A DNA stretch of 63,973 nt, filler included, from Folioceros fuciformis (lineage: Eukaryota): the NCBI GenBank assembly GCA_049999805.1. It is 8 parts of 8 records of this genome, joined end to end, with 100 filler letters (N's around TTAATTAATTAA, not from the genome) between each part and the next. Parts side by side here need not be neighbours in the genome. Positions count along the whole stretch, not along the records: positions 47,960 to 56,305 come from JBNGIO010002854.1; 7 more parts are not named here. One strand, written 5' to 3'. Numbering within the stretch: position 1 is the first letter of the stretch; each line of letters opens with the position of its first letter. Shown piece by piece: positions 1 to 63,973 of the stretch. The position numbers and the translations under genes are program-made. The notes below the pieces were generated by a model. It was given only the letters and a program-made list of their open reading frames with translations, did no database searches and was not told where the DNA came from.

Positions 1-809
1 AGCTCGCCCCGGACCCGGACCTGCCGCAAACCCTAAAGAGCCCGGCTGGGGAAGCGGAAGAGGTGAACCATAATGACGCGGAAGGTGGCGGTTCGGTCGG
101 GCCAAAGCCAAAGACAAGCAGTACAATTTCATAACACACCACTCACCTCCCTCTCGCCCAACAGAAACTCGCAGCAATCATTTCGATTCATGGCTTCTCT
201 GCCTCTCTCACCCTCCCTTACCCACCTCATTGTTGTAACCAACACGACTTACCGGACCGCGACGAACCCCCATACCACCATCAGTAAATGATCCCGAGCC
301 TCCCGCGAGGCTCCACGTCCGCAGTCTCCGCAGCTCTGGACCCAAGATTCCCACCGACGTGGTGGGCCTCCCAAGTAGACGTGGCGGCTCAACGGCTTGA
401 CAAGTTCAAGACCGGCTGCCGTGGCGTGTCCTGCCGTGGCATGCCATGGCATGGCAAGGCATGGCCTGGCCGACCCGAGTCGACTCGCCCCGGCTCGGCC
501 CGGGCACGACCGTACGGCGAAACTCGTACGTATGTGCAGTACCGGATCTGTATTTAAGGAGTGTAGCCTCGTGGGTATGTGTCAGCGTGTTCCAGTATGT
601 AAGAACGTATATATGCACAGTCCCATGTACATACTCGGGTGGGGCCCACTGGGTGCATTCCGTCCGCTGCAACTGAACACAACCCCCCCAACTGTGGGGC
701 GTGGGGTTGTCACATGCACTTAAAGAACTGGCAGCGCCCGGTGCAGCGTGCGACTCGGCTTGGCTTTCACTGGACACGGAGACGCCACTGTTTTTTCGGG
801 GGACGGAAA

Positions 810-858
810 ACAAAATAAAACAAAACAAAACAAAACAAAACAAAACAAAACAAAACGA
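810..858. repeat. (AAAAC)n pentanucleotide microsatellite
   Basis: About 9 near-perfect AAAAC units are directly visible. Confidence 0.9.
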
Positions 859-1211
859 AAAGCATGTATTGTACAGTAGAGTACTTAACGGGACAAACAT
901 TACCCGGTCCCCCGGTATGCGGACGGTTGTCAGGGACGCCAATGCTGCCTCATAATGCGCGAAATGGGCTCCCTTTGACCGGTTCAACGCCTCCCATTTC
1001 CTCGGAACTAGCAACGCGCTACGCCGGACACATATCCGTCAAACCGTGATGAGATACATACATCATTCTCTGGGATTTGCGCATACAGCATATGCTCATG
1101 TCAGTTGGAGCATTGCATACACTTTCTCTCCAAAATATGGCTTTTTTTACAACTGTGCATTCATTAATTATTACACGCAGTCTTTTTTATCTCAATTTGA
1201 ATTCTAAGTGT

Positions 1212-1256
1212 AAATCCTAAACCCTAAACCCTTAAACCCTTAACCCTAAATCCTAA
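1212..1256 (+). repeat. Short degenerate telomere-like (CCCTAAA) tract
   Basis: aaatcctaaaccctaaacccttaaacccttaaccctaaatcctaa. Confidence 0.6.
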
Positions 1257-4200
1257 CTCCGAGTAAGTTAGTTAGATTTCGAGTAATGCACATTATATGG
1301 TGGCTATATAGTAGATAAAGAAAATTCAACAAGAGCATCATGAAAACAGAAACAGAATTCAATGGCCAAATGTTGCTAAACAAAGATGAGAAAAAATTAA
1401 TAGTCAAAGTAAAACCTGTGGTGAATCTTCTCAAACTCCAATGCAAGATCCTTCAATATGTGCATAGAAAAAAAAAACATCTAAAAATAATTTATAATAA
1501 TGAAATGAAGATTAAGAGGTTTGTAGAAGATTGTTTTTAGTGATAACGGTATAACACATGTGAGATAGATGCTTTTGAATGCTGGTGAAAAAAAGGAATA
1601 ATTTCAAGTGAAACTCCCTATCCTCACTATTGATAATTCTCTTGCAATCTAGTTATAGAGTGAGCTGATTAATTTGGGTAGTTAATACAAAGAATTGGCT
1701 TGGTTGAACGGTTTTACGGATCTGGGGAAATGAAAGTGATGAGGAGAAGGCTTACTGTAAAACGGTGTGCGTGGTGCGTGTGGCGGAAAGTGCAAAAGGG
1801 AACGGGACGCGTTACGGCCGGGGGCTCAGGTCGGACGGGGGAATGCGCGTGAGCTGTCTCGGTAGCTGCAACTCCCACCCACCTCCCCCCAGCTCCCGCA
1901 CCCGGAGCGTGTGTGTGCGAGTGTGAGACTCTCTGTGACTTTGTCAGAGCGCGCGAACGTAATGTTCAGGGAGAACAGTACCGAGACATTTCCCGGCCCG
2001 GCTCGCCCCGCCTGGGCTGCACGTGCAGACGGACGCGGCCACAGCATCCGGGATGGAATGCGCACGACGTGGAGTGGTCAGGCTCAATGCGCCGGGCGGG
2101 GTGTGATCCCATGGGCCCGGTCCGGGGCCCCATGGAGGAATCGGGACGCGCAGGCCAAGCCGGGTCAAATCCGGGTTTGACGACACGAGAACGAGCAAGC
2201 GGAGCAACGGCCCCCTGTCCCGTCCGTGCTCGGCACACCTTAGCTGGTTGGTCGGCGGTTATGGAATGCGCATGGCCTTTGCCCTGCCCCGGCGCGTGCC
2301 TTCCGCGTTGCTCCTCGTCGTATCGTCCCACTCGCTCCTCGCCGCGCCTTCCTGCGCTGCCCTGCAGCTCTGCTCTGGCTGGCTTTCGGGTTAGGGTTCC
2401 AGCTTGGGCTCGGATTAGAAGAGAATCACAACAAGAGGCTGGCAGTGAGTCTGAGGATCCGGACAATGTGGACTACATTCATGTGTATCTTGGATGCAGG
2501 GTGGAGCGGAAAGGAATGGAAAGGAAGGCAAGGGATGGGAATATGAGCTGTTGATGCTGAGCGCGCGCCACACAATCGTATGACGTTTACTCGCATTTGG
2601 CAAGCCACGACCAAGACATGGTGCGAGGTGGATTTGTCTGAGGCAGGCTCTAACTCCTCTAAGTTTGTAGCAGAAACGAAAATATCGCACTCGCTTTGTC
2701 TCATCACTGACCTCACTCGAGTCTCGAGGCCCTCTTACGTTCGCCCAGCCCTGCACTGATTGATGCGTGCTCGTCACTCGGCGGCACCCCCAGTTTTGGT
2801 AACTGTCGGTGCTGTTTTGGACGCACCGCAAACAGGAGAAGCATGCGCCGGAGTTCAGGGTTTCATACCCCGTTTAGGGCGGGGCTGGACGGAACGGGCC
2901 GCGGGGTTGAACGGAACGGTAAAGGGTCTGGCGTGGGGAGATGGAGTGGAAAGCGAGGTCGGCAGGGTGTGGGACTGGGATGCCATGGGGAGTGCGATGG
3001 GGGTCGGAGGGTGTGAAGTTTTCGGCGTTTGCTGTCGCGAGAATCTGGAGCGCTATACACACGTGGGGACGCGGCACGCAAATGATTGAACCCTCAGTCA
3101 CGTTCCTCCCTGCCACGTCTGGCACGTGCGGAGGTTGCTGGCATCGGCTTGGCGTGCTCGGGTCCGGCCGTCGGGGGAATGGAAACGGAATGGAAGGGGA
3201 ATGGAAGGATGGCTGGAATGCTTTGTCGTGTGACGTAGCACGAGTAGCTTCTTTTCCTAGTAATTTCCACAAAGCCACACACCTCTGTTTGTGGCGTGGC
3301 ATGGGGAGGGAGGCTTCTCGGTATGGCCGTTGTGGGGGACAATTTAGCATCCCCTTTTCTGTCCTGTGAGAAGACATAGTGGAAAGAAGACGGGTCAGTT
3401 GGACATACATTACTGCTGCCAGCACACAAGTAGAGGGAGCAGGAGACGGGGAGGAAGGACTGGCACCTTGTCTTTGCTGGGTAGAAGAAGCTTGGAGTGT
3501 GGGTTTGGTTTCCTGATGGTGGTTGCATCTGAGCTGAGGGATGGGTCAAAACGTGTGGGGTTTACCTCACCTTCCAGCCTGAAAGAGAAGCATTCCAGTT
3601 TCTGCTGCTGCTGCTGCTGCCTGAGGAAAGGAGGAAGGCGGTTGGGACTGTGATCGAGGAAGGTTGTGCTACATTCCACTCCCTGTACAACTGCCTGCAA
3701 GAGTAAGTACCAGGACCCGCGTTATGTTGATACTCTCCGTTCAAGCACTCAACCCCTGAAGAAGAAAAATCACAATCGTCACCACCATGCCACATCACCC
3801 ACGACACATCGACCGTTTCTGCTCAATCCCTTCAGTGCTGCTTGTCGGGGTGGTCTTTGGTGTCGTCACAGCGCACACATGGCCCGACGAAAAAAGTGCA
3901 CTTACAAGGTGGGATGAGAGTGGACTTGGCCTTCGCCTTCAGGACGGCGCCAGGGCTGCAGCTGAAGATCCTGGCACCAGAGTGTTCCACGGTTCAGCAT
4001 GGGTTGGGAAAAGGTGTCAGCATCACAAAGTGCGGGATGAGCATAAGCAACCAAATAGCAGGAGAATGCGAGAGGAGGTCGTGACAAATACCACACACTA
4101 GGTTCCAATTTCTTGCTACAGTCCCTGCCGTAATTTGAACTCAGGAGCCACCGGATGGATCCCCCATGGTGCCAGGCCGACCACAACAATCAGATGGGTC

Positions 4201-4784
4201 TTCCAAGCCTCGCAAGCTGCCGCCACATCGCTCTCCGCCGCCTCCCTGCACCGGCAACCATTGTCGTCAAGCAACATCGCCTCAATTATGCTCGCACCTT
4301 CCAGACCATCCATGCTTTCTGCAACCGCGCTCGACAACCCTGCAACATTCCTTCCGCAACTTCAAGCTGAGGGTTCTGCGTTTCCCACCTTCGCTGCGAC
4401 TTGACGCCAGCCCAAGACCTATCATGTGCATGCTGCCCGACAGTCCAGTGTCTCGCCATGCACGGTCGTCCAGAGGCCGCCCTCCTCCGTGCCTCGCCCG
4501 CTTAACTGGCCCGCATCGTAGAGGGGGAGGAGCAAGATTCCCTGCGCAGCCTGGAAACCCAACTGCCCAGCGCCTGCTCAGCATTTCCTCGGAACGTGAT
4601 GTAGCTCATCGTGTAAGCGCCGCAAAATCCGCGTCTCGAAATTCAGACCTACTGTACGCATCAGTCACCGCCACCACCATATCCTAATCGAACGCCTCGG
4701 GATTTGGTAACTCAACTGGGTTAATGTTTACACACAAATTCGGATCAGGCCACCCTTGCGGCATCGGTGTGGCGTGCCCGGGAA

Positions 4785-7130
4785 ATGGAGATCGACAATA
4801 TGATTATTCCGAGCAGCTCAGCCGGCCCACTGGAGCTGGGCTATGGGATCACGGACACTTGTGCGGGTCTCGGCTGCTTTGCACGTCTCGCACACTGGGA
4901 GCCAGGGCATGGGGTGGCAGCGTCTTTTCTGGACCCGATCAAGGAGAAGCTTGAGGATTGCAGGAGGTCTAGGAAGCGCTATGTTTGCCACCCACTTGGC
5001 TGGAATGATGACAAACAAACGGGGAAGAGCTCTCGTACCCGTGGCTTCCGGCGTACGGTGTTCCAGGAAGTCGTGGATTCGAGACTGGCTGCCCTGGATG
5101 TGAAGAAGGGTGATCTTAATCCTTGCAGATCCGTGATTTGGAATATGGGGGTGACGACTGAAACCGTTAACCAATTGTGTAAGCAGGGGCAGCTCAATGA
5201 GGCTGTCGAGGCACTGGGAGTTCTGGTCCAGACAGGCACTTTTACTTCTCAGTCTCTCTTCTATGCAGTCCTGAAACTATGTGTGCTTCACAGGGATCTG
5301 TCTCTGGGTCGCCGTGTCCATGCTCTCATCGTTAAAGGGGGTTTTGAGTCGGACACCTTCTTAGGTAACCACGTCCTGCGGATGTATGCTTCTCAGGCCC
5401 GGTTACAGGATGCGATGGATGTTTTCGCAGTAGTTGCTGAACCAGATGCTTTCATGTGGTCTGCTATAATCTCTGCTCACGTTAAACACAGGCAAGTAGA
5501 CCAGGCCATACAGCTGTATCAACGGATGCGCATGACAAGTGCGAAGCCGGATGGTCATGTGTTTGTGGCAGCTCTTCAGGCTTGTGCAAGGGCAGCAGAC
5601 TTGAAAAGCGGGCAGCAGGTGCATGCAGATCTGTTGGCTAGTGGTATTGAGCCTGATTTGTTTGTTTGTAGCTGCCTGGTGGACATGTATGCACGGTGCG
5701 GAAGTGTAGAGGAGGCAGAGAGAGTGTTTGACGGTCTTCCTCGAAAGGATGTGGTGACATGGAATGCTATGATAGCAGGCTATTCCCAGAAGGGAATGGG
5801 GGATGAAGCCCTTCGTCTCCATAGGGCTATGCAAGATGAAGGTGCGATTGCACTTGATCCAGTCACATTTGTGTGCCTCCTGCAGGCATGTGCAAGTGTG
5901 GGTACGTCGGCTTTGGAAAAGGGGAAGCAGCTTCATGCACAGATTAGAGAACTTGGACTTCAGGCTGATGTTTTTGTGGCCAACAGCCTGGTGAATATGT
6001 ATGCAAAGTGTGGCAGCTTAGATGATGCCCGGAATGTGTTCGATGCACTTCGTGAAAAAAACGTGGTGACCTGGACTGCTCTTATAGCTGGATATTCCCA
6101 GCAGGGCATGGGTCAGGAAGCCCTTCATCTGTATGGTGCTATGCAACAAGAAGGCATTGTTGCACCCAACTACGTGACATTTGTGTGCCTCCTGCAGGCA
6201 TGTGCAAATGTCGCAGCGTTGGATGTGGGACGACAGCTTCACTCACAGATCAGAGATCAAGGGTTTCTAGCCGATGCAACTGTTGGCAACAGTTTGATTA
6301 ACATGTATTCAAAGTCCGGGAGCATGTTTGATGCACAGCTCGTGTTTGATGTGCTACCAAACCGAGATGTTGTCACCTGGAGTGCGCTGATGGCAGGGTA
6401 TACCCGTCAAGGAGACAGTGACAAGGTCTTTGATTTGGTCGTCAGAATGAGAGAGGCTGGCATACGGCCCGATGCCATCACCTTCCTTAGTCTGCTCACA
6501 GTCTGCAGTCATACGGGTCTAGTGAATGAGGGCCAAGAGTTCTTTGATGCTATGAGCAAAGAATATGGCATCACTCCCACGGTACAGCACTATGCATGCA
6601 TGGTGGATCTTCTTGGTCGTGCAGGCCGACTGGAAGAGTCATTGATTTTGATAAGGACAATGCCAGTGCTGCCTGATGCTGCAGTTTGGCTTACTCTTCT
6701 GGGTGCGTGTCGGAAGTGGAGCAATATGGAGATGGGACTCCTTGCTTTCAACGAAGCAGTGAAGTTAGATAGTAAAGACGCTGCGGCATACGTGTTGATG
6801 TCGAATATATACCTTGATGCCCAGATGTGGGAGCAGGCACAGGAAATGCAAGAGAGGAGGACAGGGATCGGGGCATGGAAGAAGCACCCAGGCCAGAGCT
6901 GGTGGACAGACACAGACGGACGGGTGCATACTTTTCTGGTTGACGACAAGGAGCATCCTGAGACGGAAGCCATATATTCAAGGCTGAGCCATCTTCTGTC
7001 GAATATGAAGGAAGAAGGCTATGTACCACGTATGAACTCGTTACTCGCAGACATGACTGATGACATGGGCTACCTATGGCATCTGACGCAACCGCAAACG
7101 GATTCTGCAAAATCTGTGGGTTCATGCTGA
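4785..7130 (+). CDS. PLS-class pentatricopeptide repeat protein with E1/E2 and a truncated DYW (E+) domain; organellar RNA-editing factor
   Basis: Intronless ORF with repeated P-L-S motifs (DVVTWNAMIAGYSQ, LVNMYAKCGSLDDARNVFD, HYACMVDLLGRAG) and an E domain (VWLTLLGACR...YVLMSNIY). The PG box reads KKHPGQSWW...VHTF and the ORF ends shortly after EEGYVP, with no HxE/CxxC. First ATG at 4785. Confidence 0.95.
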   Translation: MEIDNMIIPSSSAGPLELGYGITDTCAGLGCFARLAHWEPGHGVAASFLDPIKEKLEDCRRSRKRYVCHPLGWNDDKQTGKSSRTRGFRRTVFQEVVDSRLAALDVKKGDLNPCRSVIWNMGVTTETVNQLCKQGQLNEAVEALGVLVQTGTFTSQSLFYAVLKLCVLHRDLSLGRRVHALIVKGGFESDTFLGNHVLRMYASQARLQDAMDVFAVVAEPDAFMWSAIISAHVKHRQVDQAIQLYQRMRMTSAKPDGHVFVAALQACARAADLKSGQQVHADLLASGIEPDLFVCSCLVDMYARCGSVEEAERVFDGLPRKDVVTWNAMIAGYSQKGMGDEALRLHRAMQDEGAIALDPVTFVCLLQACASVGTSALEKGKQLHAQIRELGLQADVFVANSLVNMYAKCGSLDDARNVFDALREKNVVTWTALIAGYSQQGMGQEALHLYGAMQQEGIVAPNYVTFVCLLQACANVAALDVGRQLHSQIRDQGFLADATVGNSLINMYSKSGSMFDAQLVFDVLPNRDVVTWSALMAGYTRQGDSDKVFDLVVRMREAGIRPDAITFLSLLTVCSHTGLVNEGQEFFDAMSKEYGITPTVQHYACMVDLLGRAGRLEESLILIRTMPVLPDAAVWLTLLGACRKWSNMEMGLLAFNEAVKLDSKDAAAYVLMSNIYLDAQMWEQAQEMQERRTGIGAWKKHPGQSWWTDTDGRVHTFLVDDKEHPETEAIYSRLSHLLSNMKEEGYVPRMNSLLADMTDDMGYLWHLTQPQTDSAKSVGSC

Positions 7131-9269
7131 ATTCTTGCACTACCATGGGCACACGTCAAAAGCTGAACTGGTGTCCTCCAGGAAGGACGGTACAAAAAGA
7201 GTTGTGTGAGGACTTCATGCTGATAATAGCCGGAAGCCTGCTAAACACCAGAAAGTGTCGCTGCTTGGATGGTGTTGGGTTAAGCTGGGATATCGCTCTT
7301 TCAAACTACTGCTTCCTCGCATGTGGTAATTCATGGCATACACTCCGTTGCCCAGGTATGGGAGCAGGCACAGGAGATGCTCATGAAGGAGAAACGAAGG
7401 GGGTGGAGTCCCAGGCTACAACTGGAGGAGATGCATAAATGGATTTGTTTGTTGCGGATAACACGCATGGCTACTAGGACGCGGCTTCCAAACCGAATGT
7501 AGGGCCTTGAGGCATTTATGCAGCACTAAAACTTTGTTGTTCCAAGACGAGGAAAACCGGGTGTCTGCCGCATCTGAACTCTTCACCAGCAGACATGTGA
7601 AAAAGTCAAGCCAATTTGCAGAGACACGCTGGTTTACTCTATATGCCCTGTCAACAGGAGACCCCAGGTTCTGTGATCCGACTGCCGGGATGTAAGTCGG
7701 CTACACGCTCACGAGGAGAGGAACGTTCTTATTTGGACCCCTGGGAGTGGATTCCAGGGCCTGACTGCCTACAGTCTGGTGGGCGCTGATATCTAACATG
7801 CTTTCGACTCAGACCATGCTCATCAGAGTTGTCTCTAGCTTTCGCACTCCATCTGAAAGCATCCAAGTTAATGCGGGGATTCCTGATTACGGTTCCCAGA
7901 AGCATGTTCAAGCAAGCCTTCACCTCCCAAGGAAACCTTCTGTTTGATGTAATATTGTTCTAGTGCGAACACCTACAACATACAATGGTCAAGTCACCTG
8001 ACATGACCATTGTCTGCTCTATCTGGAATTTCAGTTAAGCAGGAACTCAAGGCTACCAGCCACTGATTGCTAGCCTACTCTTGAGCTGAAAGAAGAGATA
8101 CACAGTGGCCTTTCGTAGGAGCCGGAGGGCTGTCCTAGCGTACAGGTCACTTGACAATCGCCTTTGTGTTCTCGTGCTGGTGGGCTTGTGTTGCAACTGG
8201 TTATGATAGTGGTTTTCTTGGCTCTGTGCAGACTTGGGTGCAGTGTTACGTATCTATATGTTGCAGGGCATTTCAAAAAATGTCGGAACATGTGCTGTTA
8301 CGGAGCAGGCAAGCTATTTGGGTGTCCTTGCAGGTGGCACAAAATACGAATTCTAGCTCAGCAAGCGTCAATTGAATGACATGACGAAAACTCATGTGCA
8401 TGTGAATGGGCTTACTGCATTCCAGCCGGGGGCTCTTCCTCTGGCTGTAGGGTATGATGACACTAATTGCCGAGTTGCCTAACCTTGCTGATAAGGTATT
8501 GTTGCGCAGGAGAACTGGAAGAGTGGTGGAGTTCGTGGGAAGACCCTGTGAATCTTAGAAATTGCGTCCGTGTGTTAAGATTTCCCAGGTACGTGGTAGA
8601 ATCTTGGAAACTCCATTCATTTGTTAGGGTCTCCGGATATGCAGCAGAGAGTTTGTTCAAGATGTGCAGGATGAAGAAAGACTGCTCATTTGTCCAAGGT
8701 GGATCGAGTCGGGCACGAACAAAGACTGCTGCTCCTTCCCCAGAACATGCCTTCAGGAACTAACTAAACTTCTAATTAGTAGTATCACAAGTGAACGACA
8801 TACTCTGCACAATGTCATGATTGCCGGAAGGATCCTTCCAAGCTCAACCCTAAGAAATCTCTCCAAGTTGAGCCCTAAGATAGAGATACCTCCAGGCTCA
8901 ACTCTAAGCGGTCCTTCCTCGCCCAAACTAGGACAAGATGTTCCGAGTCGGAGGACCATGATGAAAGCCGTCTTGTACGTCGCCCCTCCTAATCATCCAG
9001 GAACGAAAGGCGTGGGCGGGGTCTGTGGGGGTTCGCATTGTCGGATGGGAGATGGATGACCAATGTCCTCATGCTGATTCCGGCATATCGACCCCGGAAA
9101 TCTACCATCCTTGTTCTCAGCACACACAAGTCATCAACACCGTAATGCGAGGGTAGAACTCAGATTCCAAGTGGCCATCTCACCTTGGTTACACTCTCGA
9201 ACAGGAAGGGAGCCCTGCGGAAAACAAAGCATTCCGATAACCTCCTATACACCTGCACAGAACATTTTC

Positions 9270-10178
9270 ATGTCCCGCAATGCCGTCAGGTTTGAGGCTG
9301 CGGTGCTTCGGCTGTTGTATCCAGCACCGCAGGAGCCGCCGCCTTCAGATGAGACTCCCCAGGAGTACGAGTCTCCCGTGGTCAGTCTTAATCTGGACGG
9401 TCAGTACGCCGTTGCCTGTCACGATTTTGAGCACAGACGCTTGACGGAGCTTTGTGGTGTAGCAGGAACATGACTTACGGGAGAGGGAAGAATCGGAGTG
9501 CAGATCCGGTGCTTCGGATACAGATGGTGCTCTTCAATTTGGAGGTTTCAGTGGCTTGCCTTGTTGATGGCATGCGTGTGTTCGTGTTTTGACACATCGT
9601 GTCGTCGCAGGTGATGACAATGATGGAGGTGAAAATCCCGGCGAGCGAAACTTGGGCCGAGCGCAGCGGAAGAGGCTGAAGCGGAGGAAGTTGTTGCAGA
9701 CGAAGCAGCAGCAGCCGAATACGCAGAACGGAGGTGGTAGAAAGTTCATTGGTCCGAGGTTACCTGGCGGGGATGCGGGGTTAGGTGAACCTGTTGATAG
9801 CAGTGCGGTGCCTGTGGCTCCGACGCTGTGCGACAAGGATCGAGATACACGAGACGCTTTGCCCACAGGTTCTCTTTGTTGCGACCAATTCTTGGCTTGG
9901 GTTGGTTAAAATTGCACGAGCTGATTTGTTCGTCGTGTTGTAGGGTTGAAGATGCCGGTGAAGTCGAGGACGCAGAGGAGGCGGTTGGCGAAGAAACAGA
10001 AGGGAGGACATGATGGCAGCTCCCACAGGTATGCATGTGTTGTGGTGGAGTAGGCGGGTTGAGATGCCTATGCAAAGCTCAAGGTTTTTATGTTTGTCGC
10101 GCAGGAAATGTTCCAGTTCAGCCTTCACCGTCGAGGTGGTAGGCGAAGGTGTTGAAGGTGTTGTCGTGAAAAAGATGA
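9270..10178 (+). CDS. Uncharacterised small basic protein, multi-exon (approx. exons 9270-9399, 9524-9544, 9611-9868, 9944-10028, 10105-10178)
   Basis: GT-AG introns join into one frame: MSRNAVRFEAAVLRLLYP...GRAQRKRLKRRKL...KFIGPRLP...KSRTQRRRLAKK. Contains NLS-like basic clusters. Exon boundaries inferred by eye. Confidence 0.55.
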
Positions 10179-10782
10179 CCGACTGAGCTGGATAACATTG
10201 CTACGTTCTGCCCGAAGATGCTCGGCATATCGGGTTCCTCTGAGCCGTCCGCACAAGGTAAGAGAGCTTCAAACCTCGGGCGCTCCGTAGGTTTCTCACT
10301 TGATGTGTCTGCTGGGGCACACTTGAGTTCTGTATGTGAAATTTGAAGTGATGTGTCACCTGTCCCGTTGCAACAAGACGTTCTGAATGTCTCATCGGCC
10401 ACCTCCTCGTTCCTACCGTGTTGGCGTATCCAAAATTACTGTAGTAGCATCCAGGTGTTCTCCTAATAGCTGACCCAAAGTTCGGCCCTTGCCTGCTCTT
10501 GTACAGGCCAGGAAAATTTACCGTTTTTCAAAACATCAAACAACAAGCAGCTCAACATCTATCGTGACCGGAACCCTAGTAATGTTTTTGGCTTAAATGA
10601 GTCAAAAGTGACTCGTGAGAAGGTGAACTTCGCTAGCAACGAAAGTCCGAGTGCAAGGATGGAGATAGCTCATTTTAGCCATGATTCATCCCTGTTACAT
10701 TGGGAGGGCAAAGTATTTCAGATGGGGGTGTAAAATTATTATTTGTATTTCTCAAGACATTGCATATTTAGGGTGACTTGTG

Positions 10783-11444
10783 TCATAGATCCATACACTG
10801 AGCCGTACACGGAGTTCCTTCCTCAGTGTAGAGATCCGGATTGTTCGTAAGCCAGGACTCGATGGTTTTGAAGAGCCTGATCGTGGCAGCTTTAGCAAAT
10901 TCTGGTCCACCGGCATCCGCTTTACTCGTGTACTCCACATGCCATTTCACCAAAGTCCTCGGCTGTGCAGCCTTGTCTGCCTCCTTACCGACAGGCCGAT
11001 CCCCCTGTAACTCGGGGATTCCTTCTGATTCCAGCACAGGACTGAAGGAGATTGTTCCTCTGTACAGGCTGTACTGTTGATCAAACAGCTCTCCCCCAAT
11101 AATCGAGTATGAAAGGATGAGATTTTGGTGGTCCACAACCTCAACGAGCTCTCGCGAGAACGTAACATTGGCAAGGCCTGAAGCGATGTACACAAGGGCA
11201 AACCCCAGGAACTCAGCAACAGACCAGCAAGCTTAGAAAGCAGGTGCCTGCAAGCGACAGCGTAACCTGTACCAAACTTGACAATCTTGATGGACCCTGC
11301 ATCCCCATTGCCCGATTCATACTCAACGCTCTCCACCAGGCCGCCTGAAGCGATGGGCAAGCTTCTCCCAGAATCTAATTGGCAGCGCCATAGTCTCCTG
11401 GCTTCCACCTTGACCTCGATGTTTGCCTCCAGAGTGGAAAGCAT
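10783..11444 (-). CDS. PR-10 / Bet v 1 (SRPBCC fold) family protein, 2 exons (11444-11267, 11177-10783)
   Basis: Gly-rich loop GNGDAGSIKIVKF, then ELVEVVDHQNLILSYSIIGG and VKWHVEY...LFKTIESWLTNNP. One phase-1 GT-AG intron just after the Gly loop, as is typical of PR-10 genes. Confidence 0.88.
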
Positions 11445-12249
11445 CGCGCTGAGCTCCAGGGGTGTTCAACTGTGTGAGGCGAGCAAGTGGGCTTGCTCGT
11501 CACACCGGCAACCCGACTAGGGTATCCAGTTCAGAGCGTACAGTTGCGGGAGGAGACAAGACTCCAAGAGCCTTGGCCTTGGAGTCTTGTTCGTGGGTTG
11601 CGTTCGTTTCAGGTACCGATGACAGATGCTCGTAGCGGGAATCCAGTGTGAAAACGGCTGTGCAGGTTCGTCGAAGGTCGCGTAGCCAACCGGACAATGT
11701 GGCATGAGCTAATGACACGGACAAAGTAATGTCGCGCGCTTCCCAAGGCGCTCCAACGCAGCCATGCCATGCCCCTGCTCACCGGCCACCAGCATACACA
11801 CCCGGTGTATGTTTCCCTCTCCTATTTCTCTCTCCCCCTTTTTCCCCTCCCCCCTCCCCCTGCCCCCATCTTTTCCTTCCCCGTTTCCACTTCCCTTCCT
11901 TCTCTTTCTGCTTTCTCTCTCCCCTTTTTTGTGCGCGCTTAGGCGAAGCTTTTACATCAGGAGCCGAGCTCAAGCACTTGGCTTTGCACATGATCGCAAT
12001 GGATTACCAAGGTGGCTTTGGAGCGCGAATGTTTTGTTCCCTCTCAACATTATGAATGTGAGTCTGACCTCTATGCGTATGGCAGGTCTGTAACTTAAGC
12101 ACCAGTGATTACCTCCTGAGTATTTTCACAATATCACGGAAGGAACAATTCCGTAGGTCTACACTCCAACTCAGCTTCCACAAGGCGGAGTGGACGGCTG
12201 TCCATTCAGTATACAGGATCCAATTCCAAGCTCCTTTTCGAAAAGAGGG

Positions 12250-14150
12250 CCTCCAATGTGCACACGGTGAGGAGCAAAAGTGTTCCCGTTAGAATTTCGT
12301 ACACCATGGCTGAGAGGGTGGCTAATTTCCTGCAAGGGGAGGAGTCCAATGCTTTATTTCCGACTAAACTCGTGATACGAGATTTCTGGACAAGGCTACA
12401 CCAGCCATCCAACATGGTAACACCAACGAGCTTTGCAAAGTACTCTAAGTATGAATGTGCGTATGGCATAAAAGATAACAGGTTGAAAGGGGGTGAACTG
12501 CTGCTAGACAATTCTAACGGACCCAAGGCTGGCAAGGGGAGCAGGAAATCTATTGTGAAATCATGTGATTGTCAAAAACGAGGTTGCCAATTTTCCTTTT
12601 TTGTGAGCCGGTTGCTATCGTGGCGATTTGTTGTGTAGTTGCGCATACATTGGTGGTTTCATGTGGCTAGAGAAGACAACTTCTGTCATGGCATTTTGGA
12701 TCTTGGAGGGCCAACAAAATACCAGTTTGCCCCCACCCTTAGTGTGCGAAAAAGGGAATGGATAAAATACAAGCTACGTTGCAAGTTAAGTTCTCGTACC
12801 ATTTTGGCAGAACATGTGGCAAGTGTGCATACCAAGAAACTTGCAAACTCGACTTATCAACTAGAGCGGGATGATTTTATGTTGATGAAAGACATAAGAA
12901 ACATTGAAGAAAAGCTGCAAGCCACGACTTTTAGGTTACAGCCGAATCATGTAGATAGTGTTCGTATATGGACAGATTTGCTTAGTAATTTCGTCTTTTA
13001 CTCATCACTTGCAAGGTCTACCAACTTTGCTCTTGGAATTCAAACCCCATTCCAACACAACACTATGTTGAAATGGGGGCATAGGTCTATCATTGCCATG
13101 GATGCCACCTTTGGCATGAACAAGTGGAAAGTAAGTGTTATTGATGTTTTTGCATAGTGAATCCACGTTTTCCAATATATGGCCACTATGTCCATGCAAT
13201 TTCAATTATTCACCTATTTGGTGTTCGATGACCATGTGAACAAAATTCCTGCAGCGTGGGTGATTACAAACTCCGCCACAAGCCAAGATATTGCGAAATG
13301 GCTTGCCACCAAAAGCAAACCATGCAGACCAGCAATAATGTGTGGATGCTATTTGCTTTTCTAGTGGATGACTGCCAGTCTAAAATCAACACCATACAGT
13401 TCATATTCGGCTCCATCACCTTGGTTTTCTTGTGCTTGTAGCATGTACCACATACGTGGTTGGGGCAATTGCTCAAGAAAGTGAAGAATGCACAAGTATG
13501 GGGCGAAATGATGACACAGTTTAGCCACATTATGTACATTGACAAGCAAGGGTGCACAATGCTCGACACTGGGTACTTGTTGGAAGTGTTTCATGCAAGG
13601 TATGAGAGTTCGTAATCTATCTGCTTTTGTTCAATACTTTAAGGACCAATGGGGAGCTATCATGCGCATGTGGATTCGGGCTCCTCTCACTGTGCCTCAT
13701 GCTAGTCAAGATTGTAATAGTAGTATTGAGTCTTACCATTGACACTTCAAGATTAGATGTAGCATGACAAAACAAATGCTTGTTGGATGAAGGGTAGATT
13801 GGTTGATTTATACTCTTATTAAGGAAGTAGATGGTCACATTTGGTTTCAAGCACAATGTAAAACATATGATATAATTAGCAATTTCAAGCTAGAGACGAG
13901 GGTACGACATGCATTGACTTAGGCTGCTAGTATCAAAGATGAAAATGTCCGATTACCAACAAGTACGGGCACATCATCTTATGTTCGTAGTAAGAAAGGG
14001 GACAATCTTGGGTGTTGCCTCCATGACTAATCACGAGACGCTTTGAGGAGCAAAGTGTTGCCAAGGACAACCGTTAGTAGTTGGTAGTTTTGTACAGAGT
14101 ACTCAATTTGCAAATGCACGTGTTTTATTAAAGAAATTTTATGTAAGCCA
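12250..14150 (+). mobile_element. Degenerate MULE-type transposase (SWIM-associated) pseudogene
   Basis: Fragments IAMDATFGMNK, QLFTYLVFDDHVNKIPAAWVIT, FLVDD...VFLCL*HV and IESYH, plus a CKCTCF...CK remnant near 14110. Many stops and frameshifts. Confidence 0.75.
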
Positions 14151-14180
14151 CCAAAGTGGTCATTGCTCATCCCTCAAGTG

Positions 14181-14518
14181 TGTAGGGTTATTAAAGCCCA
14201 ATGTGCTTAGACTAATGTGATTAGTCTAATTAAACTATTGTGATTAGTTTAACTAGACTAATGTAATTAGTCTAAGATTAGTGTCTAATTAAGTATCATT
14301 AGTTTAGATTAGCTTAAGCTATTCTTTAGGAAGCTTCCTGCATAGCTTCTTGTGAGCTTCTTGTGAAGCTTCCTTGGGAGCTTTTCTAGAGGGTATAAAT
14401 ACCCTCTTGAGCTCCCTTTGCAATAGAGCTGTGAGAGACACTGTGAGACCTCTCTTTCTCCTCTCCTCCTTGCCTCCTCCTCTCCTCCCTTCACCATGTA
14501 GCTCCTAGCGATCCTTCA
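14181..14518. mobile_element. Solo LTR with 5-bp target-site duplication
   Basis: Starts TGTAGG and ends CCTTCA. Flanked on both sides by AAGTG (14176-14180, 14519-14523). Internal TATA box sits in a palindrome, agagggtataaataccctct. Confidence 0.8.
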
Positions 14519-14743
14519 AAGTGCATGATACCATGGATTGCTCACCACAAACAAGTGCAATGTTGATAATAGTTGCCCATGCATGAACTTTGAGAAACAT
14601 AGTTGTTAGAAACAATGTTGCTCAGTTTAGACACCGGCCATAGCCGTGACTTGAAGCATACAAGCATGCAAAAATGAAACAATCTTGCTCAGTTTAGACA
14701 AAGGCCATAGCTGAGACTGAGGCATACAAGTAGGCAAAAAATT

Positions 14744-17276
14744 TAATGAAGTGATAGTCCAAGACTACAGCTCAATCGTCACCAACAGCCCTACATCCAA
14801 GAGGCATCAAACACACACACAAACTGACACACCTCCTCACATAACACTCTACATAGACACATGAACTAACATAAACATTCAACGTTGTTATCAATTCTTA
14901 CACACTGAATGTTAATAAGAATACATATCTAGAATTTTTCCATGGTATCAGAGCCAAGGTAACCATGCACTGTGATAGAAAGCTTCGTTGTGTTACATTG
15001 GCGTGCTCGAAACCCCTGGTGGTTGGAAGCCATGGGTCGAAATAAGGGAAGCTGCATCCCAAGGCACCGCTGTATGAGGAATACAGCCCCCTGCTCCCCA
15101 ACTTCCTGTAGGGGCTACCACCTACAACCACTAAAGATGCTAGTGCGAACATCAAATAGTACAACGCCTACTAGGTGATCTTATAGGCACTGTATATAGA
15201 GAACTGAATGAACTAAGATGCGAACTAGACGCTTCGCAAGCCAAACCCACCAATTCCTTACATACAATCCCGCAAGAACCCCGCAAGATCACGTTGAAGT
15301 CCAAGGCCTACGTGAAATCCTTACATCATGTTAGCAGATGGTGGAGGAGCTGCTCAACCCAACCCTACATTCCTCAATAGCTTCCCCATCGAAATACAGG
15401 AAAGAGACAGGTTCACTGGTACTGACTACGATGTGTGGTCTACTAGGATGAGAGGGCACCTTGAAGATGCTGATTTCTGGGCCATAGTTGATGGATCGCT
15501 CCCGTGACCTACGTCCACAGGTATAGACCTTGATCAATGGAATAAATCCGACGGGAAAGACAGAAACCTTCTAATTGCAAGACTGGATAAAGACATGGTG
15601 CACCACACTTTTGGTGCACCCACATCCCACACTATCAGGGAGCGCTTCCGTCAAATGTATGAAGCAACCGACCCGCAGCACGTTGCTACAACAACAAGGA
15701 ACTTTCACCTCCTTAAATATAAGGATGGGGATAGTATCCATACACATCCGAGCACCTTCCGAACCCTAAGAGCAAGACTAGCTTCCTGTGGCACACATCT
15801 CTCAGAGCCTGAGGCGGCCATAGCCCTCCTCATGACCCTACCACAAAGTTGGCTTACCTTTACAACCACACAAAATGGCCTCATCAAGTAGTCACAACAA
15901 GCAAAGAAACTAAATCTTGGAGACGAGATGACCCTCTCAAAGGTCATAGCGGCTGTTATTGATGAGGACTTTGTCAGGGGATCCTCTAGAAGTGCTGACC
16001 ATGGACATGCCTTGTTCACCACAAGGCCTAACGTACAAAGACATACAAAAAATAGAAACTGGCAAAACAACAAGAGAGGAGAAAGCTCTGCCAATCCCCA
16101 TCAAAAAGGGAGCTACAATTGGTGCAAAAAATTAGGGCACTGTAAGCAAGAGTGCCGAAGTAAACAAGCAGGTGAACCAAGAAGGCATGGTCCCCAAAGC
16201 GCTCATGTTGTACAAAGAGCATCAACAATCCTTATCTTTGCTCTCTCACCCTGCAATGACAGCTGCTCCTCATGGTATTTAGATAGCAATGCCTCCTCTC
16301 ACATCTGTAACGACCGTAGCTGAAGTTGAAAAGGAGGACGTGGCCAAGGTGCCCTATCTTTGTGTTGTTGGCATTCTCATTACTTGCACAATTGGACACG
16401 CTATGACATTTCCTATGCTGCATCTAGTGTAGCACAGTTCATGTCTAATCCAAGAAGGGCACAATGGATGTGAGTGAAGCGAATCTACCATTATCTGAAG
16501 GGTACGACTCACCTTGGCATTACCGATAAGAGGTCAAGTAATGGAGTGCTTGACTTCGAAGGCTGGTCTGATGCTGACTAGGCATTTGACCCCAATGCTC
16601 GATGAAGTATGGCGGCCTATGTCTCACTTTGGGATGATCAGCCGTATCATGGTCAAGCAAGAAGCTTGCCACGATTTCCACAACAAGCGCTGAAAGTGAA
16701 TATGGAGCCTTATCTAATGCTGGAAAAGAAATCATACATTGCAGGCAGACTCTCGAAGACCTCGACTACATACAAGCTAATCCTACTGCCCTGCACTATG
16801 ACAGCACTGTAGCCATTGCCTTAACCAAGGGTGACAGATTCCACGCTAGGACAAAACATATAGAAGTTGATTACCACTTTGTCAGGCAACTTGTAGCTAG
16901 AGGCACTGTCAAGCTTCTATATGTTCCTACGGAGTCCAATCTAGCTGACCTCCTTACTAAGTTGCTAGGCAAAGCCAGGCATGAAACACTCACCTTAACC
17001 TTAAGTCTAGTGAACCTCAGGACCCCATCAAGTCCCACATCTAGTACAAGCATGGATGCTAGAGTTCAGTGGGAGTAATGAAGTGATAGTCCAAGACCAC
17101 AGCTCAACCATCACCAACGATCCTACATCCAAGAGGCATCAAACAAGCACACCAACCGACGCACCTCCTCACATAGCATTGTGCACAGACACATGAACTA
17201 ACATGAACACTCAACATTGTAATCAATTCTTACACACATTGAATGTTAATAAGAATACATATATGGAATTTTTCCA
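14744..17276 (+). mobile_element. Internally deleted, degenerate Ty1/Copia LTR retrotransposon
   Basis: Diverged ~200-bp direct repeats (14744-14942, ~17077-17276). PBS TGGTATCAGAGC (tRNA-iMet) at 14943. Gag and zinc-knuckle remnants, then protease WYLDSNASSHIC, then a jump to RNase H remnants (ARTKHIEVDYHFVR). Purine tract before the 3' LTR. Confidence 0.9.
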
Positions 17277-17372
17277 AACGTGAGAGCACACAAAGGCGAA
17301 AACGTGAGCACACACAAAGCTGAAAACCTGAGTGCACACAAAGCTGAAAACCTGACTGCACACAAAGCTGTA
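17277..17372. repeat. 21-bp tandem repeat (about 4.5 units)
   Basis: Unit approx. gaaaacctgagtgcacacaaagct. Confidence 0.8.
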
Positions 17373-17640
17373 CTGCATGCACAAGATTGGACACAAAGTC
17401 GAACTCCCTCTCGCAAGTCACTCGTAACTTCAACTGAAACTAGTAACTGCGAATTTGAAATGCTCTGCCTATGTACGCACAAAAACAGGGAAAGAGAGCT
17501 GAGAGAAGGTAGGGGAGTGGAAACAAGGAAGGAAAAGATGAGGGCAATCCTCCAATCTTTTCGCTTCCACTTTTTTCGCGAAGAAAAGAGTTCTGATTAA
17601 TATTGTCCTCCTCTTACAATACTAAGGGGACCCTTGCCTG

Positions 17641-17764
17641 TGTATTTACATAACATGAGTACCATGTAAGGGAGAAAAAACTGTATTTACATAACATGAG
17701 TACCATGTAAGGGAGAAAAAACTGTATTTACATAACATGAGTACCATGTAAGGGAGAAAAAACT
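17641..17764. repeat. 41-bp tandem repeat x3
   Basis: tgtatttacataacatgagtaccatgtaagggagaaaaaac x3, lying next to the 3' end of the LINE remnant. Confidence 0.9.
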
Positions 17765-17879
17765 AACCTCGTGCCCAACACTCTGGATAGGACGCGAACA
17801 ACGCTCCCCATCACCCTGATAATGGCAGACTGCTAAGAACCACTAGACCTATGCCTCACCTTCATCCGAGCACCAGTGG

Positions 17880-18494
17880 GATTCACCTTCCCCAAGGGCA
17901 GGTGTGATTCCACTAGTCGTCGCTCCCAGTAGCTAGGAAACTGGCCAACCTCCAATCACTCTGCTTGAACTATTTCTGATGAGCCTGCTTTAAACTTTCT
18001 ACCGCAATAAGCAAATGCTCCCAAATGCGCCACAATAGAGCCTTAGACGAAGCTGGCTCATTACCACCATAGACCATGGCAGTCCAGTTGACCCAAAGAT
18101 GAAAAAGGCACGAGGACCATAGTAAACCCCACCATTGCGACTGAAGTAGCGTTTTGCCTGAGGTTGCATCCAGCCCAAATAGAGCAGTTTGCTTCGTGAT
18201 TCTGAGGTTGGAGTCAAAGAGGATCCTCTGCAACCACCTACCCACCTCGCTCCAAATCTCTTGGGCAAAACCACAATGGAAGAACATGTGTTAGCTTTTG
18301 TTTGGGGTGCTTCCACTTGTGTGGAGAAGCCCTTTGATCTTCAGCTGCAAGTCCGTGTTCCCAAATGTCCCACAATAAAACCTTAGTAATCATTAAGTCA
18401 GTCCCTCCATAAACAATTGGAGACCAATTAAACCAAAGGTAGAAGAGGCAAGAGGACCAAAGTTTAGACTCTAAAGCAAATGTTTCCCCAAGGC
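17880..18494 (-). mobile_element. LINE (non-LTR retrotransposon) 3' remnant, zf-RVT region
   Basis: HMFFHCGFAQEIWSEVGRWL...LWSSCLFHLW resembles the C-terminal zinc-binding region of plant L1 ORF2. Confidence 0.65.
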
Positions 18495-18594
18495 NNNNNN
18501 NNNNNNNNNNNNNNNNNNNNNNNNNNNNNNNNNNNNNNTTAATTAATTAANNNNNNNNNNNNNNNNNNNNNNNNNNNNNNNNNNNNNNNNNNNN
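18495..18594. other. Artificial contig spacer N44-TTAATTAATTAA-N44 (also at 31837-31936, 47860-47959, 56306-56405, 57617-57716, 60972-61071, 62863-62962)
   Basis: Identical 100-bp N-padded linker carrying stop codons in all six frames, present seven times. Confidence 0.97.
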
Positions 18595-19159
18595 ACCGTT
18601 GTAGCCACCAATTTAATTGTTTGAAGGTTGTCGAGGGCGGGGGCGGGGGCGGGGGCGGGGGCGGGGCGGAAGTTTCCTGGTTCCAGCAATCCAACTGGAG
18701 GGGATTCGTGCCCAATTGGCCAGGACTTGAAACCATAGTATGCTGTTGTTACTGATTGTCAATTACATATGGTTCACAGACTGAGCTGTGTTCCAGATTC
18801 AAGAATGGACAAAGATGGAGACGGAACGGGAACGCTTGTCGATTGGGCTGCACTTTGGTGACAAGAATCCGTAGAAAATTGTATAGAATCCGTGTCTGCT
18901 CGAGGAACTGTGAATTGAGAGCTCCTTCACTATGGAAGGGACACTTCTAGTTAATGAGGTGATTTTCAATGCACCCGTCATGTCTGGCAACAATATCGCC
19001 TTCAAGCTGAAAATGCGTCTTTCCCGGAGGAAGAATCGACCTGCACGTCGTAGAGCCAGAGCATTGCCTTCCTGCATGATGGATCGAACAGCAGTTGGCA
19101 TAGGCAGAGCATTGCCCACGCAATAGCGTCAAAGTCGCTCCCGAGTAGAACACTTTTCC

Positions 19160-19715
19160 CACATGACGGTGATGTTGTGGTCGTGAAGTAAGCGGCAACT
19201 TGAAAGAAGGCCGTTGTCCACGCACCAGGAATGCTTGATTCTTGAATCTTATGTGCACGACCGCAATGTTGTGACCTTGAAGGCTCCAGGAATGCTTGAT
19301 TCTCCTGTGCATGGTCGGAATATTTTCATCTTGAAGCTTATGGCAACTTGAAAGGAAGGCTGCTGTTCCTCAAGAATGCTTGATTCTCCCGTGCATGACC
19401 GCCATGTTGTCATCTTTACAGTGGCTACTTGAAGGAAAGCTCTTTGTCAGGCACCAGGCTACGAATGCTTGATTCTCATAGTGCATGACCAGCATGTTGT
19501 CTTCGTTTTCCCTGCGGCAACTTGAAGGAAGGCTGCTCCTTGGGCACCGGGAATGCTTGATTCACGTGCATGGCCGCAATGCTGTCATCTTGACTGCGCG
19601 CGGTGACGTGAAGGCTGCTCCTCAGGCACCAGGAAAGCGCGCACAATTCGTGTGCATGGCCGCAAAGTTGCATCTTCACTGCGACAACTCGAAGGAAGCT
19701 GCTCCTCAAGCTCCA
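19160..19715. repeat. Degenerate tandem array of about 7 units of ~55-95 bp with a conserved GAATGCTTGATTC core
   Basis: Recurring blocks GTGCATG.CC, atgttgtcatctt, gcaacttgaaggaaggctgct and gcaccaggaatgcttgattc. Confidence 0.8.
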
Positions 19716-21184
19716 CATCTGGAGCAGTGGCATCATGAATCTACGGCTCCCACATTCCCTCCTCACAATACGACCGATCTCCGTTCCTCCTCGTCCACCA
19801 AGCCGGCAACCAGGAAGATATGGTCGTCGCTGCAACGAGCTTCTGCTTCCTTAGAGGAGGACGAGAAAACGTCGTCGCACCCTGGCCTAAGCACATCCTC
19901 CCCGTGCGAATGCGTCAGCTTCTTTCCAGGAGTGCAGAGCGAGACGGGCTCAAAAGCTCGTCCCGGTAGCCGCACCTGGCATCCACCTCTGCCGCTGTGA
20001 GCACCGTTCAACAGGCGATGAATTGCGCATCCGCAGTGCTTGTGGTAAGGATGCTGTGAGGCAGAGTTGGAAACGCATGCACTGATGAAAGAATTCATTC
20101 CTCCAGCAGTGGCCGCCATCTCGCTTGTTCTTCTTCTTCGTTTTCTTCAGAGAAAGGAGCAGGGAAACCGGCAAACAGGCACGAAACCAGGTTTCCTCGA
20201 CAGGCAAGGTTCGTCCAAGCAACTGCAGATTCTGGCAATCAAGGCAGCAACCACTATGTACTGGAACGCGGACTCTACATCTTGCTTCTTCACACTCACA
20301 GTCTTACACGATGAACGGACTCAAGCAAGACGTGCCTTGTCTGTCGATTGTTCACTCGACAGGAATTGGACTCGAATCGATCAAGCGAGTAAGACCTTGC
20401 TGGCTCCCAGATGCGTGAGAGCAGGGGGCGAGGAAGGGAAAGCAGGGAATCAGGGAGCTGCTCCGAGGTGCTGGGACCACTCGACCCCTGTGGCAAAGTG
20501 CTGGAACGCGGCCCCCACCTTATAAGCCACGCGCGTGGTCGCGGCTGTCCGGATCTGGCGAGGCTGGCAACCAAGCGGACGCCAGTGGGTGTGGAGTTGG
20601 CGTTGTTGGTGAGGTCCCAGGCAGGTACGAGTCAAACACGTCAGGACCGTCTCCACCGTCGGGTGGCGGGGGGCGGAAGGGGCCGTGCGAATGGACGGAA
20701 CCGGTTTGTTGCATGGGACCACTGCTTCGTCTTTACTGGCACTCTCACCAGCGGCTGCATGCGCAGCACACAACGGAGATCGGAAGCCCCTTGTTTGCTG
20801 CTTCCCACACCTGTGCAACAACCTCGGGTCGTTCCTTGTACTGCCTTGGCCCCCTCGATTTCGTCTGTCGGATTCGGAGCTGACCTTACATTGGAACTTA
20901 CTGTCCTTTGTCCACTTGCGACACTCCGTCTCCACATGGGCTTGAGTCCAACTTCTGAGGAGGCGGAATGTGCGGAGTGGTCATTTTGGAAAGTTTTTGG
21001 CCCTTGGCCGTTGTGCACATCTGAGACATTTGGATCTGGGATTCCTGGCAGTGGGAAGGCGTTCAACAGACGTGCCTCCGAGAAAGCAGGCACGTTGCCA
21101 TGGGCGTTGCGGCAAGGCAGGAAATGAATCTTGTTGCTCCTGCTGCTGTTGGGTTGCTCCTTTCCTGCTGCGGTGAGCCTGGGC

Positions 21185-23993
21185 ATGAGGCATTTCTCGG
21201 CCTCTGGCGGGGCTGGTGGGCACAGGAAGAACGGCAAGGCTCAGGGAGGGGCAGGGGATGGGCACGCGCGGCCCGGATGTGCTACGGCTGGGGCATTTTC
21301 TCCTGACCTAATTGCGAGCACCGGGGGGAAGCAGCAGCATTCCAATGCTCTCTCTGGGTCCTCCGGCCTGCCATCCTCCTCCAAGTGCAGCTCGCAGCGG
21401 GGCGGAAGGCTGCGATCTGGGCTGCATGCGGAAGATGCGGCGGTGGAGGTGGTTGCTGCGGCTGGTGCCGAGCGGGGGGAAGGAGGTAGCGGTGATGACC
21501 TCATCGCAAGGACGTTGGATCTCTTTGCCAGGGCGGACGGCCCTTTGAGGCTCGAGCAGGAGATGGCGCGGCGGAGTAGGGAAGAGGAGAAGTTTGTGTA
21601 CCCTTGGGTGGTGGTTGTTGTCAACCTCGATGTGGAGAGATGGCAGCTGAGCGCGGAGTTGTGGCAGGCCAAGCTCAAGAGGCTGTTATATGTCTTCAAC
21701 CCAAAGGAAGTAAAATTTTTCCAGGCTTCCGAGCCTCAGTCTGTTAGCGGGGTGGCGGCGATTATGTTCGAAAGGGATTTGGAGGCCTTCTGTGATGCGG
21801 ACGCTTTGGAGATGAGGTTTCAACAGTCGGGGCGTGGGAGGAAGGAGTGGGAAAAAATTAGACATTCTGCGCATTGTAACCCTTGCAAAGACTTGTATGG
21901 ATGGGTGGCGCGTCGGGAAGATTACTATGCGGACAGTCCTGTTGGGAAGTTTCTCTTCGACTACGGGGAGCTCAAGACTGTGGCTGTCGTTGGTGATGAG
22001 AAGATGAAGAAGTACAGTCAGAGGTTCCAGCATACAGTGGACACAACTGCGGAAAAGTGGAAGTACCAATTGCAGTGCCTGGAGAACGAACTGGTAGCCA
22101 AGAACAAGGAGCTACAGGCTCTGGACAGGAGGGTAGAGGGTCTCGAGAATGCCTTGCTTGTGACCGAGAAGATTCGAAAGAGACTGGAAGAGGAGCAAGT
22201 GCACGTTGCAGAAGTGCACAAATCTGGTATGATTGCGCGAATTTGCAAGCATCCATCCATCCGCCATCCCTTGCTGAGTCAGATCCTCATCTGAGAGAGG
22301 GCCTACTGTTCGGGGAAACAGAATTGGAAAGTGTGAACTTGGATATGAAGAAGATTCAGGATGAGTGTAGTCATACTAAGTTGGAGAAGGCGAACCTGTT
22401 GAAAGGCTTCGAAGTTGAACTCGAAGCGGAGCGGAAGAAGAACGAAAGTGCAAGAAGAGAGGTATGTAGAATGACCAGAGCCGGGTGCACAAGTGGTCAG
22501 AACAGGAGCTCTCTAGTATAAAAGCATTTTGAATTTTAGGTTCTGATACATATATCTCCTCGGAACAGATGCAGAGGCGTATGCACATGCTTTCGGAGTC
22601 TCACAAAAAGACGTACTCCGATCTCATCCGTAAGCATGAGGTAAGCTGGGTCTGCTCATTCCAAGTCGGGCTACCTTTACCACGACAGGGAGTTGACCGA
22701 CTTCCTGCAATTCAAGGCTGTGGTTCCCGTAGGATATGGCAAATTTTGACGCCGATTGTGTGCAGAGGGACCTGAAGGGACTACAGGAGTCCCACAAGAA
22801 GAAAATGTGGGAGGCGACCCAGCACAAGGTTGAGCTCGAGAAGCTACGTGCGCTGGTGAAGAAACAGAAGGTGAGTTGGTGTACATCCGTGTACATCATC
22901 ACCTCTTGCACCTATGGGCGCGAATCTAGGTCTCGAGTTCATTCCTGGCAGTACTCCTCGTAAGATTGTCTGCATGTCAGGAGCTTCTTGAGTTTTTTGG
23001 GTGTAGAGCGAATTATCGCCAGAACCTTGTCTTCATGAAACCTCTATCCGCGATCCCTCTCCAGATTGGTGGAGAAAAGGATCTCCGATCTGAGCATTCA
23101 CAAGGAAAGGATTCCTACAAATCTTCTCCGGACAAACAAATTTCGGAGAGTACTGCCACAGTGAAAAGAGAGGTGAATGAATGCCAGCCCGTGGACCTGG
23201 TTTTCCTACAAGACAGGCTGAAAGAGGGTACAGATGAGAAGGAGGGCTTGCACGTGATGGTGAACTCCTTACTTCGCAAAGAACGGGAAATGAGTGAGGA
23301 GCTTGAGCAAAGTAGGAGGGTGGCCGTGGAGGTAGTGCCTTGTGACTCGTTACAGCCGTATCCTTTGGAAACCTCGTTGGTACCCGCTCCTCCTCCCTGA
23401 GTCTGATGTGCTCATCTGGCATTGGCAGATACTCGAAAAGCATGGTTCCAGGGAGAGAATTGGAGTGAAACGGATGGGAGAGCTGGACAGTGCCCCTTGG
23501 AAAGTTGCCTGTAAAAGGAAGTACAAGGACGGCTGGGAATCCCACTTCTTGCGGATTTCTACTGAATGGGAGCAACTGGTACGGAGCTCCGATTGGCGGC
23601 CTTTTAAAGTAAACCCTGTGGGAGACGAGGACGAATGGAAGGTGCCAGATCGTCCCTAGTCTGACAATTCATCCCATCGGCTTATGGCATGGTCTAGATT
23701 TCAGCTTCATTACTGTGATTTCGCTAAAATGGCAGGAGGTTCTTGACCAGGATGACAAGAGGCTGCTCTTGCTCAGGCAAGAGCTGGGAAAAGCTGTGTG
23801 CAAAACTGTAACAAATGCTCTCAGCGAGCTAGAGGAATTTAACGCCACTGGAAGACATCCCGTTCCTGTTGCTTTCAATTTTGAACAGTACAGGAAGGCA
23901 AGCTTGAAGGAGGTTCTCCAGTACCTGGAAGAGATCATCGAGAATGGGAAGATAGCCAAAAGACGGAAGAGACACCGGCAAGATATCGGCTGA
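21185..23993 (+). CDS. XS-coiled coil-XH domain protein (IDN2/FDM-like RdDM factor), about 7 exons
   Basis: XS domain (KFVYPWVVVVVN...LYGWVARREDY...VGKFLFDYGELKT), then a coiled coil, then an XH domain (IGVKRMGELD...WRPFKV...ALSELEEFNATGRHPVP...KASLKEVL). GT-AG introns are visible. Start codon uncertain. Confidence 0.9.
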
Positions 23994-24789
23994 TTTGATT
24001 ACGTACAAGTTGGTAACTTTGAACTCGAGAACTGGCATATTGAACATGGAAGCTTTTTTTTGTTTTTGAATCTTTCACTGTCCATCGTATTTCATTTGTA
24101 TCGTAGGAGTATTTCATTTGGGTAGAATAACGAATATGCAGATATCATAATAGTTCGCATACGTCCAGGGAGAGCAGCGGGGCACCCAGCTTCCGAATAT
24201 GCTCCTGCATGAACTCCCCGTCCTCCATCTCTCCTTGCCACTCGCTCCTCCTCTCCTCCGCCATCGCCACTTCTCTTCTTTCCTTCACTTTCACATCGCA
24301 CCACACCAGCAAGGACCCAAAACTCCCATCACATTGGAGCACCGGAGCATGTACTGGACGTATGAACATGAATCATAACAAATATGAGCACGCATTCCTA
24401 GCTTAAACACCAACAATTGTGCCTAATGTCATGACTCTAATGAACAAATATGCTTATTTTTTAATCAACTACTTAATCATGATTTCCTTTGGATATAGAT
24501 AAACCTTAAAACCCTCATAATTACAACATAGTCCTTCTATTTCTTCATTATTTTCCTCACATGCCGTCATGTTTTATGACTACCTCCCATATCAAATCAT
24601 GCATGCATGTGAACATGTATACCCATGCAATCATGCGTACATCTGCATCAATGCAAGTGCATGTATGTTTATGTAGCCATGCATACCCTAGCAACTGTGT
24701 TCGTACACCATGCAAATGTTACCATACATGCATGCCATGCATGTCACAAGCATGCCTTTCCACACTTTATGCATACTATGATAAAGACA

Positions 24790-24980
24790 AGTCCATTTTC
24801 CTATGAGTTTAGGGTTTAACAGCAAAGAATAAAGTTGTCTATTTTCCTATGAGTTTAGGGTTTAACAGCAAAGAATAAAGTTGTCCATTTTCCTATGAGT
24901 TTAGGGTTTAACAACAAAAAATAAAGTTGTCCATTTTCCATTGAGTTTAGGGTTTAATAGAAAAAGGGAATAAAGTTGTG
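24790..24980. repeat. ~46-bp tandem repeat x4 containing TTTAGGG
   Basis: ccattttcctatgagtttagggtttaacagcaaagaataaagttgt repeated. Confidence 0.85.
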
Positions 24981-25129
24981 TCCAAGGGATGTACTTGTTG
25001 TTTGTCAATGCACTCCTATCTACCAGCCAATCCAAGGAGTTGAGGACAACATGTTCGTAGGCTAAGACCCATGTGAGGTCTATTACAACCATGTCTACAA
25101 TCCAAACTAGTTCTCCTTGTTTTCCTTGA

Positions 25130-25280
25130 TGAGGAAAAGGTGAGCTTTACAAGAAACGTAGCCTTCCTTCTTAGCCAAAGAAGAGGAAAAGGTGAGCTCT
25201 ACAAGAAACGTAGCCTTCCTTCTTAGCCAAAGAAGAGGAAAAGGTGAGCTCTACAAGAAACGTAGCCTGCCTTCTTGGCC
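25130..25280. repeat. 52-bp tandem repeat x3
   Basis: gaggaaaaggtgagctctacaagaaacgtagccttccttcttagccaaagaa repeated. Confidence 0.85.
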
Positions 25281-25911
25281 AGAGAAAACATAACATCATG
25301 CACAATGTATCGCATATTGATGAGTTGTCTCAACAATGGGCAAAATGTGTTCCAGAGTACACCATTGCCAGAAGAGAGCGAGCAAGCCAAAGGGGTGGGC
25401 AAAATGTATTCCTCATCATGGTGAGAGAGAAACCTCATCCTAGTAAAGAATATGGATGATGTGATTCTGAAACCCTAGACACACAGCTAAGCCAAGAGCC
25501 ATGCTCTTTCTTGAGCAAAAATAGAGGTGCGGTTAGCCGAGCAAGCGGGTTTATGCCTCCCTTTTTAGCGAGACCCTTAAATGGGAGACCCTACGTTGTA
25601 CGATAGTTATGTACATAGATGGGTTCGCTGGCCATATATAGAACTGGTTTTCTTTGGAAGTTGAAAGAAACTTGACTCAAGTCCGGTGTGTTACACACCA
25701 CGCCTACGGCCGGGCTAGGAATCTATGGACCTCACGAGGGTTCCCACAAGAAGCTCGTTTTTGTTTGCGGCGAATCACAAGAGGCTTGTGTGAGCTCTAG
25801 CTGGATTAACGGCTGTCATGAGTCAACCTGGGCTGGTTTTGGCAGGGGTACATAACCCTAGGCTTCTTTTTGACCATCTTCGTGTGCTGAAGAGACTCAT
25901 GAATCCGTTCT

Positions 25912-28068
25912 ATGGAGCAGCGATTGTCGGGAAAGGTTGAGGAGCAAATGGAGACGCCCGCGGCAGCTCCATCCCAGGAGCCAGTTCCTTCGCGGGTGGA
26001 CCACAGTAACGGGCATGGGGAAGATGCCGACGGCACAGCAGCAGCAGCAGATGGCGGGGGTGACGAGTTCGTGGTGTGCAACGGCGAATCGCAAGATGCA
26101 TCTTCCTCCTCCCACGCTGATGACACAATTCAGAAGCTGACGCTGGAGCTTGCACAGGCTCGGAAGCAGTGGCAGGAGGACATCAGAGCACGAGATGACA
26201 AGTATGCAGAGCTGGACACCAAATTCGGGAGACTGCAGAAACGCGCCAAGCACCGGATTCAGGATGTGCAGAAGGAGAAGGAGGAGCTGGAAGCGCGTGC
26301 TGCGAAAGCAGAGGAGCAGGCAGCGCAGGCCGCAATCGAGCACTCTTCCTTGAAGAAGGATCTTGAAACGGCCAGGGCGCAGGTGCAGCAGTTGGAGAGC
26401 TCCACCTTGAGGCTAAACAATGAGATCGAGGACATGCGGCGGGGCTTGGATGCCAAGGAGCATAGCCTTGCCGAATCTCGTCACATTGCGTCGCAGAAAG
26501 ATCAAGCAGCTTTGGCGATGGCATCTGCGATGAAAGAAGCTGAAGAGAAGCATCAAATTGTAGTTGCGGAGCTGGCTGAGAAACATCGCAAAGCATTGGA
26601 AGCCGTGGAAGCCCGCCTCGGTGATGCAGTGAAAGACGTCATTGGCGCGTCCAAGGAGAGGGCTAAGCTCGCCGAAACGATATCAGATCTGCAGCTCCAG
26701 CTCGCTGACAGGGAATCCAAGCTCGCGGAATTGGAAGCGGCGTCCAGCGGGGAATCTGTGAGACTTGGTGCCTTGCTGGAAGGAACTAAGGGGGAGCTTG
26801 CAAGGCTTGAGCAGGAACATAGGAATGCCCAGCAGGTGTGGGAGGCCACTGTGGCAAAGCTGAACGCTAAGCTGGAGCAGGCTGAGAAGTCTCGTCTTGC
26901 CCAAGAAGCTGCCGCGTTTGAGACCAAGAGCTGGCTGGAATCTGAGTTGCAGCAACAGCGGCAGGTCATCTGCGGGCTTGAAGCAGATCTGGTGGAAGCC
27001 AAGGAAGAGACCGCCCATTTAGCCAAGGAGATGGCATCCTACAAGGTGCGGGCTCATGCTCTGCTGCAGAAGAAGGAAGCAGAGCTCATGGCTGCCGTCG
27101 ATGCTGACCTCATCGCTGCTCAAGAGGAAGCCCTTCAGGAAGCCCAAAGGCAGGCTGCTGCAGCAGCCACGGAAAAGGATCAGGCCTTGAAAACGCTGAA
27201 GGAGGTCATTGATGATTACGAAACACAGCTGTCTACGAGGGAAATGGCGCTTATGGATGCAGAGCAACGAATACGTGACATTGCCACGAAGCTGGAGCTT
27301 GCCAAAGGTCAGTTGGTGTCTCAGCAGGAGGAAGCGGACAGTCATTTCCGTGAACTGGAAGCTACCTGGCGATCCCGGTGTGACGCACTGGAGGCGAAGG
27401 TGAAAGGCTTGGATGTGAGCAATGAGCTGGCTTTGGTTCGATCTAATCTTGAGAGGCTGCAGGATGAGTATGACTCCTTCCGAGCGATGGCCACCAACAT
27501 GATGGAAGCCAAAGATCAGGAAATATCGCGCTTGCTCGACCACAACACTAGCCTGCAGAGGTCTATTCAGACTCAACCACTGGCATCCAGTGTGGCAACC
27601 GAGAAGATTGTCTCGGAGCCTCAAGATTTGTCAGTATCGGTCGTTGCTGCAGCGGAACAGCAAATACTGCTCTTGGCCAGGCAGCAGGCTCAACGAGAAG
27701 AGGAAGTTGCCCAGTGTCGCCGCCATATTCAGGCTTTGCAGGAAGAGATTGCTGAGCTAGAGCGGGAAAATAGACTTCATGGTCAACAGGAAGCCATGCT
27801 CAAGGAAGAGCTTCGAAATGTGGAAAGAGCCAACAAGCGCGATGGTGTGGATCTCACATACCTGAAGAACGTCATTCTGAAGTTGCTGGAAACTGGAGAA
27901 GTGGAGGTTCTTCTTCCAGTTGTGGCGATGCTGTTGCAGTTCAGCCCTGACGAGGTTAGACGGTGTCAAGAAGCTTATGGAACTGCACCTGAGACACCCT
28001 CCACAGTAGATCTTGAAGCGTCAACTCCACGGTCCTTTCTCTCTAGATTGAGCTTCAGTGCCAGGTAG
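25912..28068 (+). CDS. GRIP: GRIP-domain golgin (trans-Golgi coiled-coil tether), intronless
   Basis: 718-aa coiled-coil ORF with conserved SYKVRAHALLQKK and AEQQILLLARQQAQREEE. C-terminal GRIP domain DLTYLKNVILKLLETGEVEVLLPVVAMLLQFSPDE. Confidence 0.92.
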   Translation: MEQRLSGKVEEQMETPAAAPSQEPVPSRVDHSNGHGEDADGTAAAADGGGDEFVVCNGESQDASSSSHADDTIQKLTLELAQARKQWQEDIRARDDKYAELDTKFGRLQKRAKHRIQDVQKEKEELEARAAKAEEQAAQAAIEHSSLKKDLETARAQVQQLESSTLRLNNEIEDMRRGLDAKEHSLAESRHIASQKDQAALAMASAMKEAEEKHQIVVAELAEKHRKALEAVEARLGDAVKDVIGASKERAKLAETISDLQLQLADRESKLAELEAASSGESVRLGALLEGTKGELARLEQEHRNAQQVWEATVAKLNAKLEQAEKSRLAQEAAAFETKSWLESELQQQRQVICGLEADLVEAKEETAHLAKEMASYKVRAHALLQKKEAELMAAVDADLIAAQEEALQEAQRQAAAAATEKDQALKTLKEVIDDYETQLSTREMALMDAEQRIRDIATKLELAKGQLVSQQEEADSHFRELEATWRSRCDALEAKVKGLDVSNELALVRSNLERLQDEYDSFRAMATNMMEAKDQEISRLLDHNTSLQRSIQTQPLASSVATEKIVSEPQDLSVSVVAAAEQQILLLARQQAQREEEVAQCRRHIQALQEEIAELERENRLHGQQEAMLKEELRNVERANKRDGVDLTYLKNVILKLLETGEVEVLLPVVAMLLQFSPDEVRRCQEAYGTAPETPSTVDLEASTPRSFLSRLSFSAR

Positions 28069-28832
28069 CCCTGTTTGGCTATGCCCCTCGGATGCAGGGT
28101 ATAGCTCATCAGACTACAAGGTCGTGAACTGCTTGTTAGTTGCTACTTGTCCTCATAAGCCCTACCCATTTCCTGTCAAAGCCAGATGATCCTACCGTGA
28201 ACAGATCTCAGGAACCTACGCGCTTGTTAAGATATCACTACGTAGATGGGTCTCCAGGCGACTGTCACTTTGAAGGCATGCAGACATCCTAGCCGGCACG
28301 GTTCGCACGGGCTAGGTTGTCTGGAATATTTCAACGGATTGGACATACGGAACCAAGTTCAATTGAGCAAGGTTCAGCTTTTTCCCCAGGCTTTGGACAG
28401 AATGATGCACTCCTAGTTTTAGCCAGCTCCGCATTTTGATCCTAAGTCCTGGACACGCTGAAGCAAGTCCAATTTTCAGGAGGAAAGCAAGCTCTACTGC
28501 ATGGACTTTCCCCTCCATGTTTCCTTCTATATGAGGGCAGGTACTCGCGAGTGAAGGTGAGATGAACAGCTTGCTTTTGATACATTCATTTCCAGCTGTT
28601 GTTGGCACGCGCCATCATTTCCCCTTGATCTGGAACGTTCAGGAGTGTTTCCGCAAATATCATTCAGCGAACTACCTGTGAAGTAAGCAGGAGTAAAGAA
28701 TTAGGGATAAATCCGTGAGTTTTTCTTTCGTCTATGTGTAGTTGCCCATGGTTGTCATATCCTGGCGACGGTGGTAAACCAGTGCCTTATCTTTCTGTCT
28801 TGGTATAATTGCTTATGTAGACTAGGAAAATA

Positions 28833-28950
28833 GTTATCGTTGCATGTGGAGCTCGAGACGGTGGAGGGCAGGTGTCGTTGCAGGTGGAGCTCGAGACAGT
28901 GGAGGGCATTGTATCGTTGCAGGTGGAGCTTGAGGCGGTGGAGGGCAGAG
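28833..28950. repeat. ~38-bp tandem repeat x3
   Basis: tcgttgcaggtggagctcgagacggtggagggca repeated. Confidence 0.75.
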
Positions 28951-30507
28951 GGCAGTATTTGTGGAACATGTCAGGCGGTGCAAGATGTGCCCGAGGCACG
29001 GCAATAGGCTATCTCGAGAGGGGAGCCGGGTTGCTGCTCAGGCTGTAGTTTGCCGATCTCGTGTGGGGAGTCGGGGCTCAACTCAGGTTCCAGTGTGCCC
29101 ATCTCAAGATGGGAGCCGGGGCACAGCTCAAGCTCTAGTGTGCCTAGAGTGAGGAGGGTGTGCAAGAGGAGGCGAGAGTTTTCCTACTTTGAAGCTCCCT
29201 CCTACTTGGGGGAGAAGGACATGCCCGTGCGCGCAAGACAAGGTGCCTCGTGAGGCCTTGCAAGATGAAGTGCAATAAGCGGAATGTTGGAATCCCTCGA
29301 GGAAAATTTGGAGAAGCTGAGGGCGACCATACGGCAGTTTGCAGTAGATGTGGACGCTGCCTCCCGGGTTGTTGATGGGCAGGGTTAGGGATGCTTAGGC
29401 TTAGGCTTCGGGTAGGTGTACGTTGTTCAAGGTAAAGTTGTTGATCTGTCTACGTTTTGTTAAGGATATTGTAGGCCAGATTTGGTAAGAACCCTGCTCT
29501 TTGTTCCCTTCCCAACTTCTTTGAGATGGCCGAGAACTTGTTCTGATGTGATGGCCGTGCTGAATGAAATAATTGCAAGGCTATGCAACATCGTGCGAGG
29601 CGAACATCGCACTCTTGAGAAAGCCTTCTTGAACTATGTGGCTGCAAGCTCTGGTGAGGAAGCCCTGTTAAAGGATATGGTGGTACGGCAAAACAACGGG
29701 AACATTGGCTGTCCACAAGCGCTCGAAGTTCTAAGACACACAGCAACCCTTAAAGAGCGATCGATCCGCAACCTTCGGACAACCTTGCCGGGATACAAAA
29801 TCTTGTCACCTATGTCGCCAACTTTCAACTATCACAACATCTAGATGTCCATATGGGCTCCGTGCGCTCCTGCCTGGATGTCGCTTTTGCAACTTTCTTG
29901 CCGTAAGATTATTTTCTTTCCAGAGTAGTTGTGACCATTTTGTTCTTTCATTTTGTTCTTTTGTGAGTAATGACTATGTACCTATCACATATTTTGGCTG
30001 AGGGTTTGAACCTTTGAATGATGCCGGGGACCAGCAGAGAGCAGCTTTTACGTCCATGTTAACATCATAGGATAATTTCTTGGATGGAATCACTCTGGAA
30101 TGAAATCTTAAGCGTCTTATTTCCATAGTCCTTACGAAGGCACCTACTAAGTGCATAGAGTGGCCTCCTCCTCCATCCATGGCTGCAAACATGTGGCCAA
30201 TGGTTCCATCCTACTCCTACACTCCATGGTAGTTTGGGCTAGGTGCACCCACTATATATTGGGGAGGGGCCCTTTCTACTCCTTTACTCCATGGTACTTA
30301 AGGCTAGGTGCAACCACTATATATTGAGGAGGGCCCATTCTACTTCTACACTCCAGGTTGGAAAGGGTGTCATGCTTTATCGCTGAACATAGTATTCATA
30401 TATATATATGGTTTATTAGTTAATAATTATTCACATCATACTACACACATTAATTGATGCACGATGGTATTGCAATGAAACGTTTGCTTCTCAAAGCTAT
30501 AGCTCGA

Positions 30508-30666
30508 CTTCTCAAATCCACAATTGGATGATGTGGTCTTACATTGTGCACACACATGGCTTCTCAAATCCACAATTGGATCATGTGGTCTTACATTGTG
30601 CACACACATGGCTTCTCAAATCCACAATTGGATCATGTGGTCTTACATTGTGCACACACATGGCTT
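30508..30666. repeat. 52-bp tandem repeat x3, followed by further degenerate repeats to ~30880
   Basis: cttctcaaatccacaattggatcatgtggtcttacattgtgcacacacatgg x3. Confidence 0.9.
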
Positions 30667-32099
30667 AATTAGATTCCCAACAAGAGCACCTTCAACATGA
30701 TACACTCAAGAGACTACAAGACAATGCCCCTTCAAGAGAATACGAGCTCACAATTGTAGCAAACACTGTTGAGCTGGGAGAGAATACAAGCTCACAACTA
30801 CAACAAGCATCGTTGAGCTAGGAGAGAATGCCCCTTCAAGAGAATACAAGCTCAAACCTGCAGCAAACACTGTTGAGCTAGGCTTTCATACCTCCTACTT
30901 TAGGCATGTTGCAAGTCACATATCTAGTCGTGCTTCTATACTCTGTGGTGGTAAGGCCAAGTGCATAGAATATATACCCTACAAGCTCTTGGCATACATA
31001 TTGTTGTACACCACCTTCAATGCTTGCATAACCCATATAAGAGTGTGCAAGTAATTTTCAAGGACTGCAATTTATAAGGTGTGGCTATTGGGATATGGGT
31101 GCCAAGCTCCTGTGCAAACATGATAAACATCAAGGTGCATGGTAACCATGTCTTTTAACATATGTGTGTTTGTGGGTGTGTACAAAAGGTTATGAGATAG
31201 ACAACTATAAGAAATATATTCATGTGTTTCATATTGGTCCACACCCTTGATGTGTTAGAACAAATACAAGTTTGTACACTATAGAGGTAACACTCTCACG
31301 TGGAATTGCACAAGACATTAAGATGGAAGATTCCAAGACTTACTTGTATGTAATATATGGTTGAGGAATTTGTAAGTAGGGTTAGTGACTTCTAGAATAC
31401 GAATAAACACATACGATATGGATGCATATTCTATTTTATAGAGGAAAAAAAAGAACTCAACCTGAATGGTATTATGTCACTAATTGTCATACTTTGATAT
31501 CTATGTAATTGCCTTCTGTAGCAGGAAATAGTTATTAAAGAAACAAAAAAAATTACCATATCTTTAGTAGTTATCTTATATTTATATCAATACAAAATCT
31601 CATTTACTCAGCCCAAGAGACTTAAACTCTTGGGAGAATTCATGGAAATACAAGCTTTACACTTTAACAATTGGCCTAATTAATCAGTTTTATTTATATT
31701 AAAATTTATAACAAAATATAAATTATATATAATAAAAAAATATCATTACATTGTACACATACACATATCTAAACTCTATAATTTACCTTAAAGATAAGAT
31801 CAAAAGAGGAAAAAAAGATAAGATCAAAAGAGGAAANNNNNNNNNNNNNNNNNNNNNNNNNNNNNNNNNNNNNNNNNNNNTTAATTAATTAANNNNNNNN
31901 NNNNNNNNNNNNNNNNNNNNNNNNNNNNNNNNNNNNAGCAATCTGCTGTGCTTGAAACCCTAAAATCTCATTGCTAACATCCCAAACTCGGGAAGTACAA
32001 GAAGAGCAAAGAACCCATAAACATCTATGTACGTAACTTTCGATAAAAAGACATCTTTAGCTAACACTAGTTAATAATGTTTTGTTCGCATTCATTTGT

Positions 32100-32438
32100 C
32101 TACCCAGGAACATCAAACGCTCCTCCATCAAATCCTCCTACATGACAATCTCCACCATGACCTAGACCTTCATCTCCATCCCCTCCACCATGGCCAAAAT
32201 CTAAAGCATCTGGAACAAGTAGCCCTCCAAAGGGTCCACAATGGATGTGAGGAGCATGGTGGTTTGCTCCATGGTGATGCTTTTCGTCTATGCCTTGAGC
32301 TCCTTTGAATCTTGTTTTATCTCTATCTTTGCCTTCTCCTTTGCATTGAACAGGTTTTGAATGAGCTTTCTTGACAATCCTATGTTTTGCACTAGTAGTA
32401 GAGCTTCCACAATCTAGGGATGAATTTCCACAACCCAT
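32100..32438 (-). CDS. Hypothetical 112-aa protein with an N-myristoylation/palmitoylation-type start and a Gly/His/Asp-rich tail
   Basis: ATG-initiated ORF in AT-rich DNA: MGCGNSS...HHHGANHHAPH...DFGHGGGDGDEGLGHGGDCHVGGFDGG. Confidence 0.45.
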   Translation of the reverse strand: MGCGNSSLDCGSSTTSAKHRIVKKAHSKPVQCKGEGKDRDKTRFKGAQGIDEKHHHGANHHAPHIHCGPFGGLLVPDALDFGHGGGDGDEGLGHGGDCHVGGFDGGAFDVPG

Positions 32439-34190
32439 GAAGATATTTGTACAAGAAAAATAGTTTGAATACCTACGGAAAAAAGAGCTCCTATCAAATT
32501 ATTTTCTTCTATAGACAAAGTATTTGAAAACTAGAGATCATTATCTTAAAGTCTGTGGGAAAATACAACAATAATTAAGGGGCTGGCACTTCCATTTGAT
32601 GGTGTCTAGTATAAGCAATTATGAAATAATTTTTTGTGTGGATCCTTGTGTTCATAATACTATTTTGAATCACACTTTATTTGAGTAGCATCCATTTGTT
32701 TCAATGTAGATAGATAAGATGGCCCATCTGCCATTAAATTGAAAGAGTTTACAAAGATAAAAGAACCATTATTATAATATTATTTTTCATGAATTCTTCA
32801 AAAAATATAAGAAACACTATGAAAACTGAAACTTTAGGTGTTCTAAGCATTCATCACAGTGTTTTTTTATGGAATAAAATACTGAAATTATAAGAAGTAC
32901 CAACAAAACAAGATTAGCAAAAATACATAGGATGCTCAATCATTACAAATATATATATTTTATTTCCCTAATCCTGTATTTTATTCTCTCTTTCTTGATT
33001 TTCAATAAAGTCTCTATTTTACTTAATAAAAATGATTCCTTTAATATATTTTTATCTAATTTTCTTGCAAAGTATGTAGGTTCTTATTCATCCATTCATA
33101 TCTTGTAGAATAAATTAATAGAATAAAATTTTATAAATTAATAAGAAAAGCCTGCCTAAAGTGGTGAACTTATGATAAAGCTAGCTAAACAGATATGTAT
33201 CATCCATAGGATGAGGAGAAGAATGTTTAGTGGTCAGCTAACCGGGTATGCCAGACATGAACTTCAAAATTCTTCTAGTCGATCCAAAGGCCTGGAGTGG
33301 GGGAAATCTGTGACAGCGCTACGTGCTGGGTCTGTGGGGAGCAAGTGGGACCATCTTGTGACGACTTTTGTAATGATGGATAGATGTGGTGGGATTCAAG
33401 GTTGTGAGCACCTGCGATCCTTGTCCATGGCTACAGAACTGGACCTGCTGTTCGGAGAGCGACATTTGTGGGGCAAAGGACAGCAGGTAAGGAAAAAATC
33501 TCGAACCTGGCAAGCTCTTTGGGCCCACGTAGGCGAAGTCCCTGAGAGGTGTTCAAGCTGCTGTTGGAAGTGGAGCCAGCCTTTCCAGTTCATGCTAGAA
33601 GTGTGCTCACGCTTTTGGAGTTCGTTGTCTCATGCTTCAGTGTTTCCACTGATTCTAGGGCTCTGGCGTTTGTTGTTGAGCTGTTTGGTTTGTATTTCAT
33701 AATTGTGGGCATTGCTTGCCAGCGTGCTGCCTCTGAAGAAAGTGACGTTGAGTTGGGAGGTGGGACGGGTGACTGCAGTGGGACAGAAAGCATTGTAAAG
33801 GTACAACAGTCGAGGAGAAGCTCTGCAGGGCATGACACTCCAATTTGACTGTGTTCATGAGAAAGTGACAAAGGAGTTCCATCACCGTAGACAGATTGGA
33901 ACACTGTCATGTCAGCATACAGGCACCTCCAACATTGCAGCTTGGGGCCAGACCCAATTCCTGGAAAGGGAGCAATAGGTGCTTTCCCAGTCGGACCTTC
34001 AGGTGCAGTGGCTTGGAATTGTGATCAAGCACGTACACACAACTATCTCTCTTGGGAATATGCTTTACTTATGACACTCACCTGCACGTACAGGATCGGG
34101 CACCATGAGCTGCCACCAAGGCCACCACGATTGAGACCTCCCAGTCAGTGGGCATACTAATAGCTGATCAAGAGGTAGAGTAGAAGACGA

Positions 34191-35214
34191 TCATGGCTGC
34201 CTTCTGAAAATGAAGAGAGCGCCTCTAGAACCCCTTCCAAGTCTCAGAGTCTCGCCCAAGTAGGTGACGGCTATTTTCACAGTGCTGCTGCCACCGTACT
34301 GGAATTCAGCAGGCCCGAACTTGAGGTTGGGAGCTTCGAAATCGATCTGAATCCAGTTCTTGTCCTGAACCATGAGCTTTCCTGCAGCAGAGTGAAAGGC
34401 TAGTCAGGCACTTCACACCACATGTGTTGAAGTTGAGTGGGTAGCGCGTACAGACCTCGCAGGGATACTTCCCCTCCAATCAGACCCAGCAACGAGAACA
34501 CCACTTTGTTGCCAACACAGTCCGGTGCCTCGAGGGTTTGCACCATGGCATCCGTCCGAAGCAAGGCTCGTCCTACAACGCTGCGATAGTAACCTCCAGG
34601 AGCTGTTGGATTTGAGCAATACACGACATCCCATTCTGCACATCCACGCATTCCAGGATACAATGACAACCGCTTCCGCACCGTGCCCACCAGAATATAG
34701 GCGGACTAGACGAACCTCCGAAAATACGAGGATCTGTGAGGGGCTCTGGTACACAAAACTGCTCCAACTCCTTCGCAATGTCATTGATCCTAGCCTGTTC
34801 CTCCTTGCTAAGAGCTGCCCCCCGATCCGTTCCCTCGACCTGCACAATCATGTTGCAGTGTGCACAGGAATGAAAGATGATCTAAAAAAATCGTTCACGG
34901 TGGCAAACCGTGCCTCATTCTCTCCAGCGACCCACCAGGCTTAGCAGAGTGCTGACAAGCTCCTTAGGACCCTTCTCGACTTCCAGCACCGCCTCTATTG
35001 CGGATGATGCGCAAAACACGCTTCCTTGCACCAAGGAAGCCTTCCTCTGGGACCGCCTCAAGCCCCCATTCCTAGATGCAAGACACCCCGCATTGGAAGC
35101 ACGGAGTGTACACACCTGCTTCACCTGCCTCCCTATTCCTGCAGCTAAAGAAGGCCCCAAATTCGAGACGCGGTTGCTCCAGATGCTAGAAGGGTGTATG
35201 GCAGCAGCAACCAT
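34191..35214 (-). CDS. Plastid-lipid-associated fibrillin (PAP_fibrillin; FBN6-like), 4 exons (35214-34936, 34839-34716, 34635-34456, 34381-34191)
   Basis: Transit-peptide-like N-terminus, then GPKELVSTLLSLVEGTDRG, EPLTDPRIFGEWDVVYCSNPTAPGGYYRS and VTYLGETLRLGRGSRGALFIFRR. Three GT-AG introns keep the frame. Confidence 0.92.
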
Positions 35215-35388
35215 GACTGAGACGCCGGGGTGTTGAGGGAGGACTGCAAAGGGAGCCGAAACCAAGCCTGTGTCCTGTGCGGTCTGTTACAGGTTAAGGT
35301 AACCGGGCAGCAGGCTCTTTCTTTGCGTATAGCACTGTCGTCTTGTGCTTTGAATGATCCCGAGGCCCAGAAACTGCTCTGAATCACG

Positions 35389-35802
35389 ATGCATGTGGCC
35401 GCAACGCAAACGCATGCATCTTGGACAGTGGCTCTGCTTCTCCTCCTGCTTCTGCTGCAATCCAGCCTGCCTAACATCGCGTCCGTCCTGGTGCTGGATT
35501 TGGGAGACCCGTCGAGGATTGGGGGCAGGGGCGGCAATCGCACGCGGGATCAGGGGCATTTGAAGCTCTATCTGCGCCACCAGTACAAGATTCTTTTCAG
35601 CTTCATCGAGCAGCAGTATTGCGAGGTCGGCGGGAACCGGACGCTGGCGGTGTTCAAGCCGGAGCAATGTGAGGTCCTGTCGTATGTCATGCTCTCTGTG
35701 GCGCCCCAGATCAGGGAGTTCTACTGCAACGATTGCGCAGCGGAGAATGGCAGCGCCTGCTTCCAGCAACATTGCCAGATCTGTGGGTTTTGTAGGATTT
35801 AG
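35389..35802 (+). CDS. Putative secreted cysteine-rich protein (137 aa, 8 Cys)
   Basis: Hydrophobic signal-like stretch (VALLLLLLLLQSS), N-glycosylation sequons NRT x2 and NGS, and C-terminal CNDC...C...HCQICGFC. Codons look coding-like (GC3-rich). Confidence 0.6.
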   Translation: MHVAATQTHASWTVALLLLLLLLQSSLPNIASVLVLDLGDPSRIGGRGGNRTRDQGHLKLYLRHQYKILFSFIEQQYCEVGGNRTLAVFKPEQCEVLSYVMLSVAPQIREFYCNDCAAENGSACFQQHCQICGFCRI

Positions 35803-36004
35803 GGTGATTTTTGCGGGCTGGTGCAACTGGTATGGAAGGCAACCCTGCCTTGGCTCCTCCTGGTCCCTTGCTTGACGCGCGGGCACAGAATCGTGGGAAG
35901 GCCGGTACTGCTTCCTTCTCTTCCTTCCTCTTCCATGATTTTTATTGCTTACACCAGATCTTTTCCTGCCTCCTTGTTTCCTCGGTCATGTTTCGTTTTG
36001 TCAC

Positions 36005-39000
36005 ATGAAGATGCTTGGAGATGGTTGAGAGGCATCGCGGACCCGTGTAGCCAATCTAATTTGCTTTTGCAGCAGACTTCAGCTGAGGACTCTGAATCAT
36101 GGTTTGGTTGGATTGAGGAAATCTTCGTAGTCTCCTTGCTGAGATCCAAACGGAGCCTTGGGCTGTAGGGATCTGACTGATGCACCTGTAATGGCCAGAT
36201 TGGGAGATCACAGAAGTGTACAGCTATGGAGCAGGATTACGGTCTCTCTTATCCATCGTTGGCCTCTCACAATTCTGTAACCTCAGATTCCTCAGTCTGC
36301 ATGGCAACCAGCTAGAGCGAATCGAGGGGCTAGATGCGCTGAAAGGCTTGGAAGAGCTCAACTTGTCGTCGAACAACATTTCTAAGATGGAGGGCCTTTC
36401 GGAATTGACCGCCCTCAAGGTGCTAAATCTGTCCAGCAACCGTCTGACAGAGATTGGGGGTCTTCAAGCACTTGTGGCACTCACCAAGCTGGTCCTGTCC
36501 CACAACCGCATTGTTTTGCTTGGTGGTCTGTCTGCCCTGCATGGACCAAGGTATTTCGGTTCCTCATTCTCGGCATTCTCGGAAATTCTCCTTCATGACG
36601 AGGTAAAGGATGTCAGGTGCAAGCATGGAGACACGTTCAACGGCGGTGTTGCTTGTGGCTTGCGTGTGTGCAGATATTCAATTCAACATTTGGATCTTCG
36701 TGACAACCTTGTATGCGCATTATCAGAGCTATGGGTGCTTGCTGGTTGCATGAATCTGCGGGAATTGATCCTGGCCATAGGCAAGCATCAGAATCCCGTG
36801 TGTCAAACAATGGACTACCAGCGCTCGGTTATTGCCGCTCTGCCCCATCTACAGAGTCTCGATGGTCAATTGCTGCCATCCAGACCAATTGCTGAGCCAT
36901 TCCAGACTGTCTCCGCCAGCATATCAGGCATCCCCCACTATCGCCCAGGGGTGTACTATCAGCAACTGCCACCACAAGCAGTGCAATCCGATCCCTCTGG
37001 TCACTTTCCGCATCAGCCTCCGCTCGAGCCCGTCACCCAGCTCCATGTGCCATCTTCAGCGCCGAATCCACCTCAAGGAATGGCAATGGCTCCTCAGATG
37101 CAGGCTCACTTGACAGCCAACGGCCATGTTCCTCTCAATCTAGTCCGGCTTCCCGAGAATTCCATGGGACAGCCTATCCAGGGCCAGAAGCAGCAGGCAT
37201 TTCCCACCCAGCCGCCAACTCAGAGGAGCGGCCCATGGACTCCAGCGAATGTTGTTGTTGAACAACCAGAACAACTGTTGAAGGGACACCAGCCGCATGT
37301 CAGCTGGCCTGATCAAGCTTTCTCTCAGCAACAGAGCCAACCAGTCTACCTTGCTCCAGCTCTGCATGCTGAGGCACAGATCAGCCAACCCTCCGCATGC
37401 TGGCAAGCCTTGCAAGCCCAAAGGATGGCGCCCACTGGAAGGGGGATTGGTGCTTGCGAAGACTCAGGCTGGGTGCCCATTCCTTATGTTGATCGTGCTC
37501 TCAATGGCTTTCATCGAAGAAAGCAACATCGGCGACCTTTCGCCTACGAGAGCAGAGAAGATGATGAGACGAGTGCCGCCCGCACAGAGAAAGGTGAAGA
37601 GAGAATTGGTTTGCTCGAGTCACGAGTTCTAGACCTTGTTGAGCAGCTAGCGAAGGCCAAAATCCAGGGTTCGAGGTATAGCCCACCAAAAGGCGGGCAC
37701 CATGTTTCTGTCGGCACAGACAGCAAAACAGAAAGGGGGCAACCCAAAAATTGGAAGCATAGCAGTGGTGCTCGGCGGAGTAGAGAGGAAATTGCTGTTT
37801 GTACCGGAAATGATTCTGCGAAAGGCAAAAGGTGTTTTGAGGTTGCAGGCCGGAGCTGTCTCCCTAGGAAGAGATCCTTAGATTCTGTCGTTGACAAAAC
37901 CGGAAAAATTCTGGTATTCAGCTTCCCCGGAACTTTCCATCCGTAATGTTCATGGTGGGGCTGAACAGGCAGGCAGGCGAGATCTGATGCTTGGATCTGA
38001 AATTAGGGATTTTGTGGTTGGTCGGTCGATCTTATGTTTCCGCTGTTTAATTTGCAGACGTCTGACGATGAGTGGGGTGGTGCGACAATGGACTCAGGTA
38101 CTCAGACCATTTTACAGACTGGACCGAGCTTAGATCGAATGTGTCAAGAGGTCAGCCTGAGTGCGGGCTCACTGTATCCTGCTGTGAGGTGACTGAGCAT
38201 TGGGGGTCTTTCTGACAGTCTGGTGTGGACGGTTATTATTGCCATTTCGAATGACACGAAGTGGGTGAGAGTGCAGATCCATCAGCTGCAGAGTCAGTTA
38301 GCAAGCTTGGCTGCACAGCCTTCAACCAAGGTTGGAGGACAAGGAGGTCCAGCGGAGTTGATGGACATGCTGAATGATGCCCGAGTGACACATCACAGGG
38401 CCAGGCAGAATCACTCAGAAGGGCATGTCAACACCATTGAACTCGACAGGGAACGCAGGCATCAGGCTGACACCGCGAAGAATGCAGTGATTGCCGAGCT
38501 TCAGCTACGACTGGAGGTTACTTTTTCGTCTCTCTCGACCTCTTTTATGAGTTAGAATCCAGCAGGATAGGCCAATTACAGTAGATCGCTGGATCGCTGA
38601 TCGCAGGTGGAAAGCTGGTCCCAAGTCTTGTAGATTCGCTATGTGATAGCCATGCTGATGACTGATTTGGGTGCAGGGCAAATGTGCAGAGATAGATCGA
38701 CTAAAGGATTCTCTTGCACGGATGGAAGCGATTGTAGCGGACAAGCATCAAACAACTGCAACCACGGAAAATACAGAGCTCCTTGCTGCCCGATCAGAGC
38801 TACTCTCATTGAAGCAAGACCTGGTCGTAGCAAATCGGCTACATGAGGTGGCGTTTGTTGTTTAACTAGCGGTATTGCAAGGAACGTCCTGTTGCTGCTG
38901 TCTGACAAGTTTGAGACTGTCCATCAGAATGCAGAAAGGACTTTAAAGGATTTGGCAGCTGAAGTGGCCTCCTTGAAGGTGTCTGCAGCTGCTCAGGAAA

Positions 39001-41843
39001 AAGCTTTGGATGAAGAACGTGCATTGCTGAAAGTTGCTGAGCGTGACCTGGTACATTCATTTCCCTGTCGATTTCCGGTGCAAACTAATGAAAAGAATCT
39101 CAACTGCTTCTTAGCGTTAGTATGCAGTAGGTGCCATACCACGGTCGTCCGCTATGGCCAAGAAGGCAAAAGATATTGTAGTGGCGAAAGCCTGTAGCTA
39201 GGCAAAGAATGCACTGTGCTCAATAGTCTTTTACATAACATCAAACAGGAGGTATGCAGGCTCAAAGAAGCAGCAGCAAGGAAAGAGATCAAGCATCTGC
39301 TTAATCGGACAGACGGATTCAGAATAGAACAGCAAAAGCAGCTTGAGCATGTGAAAGTGTGAGTACCGGTGCAGCTTAGAGTAGTGAAGGACATAACGTT
39401 GAATCTTGCTTACCACCTTTGACAATGTGATCAAGGGACCTGAGGTAACGAAATGATGGATCCAACATTTCACGATGTTGATTTGGTGAGATCACGCTGA
39501 AGTCCGTCTTGTGCTGTGTTCAGATCTTGTCAAGAGCAAGCACGGGAGCAATTGTCCCGTGAGCTGGCAGCTGCTGAGTTGAAGTCAAAAACTGCTGCAG
39601 ACAAGGCAATTAACTCCCTGAGAGATCATCTGCAAGCGAAGCTTTACAATGTGGAGAACGAGCTGCGTCAGGCTTTGCAAGGTTAGATTGCCATTTGACC
39701 TGGTGACAAGGTGGCGGATAGGAAGATAGTTGGAAGCGGGCCCTCTTGCCTTCCCTGGGAACGGGCAAGATGCAGAAGAAAGGAGGACGCTTATCTAATG
39801 AGTTCCAGTCATGGGCGAATTGTTGGCCAGATAAGGCTTCCATCAGTCAGCAAATGAGTAGTATTCAGGAGAGCGCGTCCAAGGAGGCTCTAGAGTTGAA
39901 GCAGGCTCTCAAGACTATCCTGACGAAGGTTGAGACTAGCCTGAGTCAATGTAATCTTTACACTTTTTAAAAGATCAACCTGTTTGTATCCACTGTACCA
40001 TTGCTTGCTTTTCAACAATGGGTGTGAACCTAACTAAACTATGCTGGCAGGAACGTCGCGCTGAGGCTTTGGTGGGAGAGCTTACAGGGGTTGTCCAGTC
40101 ACAGGTTTGCTCACCATGAAAGCCAGCTTATTGTGAACACCGTATTTGAGGACAGGGTAAGTAGGAGCTCAATAGGCATAACAATATTTTATCTGATTTT
40201 GGTCATGAAACAGAAACTGAAGCTGCAATCGGTTCATCAAGAGCTCAAAGAGCTGCCTATTGCTCAAGAGGTGGTGAACGGTTTTCTCTAACCTTGTGGG
40301 TACAAACTTTTAGATCAGTATAGATCTAATGAATAACATGTCTTCAGGAGCTTAGAGAATTGCGGAATGAAGTGAGTGCACTACGGTTGAAAGCCAGCAA
40401 GTCTGAGGATCTGGCAAGGGAGCTGGAAGGTCTCAAGTGTAAAGTAGCCGAAGCTAGTCTGTTAGCTCAAACAGAAACAGATAATGTGGTGAAGGAACAA
40501 AGGCTGCAACTTGAATCCTTGAAAGAGGAGAAAAACAGATTAGCGAGTGAGGCCGCTTCATGCCTTGAGAAGTTTCAGGTGGCAGAGGATGCTATTCGGG
40601 TAAGTGTAATGTGTCGCATTCAGGATTTCGACAGCCTTATGACATCGCTTCTGCTGGAGATTCTTATGGCATGGTCTACAGATAAAAAGCAAGATGCTAG
40701 ACAGTCAGAATGAGACAATCAAAGAGTTGAAGTTAGAGTTGAAGGAAGCACGCAGAGAAATAAAAACCGTTGCGGACACAGTTGATGCAAAATGGCATGA
40801 GAGGATGCGGGATGACCTTGAACAGGTACTACGGCACCTTTTCTTGGGCAACTCCTTGGGTATCACAGCTGTCCAACAGCTTGAACCCAGATATTTGCAA
40901 TGCAGGGGATTGTCCTTCGGAAGGATCTTGCTGTCCAAGAACGAACCATTTATGAGTTGGAGAGGCAGCTGAAGCTGGAGAAATCTACGGTGAAAACTTT
41001 GGAACACGCAAACTCCTCAGTGCAGAGGAAACTAGCTGAGAAAGATAGTATGCTGAGGTAAGAACTGTTCAATGCTCGCAAAAGCACCACCAGTTTCACT
41101 GCTCAATTTCGTCGGTGGTCTCGTGTCATCATCTCCAACGTTTTTGTATTAGTACGGACATAACCACGGTAGTCATCCAGGTACGTCGAGGAAGAAATTG
41201 CCCGAGTAAAGAGCATGTTCGAAAGCAGAGAGAAAGCTCTTGCCGCAGAACGAGACTCTTTGTTGGAACAGTTGAAGCAGGCAGCGAAGGTTCTAAGACC
41301 ATCCCATCCTGGATGAGACAAACTAGGAGGCGTGGAAGTTAATGATGTGTTGTGCACTGCTAAATGCAGGAAAAAGATGATGCCGTTGCCAAGGTGGTAG
41401 CTGAAACACAGCTCCAACAGAAAGAGCTGTTTGATTTGAATCGGACCTTGGAGGTACTGAGATCCGTGGTTAAGAAAGTGTTTGATGACAGCGCACCAAG
41501 AAGGCATCATATCACATGAGCCCATGTGCAACTGTGCATGCAGGCCCGAGAGCAGCAGATAGCATCAGTGGTAACAGCCAAGGATAAAGAGATTAGTGAG
41601 TTCTCGCGAAAGCTGATGCAGATGGAGAAGGAGCTGCATCAGCATCTTCAGGCTAAGCAGAAGTCTAAATTGCTTTCTAGTCACAAGGTGCCTGTGCTCC
41701 CTCCCACCGCCATACCACGGGTCGTTTGAATCTGAACCCGCACCTTCAGGCTCGTCGAAGATGATCCGAAATCTGTACTCGTCCCGGTGTTGCAGGTTAA
41801 TCAGCTGTGTAAAGTCCTAGAGGAATTGCGAGAAGTAACCTAA
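36005..41843 (+). CDS. Leucine-rich repeat and coiled-coil domain protein (LRRCC1/VFL1-like basal body protein), many exons
   Basis: N-terminal SDS22-like LRRs (LSLHGNQLERIEGL, LNLSSNNISKMEGL, LHGPRYSIQHLDLRDN) and an LRR cap (NPVC...YQRSVIAALPHLQSLDG). Then a P/Q-rich linker and many short coiled-coil exons, ending KDSMLRYVEEEIARVKSMF...VLEELREVT*. Confidence 0.8.
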
Positions 41844-42384
41844 CGGAAGGTAATTTAGAATGCTCCGAGCAATACACGAAATTTACATAAATAGCCTTGT
41901 GCTGGCCTTCTGTCTTTGGTGCAGCGTCGTTTAGCAGACATTTGTTACTTATCTACAGATTCTAGCTCTACTGACATCGTTCTCTGGCTGAATTTGAGAG
42001 CAGCCAAAGAAGCTGGATCAATCCACTGAAGTCTTTCTCCTTGCGGACGATTTAGAAATGTCTGACCCAATGGCCAGCTATTAGAGCAGGCAGTGGTGGA
42101 CGAATGTGCGGGACTTCGCAAATCTCACGCCCTCTGCTGCCCACGGATTAACAAAGCAGCAGAGGCAGGATATGCAGGGAGAGGCCCCGTCTCACCTCAT
42201 CCAACTGATCACAAGAAACAAAACTGAGAACCGAGTTGTCGTGTTGGCGGCTGTGGGTATCTGCAGAGATTGCTGGGTGTTGGCTCCCATATGTGCCTTG
42301 GGCTTGGTGTCGGAGATGATCCACTAAGATTGTACGCTTCAAACCTCTGACTGGGAGCTGACTGGTTTCCTGTGCGAACGCAAT

Positions 42385-43898
42385 TCAGTTCCCGCCATTT
42401 GGTGGGCCTTGCAGTGGGAAGTCCCAGAGCACGAATTCCCCTGTGCCTTCTCCATCGAAGCTATCTACATGTGTTGCAGGTTCCATACGCCCCATACCTC
42501 CCATGTCCCAGTTGTTGAAGGTCAGGCAATTAAAGAGCGCGGTGCCGGGAGGATACACTGAAGACGGGTTCAGGCTCACTCCGCCTGCAACATGAGGCTC
42601 ACTCACCTCGACCCCGAGCGCGTAGCTGGCAAAAGGCAATTCAACAGGAGCATTCTTCTCCATGTCATCGCCAAGCGAATGACCGGGCCACTGCTGAACC
42701 ATCTGCTGGCGCTGTAGCTGTAGGGAAGCATCAGAAGCGGCATCTTGGCGACGGATGAAGGCGCTGGAACGGGACAAGTTGGGCCGGTTCTCGTTCGCTG
42801 TCTCGATTCTGGGCGCCTTGGCTCTGTTGATTCCGAAGTCCTCCTGGTCGAGGAAATGGTCGTCCCCACCTGTGCTGGACGCAGATAAAGGAGATGGGAG
42901 CCCGCTGTCGTCGTAGTGCCTTGGTGGGCTCTTGTTCTTGAGACTTGCCCGGCCTGTCTCAGGTGACGGGTTGTTCCCGATACCGGACACTGCCGAGGTC
43001 GACGAGCTCAGAGGAGAGGCTGGCTCCGGGGACAGAAGTCCCTGCTGCGATTCCGTGGGCGACGCTGGCGGTGGCTGAGGCCCGTGCTGCGATTCCGTGG
43101 GCGAGGCCGGCGGTGGATGGGGCTTGGAGGAGACGCTGCACACCACCCAGGTTCCTTCTCCGTCGTCGGAACTCTGCACAACCAGCTAGGAAATGAGAAA
43201 CGGACTGTGTGAGAGGGACGGGTTCCAGCAGCTGTGATCGTATGTGAAAGGCAGAAGCTTACAATGCCAGCTCCCGCGGGACGGAACTCGTGCATGATCC
43301 AGTCCGTTTTCCCGTCGTTTTGGGGGACCTTGTTGCTTTGTTTGGCCTTGTAAAACACCAAGGTTCTGCGCTCCCCAATCTGGACGTTGTGCTTGTTCAT
43401 CACGTTGGTCGGCTTTCCCGTTGCCTTCCAAAATCCCCCTTTGGTCGATCGGTCCTGGCGTCCGGACGTCGGGTACTTCTTGCCGGAGTGGTGGAAGAAG
43501 TAGTACTCCGTCTTTTCGCCCGGGAATGCCGTCTGGCAGAGTCCTGCGTCAGCCATGGACAGACGAAGGAACGTAAGGCGTGAGCTTTGTTACTAGTGTG
43601 ATGTAGGACATGAAAGAGCAGAGCAGAGCAGATGCAGATGAGGTAAGCATGAGTGCTCACTAGGGATTTCCCCAGGCTCAACTTTGTTGAAATTAACCTC
43701 GGGGATGCAGCGTTTGTCGACGCCCTCACGCCCAGCGGCCCTGGAGGTGACGAAGACCCTCAGATACTCCATCAACTCGCGCTCGGTGGGGGCAAACCTG
43801 AGCCCCTTAATCTTGCACGCATTGAGGAGGGCAAGTAGCTCTCCCAACGGCGGCTCGTAGTCCTCCATGATGGCGTTCACGTCCATCGGAGCTGCCAT
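42385..43898 (-). CDS. NAC-domain transcription factor, 3 exons
   Basis: GLRFAPTERELM, IPEVNFNKVEP, EYYFF...GGFWKATGK, IGERRTLVFY, KTDWIMHEF and WVVC motifs with the typical two-intron layout. S/P-rich C-terminus. Confidence 0.9.
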
Positions 43899-46864
43899 CT
43901 GCCTTGGCTGATAAGCTGCGCATGACATGACATACAATACTGTCAGGGGATGGTGAGTGAGACAAGTTACCGGTGTGAAAAAGCCTTAGAAAGGCTTAGT
44001 AGCACAGGAGCTCCTGCATGGAACTTGCAAGGAAAGGAAGCCTAAGGGCCCAATTGGACAAGTTAGGCTAGGATTGTCACAGTCTGTCAAGGCATGCAAC
44101 ATGTTTCCTGCAGCTGGAGCTGGAGCTGAAGCTGGCCAGTTTGTTGCTTGGTGCAAGGAAAGCGGATGGACTGGCAGAAGCGTTGCCTAGGGCCAGGAGA
44201 CAGCCCCAGATCTCATGTCATGAACGACAAGCTTCTACCTGACCTTGCTCAAAGGACTTTGACAGCAGATGGGGCAGAGAGGGTTGCAGGCCAGGCCGCG
44301 GATTCCCTCCAGAAAGGGGATCCCGGCCGCCGTGCTTACCTTGGCTTGCAGTAACTGGAGAAGAAAGTACGAACGAGAGATTTGTGGAGGTGCAAACTTG
44401 GGGCAGGGACGTCGGGGCGGGAAGTGACGTATTAAAGAGCAGGCAGGCCTGGGGAGGAGATGTAGACTCCGAGGAGAGGAGAGCTTGGCCCTGGCAGAGG
44501 CTGCGCTCTTCCATCGGCTGAGCGTGGAGAGACAACGTGCCATAACGCACTCTGGACTGTGAGTGCGACACAGCCACCCGCTATCGACTAAGATCGCGCT
44601 TTGCTCGAAAGCAAAGAGGTGAGGCTGGTTGGAGCCTTGTTGCGGACCGGGGAATTCCAACTTATCGCCCACAGGGCCGCAGCAACGGAAGAGGAACTCC
44701 ACTCCAGATTGGAAACCCACTCGACAGGATAGACAGCAAAGCAAAACAGTGAGCTTGCCAAGACAGAAAGCAAAAGCGAGAGACACTAGCACCCTTCGCG
44801 AAACGCCTCCATACCGTTCTGAGGCGCCACGGAAATGACGAGCGCCTCCCGCATTTCCTCCAAGTTCATCTGGACCGGGCCCGGGTTGCAAGGTGCGAAG
44901 GAGGATTCGGATCTGGATTGCAGACGGCGAGGGAGAGGGAAAGAGGGACTGGAGGCAGAGGCAGGCGCAGAGAACAGATGGCAGATGGCAGAGAGCAGAG
45001 ACACAGAATTTTACGAGCGGAACCACACCACGCAATCAAATCCAGTGGAGCGGATTCCAATTGCACAGGCAGGGGTACCGGAGGCCACCATTCCACCACC
45101 TGTCTCCCAACCAAGCATGAGCAGTCAGGCGGGCAGCAGACCGTCTAGACACCGTCCTCCCTCTTTCCCTGCCTCCCTCCCTCACAAAGCAAAGCAAAGC
45201 AGCACGAGTCTCCTCCGGGAGCTTCACAAAGCAGCAATCTCCAAGGCAACCCCGCACCGTAATGTGCGCAGGTGGCGCCTCCCCCTCCTCTCCAGGACTG
45301 CAGCGAATTCGCGGTACTAATTCCAAGTTCTTATCTAGCACGCAGTCTCTACGGCAGGCAGGCAGAGAAGCAGGCAGGCAGGCAGGCAGAAGCGGGTTCA
45401 AGAAGCTGCAAGCAGAAGAAATGCGAGGCGAGGCGGGACCGAGGATGAGGACGAAGACGAGAGGACGAGAGGACGCTAAGACAACACAAGAGAAGGAGGG
45501 GAGCACAAAACCTCGGGTCTTTAAGAACCAAGGCTGTGCTGCAATCCCAAACGAGCTCCGTGAGCGGAAGAGGCTGGAGCAGGAAAGGTGTCTGGTCTGG
45601 CGAAGTAGCGCCCGCGAAGCAGCCAGGAAGCCGCCCTCCTTGCTTTCGTCGGTCACTAGAACGGAAAAGAGGGGGTGCTGGACTGGGCCAAATGGCCCGC
45701 TAGAAAGATGAAAGACGCTGGTGCCGGTTGTGGAGGCGTTGCTGGCGATGGTGATGGTGGTGCTGGATCTGGCTACCCCACCAAGGAGGGGGGTGTTTAT
45801 ACCCCAGGGGCAACCGGCTGGCCCGGTGACGTGCCATCATAGCCGGTCGTAGCGTGCTCGCAAAGCACCGCCCATTTCCCTTCCCGCCTCACTCGTCGCT
45901 CCCTTCCCGAGACCTGTGCGAGCAGCCTTGACAGCAAAGCAAGGCGCGGGTCCCGCCTTCCCGCCAGCCACTTTAGCATCCTCCATGAATGCACCTTGCG
46001 CCGCGGCCAAGCGGCGCAACCCCCCAGCTAAACTGGCCCACAAGCCCCTCCGGCCAACTGCGCCGCTAAATCAAGGGCCGCCAGTTCCACATACGCCGCC
46101 AGTTGCCACAGCCCCGGTCGGAACCGCTCACCGCGTCACCGCGCAGTGCCTGCGCCAACCGCGTCTATGTCGCATGCTGTCCGTCCGTCCGTCCGTCCGT
46201 CCCCATTGGCCGGGTCGGGCCGGGCCGGGCAGTACCGGGCCTGGGCTGCCCGGGCCCATGCCATGGCCTCAGGGCGCATGCCTTTGACAGTCGGGTCACG
46301 TCGCGTCGCGTACCACGACCCACAGCGCCACCGGCTGTAGCCCGTCCACGCCGTGTACGCGGAGGCGCACACGCGTGTGCCGTACAGCCGGGAGTTTTGT
46401 CCAATGTCCCGACTCCCACTCTTTTCCTCCTCTTCGTCCCGGCATGCAGCATATGCATGCTCATACGATATCCACACACAGCCCCGCCCACCGGGGGCGA
46501 CGGGGAATCGCCCGGAGCACGCTGACTCCGGACGACTTCCGGTCTTGTCAGTCTCCCGTGGTCTCCTCGGTCTTCCGGTCGCCCCTTTGCGTGCGAAACA
46601 TACATTTTCTATTCATATCACGCGATGCCGTTCGTGGCCACAACACCAGATTCTGTTTCGCCTTTGAGGCATACGATTCATATCCTCGTACTTCCCTCCC
46701 TATACAGGATCAGTTCCTCCGTACCGTAAATTCTTCACTAAAGATAACAACATGACATAGTAATCACCATCCTACAAAAACAATTTCCATCTCTCCCACC
46801 TTGGGTTTCTCAATCCAGGTGCAGGCTGACAGGGAACCCAAGTCTGCGTGTGGTGACGTGGCGC

Positions 46865-46963
46865 ACATACAAACACACACACACACATACATACATACAT
46901 ACATACATACATACATACATACATACATACATACATACATACATACATACATACATACATACA
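46865..46963. repeat. (CA)n + (TACA)n microsatellite
   Basis: Directly visible. Confidence 0.95.
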
Positions 46964-47959
46964 GTAAGGCGTCCTATCCCCCACTGAGGGGCCACATCCA
47001 CATCCACCTCGAGTGGCGAATTCCGGCGTGCCGTGTCCCGTCCAGAAGCCGTTAGTGGCGCAAACATCGGAGAAATTGTGACTGGCGAAACTCGCTTGAC
47101 AGCCGAACGACGGCGACAGACCACGTGTGGTTGGGTTGCTGCGCTTGGCCTTCTTCTGTCCGATTCGAGCAACACGGAATAGACGGCACATGAACCCTAA
47201 ACTGTAGACGGCAGCAAACCGGGTTGGAGTTAACCGGAGGGAGGGAGGGAGGGAGGAAAGAAGGGTTGGGAGACTTAAGCTCCCCCGGGCAGTGTGACCT
47301 GGACCAGGCTCTTAGTACTGTGATATGTTTTCTAATATTGAAAAAGAGGGAAAATTTTAGTACTGCGCAACAACATCAATAGCCAGGACAACAGCAGCAC
47401 GAACAGCAGAGACCCCGAGCAAAGGCCACAAGGAATACTGAGTCCCATGTTGGAATATATTCTCAAAACTACCAAAATTGGGGCCCACGCAATGGAACGT
47501 GAACCTGGTGGCATCGCGGAAGCCGCTCGCACGTGGGCAGGATGGACAGGATGGACAGGATGGACAGGAGGGAGTAAATTAAAAAAACTATAACAGATCC
47601 TGGCATCGACTCCCGCCCTTCTTGGAGCGATACAGATAGCCGCATTCCGTCTCGAAGCAACCCGGCAGCCGGAGCCGCCCGGAAAGAGAAGAAAAAGGCG
47701 GCGGGCATCGCCGGAAAGAAACGGGCACTCCCGGGCCACCGCGGGAAAGAGAAGAGGAGGCCGGAAAGAAGGGGCGGAACGAAGACAGGCGGAGCCTGAG
47801 GAACCGGAACGGAGGAGGGGAGGAGACCATTGGTAGTCAGTGGCCACGCATGGCGGGGTNNNNNNNNNNNNNNNNNNNNNNNNNNNNNNNNNNNNNNNNN
47901 NNNTTAATTAATTAANNNNNNNNNNNNNNNNNNNNNNNNNNNNNNNNNNNNNNNNNNNN

Positions 47960-48361
47960 CCGACGCTCAGGAGGGGGAGAAGGTGCTGCCTCATAATCAT
48001 TATCTATAGCAGCATCAGCCATATCTGCAGGCTCTGCAGCAGCATCTGCAAGATCTTCAATAGCTGCAGGAGCTTCATGTAAAATCCCATGATCAAATTC
48101 AGGATGTGGCTCCTGTATACTATCAGCAGCTGATACTATCTCCTCAACAGGTTCAGCTGCAAGTGTAGCTGGTTCAGCTGTATCTTCCCCACCTACAGGA
48201 GCATCATCCTCATGGGGAGAATCTTCAAAGTGTGAGACATCTGGGGAGACCCCACCGTGCTGTGAAGCTCCCACTGCCCAAGGAACTTTTTCATTAAAGG
48301 TAACACTCCTAGAGTAAACTACCTTGTCCTTAGAGACATTGTAAAGTTTATAAGCCTTTAT
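47960..48361 (-). mobile_element. Copia pol fragment (post-integrase region), interrupted by the next element
   Basis: Minus-strand KAYKLYNVSKDKVVYSRSVTFNE followed by an acidic linker. Confidence 0.75.
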
Positions 48362-51300
48362 TGTTAGATAAGATATACATATATAGGTGATATATATATA
48401 TTGTATTAAACATGAACCTATAGATTAGGTCAAGTAGACTGTGGTCGTTTAGGTTAACGGAGGTGACCTTTAGCCAAGCGTTACCTAGAATGGTATTAAG
48501 ACTTTTTTGGTTGTTGACATTCGTTGTTCAATTTATCTACCAAGAGATTAAGCAAGTATTCTCGCTTCCACTCGACAATTTACATGGTATCAGAGCATGG
48601 TGCTCTGTTTCCTATCTACAGACTCTAAGGATGCCGAGGCAAGGTGGCTGTAGGGGGGGTCAACGTGGTGCACTCCCAAGAATTAGAAGGAGGGAGTTCC
48701 ACCCATGAAGACAGACAGCAAGCGTCCCTATTGACACTTTGCTGGATCTTTACGAGCACGACTACCCTGCACTCTGGCTGAGACGTTTTGTGGCACAGCG
48801 TAGCAACCCCCCTGGATCGGCTCACGTCCTCAACTGTAATCTTGAGACTGATCGCCTGTATAAGGAGCGCTGCTGCAAGAGAGGACAAAATCCAGAATTG
48901 TTTTATAGCAATAGGACTGGAGTACCCTCACCTTGCCTTAGACCCCCTGTGCCACATCAACACTCAAACAGCATCAACAGAAACTCTCCACCATTGAGTA
49001 GTAGTAATAGTGCGCAACACACATCTGTTACCTTGGCTCGTGTGGAGAAGGTGCTCACGTTGGCTTTAGCCAACCAGGAATCTGTGAGGAACAGGGCAGA
49101 CAGCCTGAATTGCAACGTAGAATTGGCCATATCAGAATGCAAACATGAGATCAAGCAGGATTTGAATTTCGTGACTTATTCTCTGCAAATGATGAACCTT
49201 AGATTGCAAAAACTTGAAGCTGGCTTGTAGTTCTGCTGCTGTTGGGTCACAGGCTGAAGAATCTTGAGAATTTCCGCTGCTGTCGAGCGGAGCGTCCTGG
49301 CGCAGGAGCAACTCCGACCAGGATCTGAAGAGGCACGATGTGAAACGCGCCTCCTCACCGACAGTGCTTGCTTGTTTCTTGATTTGTCCACCTGTAGGTG
49401 TCTGTTCATCTGTCAAAGATGTGGCAGTTAGCTTGAACCCTAATTTTTCATTTTAGTTTCTTGAAACGACATGTTTTTAGGGTTATGCCTATAAGCACAA
49501 CAATTTACTAGTGTCTGAAAAGAAGTTGAGGAGTTTAACATCAAGAGGGCATAATTTCTTACTAATGTGGTATTGGAGTGAGCTATTGCATCATGTAGGA
49601 TCAGGCGTGAGCACACGAGTACCAGAGAGACACGAAAGAGTGACGACTTGAGTGTGTGAAGAAAAACAATAAAGGAGTATTTTGTAACCGTTTTAACCTA
49701 ACGTATATAAACCTATTAATTGATGATTATACTAAACCTTATACCGCTTGGTAATAACGAGTTAGTGTCTGCTCTTTAAATACCATTCCAATAAGCCCCC
49801 TCAGACCTAACTCGCAACCTTATCTGGTTAGAATCGGCCTGAGGCGCAGACGCTATCTCCACACACAGCTCCAAATGACTGAAAAACTCAAAACTGTCCT
49901 CCCATGGCAGATCCAGGCGCGCTGATCGCGGCTCACCTGTTAGAGGTGGCCATCGCGATTCGGCTCACCGCTGGACACTGGTGCCTGCTAAGCCAGATGC
50001 ACAACACCAAAGGAACGGCGGGAGGCGCGAATCCAAAAAACTGCTGTGAGGAGAGAGGATACGCTGTAGAAGAGACTTGGAGTCGAAGTCACTGGGGAAG
50101 GCAGGGGACACTCAAACCTTCTCGCACTGGTTCCAAGTTGGCGAGAGAAGTTGAGCTGGCTGTCTTCAAGGCGGCGTGCAAGCTGCCTCTTCCGGACGAC
50201 GAAAAGCAAGGCCTGCAGCAAAGGTACTAAACAGAAAAGGGGGTGCATAGAGGCTGTTGGTCCTGTTTAGGTTACCTTGATGCTTCATCCAGGACTGACA
50301 GCTTGTATTGTGTGCTGGTCAGGCTCAAGATATTGCCCTGTGCGTAACACACAGGAACTGTGCTTTGAGAGGGTGCCCAAAAACGCTGCTTCGAATACAT
50401 AGCTCCAGTTGCAGCTCACCCGCGCTCCTTCTCGACTGAGCATGTGTGTTGCTGCTGTTTGAGATAAGTAGCTGAACTGGTTAGTCCTAGGGAGCTTCTG
50501 TGTTGCTCATGTGTTGCCTTAGGGAGACCTTTGGTAAGCAGGTCTGCCACGTTATCTAATGTATGCACATATTGCAACTGTATGACCCCTGTCTCCACTG
50601 CTTGGCGAATAAAGTGAAACTGTATCTCGATATGCTTAGATCGAGCATGCAGGATAGGATTCGCTGTTAAGGCAATCGCTGACTGGTTGTCACATCTTAG
50701 AAATGTTGCTGAGGGTTGCTGCCAATGTATGCCCTCAAGGAATTGTCTAACCCAGATAATCTCTCGTGCAGCTAGGGATAATGCACCATACTCGGCCTCG
50801 GTAGACGAAAGACTTACTGTGGTCAGTTTCTTCGACTGCCAGCTGATAGCAGAGCCACACAGTAACAAACAATATGCAGCAATGGACTTACGCGAGTCAA
50901 TATCACCTGCCCAATCGGCATCTGAATAAGAGGTAAGGGTAGCATCACCTGCTGCTGTGTACTGCATGAAATAATCCTGGGTTCCTTTCAAGTATCGTAG
51001 AATCCGTTTGACTGCCGTCCAATGCTTCTTACCAGGATTTGCAAGGAAACGTGATACAACTCCTACAGCCTGAGAAATGTCAGGACGTGTCCAACTAGCT
51101 AAGTACAACAAACTCCCTACAGCTTCTCTATAAGGAACTTGAGCCATTTCTGTTGTGTCTGCTGGTGTTGTAGGACAGTCTTCTATGGACAGCTTGTCAC
51201 CAGAGGCTATGGGAGTTGTGACAGGATGCAAATCTGTGAGTTGTGACAGGACCTGTGTCACAATCCACCAGGCTCACTTCATTAGACAACTGCTGTCAAA

Positions 51301-54300
51301 AAGATTTAGGGCTAAAATTGAACTGAATGCCTAAAGCAAACTTCAAAGGGCCCACATCTGTCATGTCCCATTCCTGGGAAAGTTCATGCTTCAATTCTGC
51401 CAAAATCTGCTCATCACTTGCAAAGAGGAAGTTGTTGTCGACGTAGAGAGCGATGATGCATAACTGGGATGCTCGTTTCAACATGTAAACACTACAATCT
51501 GCTGTAAGTGATGTGAATCCCAGCTGCCACAATTTGGTTGTAGCCCTGGTATTCCAGATTCTAGCATATTGTTTTAGTCCGTAAATAGATTTTAATAGCT
51601 TGCATACCTTTGCAGGGTCACGGACATAGCCCTCGGGCTGATGCATAAATATAACCTCATCGAGAGGATCGTTCAAGAAAGCGGTCTTGACGTCCATTTG
51701 GTGGACGAGGAGTCGATGCTGCACATCATAACACAACAAAATTCTCATGGAATGTGGCTTCACAACGGGACTAAATGTCTCGTTGTAATCCAAACCATGC
51801 ACTTGAGTATAACCCCTTGCAACCAAGCGGGCTTTGAATCGGGCAACAGAACCATCCGGATGCAACTTTAATTTAAATACCCATTTGGATGTAATGGCTC
51901 GTCTGTCCGGAGGTAAAGTTACTAGCTCCCAGGTTTTGTTTTTAATGAGGCTGTTATACTCAGAATCAATTGCCTTCTGCCATTCTGCTTTATCGGGGCC
52001 AGATAAAGCTTCCTTATACATAAGTGGTGTATCAGGTGGATCAAGGATGGTGGAGGCTGATGTATGGGCAAGAGCTGCTAGATCGGACCGAGGTAATGGG
52101 TCAGCTGGTAAGATTGGTAAGACTGGTATTGGCACTAAGGTGTCACCAGGTTCATAGGGTTTTTCTAACCACTCAGATCTAGGACGGTGAATTCATGCTG
52201 ATCTATGTGGCAAAACAAGGTCCTGTTCTACAGCTGGAGGGTCTGGATCCACATCTAATTCAGCTGGATCTAAAACAGGAAGATCTAACTCTACAACTGG
52301 AGGAGCATCATCTAACTGTACAGGGTCAGGTACAATTGGTGCATTCATAGGAGGTGGCTGGACAGGAAATTGAAGTTGTGGTGGCACACCAGAAAAATCG
52401 GAAGGAAAATCAGAAATGTCAGTGTCAATCTCATCATCTGTAACTGGTAGCTGTGGCGTATGCCCATATACAGAGGGTTTTGATAAAGGCGTGTGGCTTG
52501 TGACATTATGTTGATGAGAGGAGATGATAAAGCTCTTGTTGAAACTCACACTTCGAGCCAAGGTAAGCTGTCTTGTGTGTGGATTGTATAACTTGTAGCC
52601 CTTCGATTGCTCAGAATAACCAACAAATACATGCTTAGTAGCCCTATTGTCCATCTTACCACGCTTGTCTGCAGGAATGTAGGCGTATGCAGCTGCACCG
52701 AATATTCGGAGATGCCCTATTCTGGGTTTGTGACCACACCAACGCTCAAATGGTGTGTAACTGAAAAATGGCTTGACAGGAAGTCTGTTCTGTACATAAT
52801 TGACAGCTGCTACAGCCTCAGCCCAGTACCCTCGGGTAAGCCCAGCTGATGAGAGAGTAGCTCGACAACGTTCTTGCAACGTTCGATTGTATCTCTCTGC
52901 ATATGAATTTTGCGCAAGATGATAGGGAACAGTTAGCTGGTGGAGTATACCCTTCTGTCGACAGTAGGATTGAAGGTCGTTGCTAAGGTATTCCTGTGCA
53001 TTGTCACTTCTCAGTTTCTTCACTATACAGCCAATCTGGTTTTCTGCCATTGGCACGTACTCCAGGAATTTCTCATAAGTTTGATGGCGATGATGCAGAA
53101 AATACAAACAACAATAATGACTCCATTCGTCGAGGAACAATAAGAAATATGTGGCACCGCCAAAGGAGGCTGTCGACATCGGGCCACAGATGTCAGAATG
53201 CACAACATCCAACAGCCCAGTAGCTTTGGTGGGCGCTGGATCATTATATGGCTTCTGTGCCATTTTACCCACTTGGCAGTCTTCGCAAAACAAGTGATCC
53301 TGAACTTTAAAGGCAAGTGGGTCTTTGTATAGTTCTGGCTTGCTGATAATTTGACGTATGTATCCGATGCTAGGATGAGGTAGTCTGCAATGCCAGAGGA
53401 AATGTTTATCCACATCTGGTTTTGCATCAATCACTAGTCCACGAGGATATGCTGTTGTTGTGTCAAATTGGTACAGATCATTGTAGATGATTCCCTCTCC
53501 TAAGATAACAAAATGATTCTGTGCTGATGTTACCAGGCAGCCAGTTGGTGAAAAACAAACATGTAGATCATGGTCTGTTACAAGCTTCCTCACTGATAAT
53601 AGGTTCTTCGTCATGCTAGGTACATGGAGAACTCTCGACAGTCGAATCTCCGCTCCATCATTGAGTGGGAAAGACACACCGCCATAGCCAGCAATAGAAA
53701 GACTACTATCATCGCCAAGCAAGACAAATTGACTGGTTGGTGCTGGCTTGTAAGTGACGAATTTGTCTTTTGATTGACAGATGTGATGTGTGGCTCCTGA
53801 ATCCAGGAACCACATATTAGGGTCAGCTCGTGTGAGAGATAAACATACCGCAAGGATGGTGGGTGGCTTGTTGGTAGGTTGTGTGGCGCTGGTCTGTCCT
53901 CGAGTCACAACATGTGTCTCAGCACCAGGTGGTGCTTCACATCGGGGCTCACCAGCCCGCTTCTTGCGACATTCGCTTTCGAAATGTCCAGGAATACGGC
54001 ACTAGTGACAAGTGCCCTTCTTCTTCAGACCAGTGTTAAAAAATGATGGGACTGTGTAGGGTCTCCCCCGTCCACGGCCACGCCCTCTACCCCGTCCACG
54101 TTGAGTATAGAGGACTTGTGAGGTATGTTGTTGACCCCGTCCAGTTGCAATTCTACTGGACTCTTCTTCGAGAAGTGCACCCACCACTTGTGATAACGTC
54201 ACATTTGCTCCTGCTTGCTTGGTGAAGGAAGTCTGGGTGGTAACAAAAGCTCTGTAGCTTTGAGGCAGTGAAGTAAGTAGGATAACCACTGCTTGCTTCT

Positions 54301-56305
54301 CCGTCAAATCCTCACCACAGGAGGAGAGCTTGGCACGTAAGGTACAGAACCTATGCAAATGATGCTCAGCACTGTCAGTGTCTTTCATACGAAGACCATA
54401 GAGTAGTCTGGTTGCATTTATAAGGGACATTCCGTCTTTGGCTGCGAACATGTCCTTAAACATAGTCCAGACTACAGCAGAGGTTGTCTGCCCTTGAGTG
54501 TGTTGAATCATGTTTCTGTCCAGAGCAGAAAGGATGAGGCAGCGTGCTCTCTTGTCCTGCTTTGCCCAAGCTGCAATTTCTGCATCTGTGCCTTTCGGTA
54601 AGGCTAATGATGGATCTGTGGATTTTCCGGTCACAATATCCATGAGATCGTGCTCCTCAAAGATGGACTCCATCCTCAGTTCCCAGATCGGGTAATCAGT
54701 CCCGTTGAATTTGTCCTTGTCCTTTATGTCAACTTTGAATGTGTTATTAATCACTGTGTTCGTTGAACTAGTTCCAGCCCCAGACATGTTGAGCCTGTGT
54801 GGCTTAGGGTTCTTAAGTGCTAAGCTAAGGTGTAATGGATCTTCAGGGATCCTATGTGGTGGTGACCACATCAACTATGCAAACTAGGAAACAGACTTCT
54901 AGAGAATGGTGAGCTCCTCACCAAATAGCTTAGCAAGTGAAGTAAGTACGTGCTCAATGGGTTCAGGCAAATGCTTGCTGACCATGCTAGAAACGTGTGA
55001 TGCTTTGCTAACTGGGGTGCTGGGTGTAGCATCGTTGTTAGTAATGACATCTTCATACAAGCGGCAGAAGTAGTGAACTTTTCTAACCAGAAAATCATTT
55101 TGTTCTTTCAGTTTTTGGATGTCTTTCCTATGCTTTAACTTGTCAGCAGATGCATTATGCTGCAACACGGTGAGTGTGGTTCTAAGATTGCATAAATCAC
55201 GTAATAATGCTGGGGTTTGACAGGTGCTAATACTAAGTGCTCTGCATGTAGTGTGACAAGAACAAGATGAAATAGGAGCGGTCTCCTGATTACAACAAAA
55301 CGATTGTGTGTGAGGACATGCTATAGAACTAGAACAAGATGTCCTTGTGAACCGTCGCTTATTGTTCCTAGTCATGGCGCAGTGTTCAGAGATGATGACG
55401 CTGGATATGTTTCCAATTCGAAACTGATCTCCAGTGTTCTCGCAGCATTGATAAAGTCGTCTCCACTGTTCTGAGGTTGATCAGCGAAACAACTTCTTTA
55501 GTGCGCTCCATATTCTGAACAGATAGGAGTGCGCTGGTTCCGTCCCGCGCTGTGCTGGAAGCCACATTCTTGGCGCTGCTGAAACGCCGAATGGCTGGCG
55601 GCGATCTGGCTCTGATACCATAATGTGGTATTGGAGTGAGCTATTGCATCATGTAGGATCAGATCGTAGCAAGGAGGCGTGAGCACACGAGCACCAGAGA
55701 GACACGAAAGAGTGACGACTTGAGTGTGTGAAGAAAAACAATAAAGGAGTATTTTGTAACCATTTTAACCTAACGTATATAAACCTATTAATTGATGATT
55801 ATACTTAACCTTATACCGCTTGGTAATAACGAGTTAGTGTCTGCTCTTTAAATACCATTCCAATACTTACTATCCCCTGCCTCTTGTTAAACCCTCCAAC
55901 CTCCTCTCCTACACTACACTAATCAGATCTTCAGATTATTGCATGAAATAGGACAATGCAGGGCAGGATCAGGTCAGGATTCTTCTCTGCAAGGTAGTCA
56001 CATATGTCCTTTAGTGATTTTGACATTGCAACTATTTTTCCTGGTTGTATTCCCCTTCATCTGTGATGGCTGCCCCAAGCCCTGCAAGTCCTACATTAAC
56101 TTTTACTTCTGAGTTAAAAGAGAAGGATCGTTTCAAGGGAAGTGGTTACCTTATATGGAGAGTGCGCATGAAAGCCATCATGTCGGCTCGTGGCTTCTGG
56201 CCAGTCCTAGATGGCACGTTCAAGAAACCTGATCCGACCACAGACCCTGACAACCACGCCAAGTGGCTACATCACAATGGAATTGCCATGGCTATCCTCA
56301 TCAAT
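48362..56305 (+). mobile_element. 5' part of a Copia element (LTR 48362-48584, PBS, extra ORF, gag start at ~56066), split by a nested insertion
   Basis: TG...CA LTR followed by TGGTATCAGAGC at 48585. Resumes after 55865 with the gag N-terminus (KDRFKGSGYLIWRVRMKAIMSARGFW). Confidence 0.75.
49563..55865 (-). mobile_element. Full-length but inactivated Ty1/Copia LTR retrotransposon with TA...TA termini
   Basis: Near-identical LTRs (55621-55865, 49563-49793), TSD CTTAC on both sides, PBS at 55609-55620 and PPT at ~49794-49803. Contains gag (from 54787), protease WFLDSGATHH, integrase, RT and RNase H. Premature stops, a frameshift near 51280, and YVDD changed to YVDN. Confidence 0.97.
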
Positions 56306-56405
56306 NNNNNNNNNNNNNNNNNNNNNNNNNNNNNNNNNNNNNNNNNNNNTTAATTAATTAANNNNNNNNNNNNNNNNNNNNNNNNNNNNNNNNNNNNNNN
56401 NNNNN

Positions 56406-56610
56406 AACCCCTGCCTCTAGCCCTAGCTAGGGCACAGCCTCCATGACCGTTCAGGCCAGCCAGGCAATCAACCAGCCTGACCCCTGACACTGACATACCC
56501 CACATATTCCCATTCCTATGTTCATACCATTATTTTATTATTTTGTTATTTTATTATTTTAATAATATTAAACTAATCACCAGACCTAGACTCTAACTTT
56601 CGCAGGTCTA
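56406..56610 (+). repeat. Dispersed ~200-bp repeat, second copy at ~62967-63200
   Basis: Shared aacccctgcctctagc...gacccctgacactgacataccc...attaaactaatcaccagacctagactc. Confidence 0.8.
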
Positions 56611-56899
56611 GAACCAGACCTGTACCCACTCTAATAACCAAACTAACTATTTCCTAGTCAATTAACCTAATTAGCACAAAGAAAAATAGAAAAAATGACC
56701 AGAAAATAAAGAAAAATTAGGGAAAAGAAGTAGAAAAAGAAAACCAAACCATACCACTATTAACCCTTTTTCAACCAAAACAAACTACTACCCCAAACTT
56801 TGGAGGTTCACACATTGGATTTGTACGAGGCTCACCAACTGCCACGGTGCAAACCTGGAACCCTTTGCACCAGGGGGCGCTGCACCTAGCCTACAATAC

Positions 56900-57570
56900 C
56901 AAGTTGCAGGCTGCCATTACAGCTCATCAATAAGCCATTGCTAATGGCACTGTTGCTGCCACCGTACAGCCTCCTACAATGGTGAGTCCCCTCACCCCAG
57001 CGAAGAGGACAACAGCAATGCAGGGGATCGATGAGTTCATCCAGACTCCCAAGCATGCCAACCCCGTGGAGGAGTTTTTGAAGATTCTGGAAAAGGCCTT
57101 TCCCCTCAAAACTTCGGAGAAAATCGTTGAGTTGGCTACTTTGGCGAGGAAGAAAGGGAAGACAGTCCAGATGTGCTTCTGTAGGTTGCAAAAGCTACGT
57201 GAGGGTACTGGCATGTTGACGGATCAGGAGGCAGCGGAGAAGCTCTTAGTTGCCCTAGAGGGTGATTCTCTTTTTCCTTCCAGCTTGTGTCCTCCTTGGT
57301 GGACAAATATGGTGATAACTACACCTTGGAGCAAGTGCATGAAGAGGCGGAGAAGGAGATCACCTACTCGGTGTTCTCCTCCAAGCATGCCAAGTCCTTC
57401 CATCACTACCAGTCCATGTTCACCAATAAGGGGTCAACCACGCATGGGGGAGCTTCCTCAAGGGCATGGCCAGCTAAGCCAGCCAAGGCAAGGGCAACAG
57501 CTACTATAGCAGCAGCAGCACCTACGGCAGCCTTATGCAATTACTGTGGCAGGCCAGAGCACTTGTCCAC
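56900..57570 (+). mobile_element. Retrotransposon gag-like remnant with partial zinc knuckle
   Basis: Frameshifted ORFs (VEEFLKILEKAFP...TLEQVHEEAEK...CNYCGRPEH). Confidence 0.55.
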
Positions 57571-58234
57571 TGTTAGTATAGGCGTGTCTAACCCTAACAT
57601 AGGTTAGACATACAGGNNNNNNNNNNNNNNNNNNNNNNNNNNNNNNNNNNNNNNNNNNNNTTAATTAATTAANNNNNNNNNNNNNNNNNNNNNNNNNNNN
57701 NNNNNNNNNNNNNNNNCCCTAAGAAAAGCAAAAGTTGCAAAGATATAATTTAATAATTGAGTACTAAAAATAATAAAATATAAAGTATCCCAAATCTAAA
57801 ATAAAAGTATACCTCCAAATATGTGATTTTAGAAGCCTTCTTTGTTTGTGTGACGATGTCCTAGTGCATTTAACGTTATCAGGCAGAACGTACTTAGATG
57901 GAGAACACATGTTAGATCAAAAGCCTTCAAAAATAAATACAAGAGTTACTAAAACCTAGTACAATTTGAGTGTGGTAACATGCTCCTTTCCAAGCCACAT
58001 GCAAGCGTAAAAAAAACTGCCTAGATAGATAGATGGTTATAGGATTTCCGAGGCTTAAGATCATCATAAAATAAGAACAAATAATGAAAAAATGATACAT
58101 AAAATAATAAATACTGGACCAAATTAAAAAAAAATACAAAAAAAAAACTTCACATACTCTATATACATAAATACGTACGTACTTACAGCACTATACAGCG
58201 CCCGCTTCATTCGCTCCACCCCCGCTCACCCGCT

Positions 58235-59125
58235 CCCTTCCTCTTGCTCTCTTGGTCTTCTTTCTCTTGCCTTCTCCCTCCTTCTCCTTGCTCCCTCTTG
58301 CTCCTTGCTCCCTCTTGCTCCTTGCTCGTTGCTCCCTCTTGCTCGTTGCTCCTTGCTCGTTGCTCCCTCTTGCTCCTTGCTCTCTCCTTCCACCCTTCCT
58401 CCCTTGCTTCCTCTTGCTTCTTGCTCCCTCTTGCTCCTTGCTCCTTGCTCCCTCTTGCTCGTTGGTCCTTGCTCGTTGCTCCCTCTTGCTCCTTGCTCCC
58501 TTTTGCTCCTTGCTCCCTCTTGCTCTTTGCTCCCTCTTGCTCCTTGCTCCCTCTTGCTCCTTGCTCTCTCCTTCCACCCTTCCTCCCTTGCTTCTTGCTC
58601 CCTCTTGCTCCTTGCTCTCTTCTTTCACCCTTCCTCCCTTGCTTCCTCTTGCTCCTTGCTCTCTTCTTCCACCCTCCCACCCTTCCTCCCTTGCTTCCTC
58701 TTGCTCCTTGCTCTCTCCTTCCACCCTTCCTCCCTTACTACCTCTTGCTACTTGTTCTCCCCTTCCACCCTTCCTCCCTTGCTTCCTCTTGCTCCTTGCT
58801 CTCTCCTTCCACCCTTCCTCCCTTGCTTCTTCTTGCTCCTTGCTCTCTCCTTCCACCCTTCCTCCCTTGCTTCCTCTTGCTCCTTGCTCTCTCCTTCCAC
58901 CCTTCCTCCCTTACTTCCTCTTGCTCCTTGCTCTCTCCTTCCACCCTTCCTCCTTTGCTACCTCTTGTTCCTTGCTCTCTCCTTCCACCCTTCCTCCCTT
59001 GCTTCCTCTTGCTCCTTGCTCTCTCCTTCCACCCTTCCTCCCTTGCTTCTTCTTGCTCCTTGCTCTCTCCTTCCACCCTTCCTCCCTTGCTTCCTCTTGC
59101 TCCTTGCTCTCTCCTTCCACCCTTG
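58235..59125. repeat. Pyrimidine-rich minisatellite (7-bp CTTGCTC subunits building a 44-bp unit)
   Basis: ttgctccttgctctctccttccacccttcctcccttgcttcctc repeated many times. Confidence 0.95.
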
Positions 59126-60349
59126 CATAATATATATAATTTTATTTATATAAAAAAATTAAAAATAAAATTTATAGAATTGGACTATAGCGGTTGGGAG
59201 TGCCTATTTTCATAAAAAAAGTCATATATAATATTTATAAAAAATAACATTTAGCCTTACTCCCCAACTAGGGAGTACCCAAACCTCTAATATTTATAGA
59301 GGTATAACATTTAGGGAGGTCATATTTACAGAGGGTTGATTGTATATGCCCTAACAAGGCAATTGAAAATTGAATACTAACTATATGCTCGAGCATGTAC
59401 ATGGCATCTACCACAACCGTGGATGGTCCCAACCCTTTCTGGCCTGAAAGGCGTTTTCATGCATGGACCTGTTGATTTCTTAGATTGGTATTTTCATCCC
59501 CTTGGTCACTAAGTTTGCGCTTTCCACGACCATTAAGTAGTTACGCTATTAGCTAGGGAGTATGCTCTTGGGCACAAGTAGAAAGATGGCAGGGTACTAA
59601 GCACATGCCATTCATAGGTATGCATTGGTTTACACTTCTCCTAGCCTACAACTTTTGCAGAATCTAACTAGCAAGTACACTTCTCCTAGCCTACAGCTAT
59701 TGCGGAAACTAACAAACAAGTACTTCTAAGTACACATGCTATTAGATGCCTACACATCGATACTCAATGGAAGTTAATGCCTACCACAACCCGTGCAGTA
59801 CGGCTGTGCCAGGCCTTACGGCGCCATTTCGTTTCGCCCAACGACGCGGCCTTACTAGTTCTCATCCTCCGTCCCGTGAGTTGAACGTTGTCTTGCAGTG
59901 TGTGATCACGCGATGGTAACCCATGCGTGCATGAACCATGCTTGGATCACGCGATAATAAACCATGCGCTTATCAGCCTGCAGAGTTTCCTGGTTACGAT
60001 GAACTTAATGTGTTGAGAGCGGAAGGAACGCTAATGGAACGCTGGATTTGAAAGCACGTTCATCTTTTGTCTCGCCCTTTCTTATCAGTCTTTGATGGAA
60101 AGCTCACAACATGACGGACACGTCGGTGTGCAGCACGCTTGGTTTCGATCAAAGATGAAGGAGATATGAACCAAAGAAGCTTTTGAAAGGCAGTTCACAT
60201 TTTGTCTACCTGCTGCCTCCAGAAGAGTCAAATGCTCCCCTATCATACATCGATGAAAAGCTTACAACGAGACGGACAAGCCAATATCCAGGCTACTTGG
60301 CTTCGATCAAGGACAATAGAGCTACTACGGAAAGCTGCCTTTGAAACAA

Positions 60350-60930
60350 TGGTCACAGTTTCCAAGTCACTACTTTTTTCTTCTTCCTCGGCACTTCATC
60401 AAACCCTCTCAACCGTCGCAAACTGTTTGAACCTTCATTTGCAGGCAGCTCTTGTAATGGCATTTGTGACCAAGGTCCCTCTCTTTGCTGAGCTATAAGT
60501 ATCCGAATTTGATGTAAGGTTTGTTCCATGATAGCAGCAATATCAAAACACACATCCTTGTGATGGAAAGCAACCTCACAAATCTCCCTACATCTTGTTT
60601 CAATTGTGTCCATCCTTTGCTGCTGATTTTGCTAGAAATGTGAGGTCTTTGCACTTGTTGCCACCAAACTGCTGTCATGGATGACAAGTTTCGGGTTTTC
60701 TTGGTCCTGTAGCCAATAGGACATTGCTAAAGTAGACATTGCTGCCCCATCAGGGCAATATGCAGCAGGAATGGGAGTACACTCCTTCACACACTCCTTC
60801 ACAGTTGCAGTTCCATCTTTGCAAACGATAAGTAATTGCTGAACCTTAATAATATGCTTGCATGTGAACCCTTTCAGGCCCATAGAGCATGTGCACGTTG
60901 CCCATGGAGAATCTACATGATCTATATTGG
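60350..60930 (-). mobile_element. MULE/SWIM zinc-finger transposase 3' remnant
   Basis: Minus-strand TCSMGLKGFTCKHIIKV (SWIM-like CxxxxxxxxCxH). Confidence 0.55.
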
Positions 60931-61071
60931 GTTATCTTTGTTTACATACACTAACTCATTATACACTCACTNNNNNNNNNNNNNNNNNNNNNNNNNNNNN
61001 NNNNNNNNNNNNNNNTTAATTAATTAANNNNNNNNNNNNNNNNNNNNNNNNNNNNNNNNNNNNNNNNNNNN

Positions 61072-62862
61072 AGACGAGGCGCGTGAGAGGAAAGAAAAGG
61101 TATCTAATGCGTTGTGTACGTCGACCTTTTGTGGTCGCGTGAACAAGAGTTCGTTATGGCAGTTGGCCGTTTGCCACCTGCCCATAAAGTTAGGGCACCG
61201 TTTCATATCATGCTTATTAAACCCTAAATAACCATCAAGTGTTCAAGTATTTATAAGGGGATTAGGGTTCCCCTTTCTAACAAACCCAGATTATATATCG
61301 TAACACGCCCCCTTAAACGGAGCTTTCTGTTAGCAACGCAGAAAAGTTGGCAGACTTGGCGGGATCCTTCACACAATGGCTGGCAGGATGCGCGTTCATG
61401 ATCGCCGTTTTCCTCCTGATCCAGCGCATCAAAGAACAGCAAAGAAAATAGAGAAAAAACAGGTGCGCAACCTCGAACACCGGTATCTGAGGAGCAGAGG
61501 GTGCGACTTCACAACGGACCAGAAATGGCAGCTCGCAAGATGGGAGTGCCGGCTATGGATCGCTTTCTCAGCTGTGAAGGCTCCCGAACCACAATACCTG
61601 ATGACAGAAGAAGAGATGCAAACAGAACAGCTGAAGAAGGCTGCCGCTTGTCCCCTTCCTCCAGAGAAGTGACTGCTGTGACCTTTCAGCTGCAGTGTGC
61701 GATTAGGACTGAACTATTGAGCTTCATCCGCACCACCTGTAGCTGTTAGACCATAAATGCTAGGGAGAAGGACAGGACTCCACACCAAGAGCTTCCATAA
61801 ACTGATGATGTTTGCTAGCAGGCAGATACTTGGTCAACAAATCTGCCGGATTAAGATCTGTGGAGACATGCCGGAGCCTGACCACCTTCTCCTCCACTTG
61901 TTGGCGAATAAAGTGATGTTGCACTTCAATGTGCTTGGTACGTGCGTGAAAACGGGGATTAGCAGTCATATGAATTGTGGAGATGTTATCACAATGGAGA
62001 AGCGTCAGCTGCTGCTGTGGAAACCCAAGGCCCTGCAGGAAGGCACGCTCCCAAACAGCTTCCTTGGCAGCTTCAGTTAGGGCTATGTACTCTACCTCGG
62101 TAGAGGATAGAGACACAGAAGCTTGCTTCTTAGAGCTCCAATGGACAGCGGCATTAGAAAGGATGAAACAGTAGGCTGATATGCTTCGCCTGGCATCTGG
62201 ATTGGTGGCCCAATTGGCATCAGCAAATCCAAACACAGTAGGTGTGCTATCTCGCCCCGTGAAGCATAAGCCGTAAGTCATAGTGCCTTTCAGATACCGT
62301 AAGTTGCGCTTAACTACACTCCAGTGGGCCTGACCAGGATTGTCAAGAAATTGTGAAACCGAGCTGACAGCATATTGGATATCCGGACGAGTCCAGCAGC
62401 TGATGTAGTTTAAACATCCAACCGCATGACGATATGGATACTGGGACATGGCCTGACGCGCAGCATCATCAGTAGGGCAATCGTCAGCAGAAAGTTTAAG
62501 ACCAGGAACACTAAGAGTAGACACAGGATTGGAAGAAGCCAGATGGAATCGGTGGAGAGTCTCAACGATATACTTGCTTTGGTGAAGCATAAGAGTTCGC
62601 TCATCCAGCTTACGAACCAACTGAATGCCAAGCACAAAGGTGAGAGGGCCGATATCTTTCATGTCGAATTTCTTATGCAGCATACTCTTAACCCAAGCGA
62701 GTAACTCCGGATTGTTGGATGCCAGAATGGCATCATCAACATAAAGAGCCAAGATGACAAGATGGCCTCCCTTAGAGTACATATACACGTTGGCATCACC
62801 AGGGTTCTGCACAAAACCGATGGATTTGAGGTACTTATCGATGGTTTTGTACCATCCACGTG
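61072..62862 (-). mobile_element. Copia 3' half: RT/RNase H ORF (61760-62812), PPT and start of the 3' LTR at 61305
   Basis: ALYVDD, ADANWA, SSTEVEY, ARTKHIEVQHHFIR and ADLLTK motifs. AGGGGGCG|TGTTA PPT-LTR junction. Confidence 0.92.
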
Positions 62863-63313
62863 NNNNNNNNNNNNNNNNNNNNNNNNNNNNNNNNNNNNNN
62901 NNNNNNTTAATTAATTAANNNNNNNNNNNNNNNNNNNNNNNNNNNNNNNNNNNNNNNNNNNNCCGCAACCCCTGCCTCTAGCTCTAGCTAGGGCATGGTC
63001 TCCATGGCCATTCATGCCAGCCAAGCAATCAGCCAGCCTATCGTCAAACCTTGACCCCTGACACTGACATACCCAGATACCCGTTCCTATGTTCAAACCA
63101 TTATTTTATTTATTTTATATTATTATATTATTATTTAATCATTTAATATTATATACCTTTAATTCCATTAAACTAATCACCAGACCTAGACTCAAACTTT
63201 CCCAACCCTATGGCCTGGTGGGGCCCACCCGCTCTCTCTCTCTCTCCTCCTCTACCCATCGGGTTAGCCGGTTGGGCGACCATCATGGAAGGGCAACGGA
63301 AGTAGCTGAGTGT

Positions 63314-63973
63314 TATTGGTAGAATTATATATATCCAGCATTAATAAATAGTAAATCATATTTAGATGGGAACCGGTAGATTCCTAGCGACATACACAAG
63401 GGTCGGCGACCTTAAACTAATCGCCGTACCTTCACACTCACAGGACACAATCGTTCAGTCTTTTTTAAGGCCACACGGCCAAAGTAATGATTATCATTCT
63501 ACATCTTCTTGCTTGCTCTCGCTTCCACCTCGATCCTAATTTATATGGTATCAGAGCGGTAATGGAGGATGTGTCGCCACCGCGCAAGAGCAACATCTGC
63601 AAGAGTTTGAAGTGCATTAGAAATTTGAGCCTCGAAGAATTTCATGCAGCAATCTCTGCACTCCGAGTATCTCTTACCTGATTTGGCGCAATGGCCGACG
63701 CCTTTCTTGCAAGCGCCGTCAATCACTACTACGACTGACTGCGCGCGATGCCGAGAGCGCGAGGTAGAGCCACGCATTTGCCTGTAGACCCCTTTCTTGG
63801 CTGTCGCAGTGTGCCAGAGGACGTGCACGACCAGAATCTTCACCGGTTCTTTGCAACACATTGCAATTTCAACCCCCTGTACACGCACATAGATCACAGG
63901 CGTCAGCATAGGCGTCAGGATAGGCGTCGCACAACTCAATTCCGTCAGCGACACCTGAAACCAGATCCTCTTG
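63314..63973 (+). mobile_element. 5' end of another Copia element (LTR to 63545, PBS at 63546, extra ORF from 63748)
   Basis: TGGTATCAGAGC at 63546. The LTR 3' end shares ctcgcttccac with the 48362 LTR. LTR start uncertain. Confidence 0.7.

What the first reader, a model, noticed from the sequence alone, without database searches (positions are those of the whole stretch)
48631..49230. Conserved extra ORF ('ORF0') between PBS and gag in Copia elements
Seen: after the PBS at 48585 a frame starts MPRQGG, has one in-frame TGA at 48706 (possibly a decayed CGA), and continues VPIDTLL...LRRFVAQRSN into a coiled-coil-like C-terminus. A different element on another contig has, after its PBS at 63546, an ORF from 63748 reading MPRARG...LPVDPFL...LHRFFATHCN. 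Position, MPR start and motifs match although the nucleotides have diverged. Known: Copia elements normally encode only gag-pol, and upstream ORFs are better known from Gypsy Ogre/Tat elements. Inference: a lineage-specific accessory protein, for example for anti-silencing or particle assembly.
Basis: partly seen in the sequence, partly recalled or inferred. Interest (0 to 1): 0.72.

Follow-up and report, generated by a model that had tools for sequence, protein, structure and literature searches.

The report
Unrelated leader ORFs in nested Copia elements

Summary
The conservation claim fails. The frame at 48631-49230 (element B) and the one from 63748 (element C) give no BLASTP alignment, a local score reached by 141 of 1000 shuffles, and rank 306 of 1552 among all open segments of the window.

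The context was missed. B's leader is split at 49562/49563 by a young nested Copia (D, 49563-55865, minus strand, TSD CTTAC). B's gag starts only at 56066. D has its own 158-aa ORF (55375-54899) ahead of gag, and it is unrelated to B's.

The open frames in the B and D leaders (173 and 193 codons) are longer than shuffles give (9 and 2 of 2000). C's is not. B's ORF has one relative in public data: 73% identity over codons 1-70 with a sense codon at B's TGA, then a 1-nt frame difference.

No family, fold, RNA or clear selection signal supports function. I read these as family-specific 5' sense extra ORFs, a catalogued class that is rare in Copia, with B's copy broken. A plain non-coding leader is nearly as likely.

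The parts
47963..48358 (-). Fragment of a third Copia (E), from the C-terminal part of its integrase. B is inserted into it.
   Evidence: BLASTP to D's integrase residues 436-471, pairwise E 1e-05. No Pfam hit.
48362..48584 (+). 5' LTR of element B (TG...CA). No second LTR lies in the contig.
   Evidence: Read from the sequence. The LTR end plus PBS is 88% like C's over 41 nt.
48585..48596 (+). PBS of B (TGGTATCAGAGC).
   Evidence: Exact match.
48631..49230 (+). B leader ORF ('ORF0'): 199 codons plus stop, broken by an in-frame TGA at 48706-48708. The stretch 48709-49227 is 173 codons open.
   Evidence: Open length reached by 9 of 2000 shuffles. One relative, P0001.
48709..48798 (+). Best-conserved core between B and P0001 (codons 27-56, 28 of 30 identical).
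   Evidence: Alignments. The 28 of 30 count is by my reading of them.
49033..49224 (+). Predicted long C-terminal helix of the B ORF product.
   Evidence: AlphaFold2 single-sequence helix 109-172. Ad hoc heptad score ranks 9 of 825.
49231..49562 (+). Rest of B's leader up to the D insertion. The last 5 nt (49558-49562, CTTAC) are one copy of D's target site duplication.
49563..55865 (-). Nested Copia element D, 6303 nt. LTRs are 49563-49793 and 55621-55865. Flanked by CTTAC at 49558-49562 and 55866-55870.
   Evidence: Repeats and alignment, flanks read, Pfam gag/PR/IN/RT.
55609..55620 (-). PBS of D.
54899..55375 (-). D leader ORF, 158 aa from ATG (193 codons stop to stop). It ends 24 nt before the gag frame opens and is in the same frame as gag.
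   Evidence: Open length reached by 2 of 2000 shuffles. No credible relative.
50416..54874 (-). D gag-pol (gag, PR-IN, RT, RH). It carries two in-frame stops and one frameshift.
   Evidence: Pfam, frames.
55871..56065 (+). B's leader resumes after D.
56066..56305 (+). Start of B's gag (80 codons, up to the contig end).
   Evidence: Pfam Retrotran_gag_2 E 1.5e-4 and DUF4219 E 5.3e-4, both below the gathering score because the protein is cut off.
63546..63557 (+). PBS of element C.
63748..63972 (+). C's open frame (75 codons from ATG, runs off the window). Not longer than chance.

Best explanation
The locus is a nest of three Ty1/copia elements in a land-plant genome. Element B was inserted into element E, and element D was then inserted into B's leader.

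B and D both have long PBS-to-gag leaders (1161 and 818 nt). Each leader holds one long sense ORF. The two ORFs are unrelated to each other, and C's short frame is unrelated to both. The likeness reported between B and C is chance.

I read the B and D frames as family-specific 5' sense extra ORFs, the 'eORF-5'F' / '5'aORF' class of plant LTR retrotransposons. They arose or were acquired separately in each family. B's copy is dead: it has an in-frame TGA, and the element itself is split by D.

Inferred, not shown: the product would be translated from the full-length element RNA ahead of gag. It would be a small protein with an arginine-rich N-terminus, a low-complexity middle and an amphipathic helical C-terminus. 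That is the make-up of a nucleic-acid-binding, self-associating accessory factor acting on the element's own RNA. Translating the ORF would also hold back scanning ribosomes from reaching gag.
For: Architecture:
- LTR, PBS, TSD and Pfam domains support the nested structure.

Open length:
- B's frame is 173 codons; the other five frames reach 35-106. Only 9 of 2000 dinucleotide shuffles reach 173 in a sense frame.
- D's frame is 193 codons; the other frames reach 39-78. Only 2 of 2000 shuffles reach 193.

B's relative:
- One hit, P0001, came from 75 candidates in the 5.8-billion-protein search. It is 51 of 70 identical over codons 1-70 and reads a sense codon at B's TGA.
- After codon 70, P0001 follows B's +1 frame (26 of 50 identical). 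Minimal changes inferred from B's codons fall 18 on ORF0 third positions against 10 on second positions (one-sided binomial p = 0.09). Of 16 uniquely inferred changes, 9 are synonymous and 7 non-synonymous in the ORF0 frame.

Protein-like features:
- An ad hoc heptad score ranks B's ORF 9th and D's 22nd of 825 open segments. The top six are exons of host coiled-coil genes.
- AlphaFold2 gives a 64-residue helix in B and four low-confidence helices in D.
- A 6-nt, in-frame insertion within D's ORF is seen in other copies.

Literature:
- Extra ORFs of LTR retrotransposons are heterogeneous and mostly lack known domains (PMC6317226, passages).
- Tekay 5'aORF proteins have an NLS, helices and disorder, and show no amino-acid similarity between species (PMC11728184, passages).
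Against: - Neither ORF has a Pfam family, a PDB sequence relative or a usable Atlas hit. Atlas recognition values were 1588 and 1727, below the 2300 that most known families reach.
- D's ORF has no credible relative among 1.84 billion representatives. The two hits are tandem-repeat proteins matched in 8 and 3 stretches. The word-index search also found none (0 of 23 candidates).
- B's ORF has only one relative. A search among shorter proteins found none (0 of 7 candidates).
- B's codon usage looks non-coding: -0.105 bits per codon under a model trained on the window's Copia genes. Coding windows average +0.075 (minimum -0.066) and off-frames average -0.132. Another frame of the same DNA scores higher (-0.030). 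D's ORF scores -0.018, which is equivocal.
- The position-3 excess is not significant.
- Of the four best-supported differences to B's ORF in DNA contigs of the same organism label, three are non-synonymous and one is synonymous (codon effects by my reading).
- Other copies carry a 1-nt deletion at 49226 and a 40-to-5-nt replacement at 49040-49081.
- Both known copies of B's ORF are broken relative to a 199-codon frame.
- AUGs precede the ORFs: 1 in B and 3 in D after the PBS.
- ORFs of 150 aa or more are common in this window (44, some overlapping on both strands).
- The heptad score was designed after seeing the sequence, and the antisense of B's helix region also ranks 18th.
Confidence: 0.5

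Rival explanations
1. Plain untranslated leaders. The long frames have no coding function. They are leftovers or by-products of leader sequence kept for cis-acting roles such as reverse-transcription priming next to the PBS, packaging, dimerisation or translational control by upstream AUGs. The B-P0001 likeness is then only shared descent of two copies of one family.
For: - Codon usage is non-coding-like in B.
- There is no family, fold or homologue beyond one close copy.
- Copy differences run 3 non-synonymous to 1 synonymous, and other copies carry frameshifting indels.
- A 1-nt frame difference separates the only two copies.
- The conserved core lies within 215 nt of the PBS, where cis elements are expected. 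That expectation comes from established knowledge of Ty1 and retroviral leaders, not from any call here.
- Gag is preceded by 14 AUGs in both B and D, which is typical of long regulatory leaders.
Against: - Open lengths of 173 and 193 codons in the sense frame are reached by only 9 and 2 of 2000 shuffles, in two independent families.
- Heptad-like periodicity is in the top 3% of open segments for both.
- The first 300 nt of B's leader fold no better than shuffles (z = +0.71).
- No Rfam family matches.
- The inferred changes lean towards ORF0 third positions (18 against 10).
Confidence: 0.36
2. One ancestral ORF0 gene is shared by different Copia lineages (B and C, perhaps D), with the nucleotides diverged and the protein motifs kept.
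For: - Both frames start MPR and show V/LP-I/V-D and L-R/H-RF-V/F-A motifs.
- The B motifs fall in the core that B and P0001 conserve best.
- B and C share their LTR end and PBS.
Against: - No BLASTP alignment at E<=100.
- 141 of 1000 shuffles reach the local score.
- C ranks 306 of 1552 open segments against B's core.
- The spacing between the motifs differs (11 against 13 residues), and so does the distance from the PBS (46 against 202 nt).
- C's frame is not longer than chance and is shorter than its antisense frame.
- B against D: score reached by 55 of 1000 shuffles. C against D: 352 of 1000.
Confidence: 0.03
3. Captured host sequence. The leader ORFs are exon fragments of plant genes transduced into the elements, and are open because they were recently coding.
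For: Gene capture by plant LTR retrotransposons is documented (PMC7264820, whole text part 1). The frames are open without clear constraint.
Against: - No homologue of D's ORF was found among 1.84 billion representatives.
- Only a same-family copy was found for B.
- tblastn finds no similarity to anything else in the window.
- No Pfam domain.
Confidence: 0.06
4. N-terminal extension of Gag. The leader ORF is joined to gag by splicing or recoding, so that it is part of the capsid protein.
For: In D the ORF and gag are in the same frame, only 13 codons apart. A GTGAGG donor-like site sits at the end of the ORF.
Against: - Three stops lie between them. The only GT..AG interval I could read there is under 50 nt and does not give an open junction (by eye).
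- In B the ORF and gag are in different frames and 527 nt apart (the 527-nt gap and the frame offset are my own arithmetic from the coordinates).
- No RNA data are available to test splicing.
Confidence: 0.03

Closest known systems
eORF-5'F: extra ORFs 5' of gag in sense orientation, in plant LTR retrotransposons (Neumann et al. 2019, PMC6317226)
   Same: They lie between the 5' LTR/PBS and gag, in the same orientation. They have no conserved domain. They are heterogeneous between families, and their function is questioned by the authors themselves (passages).
   Different: That survey counted only ORFs of 250 codons or more. These are 199 (broken) and 158 (193 stop to stop). In its table no Ty1/copia lineage has a clear eORF-5'F share. 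Tekay has 33%, Ogre 21% and TatII 23% (supplementary file 3). The Bianca and Ikeros rows have shifted columns in the text copy and cannot be assigned.
ORF0 of rice Retrosat2 and the 5'aORFs of Tekay chromoviruses (PMC3485330, abstract only; PMC11728184, passages)
   Same: An ORF upstream of gag-pol, called ORF0. Its position is kept while sequences diverge beyond recognition between species. The predicted proteins have basic or NLS-like stretches, a few helices and disorder. Function is unknown.
   Different: Those are Ty3/gypsy elements with far larger ORFs (about 400 aa in sunflower), found in 500 of 523 family members. Here the elements are Ty1/copia, the ORFs are half that size, and only two copies of one family could be compared. 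I did not compare sequences with those proteins because none was at hand.
SIRE env-like eORF-3'F, the one well-known extra ORF of Ty1/copia
   Same: Same superfamily. Also highly heterogeneous in sequence (74% of SIRE elements, 19 unrelated groups).
   Different: It lies between pol and the 3' LTR, not in the leader.
LINE-1 ORF1p (an analogy only, recalled and not tested)
   Same: A small protein encoded ahead of the enzymatic ORF, with a coiled coil and a basic nucleic-acid-binding character.
   Different: A different class of element. There is no RRM or CTD and no sequence or fold match here. Self-association was not shown.

Membership tests
Ty1/copia LTR retrotransposon (element D) | Two LTRs, a 5-bp target site duplication, a tRNA-Met-type PBS, gag of copia type, and pol in the order PR-IN-RT-RH | tested here: met
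   LTRs are 231 and 245 nt, with 3 mismatches and a 14-nt indel. CTTAC flanks both ends. PBS found. Pfam hits: Retrotran_gag_2 1e-30, Pol_BBD, rve, SH3_retrovirus, RVT_2 3e-62. The RH part had no Pfam hit. That the 12-mer matches the tRNA-Met 3' end is recalled, and agrees with PMC6317226.
Ty1/copia LTR retrotransposon (element B) | LTR-PBS-gag of copia type | tested here: inconclusive
   One LTR with TG..CA ends and an exact PBS. The gag start matches Retrotran_gag_2 (E 1.5e-4) and DUF4219 (E 5.3e-4), both below the gathering score because the contig ends after 80 codons. Pol and the 3' LTR are not in the contig.
eORF-5'F sensu Neumann et al. 2019 | ORF outside gag-pol, 5' of gag, forward orientation | tested here: met
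   B: 48631-49230, between the PBS at 48585 and gag at 56066 once D is removed. D: 55375-54899, between the PBS at 55620 and the gag frame from 54874.
eORF-5'F sensu Neumann et al. 2019 | At least 250 codons | tested here: not met
   199 codons with one stop (B). 158 codons from ATG, 193 stop to stop (D).
Conserved accessory gene of a retrotransposon family (as in Tekay 5'aORF) | Present and open in most copies of the family, with conservation like gag-pol | not testable with these tools
   No genome is held. Only one relative protein was found and its DNA could not be fetched. Contigs of DNA runs show copies with and without indels, but only the best-supported differences were listed (40 shown, 1716 not shown).
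Coiled-coil, self-associating protein | Heptad periodicity and predicted self-association | tested here: inconclusive
   The heptad score is in the top 3% of open segments, but it is ad hoc. A long helix is predicted. Self-association remains untested in effect (see Tried and rejected).

The most novel reading that the evidence does not exclude
Copia families of this plant keep a positionally conserved but sequence-unrelated gene in the leader. It encodes a small arginine-rich, coiled-coil protein. This would be a Copia counterpart of the Tekay/Retrosat2 ORF0 and, by analogy, of LINE-1 ORF1p. It would evolve so fast, for example in an arms race with host silencing, that only its architecture survives between families.
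Probability: 0.2. Interest if true: 0.6.

Novelty: new member of a known kind. Interest (0 to 1): 0.3.

Why it matters
If the leader ORFs are translated, they would extend the 5' extra-ORF class to Ty1/copia. That class is so far documented mainly in Ty3/gypsy (Tekay, Ogre), and Neumann et al. list no clear case in Copia at their 250-codon cut-off. It would also show that shorter ORFs are being missed by that cut-off.

As it stands, the useful results are negative and structural. The "conserved ORF0" is a chance motif match. The region is a three-deep nest of Copia elements whose leaders are long and ORF-bearing.

Tried and rejected
**Searches that found nothing**
- RNA evidence: no RNA holder is listed. 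2 of 6 listed runs hold part of the stretch (0.39 of words), both from one sample and study and both DNA. The one run guessed to be RNA laid nothing.
- Metagenome scans: 124 pattern matches but no tblastn relative for B's ORF. 0 matches for a degenerate pattern of the conserved PALWLRRFVA stretch.
- Atlas look-alikes: no usable hit.
- PDB by sequence: one hit at E 0.83 for B, none for D.
- Rfam on the contig: 0 matches.
- tRNA genes in the window, sought to test extended tRNA-leader pairing: 0.
- Earlier findings of this scan: nothing in 3 look-ups.

**Tests that gave no usable answer**
- Self-association of B's C-terminal 74 residues as two copies: verdict 'no answer' (score 0.11, mark 0.32, controls not run).
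- Fold searches were not run. Both models are of low confidence (mean pLDDT 55 and 51).
- RNA fold of B's first 300 leader bases: z = +0.71.
- Codon-usage model: weak, because the training set is small. My 'A gag' control row is unreliable because that stretch contains stops. Only B's gag start (+0.156) is a clean held-out control.

**Readings considered and dropped**
- Splicing that joins D's ORF to gag. No workable intron could be read.

**Literature**
- Searches for a described 5' ORF in Copia. None of the listed papers describes one.
- The element-level table of PMC6317226 (Additional file 1) was not among the supplement texts I read.
Full report
**1. What is at the coordinates**

The window is not one molecule. 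It is eight contigs joined by N spacers. The finding lies in the contig 47960-56305, and its comparison element lies in the last contig, 62963-63973. Genes elsewhere in the window are of land-plant type: a PPR with E/E+ motifs, NAM, XS and a GRIP golgin.

The 12-mer TGGTATCAGAGC occurs exactly four times:
- 14943 + (element A)
- 48585 + (element B)
- 63546 + (element C)
- 55620 - (element D)

- In B a frame starts MPRQGG at 48631. It has an in-frame TGA at 48706-48708 and ends at 49228-49230.
- In C a frame starts MPRARG at 63748 and runs off the window.

**2.

B's leader is cut at 49562/49563 by a complete Copia element on the minus strand, element D (49563-55865).
- Its LTRs are 231 and 245 nt. 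They differ by three mismatches and one 14-nt indel.
- The pentamer CTTAC flanks both ends (49558-49562 and 55866-55870).
- Pfam finds copia-type gag, the Pol beta-barrel, integrase, the SH3-like domain and RVT_2 in the Copia order.

B resumes at 55871, and its gag begins at 56066. The 80 codons before the contig end match Retrotran_gag_2 (E 1.5e-4) and DUF4219 (E 5.3e-4), both below the gathering score because the protein is cut off. So B's architecture is LTR (48362-48584), PBS, ORF (48631-49230), 527 more leader bases, then gag. The PBS-to-gag leader is 1161 nt.

To the left, B itself sits in an integrase fragment of a third Copia.

D has its own ORF in the same relative place. It runs from 55375 to 54899, is 158 aa from ATG and 193 codons stop to stop, and ends just before gag.

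**3. Is the B-C likeness more than chance? No.**

- BLASTP gives no alignment at E<=100.
- The best local alignment (score 34) is reached by 141 of 1000 shuffles. With only B's first 90 residues, 74 of 1000 reach it.
- When B's best-conserved core is scored against all 1552 open segments of 25 aa or more in the six frames of the window, C's frame ranks 306th.
- tblastn of C's frame finds nothing on B's strand.
- The ORF starts lie 46 and 202 nt after the PBS start.
- The two shared motifs are 11 and 13 residues apart.
- C's open frame (78 codons) is matched or beaten by 1011 of 2000 shuffles. The opposite strand is open for 138 codons.
- B against D (55 of 1000) and C against D (352 of 1000) are not significant either.
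- At the DNA level, B and C share only 41 nt around the LTR end and PBS.

**4. Are the ORFs themselves more than chance? For B and D, yes by length.**

- In dinucleotide-preserving shuffles of each PBS-to-gag leader, a sense open frame as long as the real one appears in 9 of 2000 (B, 173 codons) and 2 of 2000 (D, 193 codons).
- The other five frames of the same DNA reach only 35-106 codons (B) and 39-78 codons (D).
- A's leader (78 codons, 319 of 2000) and C's are unremarkable.
- Caveat: the window holds 44 ORFs of 150 aa or more, some overlapping on both strands. Length alone is therefore not proof.

**5. Relatives**

- B's frame, read with X at the stop, finds one protein among 75 candidates in the 5.8-billion-protein index. 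This is P0001, 134 aa, from a 1170-nt assembled contig.
- P0001 is 51 of 70 identical over codons 1-70. Codons 27-56 are 28 of 30 identical, by my count from the alignment. It reads a sense codon where B has TGA.
- From codon 71 on, P0001 follows B's +1 frame (26 of 50 identical). The two copies therefore differ by a 1-nt indel near 48840.
- Relative to a 199-codon frame, both known copies are broken, each in a different way.
- A search among shorter proteins found nothing (0 of 7 candidates).
- D's ORF has no credible relative. A full HMMER pass over 1.84 billion representatives gave two hits, both tandem-repeat proteins matched in 8 and 3 stretches. The word index gave 0 of 23.
- Two metagenome scans were empty.

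**6. Signs of selection are weak**

P0001's DNA could not be fetched. I therefore inferred minimal nucleotide changes from B's codons.
- In the shifted part, a change at an ORF0 third position or second position is visible as an amino-acid change in P0001's frame. The fractional counts are 18 (third) against 10 (second), one-sided binomial p = 0.09.
- Of 16 uniquely inferred changes, 9 are synonymous and 7 non-synonymous in the ORF0 frame. The direction fits purifying selection on ORF0, but the numbers do not establish it.

DNA contigs of runs with the same organism label cover the whole stretch.
- Of the four best-supported differences inside B's ORF, one is synonymous and three are not, by my reading of the codons.
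- Other copies carry a 1-nt deletion at 49226 and a 40-to-5-nt replacement at 49040-49081.
- D's ORF shows a 6-nt, in-frame insertion after 54997 in some contigs.
- Only 40 of 1756 differences and 12 of 62 indels were listed, so no census is possible.

A small codon-usage model places the ORFs as follows.
- B's ORF scores -0.105 bits per codon, among the off-frames. Coding windows average +0.075 with a minimum of -0.066.
- D's ORF scores -0.018, between the two classes.
- B's own gag start, used as a held-out control, scores +0.156.

**7. Protein-likeness**

- No Pfam family, no PDB sequence relative and no usable Atlas look-alike.
- AlphaFold2 without an alignment gives low overall confidence (mean pLDDT 55 and 51). 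It does give one 64-residue helix at B's C-terminus with block pLDDT up to 93, and four low-confidence helices in D.
- An ad hoc heptad score, written after seeing the sequence, ranks B's frame 9th (tied at 7-10) and D's 22nd of 825 open segments. The six best are exons of host coiled-coil genes. The antisense of B's helix region ranks 18th.
- Both products begin with an arginine- or lysine-rich stretch, followed by Cys/Ser/Pro/His-rich low complexity.

**8. Translation context**

- After the PBS, one AUG precedes B's ORF start and three precede D's.
- Gag is preceded by 14 AUGs in both elements.
- Whatever the ORFs do, gag cannot be reached by simple scanning from the full-length RNA.
- B's first 300 leader bases fold no better than shuffles (z = +0.71), and Rfam finds nothing.

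**9. Interpretation**

Shown:
- The nest of elements.
- The long leaders.
- Two unrelated long sense ORFs.
- One same-family relative for B.
- The absence of B-C similarity.

Inferred: each family carries its own 5' extra ORF. Its product, if made, is a small basic protein with a helical, possibly coiled-coil tail. I put this at about 0.5. A plain non-coding leader is at about 0.36, and the other readings share the rest.

**10. Comparison with what is known**

- Neumann et al. 2019 (PMC6317226; passages and supplementary file 3) catalogued extra ORFs of 250 codons or more in 582 of 5410 Copia and 3372 of 8453 Gypsy elements. They found them highly heterogeneous and questioned their function.
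- Their lineage table lists 5' forward ORFs for Tekay (33%), TatII (23%) and Ogre (21%). It shows no clear share for any Copia lineage. The Bianca and Ikeros rows are shifted in the text copy.
- Rice Retrosat2 has an 'ORF0' whose homologues diverge in sequence and predicted structure (PMC3485330, abstract).
- Sunflower Tekay 5'aORFs are kept in 500 of 523 elements, have an NLS, helices and disorder, and show no amino-acid similarity to those of grasses (PMC11728184, passages).
- The review by Vicient and Casacuberta (PMC7264820, first part of the text and passages) notes that upstream aORFs exist but deals mainly with 3' ones.
- Six literature searches listed no paper describing a 5' ORF in Copia.

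The ORFs here work like that class in position and orientation. They fail its 250-codon criterion, and the 'present in most copies' criterion could not be tested.

**11. Verdict**

The specific claim, a conserved ORF0 shared by different Copia elements, is not supported. What remains is a modest and unproven case of family-specific leader ORFs in Copia. It is a new member of a known kind. Interest is 0.3.

Noticed in passing
window 1-63973: The window is eight contigs joined by spacers of 44 N + 12 bases + 44 N. The pieces are 1-18494, 18595-31836, 31937-47859, 47960-56305, 56406-57616, 57717-60971, 61072-62862 and 62963-63973. The genes are of land-plant type: a PLS-class PPR with E/E+ motifs at 4767-7130, NAM at 43011-43556(-), an XS domain at 21131-22294 and a GRIP golgin at 25912-28068.
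   Followed up: partly
47963-56305: A three-deep nest of Copia elements. An integrase fragment (E, minus strand) is interrupted by B at 48362, and B is interrupted by D at 49563-55865.
   Followed up: yes
50416-54874 (-): D looks young (LTRs differ by 3 mismatches and one 14-nt indel) but is defective. It has an in-frame stop inside the CCHC zinc knuckle of gag (54002-54004), an in-frame stop between IN and RT (52193-52195), and a frameshift between RT and RH (about 51262-51298).
   Followed up: partly
54860-54925 (-): D's leader ORF and gag are in the same frame, separated by three stops within 13 codons. This could be chance (1 in 3) or the trace of a former continuous frame.
   Followed up: partly
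48706-49136 (+): There is no ATG in any frame for 431 nt inside B's ORF. About 7 would be expected at 1 per 64 nt, which is my own arithmetic. B's whole leader has 15 ATGs in 1208 nt. D's leader shows no such gap.
   Followed up: no
14744-17276 (+): Element A is a short (about 2.5 kb) Copia-like element. Its LTRs are 88% alike over 201 nt, its PBS is at 14943, and it has a gag-like frame. Its leader of about 450 nt has no unusual ORF: 78 codons, reached by 319 of 2000 shuffles.
   Followed up: partly
62967-63201 and 56406-56601: The start of C's contig is 80-97% like the start of another contig, which carries a 176-aa ORF (56979-57509) with no Pfam hit.
   Followed up: no
run X3 laid on 48361-55620: X3 shows a strong excess of C>T (474 places) and G>A (310 places) over all other changes. 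A bisulfite-treated DNA library would look like this. If so, it could be used to read the methylation of these elements.
   Followed up: no
58191-59215: A low-complexity repeat region has five overlapping ORFs of 112-323 aa on both strands. It is a reminder that ORF length alone is weak evidence in this genome.
   Followed up: no
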